Assembly (NCBI GenBank): GCA_043759115.1
Contig: JAYVME010000327.1
Coordinates: 1-42,234 of the forward strand
Direction: 5' to 3'
Source: Betaproteobacteria bacterium
GTDB lineage: Bacteria > Pseudomonadota > Gammaproteobacteria > Burkholderiales > SG8-41
DNA: 42,234 bases
In this document: piece by piece, positions 1 to 42,234 of the stretch
How positions within the stretch are numbered: the stretch's first letter is position 1
Layout of the letters: every line of letters starts with the position of its first letter
Made by a program: the position numbers and the translations under genes
The notes under the pieces: generated by a model
The model's database searches: none
What the model was told of the DNA's origin: nothing
What the model saw: the letters and a program-made list of their open reading frames with translations, nothing else

Positions 1-441
1 GACAACGGCATTCCCGTCGTAAAAACGGATCGCGGCGGACAGATCACGTATCATGGCCCGGGCCAGCCGGTAATTTACCTGTTGCTCGACATGAAGCGTC
101 GCGGGCTCACGGTGCGGCCGCTGGTCAGGCTCATGGAAAACGCCGTGATAGAATTGCTCGCGAACTACGGTGTCGCCGCGCGTGGCAGTACAGATGCGCC
201 GGGTGTTTATGTGGACCATGCCAAGATCGCCGCACTGGGCTTGCGCATCCGGAACGGTTGCTGTTATCACGGCGTCGCGCTGAACGTCGATATGGATTTA
301 AGCCCGTTCCGGACCATCGACCCGTGCGGCTATCCTGGCCTTGACGTGACGCAACTGTGCGAACTTGGCATCATCGATGCACCTGACATCGCGGGCGACA
401 AACTGGCTCAATGCCTGCTCGCGCAATTACAGAGTGTCTGA
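1..441 (+). CDS. lipB: Octanoyltransferase LipB, 5'-truncated by the window edge
   Basis: Frame 1 is open from nt 1 ([30 protein letters not shown]...). It has LipB-like RGGxxTYHGPGQ and AALGxR...YHG motifs and lies directly upstream of lipA. Confidence 0.9.
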
Positions 442-448
442 CAACATT

Positions 449-1399
449 ATGAACAACGTCACCGAAAAGCAAAAAGGCGCCGCGAAGACGGCGCGCGCAT
501 TTGGCAAATCCGCGATCAAGATCGTGCCGGTCGAGCGGCTGAAGAAGCCCGACTGGATCCGCGTGCGCGCCGGCAACAGCCAGCGCTTCCAGGAAATCAA
601 GAACATCCTGCGTGAGCACAAGCTGCATACCGTGTGCGAAGAAGCGACGTGCCCCAATATCGGCGAATGCTTCGGCAAAGGCACCGCGACCTTCATGATA
701 CTGGGCGACCTGTGCACGCGGCGTTGCCCGTTCTGCGATGTCGCGCATGGCCGGCCAAAGCCGCCCGACGCCGACGAACCGGTGAACCTCGCGCAAACGA
801 TCGCGGCACTCAAGCTGCGCTACGTCGTAATCACGAGTGTCGACCGCGATGATTTGCGCGACGGGGGTGCTGCGCATTTCGCCGATTGCATTCGCGCCGT
901 GCGCGAGCGCTCGCCCGCCACCCGGATTGAAGTGCTGGTGCCGGACTTCCGCGGCCGTCTCGACATCGCACTCGGCATCCTCGCGGAGCACCCGCCCGAC
1001 GTGATGAACCACAACCTCGAAACCGTGCCGCGGCTCTATAAGCAGGCGCGGCCGGGCGCCGATTACGCGAACTCGCTCGCGCTGCTGCGGCAATTCAAAG
1101 CGCGCCTGCCGCATATCCCGACCAAGTCGGGACTGATGCTGGGGATCGGCGAAACGGACGACGAAATTCTGCAGGTGATGCGCGACTTGCGCGCGCACGA
1201 GGTGAGCATGCTCACCCTCGGCCAGTACCTGCAGCCGTCCGTGCATCATCTGCCGGTGCTGCGCTACGCCGAACCCGCCGTATTTGAAGAATTCGGGCGC
1301 CAAGCCGCCGCCATGGGCTTCGCGCATGCCGCGTGCGGACCGATGGTGCGCTCGAGCTACCATGCCGATCAGCAGGCGCACGATGCGGGCGTCGCGTAA
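449..1399 (+). CDS. lipA: Lipoyl synthase (radical SAM)
   Basis: CPNIGECF and [10 protein letters not shown] cysteine motifs and full-length similarity to LipA. The ATG at 449 follows the lipB stop at 441; the ORF-track start at 365 would overlap lipB and is less likely. Confidence 0.93.
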
Positions 1400-1417
1400 T
1401 CCGTTACACTAGTCCCC

Positions 1418-1795
1418 ATGCCACGCTTCTACGTAGGTCTTAGCGCAGACGAAAAAGAGCTCTGGAAAGCATCCAACGTCACCGCCGAAGGCAATATTCT
1501 GATCTCGGTCGAACTGTCGTTTGCGGGACAGGACGCCAAACCGCTGGATCGCTACAAGGCGGCGCTTCTTGCCCTGGGCAGGGAGGCCACCAAGCGGCGG
1601 CAACTCTCCAAGTATTGCTGGCTCTTTGCGCTCGATGCGCGGTTGAACGACATCTTCCAGACGCTCGTCGATCATCTGGGCGTCGAACATCATTCGTATA
1701 CCGCCGCCGACCTCAAATCGGGCGAAGGCCTTGCCTACGATGCGGAGAAGCGGGTGGTGTGCGACTTTTACGCGAAAAACTGGATGGACGACTGA
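1418..1795 (+). CDS. Hypothetical protein (125 aa), no recognisable domain
   Basis: Clean ORF with ATG 18 nt after lipA, convergent with polA. I recognise no family motif. Confidence 0.5.
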   Translation: MPRFYVGLSADEKELWKASNVTAEGNILISVELSFAGQDAKPLDRYKAALLALGREATKRRQLSKYCWLFALDARLNDIFQTLVDHLGVEHHSYTAADLKSGEGLAYDAEKRVVCDFYAKNWMDD

Positions 1796-1823
1796 CCGGC
1801 CTTAGTGCGCTCTCGGTGTGCCC

Positions 1824-4574
1824 TTAGTGTGCTTTTTCCCAGTTCGGCCCGATACCGACATCCACCACCAGCGGCACTGCAAGTTTTGCCACCCCGCCCA
1901 TGAGTGCCGGCAGGCGCTCTTTGACAATGTCGATTTCAGCGTCCGGCACTTCGAGCACGAGTTCGTCGTGCACCTGCATGATGAGCATCGATTTAAGTTT
2001 GTCGGTCTCAAGCCAGTGCTGCACTGCAATCATCGCCAGCTTGATCAGATCGGCGGCGGTACCCTGCATCGGCGCGTTGATCGCGGCGCGCTCGGCAGCC
2101 TGCCGCCGCGCGCCGTTGCTCGAGCGGATTTCAGGCAGCCACAAACGGCGGCCAAACACCGTTTCGACATAACCCTGCTCGCGCGCCTTTTCGCGCGTCA
2201 CCCGCATGTACTCGGCGACACCCGGATAGCGCGCGAAGTAGCGGTCCATGTACTGCTGGGCGGCGGCGCGTTCGATGCCGAGTTGGCTGGCCAGTCCGTA
2301 GACCGACATGCCGTAAATCAAACCGAAGTTGATGACCTTGGCGTAGCGCCGCTGTTCAACATCGACGGCGTGCAGGTCGAGACCTAAAATTTCAGCCGCG
2401 GTCGCGCGATGGATATCCTCGCCGGCGGCGAATGCCTTTAAGAGGCCGGCGTCCCGCGAGATGTGCGCCATGATGCGCAACTCGATCTGCGAATAATCGG
2501 CCGAGATAATCTGGCTGCCGGCGGGCGCGATGAAGGCTTCGCGAATGCGGCGGCCTTCGGCGGTGCGCACCGGGATGTTCTGCAGGTTGGGATCGTTGCT
2601 CGCGAGCCGCCCCGTGATCGCGACCGCTTGCGCGTAATTGGTGTGCACGCGGCCGGTACGCGGGTTGACCATGCGCGGCAGCTTGTCCGTATACGTCGAC
2701 TTGAGTTTGGCGATGCCCCGGTATTCGAGCAGGAGCTTGGGCAGCGGATGGTCGAGCGCAAGTTGCTCGAGCGCGTCCTCATCCGTCGACGGCGCGCCGG
2801 TCGGGGTTTTCTTGACCGGCTTGATGCCCAGCTTACCGAACAATATCTCCTGAATCTGCTTGGGTGAATTCAGATTGAATGGCTGGTCCGCCAGTTTGTG
2901 CGCAGCTGCCTCCAGGCCCATCATCTTGACGCCGAGTTCGCGGCTCTGCGCGTCAAGCAACCGGGCGTCGAGCAAAACGCCATGGCGTTCCATGATCTGC
3001 AGCACGGTCATCACCGGCATCTCGATCTCGCGGTAGATCCGCGCGAGCTTCGCATCCGCTTCAATCTGCGGATACAACGCGTGATGCAGTTGCAGCGTGA
3101 TGTCGGCGTCTTCCGCCGCGTATTCCGCGGCGCTTTCGACCGACACCTGATCGAAGCCGATCTGGCTCGCGCCCTTGCCCGCGACCTCCTCGAAGGTGAT
3201 GGTTTTCACGCCGAGATGGCGGGTGGCCAAGTCGTCCATGTTGTGCGATTTGTGGCTTTCGAGCACATACGACTGCAACAGTGTGTCGTGCAGCACGCCC
3301 GTCAGATGAATGCCGTGATTGGCGAACACGTGCGTGTCGTATTTGAGGTTCTGGCCGACCTTGTGGTGGCGCGCATCCTCGAGCCACGGTTTTAATTTGG
3401 CGAGCACCGCGTCGAGATCAAGCTGCGGCGGCGCGCCGGCATAGTTGTGTGTGAGCGGCACATAGGCCGCACGGCCCGGCTCCGCCGCCAGCGAAATTCC
3501 GACCAGCCGCGCCGCTAATGGATCGAGGCTGGTGGTTTCGGTATCCAGCGACACAAGCGCCGCGGCGGAAATTGTCGCCAGCCACGCGTCGAGCTGGCGC
3601 TCGGTGAGTATTGTCTCGTATACCCGTGAGGCGTTAGGCGTGAGGCGTGAGGCGGGTTCGGCGGGAACCGGGAGTCTTTCATCCTTCATCCTTCCGCCTT
3701 CATCCTTATTGTCGCTGCCCCTCTCCTCCAACTCCCGCCGCCACGTCTTGAACTCAAAGCGAGCATAGAGCTCCGCGAGCTTCGCTTCGTCGTGCTTGTC
3801 GTGCGCGAGCTCTTCGAGCTTGACCGGCAACTCGACGTCGCACTTGATCGTCACGAGCTCGCGCGCCTGCGGCAGCCAGTCGAGCGCTTTGCGCAGATTC
3901 TCGCCGACCACACCGCCGATTTCGCCGGCATGCGCGATGACGTTGTCGAGTGTGTGGTATTGCGCAAGCCATTTGACCGCGGTTTTGGGCCCGACTTTTT
4001 CCACACCCGGCACGTTATCGACCGCGTCGCCGACCAGCGCGAGATAATCAACAATGCGCTCCGGCTTAACGCCGAATTTCTTTTCGACCCCCGCCTCATC
4101 GAGTGTTTCGTTCGACATCGTATTGACGAGCGTGACCAGTGGATTGACGAGCTGCGTGATGTCCTTGTCGCCGGTCGAAATCACGGTGCGCAGGCCGCGC
4201 TGCTGCGCATGCCGCGCGAGCGTACCGATCACGTCGTCGGCTTCGACACCTTCCACCATAATTAAAGGCCAGCCCATGGCGCGGATCGCCGCATGCAGCG
4301 GCTCGATCTGCTGTACCAGGTCGTCAGGCATCGACGGCCGGTTGGCCTTGTATGCGGGATAGATTTCGTCGCGGAACGTTTTGCCTTTGGCGTCGAAAAC
4401 GCAGGCGCTATAATCAGACGGAATGTCCTTGTGCAGCCGCCGCAACATGTTGAGCACCCCGTAGATGGCGCCCGTCGGTTCGCCGCGGCTGTTACGCAGG
4501 TCCGTTTTCGACATCGCATGAAAAGCGCGATACAGGTACGATGAACCGTCTACCAGCAGCAGTGTTTTTGTCAT
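1824..4574 (-). CDS. polA: DNA polymerase I
   Basis: 916 aa with a 5'-3' exonuclease N-terminus (LLVDGSSYLYRAFHA), a 3'-5' exonuclease domain (DTETTSLD) and polymerase motifs (DYSQIELRIMAH, QVHDELV). The inter-domain linker is encoded by repeat DNA (see the repeat at 3626-3707). Confidence 0.97.
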   Translation of the reverse strand: MTKTLLLVDGSSYLYRAFHAMSKTDLRNSRGEPTGAIYGVLNMLRRLHKDIPSDYSACVFDAKGKTFRDEIYPAYKANRPSMPDDLVQQIEPLHAAIRAMGWPLIMVEGVEADDVIGTLARHAQQRGLRTVISTGDKDITQLVNPLVTLVNTMSNETLDEAGVEKKFGVKPERIVDYLALVGDAVDNVPGVEKVGPKTAVKWLAQYHTLDNVIAHAGEIGGVVGENLRKALDWLPQARELVTIKCDVELPVKLEELAHDKHDEAKLAELYARFEFKTWRRELEERGSDNKDEGGRMKDERLPVPAEPASRLTPNASRVYETILTERQLDAWLATISAAALVSLDTETTSLDPLAARLVGISLAAEPGRAAYVPLTHNYAGAPPQLDLDAVLAKLKPWLEDARHHKVGQNLKYDTHVFANHGIHLTGVLHDTLLQSYVLESHKSHNMDDLATRHLGVKTITFEEVAGKGASQIGFDQVSVESAAEYAAEDADITLQLHHALYPQIEADAKLARIYREIEMPVMTVLQIMERHGVLLDARLLDAQSRELGVKMMGLEAAAHKLADQPFNLNSPKQIQEILFGKLGIKPVKKTPTGAPSTDEDALEQLALDHPLPKLLLEYRGIAKLKSTYTDKLPRMVNPRTGRVHTNYAQAVAITGRLASNDPNLQNIPVRTAEGRRIREAFIAPAGSQIISADYSQIELRIMAHISRDAGLLKAFAAGEDIHRATAAEILGLDLHAVDVEQRRYAKVINFGLIYGMSVYGLASQLGIERAAAQQYMDRYFARYPGVAEYMRVTREKAREQGYVETVFGRRLWLPEIRSSNGARRQAAERAAINAPMQGTAADLIKLAMIAVQHWLETDKLKSMLIMQVHDELVLEVPDAEIDIVKERLPALMGGVAKLAVPLVVDVGIGPNWEKAH
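3626..3707. repeat. Two heptamer-periodic repeat arrays inside polA: a (CGCCTCA)n-type array and one GGATGAA-family arm
   Basis: 3626-3654 reads gtgaggcgttaggcgtgaggcgtgaggcg. 3678-3707 reads ttcatccttcatccttccgccttcatcctt, whose reverse complement is identical to 13561-13590. The region is translated in frame as ...NKDEGGRMKDERLPVPAEPASRLTPNASRV... Confidence 0.85.
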
Positions 4575-4617
4575 CGCGCGTCAGCGGCCGGTGGTCACGA
4601 AAAAAGAGGAGTCGAGC

Positions 4618-5337
4618 ATGCGCCATCCCGACAAAGTACCGCCACGCGTGACATCCGAGTCCGGATGGTCGGCGCGCGAGTCATGGCGCATGTTCGGCAT
4701 TATGTCAGAATTTGTCGAGGCGGCGGCGCGCCTCGGCAACATTCAGCCCGCGGTGAGCATGTTCGGCAGCGCACGCGTGCCGGTCGATCACCCGTACTAT
4801 CTGCTCGCCGAACAGATTGCGCGCCGCCTGTCCGACGCCGGCTTCAGCGTGATCTCGGGCGGCGGGCCCGGCATGATGGAAGCCTTCAACAAGGGCGCCT
4901 ACTTCGGCAAGTCACCGGCGATCGGACTCAATATCGAATTGCCGCGCGAACAATTCCCGAACACGTACCAGGATATCAGTCTCTCGTTTCGGCACTTCTT
5001 CGCGCGCAAGGTCACCTTCGTGCGTTTTGCGACGGCCTACGTCGTGCTGCCCGGCGGCTTCGGCACGCTTGACGAACTCTTAGAAGCACTGACGCTGGTG
5101 CAAACCGGCAAGATCCGCCACATGCCGATCATCCTCGTGCACTCACCGTTCTGGAGCGGACTCGTCGACTGGCTGCGTTCCCGGCTGCTCGCTGAGAATA
5201 TGATCGCCCCCGCCGACATGGACCTGGTGCAGTTGGTTGACGAGCCGCAGCAGGTGGTGGACGCGATATTCGACTACTATGAAAAACGCGGCTTCGCGCC
5301 GGCCGACGCCGAACGCGAATCGTTGCTGACGCTTTGA
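4618..5337 (+). CDS. LOG/TIGR00730-family Rossmann-fold nucleotide-binding protein (lysine-decarboxylase-like)
   Basis: GGGPGMMEA and PGGFGTLDEL motifs. The ATG at 4618 has a GAGGAG Shine-Dalgarno 6 nt upstream, so the GTG at 4591 from the ORF track is less likely. Confidence 0.85.
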   Translation: MRHPDKVPPRVTSESGWSARESWRMFGIMSEFVEAAARLGNIQPAVSMFGSARVPVDHPYYLLAEQIARRLSDAGFSVISGGGPGMMEAFNKGAYFGKSPAIGLNIELPREQFPNTYQDISLSFRHFFARKVTFVRFATAYVVLPGGFGTLDELLEALTLVQTGKIRHMPIILVHSPFWSGLVDWLRSRLLAENMIAPADMDLVQLVDEPQQVVDAIFDYYEKRGFAPADAERESLLTL

Positions 5338-5340
5338 GTG

Positions 5341-5395
5341 CAGGATTGAGGATTCGGTTGAACCCCGCCTTTCCTATATCCTCAATCTCGCATCC
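5341..5395. repeat. AGGATTG-heptamer hairpin element downstream of the LOG-family gene (possible terminator)
   Basis: caggattgaggattcgg ... tatatcctcaatctcgcatcc. The arms are complementary over about 10-11 bp. It belongs to the same family as 15236-15309. Confidence 0.6.
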
Positions 5396-5454
5396 CGCCC
5401 GCCCTTTATATTTTCGGCCGAAAAGCCGATAATAGGCCGCATTGGCCATAAGGA

Positions 5455-5805
5455 ATGATCATGCGTAACCTGCTTGCCACGCTTGCCACAGTAATCCTCT
5501 GCACCGCGCTGCCTGCAATGGGTGCGGACCGGCCGGGAAATCTGCAGCCGATTCCCGACCCGCCGCCGCCGCCGCCCGGCTTTGAGCTTGACCCGGCGCT
5601 CGAACCGCAGGTCACCATTCTGAAACGCGGCACCGACACGGTTGAAGAGTACCGCGTCGGTGGCAAGGTTTACATGCTTAAAGTGACCCCCGCCCGCGGC
5701 GCGCCGTATTACCTGATCGATGAACGAGGCGACGGCCTGATGACGCGGCAGGAAAGCTATGATTTTGGCCTGCGTCCACCGATGTGGGTTATCCATTCGT
5801 GGTAG
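5455..5805 (+). CDS. DUF2782-like secreted protein
   Basis: Signal peptide, proline-rich stretch, then EEYRVGGKVYMLKVTPARGAPYYLIDERGDG. Its position between polA and thrB matches the usual proteobacterial context. Confidence 0.75.
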   Translation: MIMRNLLATLATVILCTALPAMGADRPGNLQPIPDPPPPPPGFELDPALEPQVTILKRGTDTVEEYRVGGKVYMLKVTPARGAPYYLIDERGDGLMTRQESYDFGLRPPMWVIHSW

Positions 5806-5888
5806 GTTAGCCCCCGGCGTTCAGTTCAACGAATGCGCGGCGCAAGCCGCGCGCAACAAGGTCCATGTTTGAGAACTGATTGCTGAAA

Positions 5889-6845
5889 ATGTCCGTATTC
5901 ACCGTCGTCACACCCGAACAGCTGGCGGCGTGGCTCAAGCACTATTCGATCGGCAGCCTCACGCACCTCGAGGGCATCGCGGCCGGCATCGAGAACACCA
6001 ACTACTTCGTCACCACCACGCACGGCCGTTACGTGCTCACTTTGTTCGAGAAACTGAAAGCAGGCGAGCTGCCGTTTTACATGAATCTGATGGCGCATCT
6101 GGCACGCCACGGCATCCCGTGTCCGCAGCCAATCGCCAAGCTTGACAACGAGTTTCTGGGCGCGTTGAACGGCAAACCGGCGAGCATCGTCACGTGCGTG
6201 CCAGGCGCCGCCCTCGAGTCGGCCGCCGCGCACCAGTGCGCGGCCATCGGCGAATTGCTCGCCCAGATGCATCTCGCGGGCCTGAGCTATGCCGCGACCA
6301 TGCCGAATCCGCGCGGTGCGCACTGGTGGACCGCCGCCATGCCGCAAGTGGCGCCGTTTCTCGATGCGCGCGCCGCGGCTATGCTCGGCGCGGAAGTGCG
6401 CTTTCAGTCGCAACATCACGCCGGGGATTTGCCGCGCGGCGCGATACACGCGGATCTTTTCCGCGACAATGTCCTGTGGCGCGGCGCACAGGTCGGCGGC
6501 ATCATCGATTTTTATTTTGCCTGCACGGATGCCCTGCTCTATGACGTTGCGATTGCGGTCAACGACTGGTGCCTCGCGTCCGCCTCGGCGCTCGACGAAG
6601 AACGCACGCGGGCGCTGCTCAATGCTTACCACGGCGTGCGGCCGTTCACTTGCGGCGAGCGTGATGCGTGGCCGGCCATGCTGCGCGCCGGCGCGCTGCG
6701 CTTCTGGGTATCGCGACTCTATGATTTTCATCTGCCGCGGCCGGGCGCGCTCGTGCACGCCAAAGACCCGGCAAACTTTCAGCACCTGCTCGAACAGCAT
6801 GTTGCGCGCGAAGCCGAGCATAAGCAGATGTTCGTCCGCGCATGA
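5889..6845 (+). CDS. thrB: Homoserine kinase (APH/choline-kinase fold type)
   Basis: MSVFTVVTPEQLAAWLKHYSIGSL...GIENTNYFV...IHADLFRDNVL. The ATG at 5889 is preferred over the TTG at 5880. Confidence 0.88.
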   Translation: MSVFTVVTPEQLAAWLKHYSIGSLTHLEGIAAGIENTNYFVTTTHGRYVLTLFEKLKAGELPFYMNLMAHLARHGIPCPQPIAKLDNEFLGALNGKPASIVTCVPGAALESAAAHQCAAIGELLAQMHLAGLSYAATMPNPRGAHWWTAAMPQVAPFLDARAAAMLGAEVRFQSQHHAGDLPRGAIHADLFRDNVLWRGAQVGGIIDFYFACTDALLYDVAIAVNDWCLASASALDEERTRALLNAYHGVRPFTCGERDAWPAMLRAGALRFWVSRLYDFHLPRPGALVHAKDPANFQHLLEQHVAREAEHKQMFVRA

Positions 6846-7600
6846 ATATACGCACCGTCGACGCCGTGCACGGCTGGCGCTGGCTGGTACAGGGTGTTGT
6901 TATTTTCCGCAAGAACCCAGCGCAGTGGCTGCTGCTTATCGCGACTCTGTATGCCGGTAGCCGTATCCTGCTGCTGCTGCCTTTCATCGGATTGGCCGCG
7001 ATTCTGGTCACGCCCAATTTTCTCGCCGGCCTCGCGCACGGCGCGCAGGCGCTCGAAGAAGGCAAGCCGCTGCGCTTCGGCTATCTCGCGAGCGGATTTC
7101 TGAAAAGCGGAGCGCAGCTCGTTACCATCGGCGGGGTGTCGCTGGTTGGTCACTTCCTGATGCTGATCGCAATGGCGGCGGTCGCCGGCGAGGCGCTGTC
7201 CGGCATCGCGCAAACCATGGCCGCGGGCGCGATCACCGCGGACACCGTAAATGCGATGCGCGCCGCCGCACCCCGTCTGCTGTTAAGCGCGCTTATCGGC
7301 CTCGGCATCTCGCTGCCCATAATGCTCGCGGTGTGGTTTTCGCCGTTGCTGGTGTTTTTCGATGATATGAAGCCGGTGCCTGCCATGCTGCTGAGCTTTT
7401 GGGCTTGCGTAAAGAATGTCCTGCCGCTGTTGGTCTACAGCATCGCGGTGCTGGGACCGATCTTTGTCATGACGCAAATCGGCATGGCGCTCACCGGCCA
7501 GCCCGACCTCGGCATCTGGTTGCTGGCGCCGGTACTCGTGCCTTCGCTTTACGCGGGCTATCGGGACCTGTTTGTTCGCGAACCGGTCGTGACCGCTTAA
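6842..7600 (+). CDS. Multi-pass inner-membrane protein (BPSS1780-like family, from memory)
   Basis: ATGA overlap with the thrB stop. There are several hydrophobic helices, and the N-terminus (HGWRWLVQGVVIFRKNPAQWLLL) resembles a Burkholderiales membrane-protein family. Confidence 0.6.
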   Translation: MNIRTVDAVHGWRWLVQGVVIFRKNPAQWLLLIATLYAGSRILLLLPFIGLAAILVTPNFLAGLAHGAQALEEGKPLRFGYLASGFLKSGAQLVTIGGVSLVGHFLMLIAMAAVAGEALSGIAQTMAAGAITADTVNAMRAAAPRLLLSALIGLGISLPIMLAVWFSPLLVFFDDMKPVPAMLLSFWACVKNVLPLLVYSIAVLGPIFVMTQIGMALTGQPDLGIWLLAPVLVPSLYAGYRDLFVREPVVTA

Positions 7601-7609
7601 ACGCAAGCG

Positions 7610-9877
7610 TCACGCCGCGCTCAATTTCGCGTACTCGAGCGCCAGCCATTTCGTGCCATTGCGGTCGAAATTGACCTGCACGCGCGCATCGCCGCCGCGG
7701 CCTTCGGCATTAACGATTATGCCGGCGCCGAATTTCGGATGCGTAACATTCTGTCCGACGTGCCACGGCGAAGCCGGGTCCGGCGAGCCCGCCTCCCGCA
7801 CAACGGCCGGTTTGTCATAACGCGATGCCGCCGCATAAGCGCCGCGATTTCCGTGCGCCGGCGGCGCGTGCGTGGCATAGGCTCCCGCGCGATTGACGCG
7901 CTTGAGCAGCGCTTCCGGAATCTCGTGAAAAAAACTCGATGCGATGTTGTAGCGCGTCTGCCCGTGCAGCATGCGGCTTTGCGCGAACGACAGATACAGG
8001 CGCCGCCGCGCGCGCGTCAGCGCCACATACATCAGCCGCCGCTCCTCCTCCTTGCCGTCGGCCTCGGACAGGCTGTTCTCGTGCGGAAACAGCCCCTCTT
8101 CGAGTCCGCTGATAAACACGCTGTGGAATTCGAGGCCTTTCGCCGAATGCACGGTCATTAACTGCAACGCATCGGCGCCGGCCTGCGCCTGGTTATTGCC
8201 GGCTTCGAGCGCGGCATGGGCGAGGAACCCGGTGAGGCTCGTGTCATCCTGCGCTTCGTCCGCGATAAAACCCGCCGCGGCATTGATCAGCTCGCCGAGA
8301 TTTTCGAGCCGGTCCGCGCCCTCGCGCTCCTTTTCGTAGTGCTGCTTGAGTCCGCTGTGCACGATCACGTGTTCGATGATTTCGGGCAACGGCAGGCCGT
8401 CGCATGCCGCGCGCATGCTGGCTATTAGCGCCACAAAGCCCGCGATGCCTCGCAAGGATGAAGGCGGAGGGATGAAGGATGAATCCGAATCCGAATCCGA
8501 ATCCGCTTTGTCCTGCTTTCTTTCATCCTTCATCCTTCCGCCTTCCGCCTTCAAGCGCGCCGCCGTCCACAGGCTCGCAACGCGGCTGGTGGCGAGATCC
8601 TGCAGTTGTTCGACCGAGCGGTTGCCGATGCCGCGCGTGGGGAAATTTATGATGCGCAGCAGCGCGCCGTCGTCTTCATCACTCGCCAGCACGCGCAGGT
8701 AAGCGAGCGCGTGCTTGATCTCCTGGCGCTCGAAAAAGCGCAATCCGCCGTAGACGCGGTACGCGATGCCCGCATTGAAGAGGCCGTGCTCGATCACGCG
8801 TGATTGCGCATTCGAACGGTAGAGCAGCGCGATATCCGACAGCCGCAGGCCCTCGTGGTGCAGCGACTTTACCTCGTCGACGATAAAGGCGGCTTCATCG
8901 ATGTCGGTGCCCGCCTCAAAGACGCGCAGCGGCTCGCCCTTGCCTTCCGCGGTCCACAGATTCTTGCCCAGCCGCTTCTTGTTATGATCAATGAGCGCGT
9001 TGGCGGCGTCCAGTATATGGCCGTGCGAGCGATAGTTTTGCTCGAGCTTGATCACTTTTTCGACCGTGAAGTCTTTCTGCAAATCCTGCATGTTCGCGGC
9101 CGAAGCGCCTCTGAAAGCGTAGATCGACTGGTCGTCGTCGCCGACCGCGAATAGCGCATTGTCGCCGCCGGCCAGGAGCCGCAGCCACTGATACTGCAGG
9201 CGGTTGGTGTCCTGGAATTCGTCGACCAGGATATTGCGGAAGCGGCCGCGATAATGGTCGCGCAGAATTTCGTTCTTCGACAGCAATTCATAACAACGCA
9301 GCAGAAGTTCGGCGAAATCGACCACGCCTTCGCGCTGGCATTGCGCGTCGTAAATCGCGTAGAGTTCCTGCAAGCGGCGCGAGAAACCGTCATAGTCGTC
9401 GGCGTCGACCGCGCGTTTGCCGGCGTCTTTGTGGCTGTTGATGTACCACGCGATCTGGCGCGCGGGGAACTTCTCTTCGTCGACGTTGGCGGCCTTCATC
9501 ATCCGTTTGATGAGCGCCAACTGGTCCTGGCTGTCGAGAATCTGAAAGAGCTGCGGCAGCCCGGCCTCCTGAAAATGCGCGCGCAGCATGCGGTTGCACA
9601 GGCCGTGAAAAGTACCGACCCACATGCCGCGCGTATTGATCGGCAGCATCGCGCCGATGCGTGAGAGCATCTCCTTCGCGGCTTTGTTGGTAAAGGTGAC
9701 CGCGAGCAACCCCGCTGGGCTCGCCTGCCCGGTCTGGATCAGCCAGGCCACGCGCGTCGTCAGCACGCGAGTTTTTCCGCTGCCGGCCCCGGCGAGTATC
9801 AGCGCCGACTGGTGCGCAAGTGTGACGGCTTCGAGTTGCGGCTCGTTAAGACCGGATAGGAAGGAGGGCGACGGCAT
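7610..9877 (-). CDS. uvrD: DNA helicase II (UvrD), carrying an in-frame repeat-element insertion
   Basis: LILAGAGSGKTRVLTTR, VTFTNKAAKEM, VDEFQDTN and VHSAKGLEF helicase motifs, plus a UvrD-type C-terminus (GQNVTHPKFGAGIIVN). 755 aa. Confidence 0.95.
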   Translation of the reverse strand: MPSPSFLSGLNEPQLEAVTLAHQSALILAGAGSGKTRVLTTRVAWLIQTGQASPAGLLAVTFTNKAAKEMLSRIGAMLPINTRGMWVGTFHGLCNRMLRAHFQEAGLPQLFQILDSQDQLALIKRMMKAANVDEEKFPARQIAWYINSHKDAGKRAVDADDYDGFSRRLQELYAIYDAQCQREGVVDFAELLLRCYELLSKNEILRDHYRGRFRNILVDEFQDTNRLQYQWLRLLAGGDNALFAVGDDDQSIYAFRGASAANMQDLQKDFTVEKVIKLEQNYRSHGHILDAANALIDHNKKRLGKNLWTAEGKGEPLRVFEAGTDIDEAAFIVDEVKSLHHEGLRLSDIALLYRSNAQSRVIEHGLFNAGIAYRVYGGLRFFERQEIKHALAYLRVLASDEDDGALLRIINFPTRGIGNRSVEQLQDLATSRVASLWTAARLKAEGGRMKDERKQDKADSDSDSDSSFIPPPSSLRGIAGFVALIASMRAACDGLPLPEIIEHVIVHSGLKQHYEKEREGADRLENLGELINAAAGFIADEAQDDTSLTGFLAHAALEAGNNQAQAGADALQLMTVHSAKGLEFHSVFISGLEEGLFPHENSLSEADGKEEERRLMYVALTRARRRLYLSFAQSRMLHGQTRYNIASSFFHEIPEALLKRVNRAGAYATHAPPAHGNRGAYAAASRYDKPAVVREAGSPDPASPWHVGQNVTHPKFGAGIIVNAEGRGGDARVQVNFDRNGTKWLALEYAKLSAA
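8454..8552. repeat. Complete GGATGAA-family inverted-repeat element with a (TCCGAA)3.5 core, inside the uvrD reading frame
   Basis: Left arm aaggatgaaggcggagggatgaaggatgaa (8454-8483). Core tccgaatccgaatccgaatccg (8484-8505). Right arm tttcatccttcatccttccgccttccgccttc (8521-8552). Translated as AEGGRMKDERKQDKADSDSDSDSSFIPPPSSL. Confidence 0.9.
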
Positions 9878-9903
9878 TGAGCGGATTTCGCTGCGACCAT
9901 TTG

Positions 9904-9932
9904 ATTATAGTACAGGGCTCGCAACATGTCGC
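9904..9932 (-). promoter_or_regulatory. Candidate sigma70 promoter of uvrD
   Basis: On the minus strand there is a perfect TATAAT (9909-9904) and GCGACA (9932-9927) with a 17-nt spacer. The -10 box lies 27 nt upstream of the uvrD ATG. Confidence 0.3.
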
Positions 9933-9981
9933 GCGGTAAAGGTCACGGCCAGCGGCCGCCGTGCAAAACGCCGCCGGATTA

Positions 9982-10872
9982 TTACTTCGAAACTTTCGGC
10001 TCGGCAATGCCCATCTGGCCCTTCAATCTGGCGGCCAGCACTTGCGCCTCCTGCTTGCTCGCAAGATTCGAAATGCGCACGCGATACACGGTGCCGGCTT
10101 CGCTTTTCACCGGCCTGATTTCCGCGGCGTAACCGGCGTCGCGTAACTGGTCATACGATGTCAGCGCGGCGTCCTGGGTATTTGCCTCGGCAAGATACAC
10201 GCGCCACTTGCCGCCCCGGCGCATCGCGCCGGCGCCGTTAATGATGTCGGTCTCCAGCGACCATTTGTCGAGTTGCTCCTTCGACACCGGCCCGACCGGT
10301 TCGGCCGGTTTGTCTTTCGGCGCGATATAGAACGACATCGGCTGGTCCATGGTGAACGCTTGCTCCCCGCGCGTGACGTCGACCTTGCCCTCGATCAGGC
10401 ACGCGATGTCGCGCGTCTTGTCGGCCTTGCCCCACAAATCAGTGCCGCGTATGCCGACGGTGATGGTCACAATCCTGACTTTGACGTCGCGCTCGCCGCG
10501 GTACTTGAACTTGGACAGCGCCTGGGTGGTGAAGCGAAACGCGCCGCTTACTACGTCGAGCGACGCAGTGACGACTTCCTTCAGTTTGATTTTTGTCTGG
10601 CCCAGATCGTCGAGCGCGAGGATGCCGTTTTCGCCGAGCTTGATCAGGCTGCCGTCAGCAAGCCGCAGGAGGGCGCGCGCGCCGGGCCCGGTCAGCACGC
10701 GATCTTTGTTGGTAAGCGTCATGCCGACCGCCAGCGCGTCGCGCGCGCCGCTCGCGTGCTCGACCCATGCCGGCGCCTGCACGCCGTCGACCACGATATT
10801 GGGCTTCGCCGCCGGCCATGCACTGCTCGCCGCCAGCATCAGTAACGCCGTCAAAAACGCTTTAATCTTCAT
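9982..10872 (-). CDS. Periplasmic FecR-domain / SPOR-domain protein
   Basis: Signal peptide, FecR-like segment (LRLADGSLIKLGENG) and a C-terminal SPOR-like repeat (WRVYLAEANTQDAALTSYDQLRDAGYAAEIRPV...YRVRISNLASKQEAQVLAARL). Confidence 0.75.
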   Translation of the reverse strand: MKIKAFLTALLMLAASSAWPAAKPNIVVDGVQAPAWVEHASGARDALAVGMTLTNKDRVLTGPGARALLRLADGSLIKLGENGILALDDLGQTKIKLKEVVTASLDVVSGAFRFTTQALSKFKYRGERDVKVRIVTITVGIRGTDLWGKADKTRDIACLIEGKVDVTRGEQAFTMDQPMSFYIAPKDKPAEPVGPVSKEQLDKWSLETDIINGAGAMRRGGKWRVYLAEANTQDAALTSYDQLRDAGYAAEIRPVKSEAGTVYRVRISNLASKQEAQVLAARLKGQMGIAEPKVSK

Positions 10873-10975
10873 TGCAGGCTCCTTGATTTCCGGTTACCCA
10901 TGCCGATACGCCGGCTGAGGGTTTTCGGATGTGGTGCGGGTATAATTCGCGTCTTTGCCGTAACCGTAGGCCGGT

Positions 10976-13552
10976 ATGCAGAATAAGTACAACCCTCACG
11001 TAATCGAGCGCGCAGCCCAGCGATACTGGACGGAGCAGCGCTCGTTTCGCGCTATCGAGACGCCCGGCAAACGCAAATATTACTGCCTGTCCATGTTCCC
11101 CTATCCGTCCGGCAAGCTGCATATGGGGCACGTGCGAAACTATACCATAGGCGATGCACTTTCCCGCTACCACCGCATGCGCGGCTTTAACGTGCTGCAG
11201 CCCATGGGGTGGGACGCCTTCGGACTGCCGGCCGAAAATGCGGCGATCGCCAATCGCGTGCCGCCGGCGCAGTGGACCTACGACAACATCGCGTACATGA
11301 AAAAGCAACTGGTCTCGCTCGGTTTTGCGATTGACTGGGAGCGCGAGCTCGCGACCTGCAAGCCCGATTACTACCGCTGGAACCAGTGGCTGTTCCTGCG
11401 CATGCTCGAAAAAGGCCTCGTCTACAAGAAAACCGGCACGGTGAACTGGGACCCCGTTGACCAGACCGTGCTCGCCAACGAACAGGTGATTGACGGCCGC
11501 GGCTGGCGCACCGGCGCGCAGGTCGAAAAGCGCGAGATCCCGATGTACTACATGGCGATCACAAAATACGCCGAAGAACTGCTGGCCGCGCTCGAGCGGC
11601 TTCCGGGCTGGCCCGAACGCGTGAAGACGATGCAGGCCAACTGGATCGGCAAGAGTGTCGGCGTGCGCTTCGCGTTTCCGTACACGCTCGACGGCAAGGA
11701 TGAAAAGTTGTGGGTGTTCACCACACGTGCGGACACCATCATGGGAGTCACGTTCTGCGCGGTCGCCGCCGAACACCCGCTGGCGACTTATGCCGCAAAG
11801 AAGGATCCGGAACTTGCGGCATTCATCGACGAATGCAAGCGCGGCAGCGTGATCGAAGCCGATTTCGCCACCATGGAAAAGAAAGGCATGCGAACCGATA
11901 TCTTCGTCATGCATCCGCTGACCGGCGAAAAAATTGAAGTGTGGATCGGCAACTACGTATTGATGAGTTACGGGGACGGCGCGGTGATGGGTGTGCCTGG
12001 CCACGACGAGCGCGACTTTGCATTCGCAAAAAAGTACGGACTGGCGGTCAAGCCGGTGGTCGACGTCAAGGCAAAGGACTATTCGACCGACGCCTGGCAG
12101 CCGTGGTACGCCGAACACGGCGCTTGCGTGCATTCGGGCAAGTACGACGGGCTCGATTATGACGCCGCGGTGAACTTCATCGCCGCCGATCTCGCCGCCA
12201 AAAATCTGGGGGAAAAGCAGGTCATGTGGCGCTTGCGTGACTGGGGCATCTCGCGCCAGCGCTACTGGGGCACGCCGATCCCGCTGATTCACTGTGCGGC
12301 GTGCGGCGACGTGCCGGTGCCCGACGACCAGCTCCCCGTCATTCTCCCCGAGGACTGCGTGCCCGACGGCAGCGGCAATCCGCTCGCGAAGCGCGCCGAC
12401 TTCGTCAATTGCACCTGCCCGCGGTGCGGCCAGCCCGCGCAACGCGAAACCGATACGATGGATACGTTCGTCGACTCGTCGTGGTACTACACACGTTTCG
12501 CCTGCGCCGACCAGAAAAATGCGATGGTCGACGACCGCGTCAATTACTGGCTGCCAGTCGACCAGTACATCGGCGGCATCGAGCACGCGATTTTGCACCT
12601 CCTCTACTCACGCTTCTGGACCAAGGTGATGCGTGACCTCGGTCTCATACAACTCGACGAACCGTTCGCCAGACTGCTGACACAAGGCATGGTGCTCAAC
12701 GAAATCTTCTTTCGCAAGCCCGACGCCGGCCGCATCGCTTATTACAATCCCACCGAAGTCGAAATCGAGGTTGATGCCAGCGGCAAACGCACCGGCACGA
12801 AACTCAAGGCCGACGGCCGGCCGGTCGAATCCGACGGCATCGGCACCATGTCGAAATCAAAAAACAACGGCGTCGATCCGCAATCGCTGATCGAAGAATA
12901 CGGCGCCGACACCGCGCGGTTGTTCATGATGTTCGCCAGTTCGCCGGAAGATACTCTGCTATGGAACGACGCCGGCGTCGAAGGCGCGTCGCGGTTTCTC
13001 AAGCGGTTGTGGAATTACGGCGTAAAATTCAAGACGGGTGGCGATGCAACGAGCGTCCCCCATTTGCGGAGAATCGCGCGTTTCGAAATCCATTCCGTGC
13101 TCAAGCAGGCCAATCACGACATGGCCAGGCACCAGTTCAATACAGTAGCCTCCGCGGCAATGAAAATATTGAATGCGCTTGAGCGAATGGAGGGCGTGGC
13201 AAACGACATTGCCAAAGAAGGTCTCGGGATCTTGCTGCGCGTGCTTTACCCGATCACGCCGCATATAACCCACGAACTGTGGAAGGAGCTTGAGTTTGAG
13301 CGGCAATGGGGAGACATTCTTTCGGCGGGCTGGCCGGAAGTCGACGAGACCGCCCTGATACAAGATGAAATCGAGCTGGTCCTGCAAGTCAACGGCAAAC
13401 TGCGCGGCAACATGCGCGTCGCCAAAGACGCCGGCCGCGCCGAGATCGAACGGCTTGCAATGCAAAACGCCAACGTGCAAAAGCACATCGACGGCCAGCC
13501 GGTGAAGAAGGTCGTGGTCGTTCCCGGCCGGCTGGTGAACGTGGTAGTGTGA
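10976..13552 (+). CDS. leuS: Leucine--tRNA ligase
   Basis: 858 aa with a HIGH-type motif ([13 protein letters not shown]) and KMSKS ([10 protein letters not shown]). Confidence 0.98.
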
Positions 13553-13560
13553 TGATGTTT

Positions 13561-13663
13561 AAGGATGAAGGCGGAAGGATGAAGGATGAATAACATAGAC
13601 AAGCCGAAATCTTTAGAGAAAATTGTTTTTTCATTCATCCTTCATCCCTCATCCTTCATCCTT
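13561..13663. repeat. GGATGAA-family inverted-repeat element at the leuS-lptE junction
   Basis: Left arm aaggatgaaggcggaaggatgaaggatgaa (13561-13590). Right arm ttcattcatccttcatccctcatccttcatcctt (13630-13663). It starts 9 nt after the leuS stop and overlaps the 5' end of the lptE ORF. Confidence 0.9.
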
Positions 13664-14125
13664 GTGGCGGCAGCCTTATTGCTCTCCTCCTGCGGCTTTC
13701 ATCTGCGCGGCCAGGCCGCGTTGCCGTACGAGTCGATGTACATCAGCGGTTCGCCGTCGTTCGCCACCCAAATTTCGCGCGCGGTGCGCGCCGGCAGCAC
13801 AACGCGCATTACGAACAATCCCAAGGACGCGGAGGTCACCCTGCAGATTCTGAGCGAGGCGCGCGAGCGCTCGATACTGTCGCTTTCGTCTAACGGACGC
13901 GTGCAGGAACTGCAAATTCGCTATCGTGTTTCATTCCGCGTCTTCGACAAGAATAGCCGCGAATACGTCGCGCCAAACGAAATTCTGCTCAAGCGCGACT
14001 TGCTCTACAGAGATACCGACGTGCTCGGCAAGGAGCAGGAAGAGGCGCTGCTCTACCGCGACATGCAGAACGACGCGGTGCAGCAGGTGGTGCGCCGCCT
14101 GCAGGTCGCTCGGATTGAACCCTGA
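13586..14125 (+). CDS. lptE: LPS-assembly lipoprotein LptE (start codon uncertain)
   Basis: Lipobox LLSSC followed by GFHLRG, in the conserved leuS-lptE-holA order. The ATG at 13586 and the first 26 codons lie inside the repeat element; the in-frame GTG at 13664 is an alternative start. Confidence 0.85.
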   Translation: MNNIDKPKSLEKIVFSFILHPSSFILVAAALLLSSCGFHLRGQAALPYESMYISGSPSFATQISRAVRAGSTTRITNNPKDAEVTLQILSEARERSILSLSSNGRVQELQIRYRVSFRVFDKNSREYVAPNEILLKRDLLYRDTDVLGKEQEEALLYRDMQNDAVQQVVRRLQVARIEP

Positions 14126-14128
14126 TTG

Positions 14129-14187
14129 AACCGCCAAGATTCTTTTCCATACCTCCTTGAGAGGTATGGAAAAGAATCTTGGCGGTT
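14129..14187. repeat. Perfect 27-bp stem / 5-nt loop hairpin between lptE and holA
   Basis: aaccgccaagattcttttccatacctc cttga gaggtatggaaaagaatcttggcggtt. There is no downstream U-tract. It ends 7 nt before the holA ATG. Confidence 0.9.
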
Positions 14188-14193
14188 AACTTC

Positions 14194-15213
14194 ATGCGCA
14201 TTTCCACCGAACAACTCCCCCAGCATCTGAAGCGCGGGCTCGCGCCGCTGTACATCGTCTACGGTGACGAGCCGCTGTTGGCACTCGAAGCCGCCGACCG
14301 CATCCGCGCGACGGCGCGCGCAGACGGCCACCTTGAGCGCGAAGTACTGACCGCCGAACAACACTTTGACTGGTCGCAATTGCGCATCAGCAGCCAGTCG
14401 CAATCGCTGTTTGCCGCGCGCCGCATACTTGAATTGCGCATACCCAACGGCAAACCCGGCAACGACGGCAGCCAGGCATTACAGGAATATTGCGCGCAGT
14501 TGCCGGCCGACACTCTCACGCTGATCCTGCTGCCGGAGATCGATTGGCGCGCGCAAAAAGGCGCCTGGTTCGGCGCGCTCGACGCAGCCGGACTGATGAT
14601 CGAGGCCGCCCAAGTCAAGCGCGACAAGCTGCCTGCGTGGCTGGCGGGCCGGCTCAAAACGCAGGACCAATCCGCCGCTGCGGACACGCTCGAATTCATT
14701 GCCGATAAAGTCGAGGGCAACCTGCTCGCGGCCTATCAGGAGGTGCAGAAGCTCGCGTTGCTGTTTGCGCCCGGCGCGCTGTCGTTTGACCAGATCAAGG
14801 AAGCGGTGCTCGATGTCGCCCGCTTCGACGTGTTCGATCTGGGCGACATCGCGCTCTCCGGTGACGTGCAGCATCTTGTACGCGTGCTCGACGGGTTGCA
14901 AGGCGAAGGCGCTGCGGCGCCGCTGGTGTTATGGTCGATCACCGAGGAAATCCGCGCCGTCGGCCGCGTGCTGGCGGGGCTCGCCGCCGGCCGGCCGCTG
15001 CCGCAGGCGATGCGCGACGCGCGCATCTGGGGCCCGCGCCAGAATCTGATTCAGCAGCATATCAACCGCTGCACGCCGGAGCGAATCGAAGCCGCCCTCG
15101 TGCACGCGGCGCGCATCGACCGCATGATCAAGGGTCTCGCGCGCGGTGACGTGTGGGACGAATTGCTGCAACTCGGGCTGCGCTTTTCCCGCAAGCCCGC
15201 CAAGGCCGCGTAG
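14194..15213 (+). CDS. holA: DNA polymerase III subunit delta
   Basis: LYIVYGDEPLL N-terminus, correct length and conserved position after lptE. The ATG at 14194 is preferred over the TTG at 14179, which lies within the hairpin arm. Confidence 0.88.
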   Translation: MRISTEQLPQHLKRGLAPLYIVYGDEPLLALEAADRIRATARADGHLEREVLTAEQHFDWSQLRISSQSQSLFAARRILELRIPNGKPGNDGSQALQEYCAQLPADTLTLILLPEIDWRAQKGAWFGALDAAGLMIEAAQVKRDKLPAWLAGRLKTQDQSAAADTLEFIADKVEGNLLAAYQEVQKLALLFAPGALSFDQIKEAVLDVARFDVFDLGDIALSGDVQHLVRVLDGLQGEGAAAPLVLWSITEEIRAVGRVLAGLAAGRPLPQAMRDARIWGPRQNLIQQHINRCTPERIEAALVHAARIDRMIKGLARGDVWDELLQLGLRFSRKPAKAA

Positions 15214-15235
15214 AAACACGCTATCATTGATTTTT

Positions 15236-15309
15236 AGGATTGAGGATCGAGGAGTGAGGATCGAGTAAGGTTCTACTGAGCTCCATCCCGATCCTCGATC
15301 CTCAATCCT
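15236..15309. repeat. AGGATYG-heptamer inverted-repeat element between holA and proA
   Basis: aggattgaggatcgaggagtgaggatcgag (15236-15265) ... ccgatcctcgatcctcaatcct (15288-15309). The first 18 nt of the left arm are perfectly complementary to the last 18 nt of the right arm. Confidence 0.85.
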
Positions 15310-15320
15310 GTATTTCATCC

Positions 15321-16577
15321 ATGGACATCCAAAGCTACATGACAGGGATCGGCAAACAAGCGCGGGCCGCGTCACGCCTGGTCGCCAAAGCCGACACCGC
15401 CACCAAGAACAAGGCGTTGACGCTCACCGCGCAGGCAATCGAGCGCAATATCAAGCGCCTGCTCGCCGCGAACGCCGAGGACCTCGACGCGGCGCGCGCG
15501 AAAAAACTCGAGCCGCCGCTGATCGATCGTCTGACGCTGACCGCCCACAGCATCGCCGACATGGCCGACGGGCTGCGCCAGATTGCCAGCCTGCCCGACC
15601 CGATCGGTGAAATCAGCGAACTCAAAGAGCAGCCCTCCGGCATCAAGGTCGGCCGCATGCGCGTGCCGCTGGGCGTGATCGCCATCATTTACGAATCGCG
15701 GCCCAACGTCACTGCGGATGCGGCCGGACTGTGCCTCAAAGCGGGCAACGCCTGCATCCTGCGCGGCGGCTCGGAAGCGATTAATTCCAATCAGGCCATC
15801 GCCGCCTGCGTCCATGCCGGACTCGAAGACGCCGGCCTGCCCGCGACCGCGGCGCAGGTCATAGCAACCACTGATCGCGCGGCGGTGGGCGAACTCCTGC
15901 GCATGAATGAATACGTGGACATCGTCGTGCCGCGCGGCGGCAAAGGATTGATCGAGCGCGTGATGCGGGAGTCACGCATCCCGATGATCAAGCACCTGGA
16001 CGGCGTGTGCCACGTCTACGTCGATGACAAAGCGGACATCGACAAGGCGATCCGCATCGCGGACAACGCCAAGACGCAACGCCTGGGCACCTGCAATACG
16101 ATGGAAACGCTGCTCGTCGCGCGCGGCATCGCCGGCCGTGTGCTGCCGCCGCTCGCGCAGATCTACCGGGACAAAGGCATCGAGCTGCGCGGCGACGAGG
16201 CGGCGCGTAAAATTGTGCCGGGAATGAAACCCGCGACCGAGGAAGACTGGACTACCGAATATCTTGCCGCCATCCTCGCCGTGCGCGTGGTCGACGGACT
16301 CGAGCAGGCGATCGAGCATATTGCCCGCTACGGTTCGCAACACACCGATGCTATCGTGACGGAAGACGAGGCCCGCGCCAGTCGCTTTTTGCGCGAAGTC
16401 GATTCAAGTTCCGTGATCGTCAACGCGTCAACGCGCTTCGCCGACGGCTACGAATACGGGCTGGGCGCCGAAATCGGCATCTCGACCGACAAGCTGCACG
16501 CGCGCGGCCCGGTGGGGCTCGAAGGACTGACGTCGCTGAAATGGATTGTTTTCGGCGACGGCGAAATCAGAGAATAG
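15321..16577 (+). CDS. proA: Gamma-glutamyl phosphate reductase
   Basis: 418 aa aldehyde-dehydrogenase-fold ProA ([25 protein letters not shown]). Confidence 0.95.
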
Positions 16578-16636
16578 TCACTAAATAATTACAATAATTA
16601 CCGCTCGTCGGAGGCAACGTTTTTGCCGCGTAACGG

Positions 16637-17929
16637 ATGAAAAAAATCACTCCAGATAACAACGAAGATCTGCCGCTGAATCAGTTCTTCGCCAACGGTG
16701 TGCTCGAAAGCGATTTGCAAGCGCTGGCGCCGTTGATGAATTCACGCGCGATGCTCAACGCCTTCATCATGGTGTTTCGTGGCGGTGAAGCGGAAATTCT
16801 TATTCGGTTGCTGGTAATGCGTGAAATCGGGGGGCGTCCCGATGCGCCACGGTGGAGTCCACAAGAACTCGCGCAACATTTTTCGTATCTCGATCCGGTA
16901 AAACTGAATACCGTACTGGATCGCCTGAAGGAATACGGCTTGCTGATATGGGACAGCGAGGATCGCACCTATCAGTTGAGCGGCACTGCGCGCGTGACGC
17001 TTTCCGCGTTGGCCAATGTACTGGCCCTGCCTGCGGGGGTAGACGCCGACCTCGCGTATATCACCTCGCAGGTCGCCGCCGGACAATCCATCGGACGGCC
17101 TTCGCTGGAGGCGCTTAATCTGCTGCTCACAAAATATCGCGAGCTACAGAAAGAATTCGAGGACGCACTGGTCAGCGGCTCGGAGTTTCGCATCCGCCAG
17201 GCCAGCGCCAAATTCAACGCCGTCGAATCCACTGTCGAGAAGGGCAACGACATCATTCGCTCGCTGATGAAAAATGGCGAACTCGAAGACGCAATGTACC
17301 GCAATGCGCAGGCCATCGGCCAGGCGCAAAGCCATCTGTTGCGCATGCACGCCGCGTTCCAGCGCACCCTGCACGCGCTTGAATTGCAGAGCGTATCGCT
17401 GGGCGGCAGCGGTTTGTCTTCGTCCGATGTAGTGCAATGGCTGCGCACGCTCGATCAGGATCGCCTCGCGGCGCTCGGCGCGCGCACCCTCGGCGGTATG
17501 CAGCCCTTGCCGTTCGCCATGAGCGACCTGATGCTTGATGTCGCCGAATATGAATTGCTGGAGCGTGAGCGCCTGGCTCAGGAAAACACTGCGCTGCCGC
17601 CGCCGTGCGACGCACCCGGTACGAACGAAATGTCCACCGAGCGTTTCTTGGCACTCGATCGATTTGTCAGCCAGCTTGCGGAAATAAAATCGCCAACGCC
17701 GCTCGCTGATGCCGTGGTAAATGGCGGCTACGCGCTATCGGCATACCGGTTGTCGCTGCTGGCTTTGATCGCAGATCCTGAGTCAGCCGAGATGCGCGGG
17801 CGGATCGCGGATCTTGCGCGCCTGCCGCTGCGCGTCATGATTTCAGATGATCACGAAGCCGTGGCGCGCGATGAAGTCGCGCAGATCAGCTGTGGCGCGC
17901 TGACGCCTGCTGCCACAGACGCAGTATGA
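16637..17929 (+). CDS. Kleisin-like subunit candidate (JetA/MksF-like) of an SMC-type defence operon
   Basis: 430 aa. It has a winged-helix-like segment (LDRLKEYGLLIWDSEDRTYQLSG), a long helical middle and a second globular C-terminal part. It is the first gene of a four-gene cassette and overlaps the next gene by ATGA. The family assignment is inferred from context. Confidence 0.55.
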   Translation: MKKITPDNNEDLPLNQFFANGVLESDLQALAPLMNSRAMLNAFIMVFRGGEAEILIRLLVMREIGGRPDAPRWSPQELAQHFSYLDPVKLNTVLDRLKEYGLLIWDSEDRTYQLSGTARVTLSALANVLALPAGVDADLAYITSQVAAGQSIGRPSLEALNLLLTKYRELQKEFEDALVSGSEFRIRQASAKFNAVESTVEKGNDIIRSLMKNGELEDAMYRNAQAIGQAQSHLLRMHAAFQRTLHALELQSVSLGGSGLSSSDVVQWLRTLDQDRLAALGARTLGGMQPLPFAMSDLMLDVAEYELLERERLAQENTALPPPCDAPGTNEMSTERFLALDRFVSQLAEIKSPTPLADAVVNGGYALSAYRLSLLALIADPESAEMRGRIADLARLPLRVMISDDHEAVARDEVAQISCGALTPAATDAV

Positions 17930-18585
17930 CCGACGATGCGCAAGTGTTGATCGCGCGTCTGATCACCGAACGCTGGGTACCGCGCGCCGATGCGCTGTCG
18001 CGGCGCGTGCTGGTGGACGAAGAGTTTCGTGAGGAAATCGAACGCCGCCTCGCCGCCTGCGGATTGCGTCTGCTCGACAACCCATATGCGACGCATATCG
18101 CGCTGGGGCTTGCCAACACCGCTGAAGAACCGGTGCTGGCGCGCGACGGACAATGGCTATCAAGCAATCTGGGCCTTGCACGCGATTGCGTGGCGTTGCT
18201 GGTGGTGCTGTGGGCATTGCTGATATTGCCCAAGCGTGAACGGCAAGTCTCGCGCCGTGGTAATACGGAAACGCAACAAAACGATATGTTCGGCCTGGAG
18301 AAATCCATACCCACAGGCGGTGACGTTGAAGGCAGCCTGCCGGAGCGTACGCTCATCGCGGACTTTGGCAAACAACTCGGCGGCAAAACACGCATCGGGT
18401 TTAACCTTGGTATATTATCTCGTCACGGCTTTATCGAGCGTCATCAGGGTGTTATTCACGAAGGGCCGTTGTTGGATCTGGCTCTCGATCACCGCGTGCT
18501 CGCGCCGCGCATACTCGACGGCGCGCTTGCTGAATTGCTTGCCGCCCGCAGCATCGAAAAAGCGCCGGACGTGAACAAGGAATAG
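17926..18585 (+). CDS. Small partner subunit candidate (JetB/MksE, DUF4194-like)
   Basis: 219 aa. Its size and position match the KITE-like subunit of Wadjet/Mks operons, and it is translationally coupled to the upstream gene. I identified no motif by eye. Confidence 0.5.
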   Translation: MTDDAQVLIARLITERWVPRADALSRRVLVDEEFREEIERRLAACGLRLLDNPYATHIALGLANTAEEPVLARDGQWLSSNLGLARDCVALLVVLWALLILPKRERQVSRRGNTETQQNDMFGLEKSIPTGGDVEGSLPERTLIADFGKQLGGKTRIGFNLGILSRHGFIERHQGVIHEGPLLDLALDHRVLAPRILDGALAELLAARSIEKAPDVNKE

Positions 18586-18590
18586 CGCCG

Positions 18591-21395
18591 GTGTTTCATC
18601 TGAAAAGCATCGAGCTCGTGCATTGGGACTACTGGCAACGATTTCGCCAGACGCTCGACGCCAGTATCGTCGCCATCGTCGGCCCCAATGGCTCGGGCAA
18701 AACCACACTGCTTGACGCACTGCGTACTTTGTTTGCGCTTCAATGCGCGGGCAAACGCGACTACAAACGCTATGTGCGTCATTCCGGTGAGCCTTATGCG
18801 TGGCTGCGTGCGGTAGTCGATAACCGCCGCATCGGCAACGTGCGGCACCCGTTTTTTCCGCTACTGGAGGACGAAGTAACGCTGGTGTGCCGCATCCGCA
18901 AGCAAGGCGGCGACTGGCAGCGCCAATATCTGATCGCGCCGGGCGATGCGCCGATTGATGAAGCGATGGAGCGCTCGCCCGATTGGCTGGGCGTACGCGA
19001 TTACGAACGGCGTCTGGCGAACGGCGGATTAAGTACCGCCATCGCGCAAGTGCTCGCGCTCGAACAAGGCGAGACCGACCGCTTGTGCGAATACACACCG
19101 AAAGAGTTGCTCAATCTGGTATTTCATGTGTTCGGCGACAAGCGCGTGCTCGACGACTACCTGCAAGCGCGTGCCGACCAGCGGGACGGCGAAGCCGAGC
19201 TCGACAAGCTCGACGGCGATCTCGCACGCACGGTCAACGAACATGAGGCATTTATCCAGCGCGCCAATCGCTATCAGCAATGGCGCGATTTGAAAAGCGA
19301 AGAAACACTGCTGGAAGCCGAGATACGCCCGCGCGTCGAACTCGCCGAGTTGAGACTATCGATACGCGGCGCGGAGAGCCGACTGGAAGGTTTGCGGCGT
19401 CAGGCGGCGGAGCATCAGATACAAATTGATCATGAAGATCGGAGGCTGGCGCGCACTAGAGACGCGCTGGCGGCATCCGCCGCGCAACAGAAAAGCGCCG
19501 CTTTCGCGCGCGAGACCGCCGCAGCGCAGCACGACACGGCGCTGACCCGCGTCACGGAAACCAGAAGCATGCTGAGTGAACGCAGCCGCCTGCGCGAACA
19601 ATCGCTCGCCGCAGGCAAGGATAGCGCGCAGGCTGCATCACGGCTGGAACAAAGCCGGCCCAAACTGGCGGAAGTCAAAGCCAAAATTGTGGGCCTCACG
19701 CAACGCAATAGCGAATTCAGCACGCGTCTTGCCGCATTGCGTAGCGGCAAGCCTGCGCTACAGCCGTATGCCGCGCAGTTCCGCAGCGCGCTCGACGAAG
19801 CACGCATCGCGCATCTCATGCTCATCGAGATCGTCGAAGTTACCGATGCAGAATGGCAGGGTGCCGTGGAAGCGCTACTCGCGCCGTATCGCCATCTGGT
19901 GCTGCTCAAACGGCCGCACGACCGCGAAGCTGCGTGGCGCATCGGCGAGCGTTTGCAGTACCGCAGTTTTGTGACCCCTGATCTTGAACCGCCACACGAA
20001 GCCGTGCCGGGTAGCGTGCTGGAAATCGCGCGTTTCACCGGTGAGGCACCGGCATGGCTGACGGCTTGGTTGAATCGTGTGCAACGCGTCGAAGATGCCG
20101 CCGCCGGCGCCAAGTGCGACGCGCGGCAGGACTGGATTACCCGTGCCGGTTACCATCGTGAGCGCCGTGGCGCACGGTACGGCGGCGTGCCAGCGCGGGA
20201 TTTTCACTTTGGCGAGGCCGCGCGCCGTACGCAACTGAAAGCGCTGGAAGATGATTGCGCACAACTGCGCGTGGAACTCGATCAACTGGTCGCCGAGGAA
20301 AAAACGCTGCTTGCCGGCATTAGCCGCGATCAGGCGGTAGTTTCGGGTGTCAACGCCGCCGCGATGCTGGCGAGCCGCGCCGAGGAATTCGCCGCCGCCG
20401 AAGTACGGCTGATAACGGAGCAGGAGGCCGAACAGGAGACTGGTGCAGCGCAAAAGGCAGCGATAGAAGAAGAAGGTCGGGTACGCGGCGAACTGGGGCG
20501 GCTGAATGCGGAACAGCAGCAAATCGAAAGCGCTGTCCGGCAGGCGCAAAGTACGTTGACGGTGGCGCAGGGGCAAATCCACACGCAGGCCGACGAACAG
20601 CAAAAGCGCAACGAACGTGAAGCGCAGCTATGTTCGGGCATGCCCGCCGCGTGGCTCGATGAGCAAGCACTGGATAAACTGCTCGCAGAACAGGGATCGC
20701 TGCAAAACGTGGCAGCCCGCATCGGACAGATTCAGCGTCAACTCGAACAGGGACAGTGGGAAACCGATGAGACGGTGATCATGCGCCGCGACAAACTCGC
20801 CGAAGATGTGCAGGCCAAACGCGAACGCGTGGACACCAGCCGCCAGCAATGTGACCGCGCGAAAAAAATTACCGAAGACACGCGGGGCGAGTATCTCAAT
20901 GTGCTGCGCGCCACGGTACGAACCTACGGCAAGCATCTGCGCGAGCTGGGGCTGAAGGCGGGTATCGAAGTAGATTACGCAATGCCGCTCCTGGCCAATG
21001 ACGACATGGCGCTGGCGCAAGCCGGGCTGCTGGTTAGATTCAACTTCGACCAGAAAGGCATGATCGGGATGAACGACGGAGAAGCGTCCGGCGGGCAACA
21101 GGTGATGAAGTCTTTGATCCTGCTGATCGCGCTGACCATGGAGGCCGAACGCCCCGGTGGATTCGTGTTCATTGACGAACCGTTTGCGCACCTCGACGTG
21201 ATGAACATCGACCGCGTAGCGGCGTTTTTGCGTGCGACGCAAGCACAGTACTTGATCACCACACCGAGCACGCACAACATCAACGTGTTCAGCCCGGTGC
21301 AACTGACTCTGGTCACTCAGAAAAAACGCCCCGGTGAACGCTGGGCACCGCCGGTGGCGATGCTGCGCAGGGATGAAACCGTCAGTGCCACCTGA
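18591..21395 (+). CDS. SMC/Rad50/MukB-type ATPase (JetC/MksB-like), 934 aa
   Basis: GTG start. Walker A GPNGSGKT (18681-18704); long Ala/Glu/Gln/Arg-rich coiled-coil halves; a central hinge-like block (LIEIVEVTDAEWQGAVEALLAPYRHLVLLK); signature SGGQ and Walker B FVFIDEPF (21161-21181). Confidence 0.85.
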   Translation: MFHLKSIELVHWDYWQRFRQTLDASIVAIVGPNGSGKTTLLDALRTLFALQCAGKRDYKRYVRHSGEPYAWLRAVVDNRRIGNVRHPFFPLLEDEVTLVCRIRKQGGDWQRQYLIAPGDAPIDEAMERSPDWLGVRDYERRLANGGLSTAIAQVLALEQGETDRLCEYTPKELLNLVFHVFGDKRVLDDYLQARADQRDGEAELDKLDGDLARTVNEHEAFIQRANRYQQWRDLKSEETLLEAEIRPRVELAELRLSIRGAESRLEGLRRQAAEHQIQIDHEDRRLARTRDALAASAAQQKSAAFARETAAAQHDTALTRVTETRSMLSERSRLREQSLAAGKDSAQAASRLEQSRPKLAEVKAKIVGLTQRNSEFSTRLAALRSGKPALQPYAAQFRSALDEARIAHLMLIEIVEVTDAEWQGAVEALLAPYRHLVLLKRPHDREAAWRIGERLQYRSFVTPDLEPPHEAVPGSVLEIARFTGEAPAWLTAWLNRVQRVEDAAAGAKCDARQDWITRAGYHRERRGARYGGVPARDFHFGEAARRTQLKALEDDCAQLRVELDQLVAEEKTLLAGISRDQAVVSGVNAAAMLASRAEEFAAAEVRLITEQEAEQETGAAQKAAIEEEGRVRGELGRLNAEQQQIESAVRQAQSTLTVAQGQIHTQADEQQKRNEREAQLCSGMPAAWLDEQALDKLLAEQGSLQNVAARIGQIQRQLEQGQWETDETVIMRRDKLAEDVQAKRERVDTSRQQCDRAKKITEDTRGEYLNVLRATVRTYGKHLRELGLKAGIEVDYAMPLLANDDMALAQAGLLVRFNFDQKGMIGMNDGEASGGQQVMKSLILLIALTMEAERPGGFVFIDEPFAHLDVMNIDRVAAFLRATQAQYLITTPSTHNINVFSPVQLTLVTQKKRPGERWAPPVAMLRRDETVSAT

Positions 21396-22596
21396 AGGTT
21401 GGGCGGCGCCCGGTGCGGACGGCATATGCGTCCGCGCACTCGATGTTGGCGCGAAGACTACGTTGCGCGGACGGCGCTTGCGGCGTGCCATGACCGCCGA
21501 CACCCGCGTGATAGCCGCTTGGCCGGCGGAATGGCGTGATCTGCTTTTGCAGTGGCTGGACGGCGCTTCCAGGCGCCGCTGGAACACGTTAATCGGTCAA
21601 GCGGGAAACGCCGGCTTTAATATCGCGCACGACCTGCTTGACGCGCTGCTGCGCGCGGGCTTGGTTGAGACCGATGAAGTGCGCGAGCGCGGCCACTGGA
21701 AAACTCAACAAGTCACCTTCATCGTACGCGCTGCGCTGCGTAGCGCGTTGGGTTTGCCCGATACCGAAGCCTTGCGCGCACAGATTGCAGTCGAAATTGC
21801 CACGCCACCGCAAGATGTTCGCCTTATGCCGCTATGGGCTGACCTCGCGGATTACCCGCCCGCCCGCGGGCTCGAACGTTGCGCGCTGCTGCGCAAAATT
21901 GATGCATGGATTGCTGATAACCATTTCGGCACGCGTCGGGACTTCGCCCTGTTCGCGCGAGGCACAACCAAAGCGGTGAGCAGCTCGGAGTGGAAATGGC
22001 TAGAAACCCTGCCGGATTTCGGCGCGTTCGGAATTGAACGGCACACACCGGCGCTGTGGATGCGCGCGCCGCTTACGCTGTGTTTTGGCGACAGAAAAAT
22101 CGATCTTTCGGCGATACCCGACTTGATCGGTATTTCACCAGAGACCCTCAAGCGGCTCGACGGCGTGGCCGGCGATATCGGTTGCTGGCGCATCATCGAA
22201 AACCGCACAAGCTTCGAGCGCGCGGCGCGTGAACACGGCGATACCGATGGTGTGATCTGGATTCCCGGCTTCGCACCTAGCTGGTGGAAGGAGTCCATGC
22301 GGCGAATTCTCCAATGTAAACCCGCGCCGGCCGAGATAGCGTGCGATCCCGATCCTGCCGGCATCAACATCGCTCTTGACGCGGGCGCCGTGTGGCAGTC
22401 ATGCGGTCTCGCATGGTCACCATGGAAAATGAATGTACGCGAACTGATGCAATTGGATGCGCGCTTGCCGCTGTCTAGCCATGATAAAGTCCTTCTCGAA
22501 CAAATGACGACGCGCGTCCTGCCTGCCGCATTACGAGAGATCGCAAACTGGATGCAAGCGCACGGTGAAAAAGGTGAGCAAGAAGGCTATTTGTAA
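21373..22596 (+). CDS. Toprim-like nuclease subunit candidate (JetD/MksG, DUF2220-like C-terminus); start uncertain
   Basis: C-terminal WRIIENRTSFE (22186-22218) and CDPDPAG (22342-22362) form an E...DxD Toprim-like pattern. The N-terminal half is helical and winged-helix-like. Possible starts are 21334, 21373 (both overlap the upstream gene) or the ATG at 21490. Confidence 0.65.
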   Translation: MKPSVPPEGWAAPGADGICVRALDVGAKTTLRGRRLRRAMTADTRVIAAWPAEWRDLLLQWLDGASRRRWNTLIGQAGNAGFNIAHDLLDALLRAGLVETDEVRERGHWKTQQVTFIVRAALRSALGLPDTEALRAQIAVEIATPPQDVRLMPLWADLADYPPARGLERCALLRKIDAWIADNHFGTRRDFALFARGTTKAVSSSEWKWLETLPDFGAFGIERHTPALWMRAPLTLCFGDRKIDLSAIPDLIGISPETLKRLDGVAGDIGCWRIIENRTSFERAAREHGDTDGVIWIPGFAPSWWKESMRRILQCKPAPAEIACDPDPAGINIALDAGAVWQSCGLAWSPWKMNVRELMQLDARLPLSSHDKVLLEQMTTRVLPAALREIANWMQAHGEKGEQEGYL

Positions 22597-22651
22597 GTGG
22601 TGACATCTATCGCCGCCGCAGGGTTAATTCATAACTTTTAATGGATTTTTA

Positions 22652-24433
22652 ATGCCGAAGCTGATCGAAGTCAAAGTCCCCGATATCGGGGACTTCAAAA
22701 ACATTCCGATCATCGAAATCCTGGTCAAACCCGGCGATCATGTGCAGCCGGAAGATCCGCTGATCGCGCTCGAATCCGACAAAGCGACGCTGGAAGTACC
22801 GTCGCCGGCCGCGGGCATCGTCAAGGAACTCAAAATCAAAGTCGGCGACAAAGTTTCGCAGGGCACGCTGGTGCTCACGCTGGATACCGTCGCCGCAACC
22901 CACGCCGCGCCGGACAAAGCGGCGACGGCGACTGTGCAGCAACCCGCTGCGCCGACGCCGACGCGTGCCGCGCCACCCGCCGCATTGTTCACCGGCGACA
23001 CGGACACCGAGTGCGACATGCTGGTGCTGGGCGCCGGGCCCGGCGGTTATTCCGCGGCTTTCCGCGCGGCCGACCTCGGCCTGAAAACCGTGCTGGTCGA
23101 GCGCTACGCGGCACTGGGCGGCGTGTGTCTGAACGTCGGCTGCATTCCATCGAAAGCGCTGTTGCACGTCGCGGCGGTCATGGACGAGGCCGCGCATTTC
23201 GCGGAACTTGGCGTCGACTTCGGCAAACCGGTCGTCGACCTTGCCAAGCTGCGCGCGCATAAAACCAAGGTGGTGGGCAAGCTCACCGGCGGTCTTGCCG
23301 CAATGGCCAAGGCGCGCAAAGTCACGGTGGTGCGCGGCTACGGGCACTTTCTAGACCCGCATCACCTTGAAGTCGAAGCGACCCAGGGCGACGGGCAGGA
23401 CAAGACGGGCGGCAAAACCGTTATCTGGTTCAAGCAGGCGATCGTGGCGGCGGGTTCGATGCCCGTCAGGCTGCCGTTCGTGCCTGAAGATCCGCGCATC
23501 GTCGATTCGACCGGCGCGTTGACGCTGCCCGTCATTCCCAAACGCATGCTCGTCATCGGCGGCGGCATCATCGGGCTTGAAATGGCGACCGTGTATTCGA
23601 CGCTCGGCAGCCGCATCGAAGTGGTGGAAATGCTCGACGGCCTGATGCAGGGCGCCGACCGCGATCTGGTGAACGTGTGGCACAAATACAATGCGGCGCG
23701 TTTCGACCAGGTGATGCTCAAGACCAAAACCGTCGCCGTCGAGGCAACACCCCAGGGGATACGGGTCAGATTCGAGGGCGAACAGGCGCCCGCCGAACCC
23801 CAGATCTATGATCTCGTGTTGGTCGGCGTGGGGCGCAGCCCGAACGGCCATAAAATCGGCGCCGACAAGGCGGGCATCGCGGTCGATCAGCGCGGCTACA
23901 TTGCCACCGACCAGCAGATGCGAACCAGCGTGCCGCATATCTACGCTATCGGCGACATCATCGGTCAGCCCATGCTCGCGCATAAAGCGGTGCATGAGGG
24001 ACATATCGCGGCTGAAGTGGCGGCCGGCCAGAAATCTTTTTTCGACGCGCGGGTAATTCCGTCGGTCGCGTACACCGACCCCGAAGTCGCATGGGCGGGC
24101 CTCACCGAAGAAGAAGCGAAAAAGCAGGGCATCAAGATCGGCGTCGGCAAGTTTCCATGGGCGGCGAGCGGTCGCGCCATTGCCAACGGCCGCGACGAAG
24201 GCTACACCAAGCTTATTTTCGACCATGCCACGCATCGCATCATCGGCGGCGGCATCGTCGGCACCCACGCCGGCGACCTGATCAGCGAAATCGCGCTCGC
24301 CATCGAAATGGGCGCGGACGCGATCGATATCGGCAAGACCATTCATCCGCATCCGACGCTCGGCGAATCGGTCGGCATGGCGGCCGAAGTCTACGAAGGT
24401 GTGTGCACCGACCTGATGCCGACCAAGAAGTAA
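22652..24433 (+). CDS. lpdA: Dihydrolipoyl dehydrogenase (E3) with an N-terminal lipoyl-attachment domain
   Basis: Lipoyl domain (IALESDKATLEVPSPAAG), Ala/Pro linker, FAD site (VLGAGPGGY), redox-active CLNVGCIPSK, and a C-terminal dimerisation domain with HPHPTL. Confidence 0.95.
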   Translation: MPKLIEVKVPDIGDFKNIPIIEILVKPGDHVQPEDPLIALESDKATLEVPSPAAGIVKELKIKVGDKVSQGTLVLTLDTVAATHAAPDKAATATVQQPAAPTPTRAAPPAALFTGDTDTECDMLVLGAGPGGYSAAFRAADLGLKTVLVERYAALGGVCLNVGCIPSKALLHVAAVMDEAAHFAELGVDFGKPVVDLAKLRAHKTKVVGKLTGGLAAMAKARKVTVVRGYGHFLDPHHLEVEATQGDGQDKTGGKTVIWFKQAIVAAGSMPVRLPFVPEDPRIVDSTGALTLPVIPKRMLVIGGGIIGLEMATVYSTLGSRIEVVEMLDGLMQGADRDLVNVWHKYNAARFDQVMLKTKTVAVEATPQGIRVRFEGEQAPAEPQIYDLVLVGVGRSPNGHKIGADKAGIAVDQRGYIATDQQMRTSVPHIYAIGDIIGQPMLAHKAVHEGHIAAEVAAGQKSFFDARVIPSVAYTDPEVAWAGLTEEEAKKQGIKIGVGKFPWAASGRAIANGRDEGYTKLIFDHATHRIIGGGIVGTHAGDLISEIALAIEMGADAIDIGKTIHPHPTLGESVGMAAEVYEGVCTDLMPTKK

Positions 24434-24447
24434 CTAACAATACCGGC

Positions 24448-24472
24448 GCGCCGCGAAAGCGGCGCATTTCTT
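24448..24472 (+). terminator. Rho-independent terminator after lpdA
   Basis: gcgccgc gaaa gcggcgc followed by atttctt, 15 nt after the lpdA stop. Confidence 0.7.
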
Positions 24473-24546
24473 CCGCCGCCGCACGATCATTGGGTCTGCA
24501 CGTGGCAATTGTCTGCGATAATGTGCGTTTAGCAAAGTGACCTCTC

Positions 24547-25032
24547 ATGCGAATCTGGGTTGATGCGGATGCCTGCCCCAACCCGGTCAAGGAAATCCTG
24601 TTCCGTGCGGCGGACCGGACGCGGATCGCGCTGACCCTGGTCGCCAACAAGCCTTTGCGCACCCCGCCGTCGCCCTATATCAACACGATCCAGGTCGCCG
24701 CCGGGTTCGACGTGGCCGATGACAAAATCGCCGGCGAGTTGTGCGCCGGCGATCTCGTCATCACCGCCGACATCCCGCTTGCCGCCGCCGTGATCTGCAA
24801 GGCCGGCCATGTCCTCGATCCCCGCGGCGAGCTCTATACCAGCGACAACATCGAGGCGCGCCTGACGTTGCGCAAATTCATGGATGAATTGCGCGCCAGC
24901 GGCGTGGACACCGGCGGCCCCGCGCCGTTTAACCACGGCGACCGGCAGGCCTTCGCCCAGCAGCTGGATCGCATACTGGCGCAACACGCCCGTGCCGAAA
25001 TTGCTCCCAAACAGCCGGCGCCGGGCGCATAA
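24547..25032 (+). CDS. yaiI: YaiI/YqxD family protein (UPF0178/DUF188)
   Basis: [22 protein letters not shown]... is the typical N-terminus of the family, and the 161-aa length fits. Confidence 0.85.
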
Positions 25033-25061
25033 TTACGCCTACACCATGAAAGGATAAGCCA

Positions 25062-25226
25062 TTGGCCAAACCAAACTATCAATTTGAAAAGCGGCAGAAA
25101 GAATTGACAAAGAAGAAAAAGAAAGAGGAAAAACGCCTGCGCAAGCTCGGGGAGAACCCTCCGCTTGCACCGGAATCTCCGGCAGCGAATCCCGTTCCGC
25201 CGCCGCCCGAGGGCGAAACCCCGTAG
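25062..25226 (+). CDS. Small lysine-rich protein (54 aa), TTG start; not in the ORF track
   Basis: Own translation: (M)AKPNYQFEKRQKELTKKKKKEEKRLRKLGENPPLAPESPAANPVPPPPEGETP*. AAGGA lies 7 nt upstream of the TTG. It resembles small conserved basic proteins of Betaproteobacteria, from memory only. Confidence 0.4.
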   Translation: MAKPNYQFEKRQKELTKKKKKEEKRLRKLGENPPLAPESPAANPVPPPPEGETP

Positions 25227-25252
25227 CAGTACACACTCCGGGCGGTCACTTC

Positions 25253-25660
25253 ATGGCAGTCACCAAAACAAAACTCGCAAAGTGCATTCATCACCGCGTC
25301 AGGCTGCGGCCGCCCGCGCGCCGCTTCCGCGGCGTCACGGAACTTCGCATCATGGACGACGATTGGCTCTTGCAGGAAGTCGAAGACAAAGCGGTAAGAA
25401 TCAGAAATATCCGCACCGACCACGTCGCGGTTCTCGGCTTTAATCAGATCAACGAATACGTGGCCGACCCCAAGCGGGAATTCGACGGCTTGCGCCACGG
25501 CTTCCTTGAACTTCGCGTGCAGGTATTTTTGCGCGGGCCCGAACTGGTAATCGAACCGCGCCCTTCGGCCGCGAAACCTGCAACCGCGAAACCTGCAACC
25601 GCAAAGCGCGCGGCCGCGCCGCGCAAGGCCGCGGCACCCCGCAAACGCAAGAAGATCTAG
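25253..25660 (+). CDS. Hypothetical protein with a basic AKP/AAPRK-repeat tail
   Basis: 135-aa ORF whose C-terminus is SAAKPATAKPATAKRAAAPRKAAAPRKRKKI (histone-H1-like tail). A strong hairpin follows it. Confidence 0.55.
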   Translation: MAVTKTKLAKCIHHRVRLRPPARRFRGVTELRIMDDDWLLQEVEDKAVRIRNIRTDHVAVLGFNQINEYVADPKREFDGLRHGFLELRVQVFLRGPELVIEPRPSAAKPATAKPATAKRAAAPRKAAAPRKRKKI

Positions 25661-25677
25661 ATAGCTGGCACTAACTT

Positions 25678-25723
25678 GAGCCTGTCGCATGGATAGCCAA
25701 ATGGCTATTCATGCGACAGGCTC
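25678..25723. terminator. Bidirectional hairpin between convergent genes
   Basis: gagcctgtcgcatg g atagcca aa tggctat t catgcgacaggctc, a near-perfect 46-nt palindrome. The right arm overlaps the last codons of the RNB gene. Confidence 0.6.
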
Positions 25724-27556
25724 CCGTGCTTCGAACTCGGCGTGCAGTGTGAGTTCCCACGGGTCCAGCTGCGATATCGCCAACCGCACCGGGTCGCCGG
25801 CGACCGCATCACGCAGCGACGGCACGCGCATCACCAGCGGCAGACGGTCGCAGCGGACGAGATTGTCGCGGATCACCGTCGCCTCCAGCACCGTAGCATT
25901 TTCCTGTTCGATCCAGCGCAGGCACCAGTAGCGTTCCATGTTGCGCTGGAACTCGGCGTAGGCGTCGTACGCGAGCTCAAAATCGCGCAACGCGGCGAGC
26001 AACGATTCGTCGCCGGCCAGGTAAGGCGCCGGCACGCCGCCGATCAGTGCGATCAACTCGCGCTGATTAATGAGGTCGACGTAGCGGCGTAGCGGCGAAC
26101 TGGCCCACGCATATTGCGCGACGCCCAGCCCGTCGTGCCGGGACGCCACCGTCGTCATGCGCGCAACGCCATTGCTCTGCGCGCGATAAATCGCCGCATA
26201 GCCGGCTTTGGCGAGCTGGCCGCCCCACTCGGTATTCGCGTAGATCATCAGTTCGGATACCACCTTGTCGACGGGCGACCCGCGCTTGCGTTCGATGATG
26301 CGCACGCGCCCGTCGTCCACGTAAAAATTGTATTCGGCGCGCTGTATTTCGCCCTCGTCGGATTTGCCGCGCGCGGCCTGCAGGTGCTGCGCGAAGTGCC
26401 ACAATATCCGCAGTTCTCGGCCGAACTCATGCGCGATTTCGCCGGCGGCAAGCGCTTCGGCGTTAAACACCGGATCGAGCTCACTATGCCGCAGGTTCGC
26501 GGCGATCGGCACCAGTTCGCACCGGCTGTGGGTATTGATAACGGCGCCATCGCCGCCGACTTCGGCGTACAACGACAACGCGGGACGCGCGCCATCCGCC
26601 AGGAGCGTAAATGCGGCGATCGCGGCCTCCGGCAGCATGGTGATTTTCTGCCCCGGAAAGTAGACCGTGGAAAGCCTCTCGCGCGCGATCACATCGACCG
26701 GCGAACCGGGCGCGATACCGAGCGCGGGTGCGGCGATATGAATGCCGATCTGCGTATGGCCGTTGGCGAGTTTCGTCACCGAAAAAGCGTCGTCGATTTC
26801 AGTCGTCGTCTCGTCATCGATGCTGAATGCGCGCACTTCCGCGCGCGGCAACCCGGCGGGCACCGCCACCGGCGCGATTTCGCCAAACGCGGCGCCGCGT
26901 GGAAAATACTCGAACAAAAAGCGGTTCAAATGATATTCGTGCGGCGAATTGATCGCGCCGCAGTTCGCCAGCACCCGCGCCGGCGCCAGCTTGAGTTGAT
27001 CGCAGGCCGCGTCGAGGGCTTTCCACTCGATGCTGTTTTTGTCCGGCGCATACAAGAGCTTCGACACGAGCGGCCGGAACTCCGCCGGCAGCCGGCCGGC
27101 GCCGAGATCATCGGCCCAGCGTTGCTTCTGTTCGGCCTGCAGGCGTTTTTTTTCGACGCTCGCGAGCGCCGCCTTCAGCGCTTCGGCGGGTGCTGCTTTG
27201 TAGCGCCCGCGGCCTTTCTTGTAGAAGTACATCGGCGCGCCGTGCAGCTTCAGAAGCAGCCCCGCCGCTTCAAGCGCGCTCGGCGCGCGACCGAAATACT
27301 CGCGGCCGAGTACATCGAACGAGAACTCGTCGGCACCGCAGCATTGCCACAGAAAATCAACATCGACCTGCCCGGCAACCTGCTGCGCCGCGTCGCTGAA
27401 CGCCCCCAGCGCGGGCTGGTCGAAGCGTAAGAGAATGGCGGACGCCTTGATTTTGCTGCGCTTGCCGTGCGGCGCTTCGACCTGCAGCGACGTATCGTTG
27501 TCGGCAAGGATGGCGCCGGTTTTGAAGGTGCCTTCTTCTTCGTAAAAAACGTTCAT
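25709..27556 (-). CDS. RNB-domain exoribonuclease (RNase II family)
   Basis: 615 aa with FSIDDETTTEIDDAFSV and SSPLRRYVDLINQ motifs of the RNB catalytic domain. Confidence 0.88.
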   Translation of the reverse strand: MNVFYEEEGTFKTGAILADNDTSLQVEAPHGKRSKIKASAILLRFDQPALGAFSDAAQQVAGQVDVDFLWQCCGADEFSFDVLGREYFGRAPSALEAAGLLLKLHGAPMYFYKKGRGRYKAAPAEALKAALASVEKKRLQAEQKQRWADDLGAGRLPAEFRPLVSKLLYAPDKNSIEWKALDAACDQLKLAPARVLANCGAINSPHEYHLNRFLFEYFPRGAAFGEIAPVAVPAGLPRAEVRAFSIDDETTTEIDDAFSVTKLANGHTQIGIHIAAPALGIAPGSPVDVIARERLSTVYFPGQKITMLPEAAIAAFTLLADGARPALSLYAEVGGDGAVINTHSRCELVPIAANLRHSELDPVFNAEALAAGEIAHEFGRELRILWHFAQHLQAARGKSDEGEIQRAEYNFYVDDGRVRIIERKRGSPVDKVVSELMIYANTEWGGQLAKAGYAAIYRAQSNGVARMTTVASRHDGLGVAQYAWASSPLRRYVDLINQRELIALIGGVPAPYLAGDESLLAALRDFELAYDAYAEFQRNMERYWCLRWIEQENATVLEATVIRDNLVRCDRLPLVMRVPSLRDAVAGDPVRLAISQLDPWELTLHAEFEAREPVA

Positions 27557-27652
27557 GAGGAATGGAGGCAGGCGCGCCGCAAGCGGGGAGGTATTGAGCG
27601 AGGCGCGAATTATAGCTTAACGACAGCGCTTACCCGCGCTCAACCCGCAAGC

Positions 27653-30490
27653 TCAACCCGCAAGATCGGGCTCGCCGCAGTGGCGCAGAATCTCGCCGCG
27701 CACGTGATCGCGCAGCAGCATCACGTTCTGCCATTCCGTTCCGGCCGGCGCAATCGGCGCGCCGAAGCGCACGCTCGCCGCGCCGCGGTACGGAAACCAG
27801 TCGTCTTCGCGCAGCATCGAGCGCACACCGCGCAGCGCCACCGGCACTATCGGCACGCCGGCCTTGGCGGCGACCGCGAATGCACCGGTGCGAAATGCGC
27901 GCAGCCCGGGTCGGCGGTCGAACGTGCCTTCCGGAAAAAATACCGGTGCCTTGCCGTCCGCGAGCGCCGTCATCACCTGATCGACGTCTTCGACGCCCTG
28001 GCGCGCATCGAAGCGCTCGACGAACACCGCGCCGATGCCGTGCAAAAACAGGCGCGGCACGAAATGATTGACGAATTCGCGCTTGGCCACGAAGGCGTGT
28101 GGAAAATCCGCCGGCAGCGCAGCCGTCAGCACGATGCCATCGAGATAGCTTGCATGGTTGACCGCGAGCAAGCAGGGACTATTCGGCAAATGCTCGAGCC
28201 CCGCTACGGTGAGCGGCGTGCGTGTCAGGCGCAATAGCAGACGCGCTGCACCCCGGATCAGCGGCCGTGCGTTGAGTGGCCGGCCCATCACCGCAACCGC
28301 CGACCATACAAGCGGCGCCAGCAGCAGAAAAAGCGCCCACACGTACGCCGCATACAGCAGTTCGTTAAACCCTCGCATGACGCGGCGCAACTGCGGCAGC
28401 GCGCCGGCCCACACCAGACGCGCGAACTGCCACCACACCGGCGCCGGCCGCGTGCTCTGGCCACCGCGCTCGTAAAATTCACAACTCGCGGCGCGCCGGA
28501 TTTTGCCGCTCGAGGTCTTCAATACGGTATGCGGCGGCGCGAGCACGATATCGTCGGCCGGCATGCCCAAGAGATCGACGGTAATTTCGTTGATCGCGCG
28601 CCGCAATTTCTCGCGCACCGCCGCGTCGGTCTCGCGCGTCTCCGCGAGCACGATCAGGCGCTCGGTGCCGGCGGCCGGATCGGCGCTGCCGAAGACCGCA
28701 ACGCAGCCGCGCCGCACGCCCGTGATGTCGCCGACCGCCTGCTCGAGTTCGTAGGGATAAACGTTGCGGCCGCCGCGTATGATCAGATCCTTGACGCGGC
28801 CGGTGAGAAAAATCTCGCCGCCGACCAGATATGCGTAGTCACCGGTGTCGAGCCATTCGCCGTCGAACAACTTGCGCGTCTCAACGGGATTGCGGTAGTA
28901 GCCGCTGGTCGACGACGGCCCCCGGAATTCTAGGCGCCCTTCCTGCCGCTCGCCGAGTTCGAACCCGGTCGCGCCCAGCACGCGCACCTGGTGTCCCGGC
29001 AACGGCACGCCGCACCCGACGAACTGCAGCGCGTGCGCGTCATCTGCGGACGCCGGCAGCGCTTTGCCCTCGCGCATGAACGCGTCGCGCTGGATGCGGT
29101 CGATCATCGGGCCGCGTCCGGGCGGCTGCAGCGCGAGCCCGACCGACGATTCCGCGAGGCCGTAGACCGGCGCCACCGCTTGCGGGCTCAGTCCATATTT
29201 CGCAAAGCGCTGCTGGAAAGCGGTGATCGTCTCGGGACTCACCGGCTCTGCGCCGTTGAACGCATAGCGCCACGAACTCAAATCGAGCCCATCGAGATCG
29301 CGGTCGTCAATCTTGCGCAGGCATAGCTCGTACGCAAAATTGGGCGCCGCCGAAAGCGTGCCGCGGTGGCGGTGGATTGCCCACAGCCAGCGCTGCGGCC
29401 GCGCGAGAAACGCGAGCGGCGACATGCTCACGATCGGGAACCCGAAGTAGAGACTGGCGAGCCACGAGCCGATCAGTCCCATGTCGTGATACAGCGGCAA
29501 CCAGCTCACGAACACGTCATTCGGTTTGGCCTGTACCACCTCGCCCATGGCGCGGATGTTGGCGAGCAGGTTGGCGTGCGTCAGCACGACGCCTTTCGGA
29601 TTGCCGGTGCTGCCCGAGGTGTATTGGAGGAACGCCGTGTCGTGCGCCGCAATCGCCGGCCGCACGAGCGGCGTGCGCGTCATGCCAAGTTCGCCGCCGG
29701 TGATGACGCTTTTCAACGTTTCGATCTGCGAGCGCAGTAACATCGCCACCGCTTTCGCTTCCGGCACCGTGATCATCATCGTGGCGCGCGCATTGGCGAG
29801 TATCGCGACGTGCCGGCGCATGTGGTCCTCGATCTGCGACAGCCGCACGGGCGGATAGATCGGCACCGGCACGCCGCCGGCGAGCAGAATGCCGAAAAAA
29901 CTGAAAAAGTATTCGCGCCCGGTCGGCAGCATGATCGCCACCGTGTCGGCCGGTTCGAGGCCACGCTCGATCAAGCCCGCCGCGACCGCCTGCGCGCCGG
30001 CGGCGAGCTCAGCGTAGCTGATTTCGAGTTCCTGCCCGTCGTCCGCGTAGAGATAAATCTGCAGTTGCGCGGGATGCCGCGCAACGTGCCAGTCGAGCAC
30101 CGCGGGCAGCGTCGTTGCTGCCGCCGGAACACCGTGCACATCTTCGACGGCGAGCGCCTTGACAGTCTTGTCCGCAAGCGCATGGTGCGCGCCGTGCGCG
30201 GACAGCACGAAGCGCACGAAGTCGCGCGGGGTCTCCGCGGTATTCAGCGTCTGGTCGGGCAGGCTCACGCCGAAAGCGCGTTCGGTGCGCAGCAGGAGTT
30301 CAGCGCGCGCGAGGCTGTCGAGTCCGAGGTCGCGCTCGAACGAGCTGTCGAGCGTGACCGCCACCGTGCCCTGCGGGCGCGATTCAGCCACGAACTGCTC
30401 GATCAATCGCAGCAGGCGCGGCGCGGTATCGCTGGCGGCAGGAATGTCCCCGGTATTGACCCCGCCTTCTTCTTCGGAAAAAACGTTCAT
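27653..30490 (-). CDS. Tri-domain acyl carrier / fatty-acyl-AMP ligase / PlsC-type acyltransferase protein
   Basis: N-terminal carrier domain (LGLDSLARAELL), adenylation motifs (YTSGSTGNPKGVVLTH, DTGDYAY) and a C-terminal acyltransferase domain (NHASYLDG, FPEGT). Confidence 0.88.
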   Translation of the reverse strand: MNVFSEEEGGVNTGDIPAASDTAPRLLRLIEQFVAESRPQGTVAVTLDSSFERDLGLDSLARAELLLRTERAFGVSLPDQTLNTAETPRDFVRFVLSAHGAHHALADKTVKALAVEDVHGVPAAATTLPAVLDWHVARHPAQLQIYLYADDGQELEISYAELAAGAQAVAAGLIERGLEPADTVAIMLPTGREYFFSFFGILLAGGVPVPIYPPVRLSQIEDHMRRHVAILANARATMMITVPEAKAVAMLLRSQIETLKSVITGGELGMTRTPLVRPAIAAHDTAFLQYTSGSTGNPKGVVLTHANLLANIRAMGEVVQAKPNDVFVSWLPLYHDMGLIGSWLASLYFGFPIVSMSPLAFLARPQRWLWAIHRHRGTLSAAPNFAYELCLRKIDDRDLDGLDLSSWRYAFNGAEPVSPETITAFQQRFAKYGLSPQAVAPVYGLAESSVGLALQPPGRGPMIDRIQRDAFMREGKALPASADDAHALQFVGCGVPLPGHQVRVLGATGFELGERQEGRLEFRGPSSTSGYYRNPVETRKLFDGEWLDTGDYAYLVGGEIFLTGRVKDLIIRGGRNVYPYELEQAVGDITGVRRGCVAVFGSADPAAGTERLIVLAETRETDAAVREKLRRAINEITVDLLGMPADDIVLAPPHTVLKTSSGKIRRAASCEFYERGGQSTRPAPVWWQFARLVWAGALPQLRRVMRGFNELLYAAYVWALFLLLAPLVWSAVAVMGRPLNARPLIRGAARLLLRLTRTPLTVAGLEHLPNSPCLLAVNHASYLDGIVLTAALPADFPHAFVAKREFVNHFVPRLFLHGIGAVFVERFDARQGVEDVDQVMTALADGKAPVFFPEGTFDRRPGLRAFRTGAFAVAAKAGVPIVPVALRGVRSMLREDDWFPYRGAASVRFGAPIAPAGTEWQNVMLLRDHVRGEILRHCGEPDLAG

Positions 30491-30524
30491 TGATTTTGCC
30501 GGACCGCGAATGCGGCGGCCAGGA

Positions 30525-31160
30525 TTACTTGCGCGACTCGAGCGCCAGCCGCACGGCGAGTCCGGCCAGTACCAGCCCCATCAGCCAACCCTGCAATTTA
30601 AGCCATAACGGGCGCGCGGCGAGCCAGCTCGCGATCGCGTTCGCCGCCCGCACATAAAGCGCGAAATCGACCGCGGCGCAAATGCTGATCTGGATGAAAC
30701 CGAGCGCGATACTTTGCGCGAGCACCGAACCGCGCGTGCTGTCGATAAACTGGGGCAGCAGCGCGATATAGAACATCGCGACCTTCGGATTGAGCAGGCT
30801 CGTCAATAGCGCCATGCGAAAAAGTTCGGCGTCGGACGCGCGCGTTAACGCTGCCGAATCGACGTCTGGCGCGACCCCGGGCCTGAATGCGTTCCACGCC
30901 ATCCACAACAGGTACGCCGCGCCGGCGTATTTGACGATATCAAATGCCAGCGGGACCGCGAAGAGCAGCGCGCTCAACCCGCAGGCGCTTGCCAGCATGT
31001 GTACAGTGAGCCCTAACGTCGTGCCGGCGAGCGAAACCACCCCGGCGCGCTGTCCGTGGCAAATCGTGCGCGACATCAGATAGGCCATGTTGGGTCCCGG
31101 CGTCAGCGCGAGTATGAGTGCCGCGAAGGCGAATAAAACGAGTTCGTGCGGCGCGATCAT
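30525..31160 (-). CDS. LysE/RhtB family amino-acid exporter
   Basis: 211 aa with six hydrophobic segments and an LTPGPNMAY N-terminal motif. Confidence 0.85.
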   Translation of the reverse strand: MIAPHELVLFAFAALILALTPGPNMAYLMSRTICHGQRAGVVSLAGTTLGLTVHMLASACGLSALLFAVPLAFDIVKYAGAAYLLWMAWNAFRPGVAPDVDSAALTRASDAELFRMALLTSLLNPKVAMFYIALLPQFIDSTRGSVLAQSIALGFIQISICAAVDFALYVRAANAIASWLAARPLWLKLQGWLMGLVLAGLAVRLALESRK

Positions 31161-31211
31161 GCGGGGTCGGAGGCGTGACGGGGAAGCGCGATTATACGGG
31201 GCGCGGGCGGT

Positions 31212-31793
31212 TCAGTCCCGAATTCCGCAAAACCCGAGCACGGTTTCGATGTATTCGGCGAAATCGCTGCAGCCGTGATCGCCGCCGTCGATCACGCGTT
31301 GCCGCGCGCCGCGATATTTGTCGACCGCCAGCCGGTAGTCCAGCACTTCGTCGCCCGTCTCGACCAGCAGCAGATAACGCCGCGGCGTGATCGGATCGAC
31401 CTCGAGCGCGCGCAATTCGTCGACGTGCCGCGCCGTGAACTCGTAGTCTTCCGCGGTGTGCAGGTTTTTCTGCGTACCGACGTAACCGGCAAGCATTTCA
31501 TACGGACGCACCGCGGGATTGACGAGCACCGCGCGGAACTCAAATTTCTCGGCGAGCCACGTCGCGTAGTAGCCGCCGAGCGAGCTGCCGACAAGCGCGG
31601 CTTGCGGATACGAGCGCGCCAAATCCGCGAGCAACTCTGCCGCGGCGGCCGGCGAATGCGGAAGCGCCGGCGCGACAAACTCGTGCGCGCGGCCGAGTGC
31701 GGCAAGGCGTTCGCGCAAAAGTCCGGCCTTGAACGACGCCGGCGAACTATTGAAACCGTGGATATAGATCAGCATGTCGGGGAATTGAGCCAT
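31212..31793 (-). CDS. yqiA: YqiA/YcfP-family alpha/beta-hydrolase (esterase)
   Basis: MLIYIHGFNSSPASFKA and GSSLGGYYA nucleophile elbow. The start is taken at the ATG at 31793 (or 31775); the longer ORF-track start at 31892 runs into the repeat element. Confidence 0.8.
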   Translation of the reverse strand: MAQFPDMLIYIHGFNSSPASFKAGLLRERLAALGRAHEFVAPALPHSPAAAAELLADLARSYPQAALVGSSLGGYYATWLAEKFEFRAVLVNPAVRPYEMLAGYVGTQKNLHTAEDYEFTARHVDELRALEVDPITPRRYLLLVETGDEVLDYRLAVDKYRGARQRVIDGGDHGCSDFAEYIETVLGFCGIRD

Positions 31794-31987
31794 TGAGTCA
31801 CTGAGAAGCGAGCTCAAAAACATTTTGAAACCACCGATGAACGCCGATGAACTTAAATAAGCGCAAAAGACTTGGCGCCGGTTAGGGGCCAAAACTGGAT
31901 TTTATATCGGCGTCAATCGGCGTTTATCGGCGGTTGCTTGTCGTTGTCGTGTTTTCGGGACGGGTTCTGAATCGCCGAATCACTCAA
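31794..31987. repeat. Intergenic repeat element of about 195 bp (CGCCGATGAA decamer-arm family), copy 1
   Basis: It fills the whole gap between the amidase stop and the yqiA start. Internal arms are aaccaccgatgaacgccgatgaac (31829-31852) and atcggcgtcaatcggcgtttatcggcggtt (31906-31935). The ends contain attgag / ctcaatcac. Its layout matches 36355-36580. Confidence 0.75.
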
Positions 31988-33172
31988 TCACTGACCAACG
32001 CGGCGCGCGGTTTCGAGCAGCAGCGTGTCGTTGCCGCGCGCCGCCACCAGCGAGATTCCCAGCGGGCAGCCGTCGAGCGTGGCGAGCGGCAGACTGATCT
32101 GCGGCAGGCGCGCGAGGCCCGCGATGCTCAAGAGGCTCATCGCGCGGCCGCGAAATTCGTCGAGCGCCGCGGTCGGCGTATTCTTCTCCGGCGCGATCGT
32201 GTGCACCGTCGGCAGCACGAGCAACGCGTTGTCCTGCAAGAGTTCCGCCATGCGGCGCGCAATGTCTTCGCGTTCAGTTTTGAGCGGCGCAACGTCATTC
32301 GCGCTAATCGTCGCGGCCCATTCGAAGCGCTCGCGCACGCCCGGCCCGAATTGCGGTTTGACGCGCGTGATCCAGTCGCGATGCTGCGCCCACGCCTCCG
32401 CGCCCTGCAGCTTGCGAAAAACCTGGAACCACTGCGGCAGGCCTGCACTCGACACGGTGACGTTCTGCGGCTTGCCAAGCGCGGCGATGACGATCTCGAG
32501 CGCCGGCTGCAACGCGGTGTCTGCCGCGCCATCAAGTAATGCAAACGCATCCTGCGCGAGCAGCAGGCGCCCGGGTGCCGCCGCGGGACTATCATCATCG
32601 AGCAGCACGCGGCCGACACGTTCGAGCAGCGCCGCGTCGCGCGCGAACCAGCCCACCGTATCAAAGCTCGCCGCCAGCGCGCACGCGCCCGCCAGCGAAA
32701 TTCGCCCATGCGTCGGGCGCAGACCGTAGATGCCGCAAAAGCTCGCCGGCGCGCGCACCGAGCCGCCGGTGTCGGAGCCGAGCGCAAAATCGACCAGCCG
32801 CGCCGCCACCGCGGTAGCCGAGCCGCTCGACGAGCCGCCGGGAATGCGGCCCGGCGCGTTGACGTTGATGGGCGTGCCGTAATGCGGATTCTCGCCATTC
32901 AAACTGAATGCCATCTCGTCGGTCTGCGTTTTGCCGACGATTTGCGCGCCCGCGTCGAGCAAACGCTGCACGGGCGGCGCGGTCGCAGCGGCCGCATCAT
33001 GCGTTGCCAGCCACGCCGGGCTGCCGAAGCCGGTCTGGTGCCCCGCGATATCGTAGAGATCCTTGATGCCGCAGGTCAGTCCCGCCAGCGGTCCGCCCGC
33101 CGCGCCCGCGACCTCGACATGGGTGTGCCGGCAAAACGCGCCGACGGTATCGCGATCCAGTATGTTGGCCAT
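31988..33172 (-). CDS. Amidase-signature family amidase
   Basis: 394 aa with the GGSSSGSA signature and the GIKDLYD N-terminal motif. Confidence 0.88.
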   Translation of the reverse strand: MANILDRDTVGAFCRHTHVEVAGAAGGPLAGLTCGIKDLYDIAGHQTGFGSPAWLATHDAAAATAPPVQRLLDAGAQIVGKTQTDEMAFSLNGENPHYGTPINVNAPGRIPGGSSSGSATAVAARLVDFALGSDTGGSVRAPASFCGIYGLRPTHGRISLAGACALAASFDTVGWFARDAALLERVGRVLLDDDSPAAAPGRLLLAQDAFALLDGAADTALQPALEIVIAALGKPQNVTVSSAGLPQWFQVFRKLQGAEAWAQHRDWITRVKPQFGPGVRERFEWAATISANDVAPLKTEREDIARRMAELLQDNALLVLPTVHTIAPEKNTPTAALDEFRGRAMSLLSIAGLARLPQISLPLATLDGCPLGISLVAARGNDTLLLETARRVGQ

Positions 33173-33261
33173 GCGCGCATTTTACCGTGCGCAGCGGCGG
33201 CGCGGTCAGCTGTGCTAACATTTCCCCCTCTATTGCTTCCTTCGGCGCGCGCTGTCATCGC

Positions 33262-33690
33262 ATGAAATCCGAAACCGGCCAGTTGCTTAACTACATCGAG
33301 CGCAACATCGAGCGCACGCTGGCGGACTGCACGAGTTGCGGCAAGTGCTTCGACGTCTGCCCGATGACGGCGTATTCGGACAAACTGGCCGGTCAGACGG
33401 GTGGCGCAGTCGTCGCGGGCGTGCTCGATATCCTGCGCGGCAAGGGCGGCACGCCGGCGGCGGTCGAATGGACGCGCCTTTGCACGCAATCGGCGACGTG
33501 CATCCCGGCCTGCCCCGAAAACGTGAACCCGATGCTGATGCTGCGGCTGTCGCGTATCACGGCACTCGGCTCGACCGGTGCCGAGGCGCTCTTGCCGGAC
33601 TCCAAGCACGACCCGCATTTCTTCCGCCGCATTAACGCATTTGCCTCGCTGCAATTGAGCGAGGCAGAAATTGCAAAGTGGCAGCGATGA
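33262..33690 (+). CDS. 4Fe-4S dicluster protein (HdrC / succinate-dehydrogenase FeS-like)
   Basis: CTSCGKCFDVCP and C-x6-CIPACPENVNP cluster motifs. The ATG at 33262 is preferred. Confidence 0.75.
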   Translation: MKSETGQLLNYIERNIERTLADCTSCGKCFDVCPMTAYSDKLAGQTGGAVVAGVLDILRGKGGTPAAVEWTRLCTQSATCIPACPENVNPMLMLRLSRITALGSTGAEALLPDSKHDPHFFRRINAFASLQLSEAEIAKWQR

Positions 33691-34529
33691 GCGAGCGCGT
33701 CGTTTTCTGGTACGGCTGCAACGCCATCCGCCACGGCGACATCGTCCACAGCGCGATCGAGTTACTGCGCGCGGTGGGCATCGAGTCCGACGTAGCGGGC
33801 GGCCCCGCCTACTGCTGCGGCACGATCAAGGACGGCAATCTGCAGGCAGCGGCCGGCATGGCCACGCGCACCGTCGAAAAATTCAACGCGTCGGGCCGCG
33901 ACAAGGTCGTCACCTGGTGCCCGTCGTGCCACCGTCACATGGGCACGTTCATGGCCGGCATCGCCACCGCCAACTTCGGGATCTCGCACATCACCGAGAT
34001 CCTGCATGCGCGCCGCCATTTGCTCGCCCCGCTCATGCAGCATCGCATCGAGCGCAAAGTGGTGCTGCATACGCATACCGGTTTTTACGAAGTGGATGCG
34101 AATCCGCTGGTGGCCGATCTGTTGCGGCTGATACCGGGCCTCGAAGTCGTCGTCACCGATTATTCGGCGCCGGGCCACATGTGCTCTGCGTTAGCACCCA
34201 TCCCCGCCGCGCTGAAAGACGTCGTGCGTCATTGCGTCGACCAGAGCGCGACGCACGGCACCGCTACGCTGGTGACGGTGTTCCACTCGTGCCAGCGCCT
34301 CTTGTGCGGGCTGGCCACGACCGACGGCATCAAGGTCACCAACTACGTCAACCTGCTCATGGAATCCATGGGCATCGCCACCGCACCGGACGATTACGCG
34401 CAATGGAAGAACGCCGGCTCGGAGGCCGCGATCATGGATGAGATCGGCCCCGAGCGCATTGCGAAAATCGGCACGGAGTTCTTTGCGCAGCAAGTCATGC
34501 CGGAACTGCGCAGACTGCCCGAGAAGTAA
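33687..34529 (+). CDS. Cysteine-rich CCG-domain protein (HdrB / GlpC / LutA-like Fe-S oxidoreductase subunit)
   Basis: ATGA overlap with the upstream FeS gene. YGCN..., PAYCCGT and WCPSCH motifs. Confidence 0.75.
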   Translation: MSERVVFWYGCNAIRHGDIVHSAIELLRAVGIESDVAGGPAYCCGTIKDGNLQAAAGMATRTVEKFNASGRDKVVTWCPSCHRHMGTFMAGIATANFGISHITEILHARRHLLAPLMQHRIERKVVLHTHTGFYEVDANPLVADLLRLIPGLEVVVTDYSAPGHMCSALAPIPAALKDVVRHCVDQSATHGTATLVTVFHSCQRLLCGLATTDGIKVTNYVNLLMESMGIATAPDDYAQWKNAGSEAAIMDEIGPERIAKIGTEFFAQQVMPELRRLPEK

Positions 34530-34561
34530 AGCTTCCCGCGCGGCCGTTTATACAACTTCCA

Positions 34562-36163
34562 ATGAGTATTAACTCATCGTGGGCCGCGCGCGGCATGGTC
34601 GTCGCGCCGCATGCGCTCGCCGCGCAGTCCGGGCTTGCTGTCTTGCGCGAAGGCGGCAACGCGCTCGAAGCCATGGTCGCCGCCGCCGCGACGATTTCGG
34701 TCGTCTATCCGCATATGAACGGCATCGGCGGCGACAGTTTCTGGCTCGTCCATGCGCCCGGCAATGAAGTCACCACCATCGACGCAGGCGGCCGCGCCGC
34801 CGGCCGCGCGACACCCGACTTTTACCGCGAACACAAAGTGAGCGCGATCCCGATGCGCGGTCCGCTGGCCGCCAACACCGTCGCCGGCACCTTATCCGGC
34901 TGGGCGCTCGCGCTCGATTACAGCAACCAGCGATGGGCCGGACGGTTGCCGCTCGCGCGCTTGCTCGGAGACGCCATCCATTACGCCGCCGACGGCATCG
35001 TCGTCACGCGCAGCCAATCTGCCAACACCAGCGCCCGGCTCGCGGAACTGGCAATGGTGCCGGGCTTTGGCGAACGCTTCCTCGTCAACGGCGCAGCGCC
35101 CGCAGCCGGATCAATCATGCGGCAATCGACGCTGGCGGCAATCATGCGCCAGCTCGCGAAACGCGGGCTGGCCGATTTTTACACGGGTGAACTCGCGCGC
35201 TCGATCGCCGGGGATCTGGCCGCGCTCGGCAGTCCGTTGACACTCACCGATCTCGAAGACCACCGCGCCGAATTGCGCGCGCCGGTCAGGTTGAAGCACA
35301 GCCTCGGCACGCTGTACAACATGGCGCCGCCGACGCAGGGCACGGTGTCGCTGATGATCCTCGGCATCCTCGATCAACTGCAGCTCGGCGTCGTTGCGCC
35401 CGACAGCGCGGATTACGTGCACCTCATCGTCGAAGCGACCAAGCAGGCCTTCCTCGTGCGCGACCGGCACATCACCGATCCCGCGTTCATGACCGTCGAT
35501 CCGCAACATTTGCTGGAAGAGCAAGCGATCGCCGCGCTGGCAGCGGCGGTCAACCGCGACCATGCATTGCCGTGGGACGTTGAGAGCCAACGCGGGGACA
35601 CCGTCTGGATGGGAGCGATTGACGCCGCGGGCCGCGCGGTGAGTTTCATCCAGAGCATCTATCACGAGTTCGGCAGCGGCGTCGTGTTGGAGGGAAGCGG
35701 CATCAACTGGCAGAACCGCGGCTGCAGCTTTTCGCTCGATGAACGCGCGCAGAATTGCCTGCAGCCGCGCCGCCAGCCGTTTCACACGCTGAACCCTGCT
35801 CTCGCGCAATTGAAAGATGGTCGCACCGTCGTCTACGGCACGATGGGTGGCGACGGCCAGCCGCAGACGCAGGCGGCGGTATTCACGCGCTACGCGGTGT
35901 ACGGCCAGGGGATGCAGCAGGCTATCTCAGCGCCCCGCTGGCTGCTCGGGCGCACGTGGGGACAAGCGAGCAAGACGTTGAAGCTCGAAGCGCGCTTCGC
36001 GCCGGCGCTGGTCGCGGAACTCAAGCACCGCGGTCACGCCGTCGAAATATTGCAGGCCTTTGATGAAACGATGGGGCACGCGGGCGGGATTGCGCGCCAT
36101 GCCAACGGCGCGCTCGAAGCGGGATTCGATCCGCGCAGTGATGGGGCGGCGGCCGGTTTTTAG
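34562..36163 (+). CDS. ggt: Gamma-glutamyltransferase family protein
   Basis: 533 aa with NGIGGDSFWLV, the autoprocessing-site context GDTVWMGAIDAAGRAVSFIQS, and GTMGGDGQPQ. Confidence 0.9.
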   Translation: MSINSSWAARGMVVAPHALAAQSGLAVLREGGNALEAMVAAAATISVVYPHMNGIGGDSFWLVHAPGNEVTTIDAGGRAAGRATPDFYREHKVSAIPMRGPLAANTVAGTLSGWALALDYSNQRWAGRLPLARLLGDAIHYAADGIVVTRSQSANTSARLAELAMVPGFGERFLVNGAAPAAGSIMRQSTLAAIMRQLAKRGLADFYTGELARSIAGDLAALGSPLTLTDLEDHRAELRAPVRLKHSLGTLYNMAPPTQGTVSLMILGILDQLQLGVVAPDSADYVHLIVEATKQAFLVRDRHITDPAFMTVDPQHLLEEQAIAALAAAVNRDHALPWDVESQRGDTVWMGAIDAAGRAVSFIQSIYHEFGSGVVLEGSGINWQNRGCSFSLDERAQNCLQPRRQPFHTLNPALAQLKDGRTVVYGTMGGDGQPQTQAAVFTRYAVYGQGMQQAISAPRWLLGRTWGQASKTLKLEARFAPALVAELKHRGHAVEILQAFDETMGHAGGIARHANGALEAGFDPRSDGAAAGF

Positions 36164-36221
36164 AAATCGTTAGAGCCGCGCACGCCAAAAGCGTAAGCTA
36201 TGCTTTTTCCGGCAGCGGCAG

Positions 36222-36341
36222 CTCGCCAAGGATGGCGTAGAGACTGTGGCGAGCACGTCGGCCGAGCTTGAAACGTTTATGCCGGCCGATATAGCGAAGT
36301 GGGGCGAGGTCATCAAAACCGCCCGCATACGGCCTGACTGA
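36222..36341 (+). pseudogene. C-terminal remnant of a Bug/TctC-family periplasmic binding-protein gene
   Basis: Own translation: ...LAKDGVETVASTSAELETFMPADIAKWGEVIKTARIRPD*. This aligns with the C-termini of the intact TctC genes here (e.g. ...PALSTPAEFAALIKAEIVKWAKVVKESGAKLD). There is no upstream body or start. Confidence 0.6.
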
Positions 36342-36354
36342 TTTTTTCCGAAAG

Positions 36355-36580
36355 CTGGTGATTGAGAAGCGGTCTCAAGAATAGTGCGTAACCGCCGATG
36401 AACGCGGATAAGATCAAAACCGGGTGAATCGGTAATTGGGAATGGCGGGGGGAAACGGGTAGTTTCACTCTTAATTCATCACCCATCACTCATCATCCAT
36501 TGACTTGGCGTTCATCTGCGTTCATCGGCGGTTGCATTTTTTTTTTGGGATGGTTTATAAATCACTGAATCGCCAGATTC
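36355..36580. repeat. Intergenic repeat element (CGCCGATGAA decamer-arm family), copy 2, ending in a T10 tract
   Basis: gtgattgagaagcggtctcaag..., then arm aaccgccgatgaacgcggataagatc (36390-36415) and arm ggcgttcatctgcgttcatcggcggttgc (36507-36535), followed by T10 (36537-36546) and ...aatcactgaatcgcc. It could act as a terminator for the ggt transcript. Confidence 0.7.
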
Positions 36581-36641
36581 TTGTGCTATAAATTCAGCAA
36601 CGTCGTGAAACTCGCGACAAATCTATCGAGGAGTACCGGCG

Positions 36642-38009
36642 GTGGGTCTGACTAATGAACTATGCGCGATCATTCACGCGACGCGCTATGAGTCACTCGG
36701 CGTGGAATGCGTTGCGCGCGTCAAGCAGGCGATCCAGGACGGCGTCGCGGTGGCGCTCGCCGGATGCGGGGAGGAGCCGGTTGCGATCGGCGTCGCGCAC
36801 GCGAAGAGCCTCGGCGGCGCGCCGCAGGCCAGCGTCTGGGGCGCGGGCTTCAAGGCATCGGTCGTGCAGGCGGCGAACATTAACGCGATGGCAACCCACG
36901 TGCTCGACTTCGAGCCGATGTGGAGCCCGCCGACGCATGCGGTGTCGCCGACGGTGCCGGTCGCGTTCGCACTCGCCGAACTTCACGGCGCAACCGGAAA
37001 GCAGATCATCACGGCGGTGGCCAAGGGACTCGAGATCCAAGGCCGCATGCAGTTCGCGGGCAACCAGTTCGTGCCCGAGCAACTCAAGTTTCACCCGCCC
37101 GGCGTGGCCGGCGTACTGGGCAGCGCGATTGTGGCGTCGGAGCTGCTGGGCCTCAACGTGAACGGCATGCGCCACGCGCTCGGCATCGCGTCGTCGCGCG
37201 CGGGCTCGCTGCTCGCAAACGTCGGCTCGATGACCAAGTGCACGCACTGCGGCAACGCCGCGGCGGCCGGACTTGATGCCGCGCTGCTCGCGCAGCGCGG
37301 GTTCACGGCGAATCCCGACGTGCTCGAAGCGCACAAGGGCGTGATCGCAACGTTTTACGCAGACGGCTTCGACGAAGCGCGCCTGCTCGCCTGGGGCAAG
37401 CCGTATCGCGTGGTTGACCCCGGGCTTGCCATCAAACTGTTTCCTTCGCAGTTCGGCACGCACTTTTCGATCACTGCGGCGCTCGACATACACCGGCAGT
37501 CCGGCGGCGCGGCGCAAATCCGGCGCGTGCGTATCGTGTCACCGGTGATGAAATACATCGACCGGCCGCAGCCCGAAACGGGGCTTTACGGCAAGTTCAG
37601 CCTGCAGTACACCGCCGCGGCCGCGATGCTCGACGGCAAAGTCGGCATCGACACATTCACCGACGAGCGCCGCTTTCGCCCCGACATGGTCGACCTGCTC
37701 ACGAAAGTCACACTGACGCAGGATCCGTCCATCGTCGGTGATTTCCACCATATGCACGTCGCCATCGAAGCCGATCTCGCCGACGGCAGCCGCGTCAGCG
37801 CGATCTGCCGCGCACCGAAGGGATCATGGGGCGTGCCGCTCGCGCCAACTGACCATCGCGACAAACTGCTCGACTGTTTCAACCGCGCCCTGCCGGCGGC
37901 GCAAGTCGACGCACTGATCGACCTTTTCGAGCGACTCGACACGCTCGATGCCGGCGGTGTCGAACACCTCGTCGCGCTGATCGCATCATCAACTTATGGG
38001 AAAACATAA
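36642..38009 (+). CDS. MmgE/PrpD family protein (2-methylcitrate-dehydratase-like)
   Basis: 455 aa with a GTG start and family-typical N-terminus (...AIQDGVAVALAG...) and length. Confidence 0.82.
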   Translation: MGLTNELCAIIHATRYESLGVECVARVKQAIQDGVAVALAGCGEEPVAIGVAHAKSLGGAPQASVWGAGFKASVVQAANINAMATHVLDFEPMWSPPTHAVSPTVPVAFALAELHGATGKQIITAVAKGLEIQGRMQFAGNQFVPEQLKFHPPGVAGVLGSAIVASELLGLNVNGMRHALGIASSRAGSLLANVGSMTKCTHCGNAAAAGLDAALLAQRGFTANPDVLEAHKGVIATFYADGFDEARLLAWGKPYRVVDPGLAIKLFPSQFGTHFSITAALDIHRQSGGAAQIRRVRIVSPVMKYIDRPQPETGLYGKFSLQYTAAAAMLDGKVGIDTFTDERRFRPDMVDLLTKVTLTQDPSIVGDFHHMHVAIEADLADGSRVSAICRAPKGSWGVPLAPTDHRDKLLDCFNRALPAAQVDALIDLFERLDTLDAGGVEHLVALIASSTYGKT

Positions 38010-38983
38010 TGCGCAATTCCATTCTGATATCTGCCGTCGCGCTGCTCTTCGCCACCCCCGCATGCAATAGTGCGCTCGCGCAAAAAGACTATCCATCCAA
38101 GCCCATCAGGCTGATAGTTCCTTTTGCACCGGGCGGCGGAACGGATATCGTCGCGCGCCTGCTCGCGCAGAAACTGACTGAATCTTTCGGGCAAACGGTG
38201 ATAGTGGACAACCGCGCGGGCGGCGGCGGCACGATAGGCGCCGAGACCGCGGTGCGCGCAACACCCGACGGCTACACGGCCATCATCATGTCGGGCAGTT
38301 ACGCCACGAATGCGGCGATGTTCAAACTTCCCTACGACCCGGTGAACGACATATTGCCGATGGGGCTGGTGGGCAACACGGCGTTCCTGATAGCGCTGCA
38401 TCCGGCGGTGCCGATAAAAAGCGTCGCTGAACTGATCGCGTTCGCCAAAGCCAAACCCGGCGTGCTCAACTACGGATCATCGGGCACCGGCGGCATCGCC
38501 CACCTCTCCGGCGAGTTGTTCGACCTGCTGGCGGGGACCCACATGACGCACGTCGCATACAAAGGCACCGGCCCCGCGCTGAACGATTTGCTCGGCGGCC
38601 AGATCCAGCTGATTTTCGGCAGCGCGCCGTCGACGCTCCCGCTCGTGCGCTCCAACCGCCTGCGCGCGCTCGCGGCCACCACCACCAAACGTTCGGCAGC
38701 GCTACCCGATCTGCCGACCGTCGTTGAAGCCGGCGTGCCGGGCTACGAAGTCGTGTTGTGGTACGGCGTGCTCGGCCCCAAAGGCCTGCCAAAAGCAATC
38801 GTCGAGCGCTGGAACACGGAAATCCGCAAAGCCACCAAGCTGCCGGACACGAGGGAGCGGCTCATCTCCGAAGGCTTCGATATTGACGACAGTCCGCCCG
38901 AAGTGTTTCAAGCCACGCTCAAGCGTGACGTCGCGAAGTGGATACGCGTCGTGAAGGAGGCGAAGGTCAAGCCGATTCAATAA
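38009..38983 (+). CDS. tctC: Bug-family tripartite tricarboxylate transporter substrate-binding protein
   Basis: TAATG overlap with the prpD-like stop. Signal peptide, YPSKPIRLIVPFAPGGGTDIVAR, NYGSSGTGG. Confidence 0.9.
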   Translation: MRNSILISAVALLFATPACNSALAQKDYPSKPIRLIVPFAPGGGTDIVARLLAQKLTESFGQTVIVDNRAGGGGTIGAETAVRATPDGYTAIIMSGSYATNAAMFKLPYDPVNDILPMGLVGNTAFLIALHPAVPIKSVAELIAFAKAKPGVLNYGSSGTGGIAHLSGELFDLLAGTHMTHVAYKGTGPALNDLLGGQIQLIFGSAPSTLPLVRSNRLRALAATTTKRSAALPDLPTVVEAGVPGYEVVLWYGVLGPKGLPKAIVERWNTEIRKATKLPDTRERLISEGFDIDDSPPEVFQATLKRDVAKWIRVVKEAKVKPIQ

Positions 38984-38986
38984 GCC

Positions 38987-39141
38987 GGGCGCAGACGCGC
39001 GGCGCTGGAATCGAGGGTGGAGTGACCCATCGTTTGACCGGGGGCGACGTGATTACCATCCCCGCCAAGACACCGCACCAGTGGAAAGACACTTCGAAGA
39101 CCGGGTCGGTCGGCTACTATGCAGTGAATATCGAGCAGTAG
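38987..39141 (+). pseudogene. Possible remnant of a cupin-fold gene (C-terminal strands only)
   Basis: ...GGVTHRLTGGDVITIPAKTPHQWKDTSKTGSVGYYAVNIEQ* resembles the GDxxxxPxxxxH end of cupins. The upstream part of the frame overlaps tctC and there is no credible start. Confidence 0.3.
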
Positions 39142-39174
39142 AGAGCGTAGTATTAAATAAAGGGGAGAAACACC

Positions 39175-40155
39175 ATGATGGCGAAATCGCTGCCGGTCGC
39201 AGCCCGCGTGTTGCTGCTGGCGCTGGCGTGCCCATGCATCCCGGTTCACGCGCAAACTTTTCCGGCGCGGCCGGTGCGTATCGTGGTGCCGTTCCCGCCC
39301 GGCGGCACTTCCGACATTCTGGCGCGCTCGATCGGCCAGAAGCTCTCCGAGGAATGGGGCCAGCCGGTGCTGACGGACAACCGGCCGGGTGCGGCCGGCA
39401 ACATTGCCTCCGAGAACGTGGCGAAATCGAAACCCGATGGCTACACGCTGTATATCAATACGGTCGGCACGCACGCGATCAACCCGGCGATCTACGCCAA
39501 GCTCGCGTTCGACCCGCTCACCGATTTCACGCCGATCACCAATCTCGTGTACCTGCCCAGTGTGCTGCTGGTGCATCCGTCGGTGCCGGTGAAGAACGTA
39601 AAGGAGTTGATCGCGCTCGCCAGGAAGCGCCCGGGCGAATTGCAGTACAGCTCGGCCGGCAGCGGCGCACAACCACACCTCACCGCCGAGATGTTCAAGA
39701 CGATGGCCGGCATTAATCTCCTGCACGTGCCGTACAAGGGCGCGGGACCGCAAATGATCGGCGTGCTCTCCGGCGAAGTCGCGCTGACGTTCGCCACCGC
39801 GCCGTCAGGCGTGCCCTATGTGAAAAGCCGCCAGTTACGGGCACTCGGCGTCACCAGCGGCAACCGCATCCCCGCGCTGCCCGAGGTGCCGACCATCGCC
39901 GAAGGCGGCGTGCCCGGTTACCTGGCGGTCGGCTGGAACGGCCTCGTCGCGCCGGCCGCGCTCCCAGCACCGCTCCTCGACAAAATCCACGACGCCGTCG
40001 TGAAAATCGTGCGCACGCCCGAAATCAACGCGCGCCTCGTTGACCTTGGCGCCGAGCCCGCGCTCTCGACGCCGGCCGAATTCGCCGCGCTCATCAAAGC
40101 CGAAATCGTCAAGTGGGCGAAGGTTGTGAAGGAATCGGGGGCGAAATTGGATTGA
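39175..40155 (+). CDS. tctC: Bug-family tripartite tricarboxylate transporter substrate-binding protein (second paralogue)
   Basis: Signal peptide, FPARPVRIVVPFPPGGTSDILAR, QYSSAGSGA, and a typical C-terminus AEIVKWAKVVKESG. Confidence 0.9.
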   Translation: MMAKSLPVAARVLLLALACPCIPVHAQTFPARPVRIVVPFPPGGTSDILARSIGQKLSEEWGQPVLTDNRPGAAGNIASENVAKSKPDGYTLYINTVGTHAINPAIYAKLAFDPLTDFTPITNLVYLPSVLLVHPSVPVKNVKELIALARKRPGELQYSSAGSGAQPHLTAEMFKTMAGINLLHVPYKGAGPQMIGVLSGEVALTFATAPSGVPYVKSRQLRALGVTSGNRIPALPEVPTIAEGGVPGYLAVGWNGLVAPAALPAPLLDKIHDAVVKIVRTPEINARLVDLGAEPALSTPAEFAALIKAEIVKWAKVVKESGAKLD

Positions 40156-40165
40156 GTTTTATTTT

Positions 40166-40836
40166 TCCCGGTGGCAGACCGGGGGCTGGTAACTTTCTTT
40201 TGCTTGCCCAAAAAGAAAGTCACCAAAGAAAAGGGCACCCCGGTGAGCCGCGCCTGCGCGTCCCCTGTGTTACTCGACGAGTTCGGGGTCTGTGGAACTC
40301 GCTCGAAGAATGAGAAAACACGTTGAGGGTTGCGAGCTCAAACATGTCCTCGACCACGGCACCGAACTCGCCTGTGTTACTCGGCGGCACACAAGGGGTC
40401 CTTAAGCGAGCAGCGTAACGGTGCAAGCAATGATGTAATTGCCGGATTTTGAATTTCAATCTTGTATTTAATTCTGCTCAGTCACCGCGCCCAACTACCA
40501 ATCCACGACTCTGCTTCCAAGCGGGTCCCCTGTGAGACGCCGAGCAGTCGCAGACATGGCCGGGAATTCGGCGAGGACTGTTTGAGCTCTCGCACGTTCA
40601 TCCGTGTTTTCTCACCTCGAGAGCGAGTTCCACAGCCGCCGGTCTTGTCGAGCAGCACAGGGCCACCACGATTAGTGGCGGTGAACCGGGGCGGCCTTTT
40701 CTTTGGCTACTCTTCTTTTGGCCGCGCAAAAGAAAGTAGCCAGCTGCCGGGCTGCCCCCGGCGACCCTGGATTCCCGCGAAGCGGGAATGAAAGGTTCAA
40801 GTAAAAAGTAACCAGCCCCGGGTCTGCCACCCGGTG
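40166..40836. repeat. Non-coding element of about 670 bp made of two inverted copies of a 250-330-bp repeat unit around an AT-rich spacer
   Basis: Outer ends cccggtggcagaccgggggctggtaac (40167-40193) and gtaaccagccccgggtctgccacccgg (40808-40834) are reverse complements. The arms (about 40166-40420 and 40508-40836) align along their length. The right arm carries an extra segment of about 65 nt with the hairpin attcccgc gaa gcgggaat. Confidence 0.85.
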
Positions 40837-40874
40837 AAGAAGTCAGCGTAAGCGAAAAAGGTCAGCGCGGTTGT

Positions 40875-41720
40875 TTACCGCGCGTTCGCGACCGCGTCTG
40901 CAATCAGCGCTCTAATCCGCTCGACGCCTTCACGTGCGACTTCCTCAGGCGCACGCCCCCATAACGTGGGGTTCGGCGCTTCATAGTTGATATAGCCGTC
41001 GTAGCCTTTTTCCATCAGCAGTTGCAAAACTTCGCGCCAGCGCACTACACCCTTGCCGGGCGGCAGCCGGTCGAGCGCGGCGCCGGTCGTGGATATCGGT
41101 CCGGGCGGCACGTCGCTGAACTGGAACGCGATGATGTCACCGGCCGGCACATCTTCGAAAGCACGGCCGCCGTCGCCGACACACTGCGCATGGTAGGTGT
41201 CGATCAACAGGCCGCCGTTGGGCTGGTTCGCCAGCGCCAGAATTTCGCGCGCCACCGCGAGCCGGTTAACGACCGGATGGCGCGAACCGAATTCCAGCGC
41301 ACAACGCAAGCCGTGCTTGTGCGCGATCTCGCAACCGGTGGCGAAATTGCGCGCGGCGTCTTTCACGTTAGTAGCGGGATTGCTCCCGGGCGCCACCATC
41401 ATGACTTCGCAGCCGAGCGCCGCCGCTCTGGCACACATCTCCTCCATCGAGTCGAATAGTCTTCGCTGTTCGTCACCCTGCGCGAACAGCATTCCGGATT
41501 CGAGACCCATGCACGACACCACAAGGCCGCTGGCGCGGATCATGGCCAGCACCTCTTCGTTGCTCATACCGTCTTCGATACAGCGCGTGAAATCGACGTG
41601 ACGCAGCTCGACTGCGTTGTAACCGGTCTCGCGCGCGATGCGCAGCACGTCGGCCAGCGGCGTCGTGTCCAGCGTCCAGCTGTGCAATCCGATACGATCG
41701 TTGAGGTTGGTCAAGGACAT
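40875..41720 (-). CDS. Sugar phosphate isomerase/epimerase (xylose-isomerase-like TIM barrel)
   Basis: 281 aa with a family-typical pattern (...YNAVELRH..., ...LEFGSRHP..., ...INYEAPNP...). Confidence 0.8.
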   Translation of the reverse strand: MSLTNLNDRIGLHSWTLDTTPLADVLRIARETGYNAVELRHVDFTRCIEDGMSNEEVLAMIRASGLVVSCMGLESGMLFAQGDEQRRLFDSMEEMCARAAALGCEVMMVAPGSNPATNVKDAARNFATGCEIAHKHGLRCALEFGSRHPVVNRLAVAREILALANQPNGGLLIDTYHAQCVGDGGRAFEDVPAGDIIAFQFSDVPPGPISTTGAALDRLPPGKGVVRWREVLQLLMEKGYDGYINYEAPNPTLWGRAPEEVAREGVERIRALIADAVANAR

Positions 41721-41806
41721 CCTATTGAAGGCAATGACGTTCGACGGTCGGAGGTTAACGTTTTAGTTGTCCGATTCGAGCCGCCACCAGTTGGCGGCAC
41801 ATTTCG

Positions 41807-42234
41807 TTATTTGTTTTCTCCGGCTTTGAAAATTGACTCAAGCCAACTGCGGTCTTTTTCCAAGAGCGCTTTAGCGCGGTCATGTTCTTCCTGGTCTAAG
41901 AAGGGAGTTTCCCGGAAACGATACTCAATTGTCGCCAAAGAAAGAATTGAATGCTTAAGCCCTCCGCGAATCCATCGTCGATCCTTGGGTTCGCCACGTG
42001 CATATTTAGAGACTGCGGCATCATTGGGTTCAAGGAACTTTACATGAACGCCAGACGGCAGCTTCAAGGGAATCATGCGGGTTTCCCAGCCCTCTGGAAG
42101 GGTGGGCAATTCAGGGGGAACAGCATCGTAATAGTAACCATGCTTACGTTCGAACTCTGAGCCTTGTCCCCATAGTCTTCCTAATTCGTCTGTCAATTTG
42201 GGGTCATGCTCAGGATAGGCGTCAACATCGATTG
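41807..42234 (-). CDS. Hypothetical protein in a low-GC segment, 5'-truncated by the window edge
   Basis: The reading frame stays open upstream of the ORF-track start (TTG at 42196) to the window end (...IDVDAYPEHDPKLTDELGRLWGQ...). The segment FLEPNDAAVSKYARGEPKDRRWI is reminiscent of nucleotidyltransferase-fold/antitoxin-like families, but that is only an impression. Confidence 0.55.
   Translation of the reverse strand, partial: IDVDAYPEHDPKLTDELGRLWGQGSEFERKHGYYYDAVPPELPTLPEGWETRMIPLKLPSGVHVKFLEPNDAAVSKYARGEPKDRRWIRGGLKHSILSLATIEYRFRETPFLDQEEHDRAKALLEKDRSWLESIFKAGENK

What the first reader, a model, noticed from the sequence alone, without database searches (positions are those of the whole stretch)
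8454..8552. A complete inverted-repeat element with a hexanucleotide microsatellite is translated in frame inside uvrD
The roughly 99-nt element has a left arm (aaggatgaaggcggagggatgaaggatgaa), a (tccgaa)3.5 core and a right arm (tttcatccttcatccttccgccttccgccttc). It lies within the open uvrD frame and encodes AEGGRMKDERKQDKADSDSDSDSSFIPPPSSL.
- Its left arm matches the arm at 13561-13590 (leuS-lptE spacer) at 29 of 30 positions, so it is a dispersed genomic repeat rather than native helicase sequence. That spacer arm is in turn identical to the reverse complement of 3678-3707 in polA.
- The protein is about 35 aa longer than the roughly 720 aa I recall for E. coli UvrD. That fits an insertion of about 33 codons in a surface region, roughly the 2B domain by position.
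- Its length is a multiple of 3, and the 6-nt microsatellite can expand or contract without frameshifting.
- In mRNA the arms could form a hairpin of about 28 bp inside the coding region.
Basis: partly seen in the sequence, partly recalled or inferred. Interest (0 to 1): 0.62.

Follow-up and report, generated by a model that had tools for sequence, protein, structure and literature searches.

The report
Heptamer hairpin element translated within uvrD
A 99-base hairpin-forming repeat built from 7-base units sits in frame in a surface loop of the DNA-repair helicase UvrD; it is one of several hundred such arrays in this genome, looks like a gene-less relative of the small cassettes known from ribosomal RNA genes, has persisted there across species, and differs in length between strains.

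Summary
Window 8454-8552 is an inverted repeat (arms 27/30 complementary) with a (GAATCC)4 core, read in frame in an intact 755-aa uvrD.

- **What the arms are.** They are tandem 7-mers (GGATGAA/GGCGGAA). The draft genome holds 333 period-7 arrays against 19 or fewer for other periods. There are 62-75 inverted pairs, all with the purine/TGA arm 5', and they lie mostly between co-directional genes.
- **Gene-carrying form.** The same arm (29/30) brackets a TIGR02436/PF05635 "23S rRNA intervening-sequence" four-helix-bundle gene on contig C243. All 10 such genes examined in relatives are bracketed by inverted heptamer arrays. Arrays and this gene co-occur across 301 genomes of the order (odds ratio 13.7).
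- **Best reading.** The uvrD block is a gene-less copy of an IVS-like heptamer-armed cassette.
- **Position in UvrD.** It lies between two helices of the 2B domain, about 25 aa beyond the 26-aa basal loop, and is predicted to be partly disordered.
- **Age and variation.** It is old. The same element, with a homologous loop, is present in three other lineages, including a sister lineage outside the genus. Its arms are better conserved than the flanking helicase codons. A 99.5%-identical strain has two hexamer units instead of four.
- **Other genes.** polA, uvrA, lnt, murF and others also carry in-frame arrays.

How the family spreads remains unknown.

The parts
7610..9877 (-). uvrD (DNA helicase II), intact 755-aa ORF that hosts the element
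   Evidence: ORF and translation. Pfam UvrD-helicase, UvrD_C and the PcrA_UvrD tudor domain are all present. It matches E. coli UvrD 2IS1 at E = 4e-193. The AF2 model matches UvrD/PcrA structures.
8454..8552 (-). Complete heptamer-armed hairpin element, read in frame (UvrD residues about 443-475)
   Evidence: It is absent from outgroup UvrDs, which have a 26-aa basal loop against 51 aa here.
8522..8551 (-). 5' (purine, 'R') arm on the mRNA: AAGGCGG AAGGCGG AAGGATG AAGGATG AA. It encodes KAEGGRMKDE, in the only frame of this arm without TGA.
   Evidence: plus frame analysis of the sequence. The in-frame copies in polA, lnt and C473 use the same ..GGRM.. frame. The arm is 30/30 identical in a species whose uvrD is 85% identical overall.
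8506..8521 (-). Non-repetitive part of the loop (AAGAAAGCAGGACAAAGC on the mRNA). It encodes RKQDKA.
   Evidence: It is homologous to, but diverged from, the loops of the same element in L102, L103 and L100 (45-58% identity).
8481..8505 (-). Hexanucleotide microsatellite, (GGATTC)4 on the mRNA. It encodes DSDSDSDS and is length-polymorphic.
   Evidence: There are 2 units in the 99.5%-identical strain L101/P0002 and 1 unit in other species.
8454..8483 (-). 3' (pyrimidine, 'Y') arm on the mRNA: TTCATCC TTCATCC CTCCGCC TTCATCC TT. It encodes SSFIPPPSSL and is open in all three frames.
   Evidence: It is 29/30 identical to the arm of the TIGR02436 cassette on C243 and to 13561-13590. In strain L101 the match is 31/31.
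13561..13663 (.). Sister copy of the same GGATGAA family in the leuS-lptE spacer. It runs into the lptE start region.
   Evidence: The orthologous spacer in G006 has the same R arm 30/30 with a different loop. In G004 both arms carry the same AGGGATG variant. G009 has no element.
3625..3707 (-). In-frame chimeric copy in the polA inter-domain linker. On the mRNA it has a GGATGAA-type R arm and a CCTCACG-type Y arm, encoding KDEGGRMKDE...ASRLTPNASR.
   Evidence: It lies between the Pfam 5'-3' exonuclease and 3'-5' exonuclease domains. It is shared with G016, is of another type in G015, and is absent in G006, G004 and G003.
15236..15309 (.). Copy of another heptamer family (AGGATYG) in the holA-proA spacer. 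This is a clean presence/absence case.
   Evidence: G006 and G009 have 34-60-nt spacers without it, and G004 has yet another type at the same place.

Best explanation
**What it is.** The block is a gene-less copy of a heptamer-armed hairpin cassette.
- Such elements consist of two inverted arrays of about 4 tandem 7-nt units of the form G-N-N-T-G-A-R (here GGATGAA/GGCGGAA).
- The purine, TGA-bearing array always lies 5' and its complement 3'. A loop lies between them.
- In full-length members the loop holds a small TIGR02436/PF05635 four-helix-bundle gene, the '23S rRNA intervening-sequence protein'. Its start codon lies in the last unit of the 5' arm.
- In the many short members the loop is 8-110 nt.

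**How it is tolerated in uvrD.**
- A copy lodged long ago in the loop between two helices of the 2B domain.
- It is read in the single TGA-free frame of the purine arm (..GGRMKDE..).
- The pyrimidine arm has no stops in any frame, and the total length is a multiple of 3.
- It therefore only adds a helix extension plus a disordered acidic, Ser/Pro-rich loop, and the helicase stays intact. (Frame and position are shown; the fold is predicted.)

**History.**
- It has been inherited, and probably exchanged by homologous recombination, among related species.
- Its arms are held nearly constant while the loop drifts. (Shown.)
- The (GGATTC)n tract grew by replication slippage from a single subterminal GGATTC and still varies between strains. 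(Shown.)

**RNA level (inferred).** By analogy with IVS stems, the roughly 27-bp mRNA stem is a plausible RNase III substrate and a barrier to ribosomes. The element is therefore more likely a tolerated passenger with a small cost than an adaptive part of UvrD.

**Open point.** How the family copies itself and keeps its arms uniform is not shown. Candidates are ectopic gene conversion plus slippage, or an activity of the four-helix-bundle protein.
For: **1. Element and frame.**

**2. Family census.**
- 333 period-7 arrays; 75 R-then-Y pairs and 0 Y-then-R.
- A pattern-based method gives 62 convergent and 0 divergent pairs, with a modal 4 units.
- 82% of arrays are intergenic or at gene edges, against 20% for random positions.
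- 65 of 71 pairs lie between co-directional genes.

**3. Gene-carrying members.**
- C243:2412-2854 has the master GGATGAA arm, then a 120-aa TIGR02436 gene starting MKDER inside the arm, then a (TTCATCC)n arm.
- The C50 cassette and its G016 orthologue show the same build.
- All 10 PF05635 loci examined in relatives are bracketed by inverted heptamer arrays.
- Arrays and PF05635 co-occur in 301 genomes of the order: 58/20/39/184, odds ratio 13.7, p = 1.6e-19.
- The uvrD insert reads ATG AAG GAT GAA AGA, against ATG AAG GAT GAA AGG at the cassette gene start.
- The subterminal (G)GGTT motif before the Y arm is shared by the cassette, many short copies and the ancestral uvrD loop.

**4. Insertion, not native sequence.** Outgroups have a 26-aa loop. 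E. coli aligns with a gap.

**5. Age and constraint.**
- The same element with a homologous loop occurs in L102, L103 and L100.
- The R arm is 30/30 and the Y arm 27/30 identical, against 83-84% in the flanking 300 nt.

**6. Structure.** Helix 436-458, pLDDT below 50 for residues 458-474, helix 477-492.

**7. Slippage.** 4 against 2 hexamer units.

**8. Recurrence in other genes.** In-frame arrays occur in polA, UvrA, Lnt, MurF, a GlcF-like protein and an FAD/FeS oxidase, with Pfam domains on both sides.

**9. Published parallel.** The Coxiella IVS has a 28-bp stem cut by RNase III and tandem heptamers before the S23p start whose copy number varies (PMC4990558).
Against: - No transcript, protein or RNase III data exist for this organism. 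No RNA runs were found.
- The link between short copies and gene-carrying cassettes rests on shared arms, a short subterminal motif and co-occurrence statistics. Those statistics are not corrected for phylogeny or MAG incompleteness.
- Loops of short copies are otherwise unrelated to one another. Arms could therefore be homogenised independently of any cassette.
- 39 genomes have arrays but no detected PF05635 gene, and 20 have the gene but no GNNTGAR arrays.
- The patchy distribution of heptamer types at the uvrD site cannot be resolved. Sister taxa differ. Turnover in place, recombination and repeated insertion all remain possible.
- The AF2 model has modest global confidence (pTM 0.49).
Confidence: 0.64

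Rival explanations
1. It is a plain heptanucleotide simple-sequence repeat palindrome with no relation to TIGR02436 cassettes. On this view the arrays arise and spread by slippage, fold-back template switching and ectopic gene conversion. The cassette genes merely sit in the same kind of intergenic hairpins.
For: - Loops of short copies are not conserved.
- Arms of one element can be of two different heptamer types (polA, C120, C383).
- The same sites hold different types in different species, with both arms changed together.
- 39 genomes have arrays without a PF05635 gene.
- Xanthomonas GGGAATC arrays with 70-75 convergent pairs were described without any such gene (PMC4692102).
Against: - All 10 PF05635 genes examined, and both in this genome, are bracketed by inverted heptamer arrays, with the start codon inside the arm.
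- The odds ratio for co-occurrence is 13.7.
- The unit order of the 30-nt arm (ATG-CGG-ATG-ATG) is identical at many loci and across species that are 80% identical. Independent slippage would not produce that.
- Slippage does not explain the strict polarity (62-75 to 0).
Confidence: 0.2
2. It is a classical transposase-mobilised element (MITE, or REP/REPIN moved by a RAYT) that recently jumped into uvrD.
For: - It is palindromic, short, high in copy number and mostly extragenic.
- There are clean presence/absence differences at orthologous spacers (holA-proA).
- Two Y1_Tnp (PF01797) genes exist in the genome.
Against: - Neither Y1_Tnp gene is flanked by heptamer arrays.
- Y1_Tnp presence does not track array load. 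G006 and G014 have arrays but no gene, while G002 has 5 genes and 4 arrays.
- There is no GTAG/CGTC head, no conserved internal sequence and no recognisable target-site duplication.
- The uvrD copy is shared, with a homologous loop, by species down to 75% nucleotide identity. It is therefore not recent.
Confidence: 0.05
3. The block is now a functional part of uvrD expression or of the protein. Three versions are possible.
- It is a selected 2B-domain loop that tunes dimerisation or autoinhibition.
- It is an mRNA hairpin that sets the UvrD level.
- It is a frameshift-prone switch, because a change of one 7-nt unit breaks the frame.
For: - The arms are more conserved than the flanking codons.
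- The 2B domain is the regulatory and dimerisation domain of UvrD-family helicases (PMC11912403, PMC8872793).
- The frame has been kept in every lineage.
- Three excision-repair genes (uvrA, uvrD, polA) are among about 8 genes with in-frame arrays.
Against: - The peptide differs completely between congeners (other heptamer types, remnants or nothing).
- The arm is conserved at the DNA level at intergenic copies too. This points to an element-level constraint, not a UvrD-level one.
- The segment is predicted to be disordered.
- The arrays are imperfect (2+2 units), so slippage rates should be low.
Confidence: 0.1
4. It is an assembly or binning artefact, in which a repeat arm caused a chimeric join inside uvrD.
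For: - The genome is a fragmented MAG (593 contigs).
- The arms attract up to 5000x summed contig depth in the metagenomes.
Against: - Independent assemblies from other samples give the same sequence.
- The ORF is continuous, with conserved UvrD sequence on both sides.
- Related species carry the same element at the same codon position.
Confidence: 0.01

Closest known systems
23S rRNA intervening sequences (IVS) carrying an S23p/PF05635 ORF (Coxiella burnetii, Leptospira, Salmonella and others; PMC4990558)
   Same: - Terminal inverted repeats form a stem of about 28 bp.
- Tandem heptamers in the 5' arm lie directly before the start of a four-helix-bundle ORF, and the heptamer copy number varies between strains.
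- This genome has the same build around two TIGR02436/PF05635 genes. One of them has the very arm found in uvrD.
   Different: - The uvrD copy has no ORF of its own.
- It lies in a protein-coding gene rather than in 23S rRNA, and it is translated.
- RNase III cleavage has not been tested.
- There are hundreds of short copies per genome rather than one per rRNA operon.
G-rich heptameric repeats of Xanthomonas (GGGAATC) and Nostoc (GGGGAYT) (Rehm et al. 2015, PMC4692102)
   Same: - Dispersed tandem 7-mers with a preferred number of about four units.
- 70-75 pairs per genome in convergent orientation.
- Enriched between co-directional ORFs and under-represented in coding regions.
   Different: - The units here (GGATGAA, GGCGTGA and others) have no GGG tracts, so the G-quadruplex reading does not apply.
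- That paper reports no in-frame copies in conserved housekeeping genes.
- It reports no link to a four-helix-bundle gene.
Rickettsia palindromic elements (RPE; Ogata et al. 2000, as summarised in PMC10969869)
   Same: A palindromic repeat family is inserted in frame in unrelated housekeeping genes. It adds a peptide segment that the protein fold tolerates.
   Different: - RPEs are 100-150-bp elements conserved along their whole length, and their arms are not tandem repeats.
- Here only the arms and a short subterminal motif are conserved.
- The host is a free-living betaproteobacterium.
TAACTGA heptamer direct repeats of Beggiatoaceae and cyanobacteria (MacGregor 2015, PMC4679880)
   Same: - A TGA-bearing heptamer gives stops in all three frames in forward orientation and is open in reverse.
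- Forward arrays lie at gene ends or just before start codons.
- Reverse arrays are occasionally found inside ORFs.
   Different: - Those are almost always direct repeats (one inverted case in 170).
- Their ORF copies lie mostly in hypothetical proteins or at protein termini.
REP/BIME and REPIN elements with RAYT transposases (PMC3333891, PMC8266576)
   Same: Short, abundant, hairpin-forming, mostly extragenic elements inside operons.
   Different: - There is no GTAG/CGTC head.
- The arms are tandem repeats.
- There is no association with the Y1_Tnp genes of this genome.

Membership tests
Heptamer-armed hairpin elements / bacterial heptanucleotide repeat pairs (Xanthomonas type) | Tandem 7-nt units, dispersed and over-represented relative to other periods | tested here: met
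   173 arrays at the strict threshold (333 at the looser one) for period 7, against 0-19 at the strict threshold for periods 5, 6 and 8-11. The GNNTGAR pattern gives 252 arrays against 11 in the control.
Heptamer-armed hairpin elements / bacterial heptanucleotide repeat pairs (Xanthomonas type) | Pairs in convergent orientation; mainly non-coding; between co-directional ORFs | tested here: met
   75 to 0 and 62 to 0. 82% are outside or at the edge of genes. 65 of 71 lie between co-directional genes.
Heptamer-armed hairpin elements / bacterial heptanucleotide repeat pairs (Xanthomonas type) | G-tracts of at least 3 G per unit, able to form G-quadruplexes | tested here: not met
   The units GGATGAA and GGCGGAA have only GG, as the sequence shows.
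IVS-type cassette (heptamer arms + PF05635/TIGR02436 gene) | Inverted terminal arms that form a long stem | tested here: met
   Arms are 27/30 complementary. The fold is -67.6 kcal/mol with z = -6.6.
IVS-type cassette (heptamer arms + PF05635/TIGR02436 gene) | Carries the four-helix-bundle ORF between the arms | tested here: not met
   The uvrD loop is 38 nt. Only the first five codons (MKDER) resemble the start of the cassette gene. The uvrD copy is therefore a gene-less relative, not a full member.
IVS-type cassette (heptamer arms + PF05635/TIGR02436 gene) | Same arm family as a gene-carrying cassette in the same genome | tested here: met
   The C243 cassette arm is 29/30 identical to the uvrD arm, and 30-31/31 in strain L101.
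IVS-type cassette (heptamer arms + PF05635/TIGR02436 gene) | Located in 23S rRNA and excised by RNase III | tested here: not met
   The location is a protein-coding gene. RNase III cleavage cannot be tested with these tools.
Rickettsia palindromic elements | In-frame insertion in conserved genes at tolerated, surface positions | tested here: met
   uvrD, polA, uvrA, lnt, murF and others. The segment is a predicted disordered loop in 2B.
Rickettsia palindromic elements | Full-length sequence conservation among copies (homology to RPE families) | tested here: not met
   Loops are unrelated among copies. The arms are tandem heptamers, unlike RPEs.
REP/REPIN-RAYT | RAYT gene flanked by the repeats; conserved GTAG/CGTC head | tested here: not met
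   The Y1_Tnp genes on C303 and C103 have no arrays nearby. The arms have no such head.
MITE | Terminal inverted repeats with target-site duplication and a parent IS | tested here: inconclusive
   No target-site duplication is recognisable at the filled and empty holA-proA sites. No parent IS was looked for beyond Y1_Tnp.
UvrD / helicase II (host gene) | SF1A helicase domains 1A/1B/2A/2B with the GIG motif and a C-terminal tudor domain | tested here: met
   Pfam hits. Alignment to E. coli UvrD over residues 6-675. Foldseek top hits are 2IS6, 2IS1 and 3LFU.

The most novel reading that the evidence does not exclude
The short heptamer-armed hairpins and the TIGR02436/PF05635 four-helix-bundle genes may form one cis/trans system. 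In this reading the protein recognises arrays of about four to five 7-nt units on RNA or single-stranded DNA. From memory, this protein family forms pentamers and includes the Avd accessory protein of diversity-generating retroelements. The protein would then drive copying, homogenisation or processing of the arms.

This would account for four observations:
- the strict purine-arm-first polarity;
- the modal unit number of four;
- arms that are better conserved than neighbouring codons;
- the spread into loops of housekeeping genes, including uvrD, uvrA and polA.

Earlier notes of this scan proposed the same idea, so it is not independent support.
Probability: 0.12. Interest if true: 0.85.

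Novelty: new variant of a known kind. Interest (0 to 1): 0.58.

Why it matters
- **A new setting for a known phenomenon.** An intact, essential-pathway helicase carries a translated copy of a selfish-looking hairpin element. Published cases of this are mainly from Rickettsia. This case is in a free-living betaproteobacterium and involves a different kind of element.
- **It connects three bodies of literature that have been treated separately.** These are bacterial heptanucleotide repeats, in-frame palindromic elements, and 23S rRNA intervening sequences with their unexplained S23p/four-helix-bundle gene. One genome holds the same 30-nt arm in three places: around such a gene, in operon spacers, and in frame in uvrD, polA and lnt.
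- **It offers concrete tests.**
  - Does RNase III cut such stems in mRNAs?
  - Does the four-helix-bundle protein bind heptamer arrays?
  - How does the 2B regulatory domain of UvrD tolerate a 25-residue floppy insert?
- **Practical point.** These arrays break short-read assemblies and mislead start-codon calling, because pyrimidine arms extend ORFs upstream.

Tried and rejected
- **RAYT/Y1 transposase link.** PF01797 genes exist, but they are not flanked by arrays and do not track array load. Rejected.
- **Rfam.** No family reaches its gathering score anywhere in the window.
- **RNA evidence.** No RNA-seq run holds uvrD.
- **Read-level polymorphism.** Only Logan contigs were available. They confirm the sequence but do not resolve unit-number variants. 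The 'joints' reported at the arms come from other loci or organisms. The polymorphism was instead shown from an independent assembly.
- **Target-site duplication.** None is convincing at the filled and empty holA-proA sites, and the uvrD site is too diverged to judge.
- **Recent transfer of the uvrD segment from the mgP0003 lineage.** The flanking 300 nt are no more similar than the gene average. Only about 15-20 nt just downstream of the element (LRG[IV]AG) are shared. This is left open as a short recombination tract or ancestral polymorphism.
- **Derivation of the uvrD loop from the cassette by internal deletion.** This is only suggestive. Twelve nt after the arm match 8/12, and there is a GGGTT-type subterminal motif. 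It is not claimed.
- **Deep-inside hits from my own gene caller.** Many of these hits lying at 3-12% of gene length are false 5' extensions through stop-free pyrimidine arms. They were excluded from the count of in-frame genes.
- **Telomerase-like 3'-end addition at a break, as an explanation of the polarity.** Considered but not testable here. It does not explain the unique loops.


Full report
**1. The observation**

Window 8454-8552 reads, on the plus strand: AAGGATGAAGGCGGAGGGATGAAGGATGAA, then TCCGAATCCGAATCCGAATCCG, then CTTTGTCCTGCTTTCT, then TTCATCCTTCATCCTTCCGCCTTCCGCCTT, then C.
- The repeat finder reports the two 30-nt arms as 90% complementary and 38 nt apart (I10).
- uvrD is the minus-strand ORF 7610-9877 (755 aa). 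It has full-length UvrD-helicase, UvrD_C and tudor Pfam domains.
- The block is read through as ...LKAEGGRMKDERKQDKADSDSDSDSSFIPPPSSLRG... (residues 442-477).
- The arm matches 13561-13590 at 29-30/31. That arm is 31/31 complementary to 3678-3708 in polA.
- The 127-nt mRNA segment folds into one long bulged stem (-67.6 kcal/mol, z = -6.6, 0 of 200 shuffles as stable).
- Two further metagenome assemblies carry the same sequence at 100% and 99.96% over 13-20 kb. Contigs from three runs span it unchanged. It is therefore not an assembly artefact.

**2. What the arms are**

Each arm is a run of four 7-nt units: AAGGATG/AAGGCGG, or TTCATCC/TTCCGCC on the other strand.

Census of the whole draft genome (593 contigs, 4.0 Mb, 61% G+C):
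- The 30-nt arm has 116 matches with at most 6 mismatches.
- There are 173 period-7 arrays, against 3, 19, 4, 8, 2 and 0 for periods 5, 6, 8, 9, 10 and 11.
- The units fall into families that share the skeleton G-N-N-T-G-A-R: GGCGTGA 48, GGATGAA 38, GGGTGAA 11, GGACTGA 11, and others.
- At a looser threshold there are 333 arrays and 75 adjacent pairs. All 75 have the purine/TGA arm first, and none is in the opposite order.
- An independent pattern-based count gives 252 arrays (11 for the reversed-pattern control), 62 convergent pairs, 0 divergent pairs, a modal 4 units and a median loop of 38 nt.

Position relative to genes:
- 82% of arrays lie outside genes or at their edges, against 20% of random positions.
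- 65 of 71 pairs lie between co-directional genes.

Reading frames:
- A pure (GGATGAA)n array has TGA in all three frames, and its complement has no stop in any frame.
- The common arm variant AAGGATG-AAGGCGG-AAGGATG-AAGGATG is open in exactly one frame (K-D-E-G-G-R-M-K-D-E).
- All four complete in-frame copies use that frame: uvrD, polA, lnt and the C473 oxidase.

**3. Where it sits in UvrD**

- phmmer against the PDB aligns residues 6-675 with E. coli UvrD 6-656. There is a gap exactly at 443-477.
- The GIG motif (E. coli residues 414-422, in the 2B domain; PMC5973834) is at residues 415-418 here, so the insert is in 2B.
- Between the anchors S-L-W and F-V-x-L-I, outgroup betaproteobacterial UvrDs have 26 residues, E. 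coli has 30, and this protein has 51.
- An AlphaFold2 model built on 39 sequences gives helix 436-458, a segment 458-474 with pLDDT below 50, then helix 477-492. The neighbouring blocks have pLDDT 84-89.
- The model's best structural matches are UvrD and PcrA.
- The purine arm therefore extends a helix. The microsatellite and the pyrimidine arm form a floppy D/S/P-rich loop.

**4. History of the uvrD copy**

Strain-level variation:
- A search restricted to residues 425-495 found four relatives.
- P0002 is 99% identical in protein and 99.2-99.5% in DNA. It has the same element with (GGATTC)2 instead of (GGATTC)4, which is -12 nt or -4 aa. Its arm is 31/31 identical to the leuS-lptE arm.

Other lineages:
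- mgP0003 (85% nt), mgP0004 (80%) and the sister-lineage MAG RIFCSPLOWO2_02_64_14 (75%) have the same GGATGAA-type element at the same codon position. Their loops are recognisably homologous.
- Against mgP0003 the R arm is 30/30 and the Y arm 27/30 identical. The flanking 300 nt are 83-84% identical and the loop 45%.
- The hexamer tract is a young expansion of a single subterminal GGATTC.

Other congeners at the same site:
- G015 and G016 hold elements with other heptamers (GGCGAGA/CCTCACC).
- G003 holds GGCGGGA/CCTCACG.
- G004 holds AAGTGCA/TCACTCA.
- G011 holds a short remnant.
- G006, G009, G018 and G005 have non-repetitive 32-33-aa loops.
- A genome from another family of the order (G044) has two (CTCATCC)n arrays there.

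On a UvrD tree with the loop masked, the types are patchy. G006 (no element) is sister to mgP0003 (GGATGAA). mgP0004 (GGATGAA) is sister to mgP0005 (another type). I conclude that this loop has hosted such elements since before the genus diversified. Unit turnover, partial deletion and probably short recombination tracts followed. I cannot separate these processes.

**5. The same dynamics at other loci**

In 13-20 kb of conserved synteny:
- **leuS-lptE spacer.** G006 has an R arm identical to ours 30/30 but an unrelated loop. G004 has the variant unit AGGGATG in both arms, in matching order. G015 has another type. G009 has nothing.
- **holA-proA spacer.** The site is filled here and empty in G006 and G009.
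- **polA linker.** The element is shared with G016, is of another type in G015, and is absent in three others, although the linker length is similar.

Arms therefore co-evolve within an element. They are also kept uniform between loci and even between species that are about 80% identical.

**6. In-frame copies in other conserved genes**

Pfam domains lie on both sides of arrays in the following genes:
- polA, between the 5'-3' exonuclease and 3'-5' exonuclease domains.
- A long UvrA ORF on C99, with four pyrimidine arrays, plus one more array in a UvrA fragment on C151. That fragment gave no Pfam hit at the 1e-05 cut-off and is identified as UvrA only from its sequence motifs.
- lnt, between LNT_N and CN_hydrolase.
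- murF, inside Mur_ligase_M.
- A GlcF-like CCG protein.
- An FAD/FeS oxidase.
- The C-terminus of a nitrate-reductase-like protein.

Many further 'inside' hits at 3-12% of gene length are ORF over-extensions through stop-free pyrimidine arms. Alternatively, they are real N-terminal signal-peptide segments. I did not count them.

**7. The link to IVS-type cassettes**

Earlier notes of this scan claimed that heptamer arms bracket '23S rRNA intervening-sequence protein' genes. I tested this here.
- The genome has two PF05635 hits.
- **C243.** The master GGATGAA arm (2412-2441) and a (TTCATCC)n arm (2811-2854) enclose 369 nt. That stretch encodes a 120-aa TIGR02436 four-helix-bundle protein (84.6 bits). 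Its start, ATG AAG GAT GAA AGG (MKDER), lies in the last arm units. The uvrD insert reads ATG AAG GAT GAA AGA at the corresponding place.
- **C50.** A GCGTGAG array runs into the GTG start of a second such gene, and the contig ends where the other arm should begin. The G016 orthologue shows that arm.
- **Relatives.** All ten further PF05635 loci examined in relatives are bracketed by inverted heptamer arrays. Nine have the purine arm first, and G010 has the opposite order.
- **Co-occurrence.** In 301 genomes sampled across the order, arrays and PF05635 co-occur (58/20/39/184; odds ratio 13.7, p = 1.6e-19). Within the genus, array load is higher in genomes with the gene (p = 0.02). These tests are not corrected for phylogeny or completeness.
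- **Subterminal motif.** A motif (G)GGTT followed by a T-rich run precedes the pyrimidine arm in the cassette (CAGGGTTTTCG) and in many short copies. It also precedes that arm in the older form of the uvrD loop (mgP0004, CCGGGTTCCGA).
- **Published parallel.** In the Coxiella IVS, 28-bp terminal inverted repeats are cut by RNase III. Three tandem heptamers lie before the S23p start, and their number varies between strains (PMC4990558).

**8. Comparison with the literature**

- Dispersed heptamers with about four units are described for Xanthomonas and Nostoc. So are 70-75 convergent pairs and a preference for spacers between aligned ORFs. Those repeats are G-quadruplex-forming GGGAATC units, with no coding copies and no gene emphasised (PMC4692102).
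- TAACTGA repeats share the property of three-frame stops in forward orientation and open frames in reverse (PMC4679880).
- In-frame palindromic elements in housekeeping genes are the hallmark of Rickettsia RPEs (PMC10969869).
- REP/RAYT features are not met.
- No Rfam family matches.

**9. Verdict**

The most likely nature of the block is a gene-less, long-resident copy of an IVS-like heptamer-armed cassette. It is tolerated in a disordered loop of the 2B domain, and a slippage-prone hexamer tract is still varying.
- **Shown:** the sequence anatomy, family membership, in-frame status, age, arm conservation, hexamer polymorphism and the association with the cassette gene.
- **Inferred:** the RNA processing, the neutrality of the insert, and the way the family copies and homogenises itself.
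- **Unexplained:** the strict arm polarity, and the presence of uvrA, uvrD and polA among the few genes hit.

Noticed in passing
genome contigs C99:1464-5843, C151:4887-5369; window 1824-4574 and 7610-9877: Three nucleotide-excision-repair genes are among only about 8 conserved genes with in-frame heptamer arrays. They are a long UvrA ORF with 4-5 arrays, uvrD and polA. By gene length this would be very unlikely (roughly 1e-5). The category was chosen after seeing the data, and long multi-domain proteins with linkers are favoured.
   Followed up: partly
window 13561-13700: The lptE start codon seems to lie in the last unit of the purine arm (GG ATG AAT AAC). G009, which lacks the element, starts lptE with the same ATG AAT AAA. 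The loop and pyrimidine arm would therefore be an in-frame insertion in the LptE signal peptide (…KIVFSFILHPSSFILVAAALLLSSC).
   Followed up: partly
genome-wide, e.g. C195:16487-18617, C146, C28, C40, C394, C441: Many GGATGAA-type elements sit between tandem paralogous genes of about 330-350 aa. The start codon lies in the loop, and the pyrimidine arm is read as FILHPSSFIL inside the predicted signal peptide. In the GGATGAA array each unit's AAGGA lies 6 nt before the next unit's ATG, which is a Shine-Dalgarno-like spacing.
   Followed up: no
L100 (MAG RIFCSPLOWO2_02_64_14), uvrD: This UvrD has an intein-like insertion of about 250 aa right after the VGDDDQ motif (C...HN|S). It also has a second heptamer palindrome (RIQERGSRIEDRG ... 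QSSILNPQS) in the C-terminal linker, in addition to the GGATGAA element in the 2B loop.
   Followed up: no
L139 (G010:C5:21263-21577 and flanks): One PF05635 cassette has arms of unit GCTGATC in the opposite order, with the TCA-bearing arm first. It is the only exception seen to the purine/TGA-arm-first rule.
   Followed up: no
L127 (G044:C1, another family of the order): The same UvrD 2B loop carries two (CTCATCC)n arrays (…TIHPSSLIPHPSRDAHPSSLIPHPSKG…). Either the occupation of this loop predates the families or the site is a recurrent target.
   Followed up: partly
window 5341-5395 and 15236-15309: Further heptamer palindromes of other families (AGGATTG/AGGATCG) fill operon spacers. The orthologous spacers in relatives hold other types or none.
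   Followed up: partly
genome-wide: The (GNNTGAR)x3 pattern is patchily distributed across the order: 97 of 301 genomes and 49 of 143 genera. Loads above 100 occur in several unrelated families. This genome has the highest count seen (252).
   Followed up: partly

Follow-up and report, generated by a model that had tools for sequence, protein, structure and literature searches.

Positions 16637-22596 of the window, by which we mean the whole 42,234-nt stretch of DNA from a Betaproteobacteria bacterium that was analyzed, carry four tightly packed, intact open reading frames on the same strand. With a probability of roughly 70%, they constitute a compact operon of the Wadjet/MksBEFG type that, by analogy, would restrict plasmids and that would be accessory and exchangeable, occupying a hotspot between proA and lpdA. 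This reading is based on the gene order, the full set of ATPase motifs, a predicted KITE fold, a weakly MukF-like architecture, a JetD-like Toprim domain and membership in a published clade. All four genes are located on the + strand: ORF1 (16637-17929; 430 aa) is kleisin-like and has the position of MksF/JetA/MukF, ORF2 (17926-18585; 219 aa) is the putative KITE subunit in the position of MksE/JetB/MukE, ORF3 (18591-21395; 934 aa, GTG start) is an SMC-type ATPase in the position of MksB/JetC, and ORF4 (21373-22596; 407 aa, ATG start) is a predicted JetD/MksG-like Toprim nuclease. The four same-strand reading frames of the preliminary description, with its positions for the first three and the end of the fourth at 22596, were all found again, and its 4-nt ATGA overlap between ORF1 and ORF2 (17926-17929) and 5-nt gap between ORF2 and ORF3 (18586-18590) were unchanged upon re-checking. 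With a 23-nt overlap between ORF3 and ORF4, this completes a gene order that is common to 80 loci, and the homologues of ORF1 are encoded by the first gene of the operon in all loci compared.

Both junctions of the cassette are indeed short and AT-rich, as had been described: the left spacer, from the proA stop to the ORF1 start, comprises 59 nt (16578-16636; GC 0.44), and the right spacer, before lpdA, comprises 55 nt (22597-22651; GC 0.40). On the + strand, neither a promoter-like nor a terminator-like site was found in the left junction and no terminator in the right one; the first terminator-like site on this strand is at 24448-24465, after lpdA. The left junction did not align to the empty-site spacers of relatives, and the two junctions share no repeat beyond chance.

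Judging from its motifs, ORF3 is a complete SMC-type ATPase. It contains a Walker A motif (GPNGSGKT, 18681-18704, with K37; G31-T38 invariant), a Q-loop region (LEQG, 19059-19070, with Q159; E158, Q159 and G160 invariant), an ABC signature (SGGQ, 21087-21098; S833-Q836 invariant) and a Walker B motif followed by the D-loop (FVFIDEPF and AHLD, together 21162-21197; D862, E863), all on the + strand, as well as an H-loop, and none of these motifs varies among 23 diverse homologues. The positions given earlier for Walker A and the signature were correct; for Walker B the motif was right, although the coordinates 21161-21181 were one base out of frame and should read 21162-21185. Pfam assigns SMC_N (8e-17), AAA_29 and AAA_21 to the protein, PADLOC yields partial JetC matches at 1.5e-19, and the nearest solved PDB relatives by sequence include JetC. 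The putative long antiparallel coiled coil with a central hinge gave partial HMM matches to SMC_prok_B and JetC and a weak match to an Smc hinge region (4rsj_A). With 934 aa and its Walker motifs, ORF3 also lies above the size limit of more than 890 aa that a published census of the Wadjet group applies to SMC-type ABC ATPases (PMC7617805). The best PADLOC match of ORF3, however, is mad3 (1.2e-24), with LmuB at 1.5e-16, which could point to another defence family with SMC-like proteins, for example Lamassu or MADS, the methylation-associated system. We regard this as very improbable because these matches are limited to part of the ATPase and coiled coil, neither the operon nor its surroundings up to 10 kb contain an LmuA-type effector, a methyltransferase or another MADS gene, the partners have a KITE fold (ORF2), resemble MukF (ORF1) or are Toprim proteins like JetD (ORF4), and in a published SMC tree the MksB clade includes a member of the family.

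For ORF2, the AF2 model (pLDDT 65.8, moderate confidence) has two winged-helix-like modules. The top Foldseek match was JetB (8as8_C; E=3.6e-5, probability 1.0, TM 0.55/0.61), followed by 8dk1_E/F and then by Nse3/Nse1 and MukE, with a TM range of 0.55-0.68 for JetB. ORF2 is therefore predicted to be a single KITE protein with two winged-helix domains and a fold nearest to that of JetB. The AF2 model of ORF1 (mean pLDDT 79.7) is composed of a winged helix (residues ~51-114), a long helical bundle (~116-250), a low-confidence linker and a C-terminal winged-helix-like domain (~356-424). Its top eight Foldseek matches in the PDB are all MukF chains, with E values from 2.5e-3 for the best to 7e-2 and a global TM of about 0.15, and on these weak fold matches ORF1 may tentatively be taken as the kleisin subunit. 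A search of 1.84 billion proteins yielded 323 representatives of the ORF1 family at E<=1e-3. At the sequence level, profiles included, neither ORF1 nor ORF2 could be linked to MukF, MukE or JetA/B, and alignment with E. coli MukF and MukE by hhalign gave a probability of 0.1%. The distant relatives of ORF1 likewise lack Pfam or PADLOC families of the JetA type.

We place the start of ORF4 at the ATG at 21373, rather than at 21334 or 21490, because the homologues have 405-408 aa and because an N-terminal block upstream of 21490 (W..AP..DG....LDVGA.TLRGRRLRR, 21400-21486, + strand) is conserved in an alignment of 83 sequences. This start generates the overlap with the end of ORF3; thus the overlap proposed earlier, for a protein of about 370-420 aa, is retained, while the alternative start at 21490 is not. 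A public gene call (P0121, 368 aa) starts at the position equivalent to 21490 and thus omits the N-terminal block. Both parts of the E...DxD Toprim pattern were located where they had been reported, and the pattern was upheld. In the acidic motif WRIIENRTSFE (22186-22218, + strand), E289 (420-aa numbering), N290, R291, T292, F294 and E295 are invariant in the 83 sequences; in the DxD motif CDPDPAG (22342-22362, + strand), this applies to C337, D338, P339, P341 and G343, with D340 conserved to at least 90%. The C-terminal motif KGEQEG (22570-22587, + strand) is invariant from K413 to E417 in the same set. PADLOC recognizes ORF4 of the window as JetD (3.7e-14), and all 83 aligned relatives match its JetD models co-linearly (protein 230-418 to model 215-404 of 409), 19 of them a JetD2 model. 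The N-terminal half matched no JetD model. Several homologues with 47-51% identity have a weak PF09664/DUF2399 match. Taken together, these features mark ORF4 as a predicted JetD/MksG-like Toprim nuclease with the conserved catalytic E and DxD, and it would be expected to cleave DNA.

The conservation of every catalytic motif also bears on the idea that the cassette is an inactive remnant that decays without a current function. This idea could draw on an otherwise identical metagenome contig in which the SMC gene is called as two pieces of 273 and 608 aa, and on the frequent absence of the cassette in relatives. It is nevertheless hardly credible, given that the four reading frames of the window are intact, with overlapping or abutting starts, and that the four proteins are kept at 71-91% identity in relatives.

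Studied Wadjet/MksBEFG relatives destroy invading plasmids. By analogy, ORF3 would form an SMC ATPase dimer, ORF1 would act as a kleisin bridge between the two ATPase heads and, by means of its N-terminal winged helix and helical bundle, would probably pair two motor units, ORF2 would bind to the kleisin as a KITE dimer, and ORF4 would be the Toprim nuclease effector. As in type I and type II Wadjet, the complex of ORF1 to ORF3 would load on DNA and extrude loops with ATP. On a small circle, extrusion would run to completion and lead to a cleavage-competent state, in which an ORF4 dimer would cut the DNA, so that plasmids would be restricted and the chromosome would be spared. From these analogous systems we infer the stoichiometry, the extrusion of loops, a specificity for circular DNA and its cleavage.

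The genomic setting is informative for the question whether the cassette is an accessory element. As the preliminary description had pointed out, it stands alone in a stretch of housekeeping genes (leuS, lptE, holA, proA and lpdA) and not in a defence island; no integrase or transposase was found within about 10 kb. Among the loci selected via proA, the cassette was present in none of the 65 informative ones, and in 14, including those with the closest flanks, proA is directly followed by lpdA. The cassette is therefore an indel, which had been proposed together with a foreign origin. The second part of the proposal was not supported. The proA-lpdA site is also occupied in Nitrosomonadaceae, the tree of kleisin and SMC follows the host taxonomy, the family was not found among 72,556 plasmids, flanking repeats are absent, and the GC argument fails: a contrast of 45-58% versus 67% had been derived from three hand-counted samples of 60 nt, which carry little information because single 60-nt windows have a standard deviation of 0.06-0.08, whereas the GC content of the whole cassette is 0.603, compared with 0.623 for the rest of the window. 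A real, albeit modest, difference exists at third codon positions (GC3 of 0.65-0.68 in the four genes versus 0.73-0.82 in the neighbours). Presence of the cassette at this locus in all relatives, combined with a lack of effect on plasmid or phage acquisition, had been named as evidence against defence; the site proved to be empty in the relatives with the closest flanks and occupied in Nitrosomonadaceae.

In a tree of the flanks, empty-site lineages, at least four of them, surround the cassette-bearing window and one further locus (L010). The divergence of the cassette does not parallel that of its surroundings: loci L014 and L021 differ by 0.03 in the flanks and by 0.19 in the cassette, the values for L017 and the window are 0.29 and 0.19, and those for L017 and L020 are 0.17 and 0.24. 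Of the four subunits, the nuclease has changed fastest in most comparisons. In the clade of the window, cassette divergence is decoupled from the flanks; together with the empty site of the closest relatives, this is a hotspot behaviour typical of a defence locus, and in the compared genomes the cassette acts like an accessory element that is exchanged at a fixed proA-lpdA site, not like a core gene.

Some of these observations are also what one would expect of a system that mainly organizes the host chromosome by loop extrusion, that is, a condensin like MksBEF or MukBEF in which an ancestral nuclease is kept or is being lost and ORF4 has a minor or regulated role: the site is occupied from the clade of the window to Nitrosomonadaceae, kleisin and SMC follow their hosts, no plasmid copy is known from the set searched, and the neighbours are housekeeping genes. 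In addition, the nuclease gene is missing from the operon in Xanthomonadales and Chitinibacteraceae, where three genes with intact ATPase motifs remain in stable synteny and are at least as conserved as the flanks, and it is unlinked from the other three genes in a Methylophilaceae MAG. More generally, stable inheritance of a syntenic operon that is as conserved as its flanks, or more so, is seen in several lineages, and in many of them the operon has no nuclease gene; such stable, often nuclease-less inheritance fits a chromosomal role and therefore counts against a Wadjet function. It has also been proposed in the literature that MksBEF and MukBEF arose from Wadjet via the loss of JetD. For the window, however, we consider a condensin role unlikely, since the cassette is dispensable in its clade, with an empty site in the closest relatives, its divergence does not track that of the flanks, the catalytic residues of the nuclease are invariant wherever the gene is present, and GC3 falls below the values of the core neighbours. 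The loss of the nuclease in Xanthomonadales and Chitinibacteraceae could represent domestication into a condensin, and the stable four-gene operons of Nitrosomonadaceae, Hydrogenophilales and Dechloromonas/Azonexus may be a stage of the same process. It is conceivable, though we would not bet on it, that one family is seen here at several stages on the way from Wadjet to condensin, from an exchangeable defence locus in the clade of the window via a stable four-gene operon to a slowly evolving, nuclease-less operon that may serve as an MksBEF-like condensin. If true, comparing close relatives of the operon that have or lack the nuclease would directly test what makes a chromosome organizer out of an SMC immune sensor.

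With the plasmid-restricting Wadjet/MksBEFG-type operon as the preferred reading, the place of the cassette among known systems can be considered. The general logic of SMC, kleisin, KITE and Toprim subunits proposed initially is borne out by the ORF3 motifs, the JetB-like fold of ORF2, the JetD matches of ORF4 and, weakly, the MukF-like fold of ORF1. In the scheme of Doron et al. from 2018, JetA is reportedly characterized by DUF3375, JetB by DUF4194 and JetD by DUF3322 plus DUF2220. The suggested profile search of the four proteins (Pfam, PADLOC) gave no typed Wadjet assignment; ORF1, ORF2 and ORF4 have no Pfam family at E<=0.1, so that the Pfam-defined types I and III do not apply. Automatic typing fails because Pfam, NCBIfam and PADLOC, including the JetA and JetB models of the latter, have no model matching ORF1 or ORF2, and with these libraries the subtype is as unrecognizable as had been said.

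MukBEF of E. coli has the F-E-B order in common with the window, and MukF chains are the best structural matches of the ORF1 model, but MukB is far longer than ORF3; this assignment was rejected in view of the missing Pfam MukF/MukE matches, the hhalign probability and the presence of a nuclease gene. The three-gene MksBEF of P. aeruginosa, likewise in F-E-B order, is a condensin characterized by the lack of MksG and a part in chromosome segregation, and the conserved nuclease gene sets the window operon apart from this type. In type II Wadjet, represented by JetABCD of Neobacillus vireti, the KITE subunit is a tandem protein of four winged-helix domains, and the coiled coils are much longer (bioRxiv 10.1101/2025.03.10.642339). 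The single two-module KITE and the short SMC of the window do not fit this type, although the PF09664 and JetD2 matches of some ORF4 homologues, not shared by the window protein in the case of Pfam, are reminiscent of it. Type I Wadjet JetABCD (E. coli GF4-3, P. aeruginosa PA14) and MksBEFG of Corynebacterium glutamicum have the same kleisin-KITE-SMC-Toprim order, and to these systems the window is further linked by its JetB-like KITE fold, by the co-linearity of its Toprim protein with the JetD models and by the E...DxD pattern. It differs from them in the unmatched ORF1, ORF2 and N-terminal half of ORF4 and in the size of the SMC protein (934 aa versus 1096-1119 aa for solved JetC chains), and its kleisin of 430 aa is shorter than the ~480-520 aa typical of the census (PMC7617805).

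The closest counterpart is a compact FEBG clade catalogued by Burmann et al. (Cell 2025, Data S1; PMC7617805). A homologous locus (L066; Geobacter sp. UBA9964, contig DNJC01000016.1, census entry HBA86877.1), whose proteins are 44-46% identical to those of the window (ORF3, 45%), is already listed there as an FEBG operon, so that novelty cannot be claimed. In the published MksB tree, its MksB falls into a clade with 100% support that unites nine equally compact operons (PMC7617805), which indirectly would also place ORF3 inside the MksB/JetC/MukB clade. The clade comprises operons of Janthinobacterium sp. Marseille, Pseudogulbenkiania sp. NH8B, Desulfuromonas acetoxidans, D. soudanensis, Hydrogenophilales 17-64-34, Xanthomonadaceae SCN 69-25, Azoarcus sp., Geobacter sp. 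UBA9964 and, as FEB, Massilia albidiflava (PMC7617805). The census is a catalogue that gives no function, structure or type for this clade, and its text and files as consulted contain neither the hotspot behaviour nor the conserved synteny (PMC7617805); the literature searched contained no experimental work on any member. The cassette of the window itself is absent from the listing (PMC7617805). For eight of the nine operons, the proteins were retrieved (F 409-457, E 226-275, B 923-943 and G 381-429 aa), and gene order and subunit sizes are as in the window, with overlapping host taxa. The family is already known and catalogued, though apparently never studied, and the cassette of the window is a further member of it.

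The four genes packed on the + strand in the preliminary description were all recovered: ORF1 (16637-17929, 430 aa), ORF2 (17926-18585, 219 aa), ORF3 (18591-21395, 934 aa, GTG start) and ORF4, which ends at 22596. The ATGA overlap, the 5-nt gap and the quoted motifs had been placed correctly, except for the Walker B range of ORF3, which was one base out of frame and corresponds to 21162-21185 (+ strand). For ORF4, the ATG at 21373 was chosen by homology (21373-22596, + strand, 407 aa), because its relatives comprise 405-408 aa and because a conserved N-terminal block (21400-21486, + strand, in an alignment of 83 relatives) lies upstream of the ATG at 21490. With this start, ORF4 overlaps the 3' end of ORF3 by 23 nt. 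The public call for the identical nuclease protein (P0121, 368 aa) starts at the equivalent of 21490 and is missing 39 conserved N-terminal residues (window 21373-21489) that are present in the homologues of 405-408 aa.

The assignments of ORF3 as the SMC ATPase, ORF2 as the KITE subunit and ORF4 as the Toprim nuclease are firmly supported. ORF3 matches SMC_N, AAA_29 and AAA_21 of Pfam and carries the Walker A, Q-loop, signature, Walker B, D-loop and H-loop motifs, none of which varies across 23 diverse homologues; by sequence, its closest solved relatives include JetC heads, with generic Smc heads scoring about equally. ORF1, ORF2 and ORF4 belong to no Pfam or NCBIfam family, and their family profiles gave zero matches to PDB chains, among them JetA/B/D, MukE/F and MksG, so that profiles did not provide a sequence-level tie to these solved proteins. 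Direct alignment of the ORF1 and ORF2 profiles with MukF and MukE of E. coli (hhalign) likewise revealed no sequence-level similarity (probability 0.1%). For ORF4, the PADLOC JetD models match the C-terminal half (3.7e-14), all 83 aligned relatives match them co-linearly (protein 230-418 to model 215-404 of 409), and the Toprim glutamate, the DxD and a C-terminal KGEQEG are invariant or nearly so. The AlphaFold model of ORF2 (pLDDT 65.8) is most similar in the PDB to the JetB KITE subunits of the E. coli and P. aeruginosa Wadjet systems (E=3.6e-5 to 2.6e-4, prob 1.0, TM 0.52-0.68), followed by Nse3/Nse1 and MukE. In the model of ORF1 (pLDDT 79.7), a winged helix is followed by a long helical bundle, then by a linker of low confidence and a winged-helix-like domain at the C-terminus; the eight PDB chains that match it best all belong to MukF, with weak scores, and the kleisin assignment is thus tentative. 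Distant relatives of ORF1 offered no bridge to a named Pfam kleisin family, as none of them matched the named kleisin families.

The cassette is preceded by leuS, lptE, holA and proA and followed by a lipoyl-domain lpdA, a DUF188 gene and an RNB-family gene. No integrase or transposase was found within about 10 kb of it, and scans of the window revealed neither tRNA genes nor Rfam families. A foreign origin had been proposed from three 60-nt GC samples. However, the GC content of the cassette is 0.603, compared to 0.623 in the remainder of the window, and 60-nt windows vary with an SD of 0.06-0.08, so that such samples carry little information; a recent foreign insertion, as far as it was argued from GC, is therefore not supported. 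In GC3, the four genes of the cassette (0.65-0.68) do fall clearly below the core genes on either side (0.73-0.82; 13586-16577 and 22652-25032), which could reflect low expression or a separate history of the cassette. The junctions are indeed short and AT-rich (59 nt at GC 0.44 and 55 nt at GC 0.40). Simple scans detected no promoter-like or terminator-like sites on the + strand at either junction, the first terminator-like site lying after lpdA. The junctions fail to align with the empty-site spacers of relatives, so that no insertion scars could be traced, and the longest repeat that they share is 8 nt, not beyond chance, as shuffled sequences reach up to 10 nt. Elsewhere in the window, a 135-aa ORF without a Pfam match (25253-25660) ends in an Ala/Lys/Pro-rich C-terminal repeat tail (AKPATAKPATAKRAAAPRKAAAPRKRKK), with a tandem repeat at 25569-25602, similar to the histone-H1-like tails seen in some nucleoid-associated proteins. 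Further short tandem repeats, with units of 7 and 14 nt and no evident function, are present at 15236-15265, 13634-13663 and 3625-3654; they include two copies of AGGAGTGAGGATCG in the holA-proA spacer and the heptamers TTCATCC and CGTGAGG.

As the earlier loci had all been chosen for carrying the cassette, a survey selected by proA was run, in which 80 metagenome loci were fetched, 65 of them with enough downstream sequence among the matches listed. None of these 65 informative loci contains the cassette (a count among the matches listed, not a population frequency); among the same matches, proA is directly followed by lpdA in 14 and by nadD-rsfS in 28. The listed loci with the flanks closest to those of the window all have an empty proA-lpdA site: in three of them (L091, L094 and L103) holA is 82-83% and lpdA 84-85% identical to the window, and in a fourth (L097) the values are 75% and 82%. 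In a tree of holA and proA, the window and its cassette-bearing relative L010 are nested among at least four empty-site lineages. Thus, the cassette behaves as an indel between proA and lpdA, as the preliminary description had suggested; a foreign origin is not supported. Within the window's clade, the divergences of cassette and flanks are decoupled. Between the loci L014 and L021, the p-distance is 0.03 in the flanks and 0.19 in the cassette, the cassette of locus L017 is 0.19 from that of the window but 0.24 from that of L020, its sister by flanks, and across pairs ORF1 identity is 71-87%, whereas flank identity ranges from 55% to 88%. These values are suggestive of allele exchange at proA|lpdA rather than proof of it, because the trees are without bootstrap support and the loci stem from MAGs or metagenome contigs. 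The empty sites in the closest relatives and the decoupled divergences weaken the notion of a purely vertical housekeeping condensin. The main rival explanation, a chromosome-organizing complex of the MksBEF type, is likewise unlikely for the window, where the cassette is dispensable among close relatives. In other groups the picture differs: the cassette diverges in step with its flanks, and is no less conserved than they are, in Nitrosomonadaceae, Xanthomonadales, Dechloromonas/Azonexus and Hydrogenophilales, and genomes of Desulfuromonadales have no flanking genes in common.

Relatives of ORF1 are present in about 270 species in a scan of GTDB species genomes, and a neighbour-joining tree of kleisin and SMC agrees with host taxonomy. 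Among the best 80 loci found by tblastn, all selected for carrying the cassette, the order lptE-holA-proA-F-E-B-G-lpdA is found in the window's clade, and Nitrosospira/Nitrosomonadaceae share it despite an ORF1 identity of only 51%. The nuclease gene adjoins the other three in Hydrogenophilales, several Geobacteraceae and others, lies about 1 kb further downstream in Dechloromonas/Azonexus, and in a Methylophilaceae MAG is unlinked from them, directly upstream of nadD-rsfS-rlmH. The locus lacks it in Pseudoxanthomonas, Luteimonas, Luteibacter and most Chitinibacteraceae. Hosts of such nuclease-less operons include Luteibacter flocculans (CP063231) and Chitinibacteraceae HSL-7 (CP197642). Where the operon has no nuclease gene, is syntenic and evolves slowly, as in Xanthomonadales and Chitinibacteraceae, a condensin role of the MksBEF kind is a serious possibility.

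Several loci depart from the compact arrangement. In Dechloromonas/Azonexus, the cassette lies after prfB, and Dechloromonas sp. SSD3 (L044, 14731-15591) has a same-strand 286-aa ORF without a Pfam match between SMC and nuclease, which may represent either an insertion or a fifth subunit specific to the lineage; similar gaps of 850-1012 nt separate the two genes in L051, L074 and L076. The operon is interrupted in Chitinibacteraceae: Chitinivorax sp. B (L003, 11260-11712 and 12404-13153) has a GNAT acetyltransferase gene between kleisin and KITE and an opposite-strand SBP_bac_3 gene ahead of the SMC gene. In Iodobacter arcticus (L065, 11336-11995), kleisin and KITE are separated by a 219-aa ORF that carries no annotation, and gaps of 700-950 nt occur at this position in several other genera. 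The Methylophilaceae MAG (GCA_013141125.1; L006 10001-11293 versus L004/L005/L033) contains all four genes, with F-E-B after proA, which would fit an ancestral proA-FEBG-nadD layout later split by rearrangement; in L004, only a 113-aa SMC fragment was called, and most of the SMC gene was detected by tblastn. On two MAG contigs (L028 10001-13473 and L029 4559-8062), kleisin and KITE immediately precede lptE-holA and the fetched locus contains no SMC gene at all; these operons are either split or decayed. A metagenome contig otherwise identical to the window (L009) has its SMC gene called in two pieces of 273 and 608 aa (7102-7923 and 8080-9906), either an assembly error or a frameshifted population allele.

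Plasmid carriage found no backing, with no match for ORF1 among 72,556 plasmids and three weak matches for ORF4. Plasmid 2 of Variovorax sp. RA8 (NZ_LR594663.1; L090 7541-12204) encodes a distant ORF4 homologue (34% identity; also NZ_LR594690.1), followed by xseA-xseB; the adjoining gene, for a 457-aa 'ATP-binding protein', borders on an IS1071 transposase. On this megaplasmid, the set may be what is left of a related SMC-nuclease cassette.

Taken together, the cassette contains the parts of a Wadjet-type plasmid-restriction system and probably functions as one (we estimate a probability of roughly 70%). By analogy, the SMC motor formed by ORF1-3 would extrude DNA and recognize small circles, which the ORF4 Toprim dimer would cut; extrusion, small-circle recognition and Toprim cleavage have been shown for type I and type II systems. 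The polymorphism in presence and absence, the alleles apparently exchanged at a fixed hotspot and the fast evolution of the nuclease fit a defence role in this organism. MukBEF and MksBEF have been proposed to arise from Wadjet by nuclease loss, and one family may span this defence-to-condensin transition, which has not been documented within a single clade before. The family supplies natural pairs that bear on this proposal, with and without nuclease, hotspot-polymorphic and stably inherited.

The ORF1 family is a small one: searches of 1.84 billion proteins yielded 323 representatives (E<=1e-3), all labelled "hypothetical". An iterative profile census of "Wadjet group" operons (Bürmann et al., Cell 2025, PMC7617805) lists in its Data S1 an FEBG operon of Geobacter sp. 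GCA_003490025.1 (F 422, E 229, B 943 and G 410 aa) on contig DNJC01000016.1, which is the contig of our homologous Geobacter locus L066. In the tree file of that study, the Geobacter MksB belongs to a 100%-supported clade of nine, together with Azoarcus sp., a Hydrogenophilales MAG, a Xanthomonadaceae MAG, Pseudogulbenkiania NH8B, Janthinobacterium sp. Marseille, Massilia albidiflava (FEB) and two Desulfuromonas species. All members share the same compact subunit sizes, and the nearest sister groups, from Acidobacteria, Lentisphaeria and Firmicutes (for example Brevibacillus, Aneurinibacillus and Desulfitobacterium), are similarly compact. Because the L066 contig is listed within this clade, the window cassette is a new member of an already catalogued branch of the Wadjet/Mks group; the lack of host genera in the census does not prove that the family was missed, as the table comprises sparse representatives and includes the clade. 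A literature search found no publication that characterizes or types this branch. The preliminary description was therefore largely right, in the Wadjet/Mks type as in the indel; its view that the subtype was not recognizable holds for HMM libraries, but not for the literature.

Pfam, NCBIfam and PADLOC v2 have no model for the kleisin and KITE of this clade and only weak ones for the nuclease, so that such operons receive the labels of one "ATPase" and three hypothetical proteins, and their Wadjet nature would probably go unnoticed. The Pfam-defined features of type I Wadjet are absent from the window proteins, and the tandem KITE that defines type II is lacking. With an SMC of about 930 aa and a kleisin of about 430 aa, the cassette is among the most compact Wadjet architectures, which could help structural and single-molecule work on arm length versus the sensing of DNA size. 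It extends the known group and overturns nothing in its current understanding.
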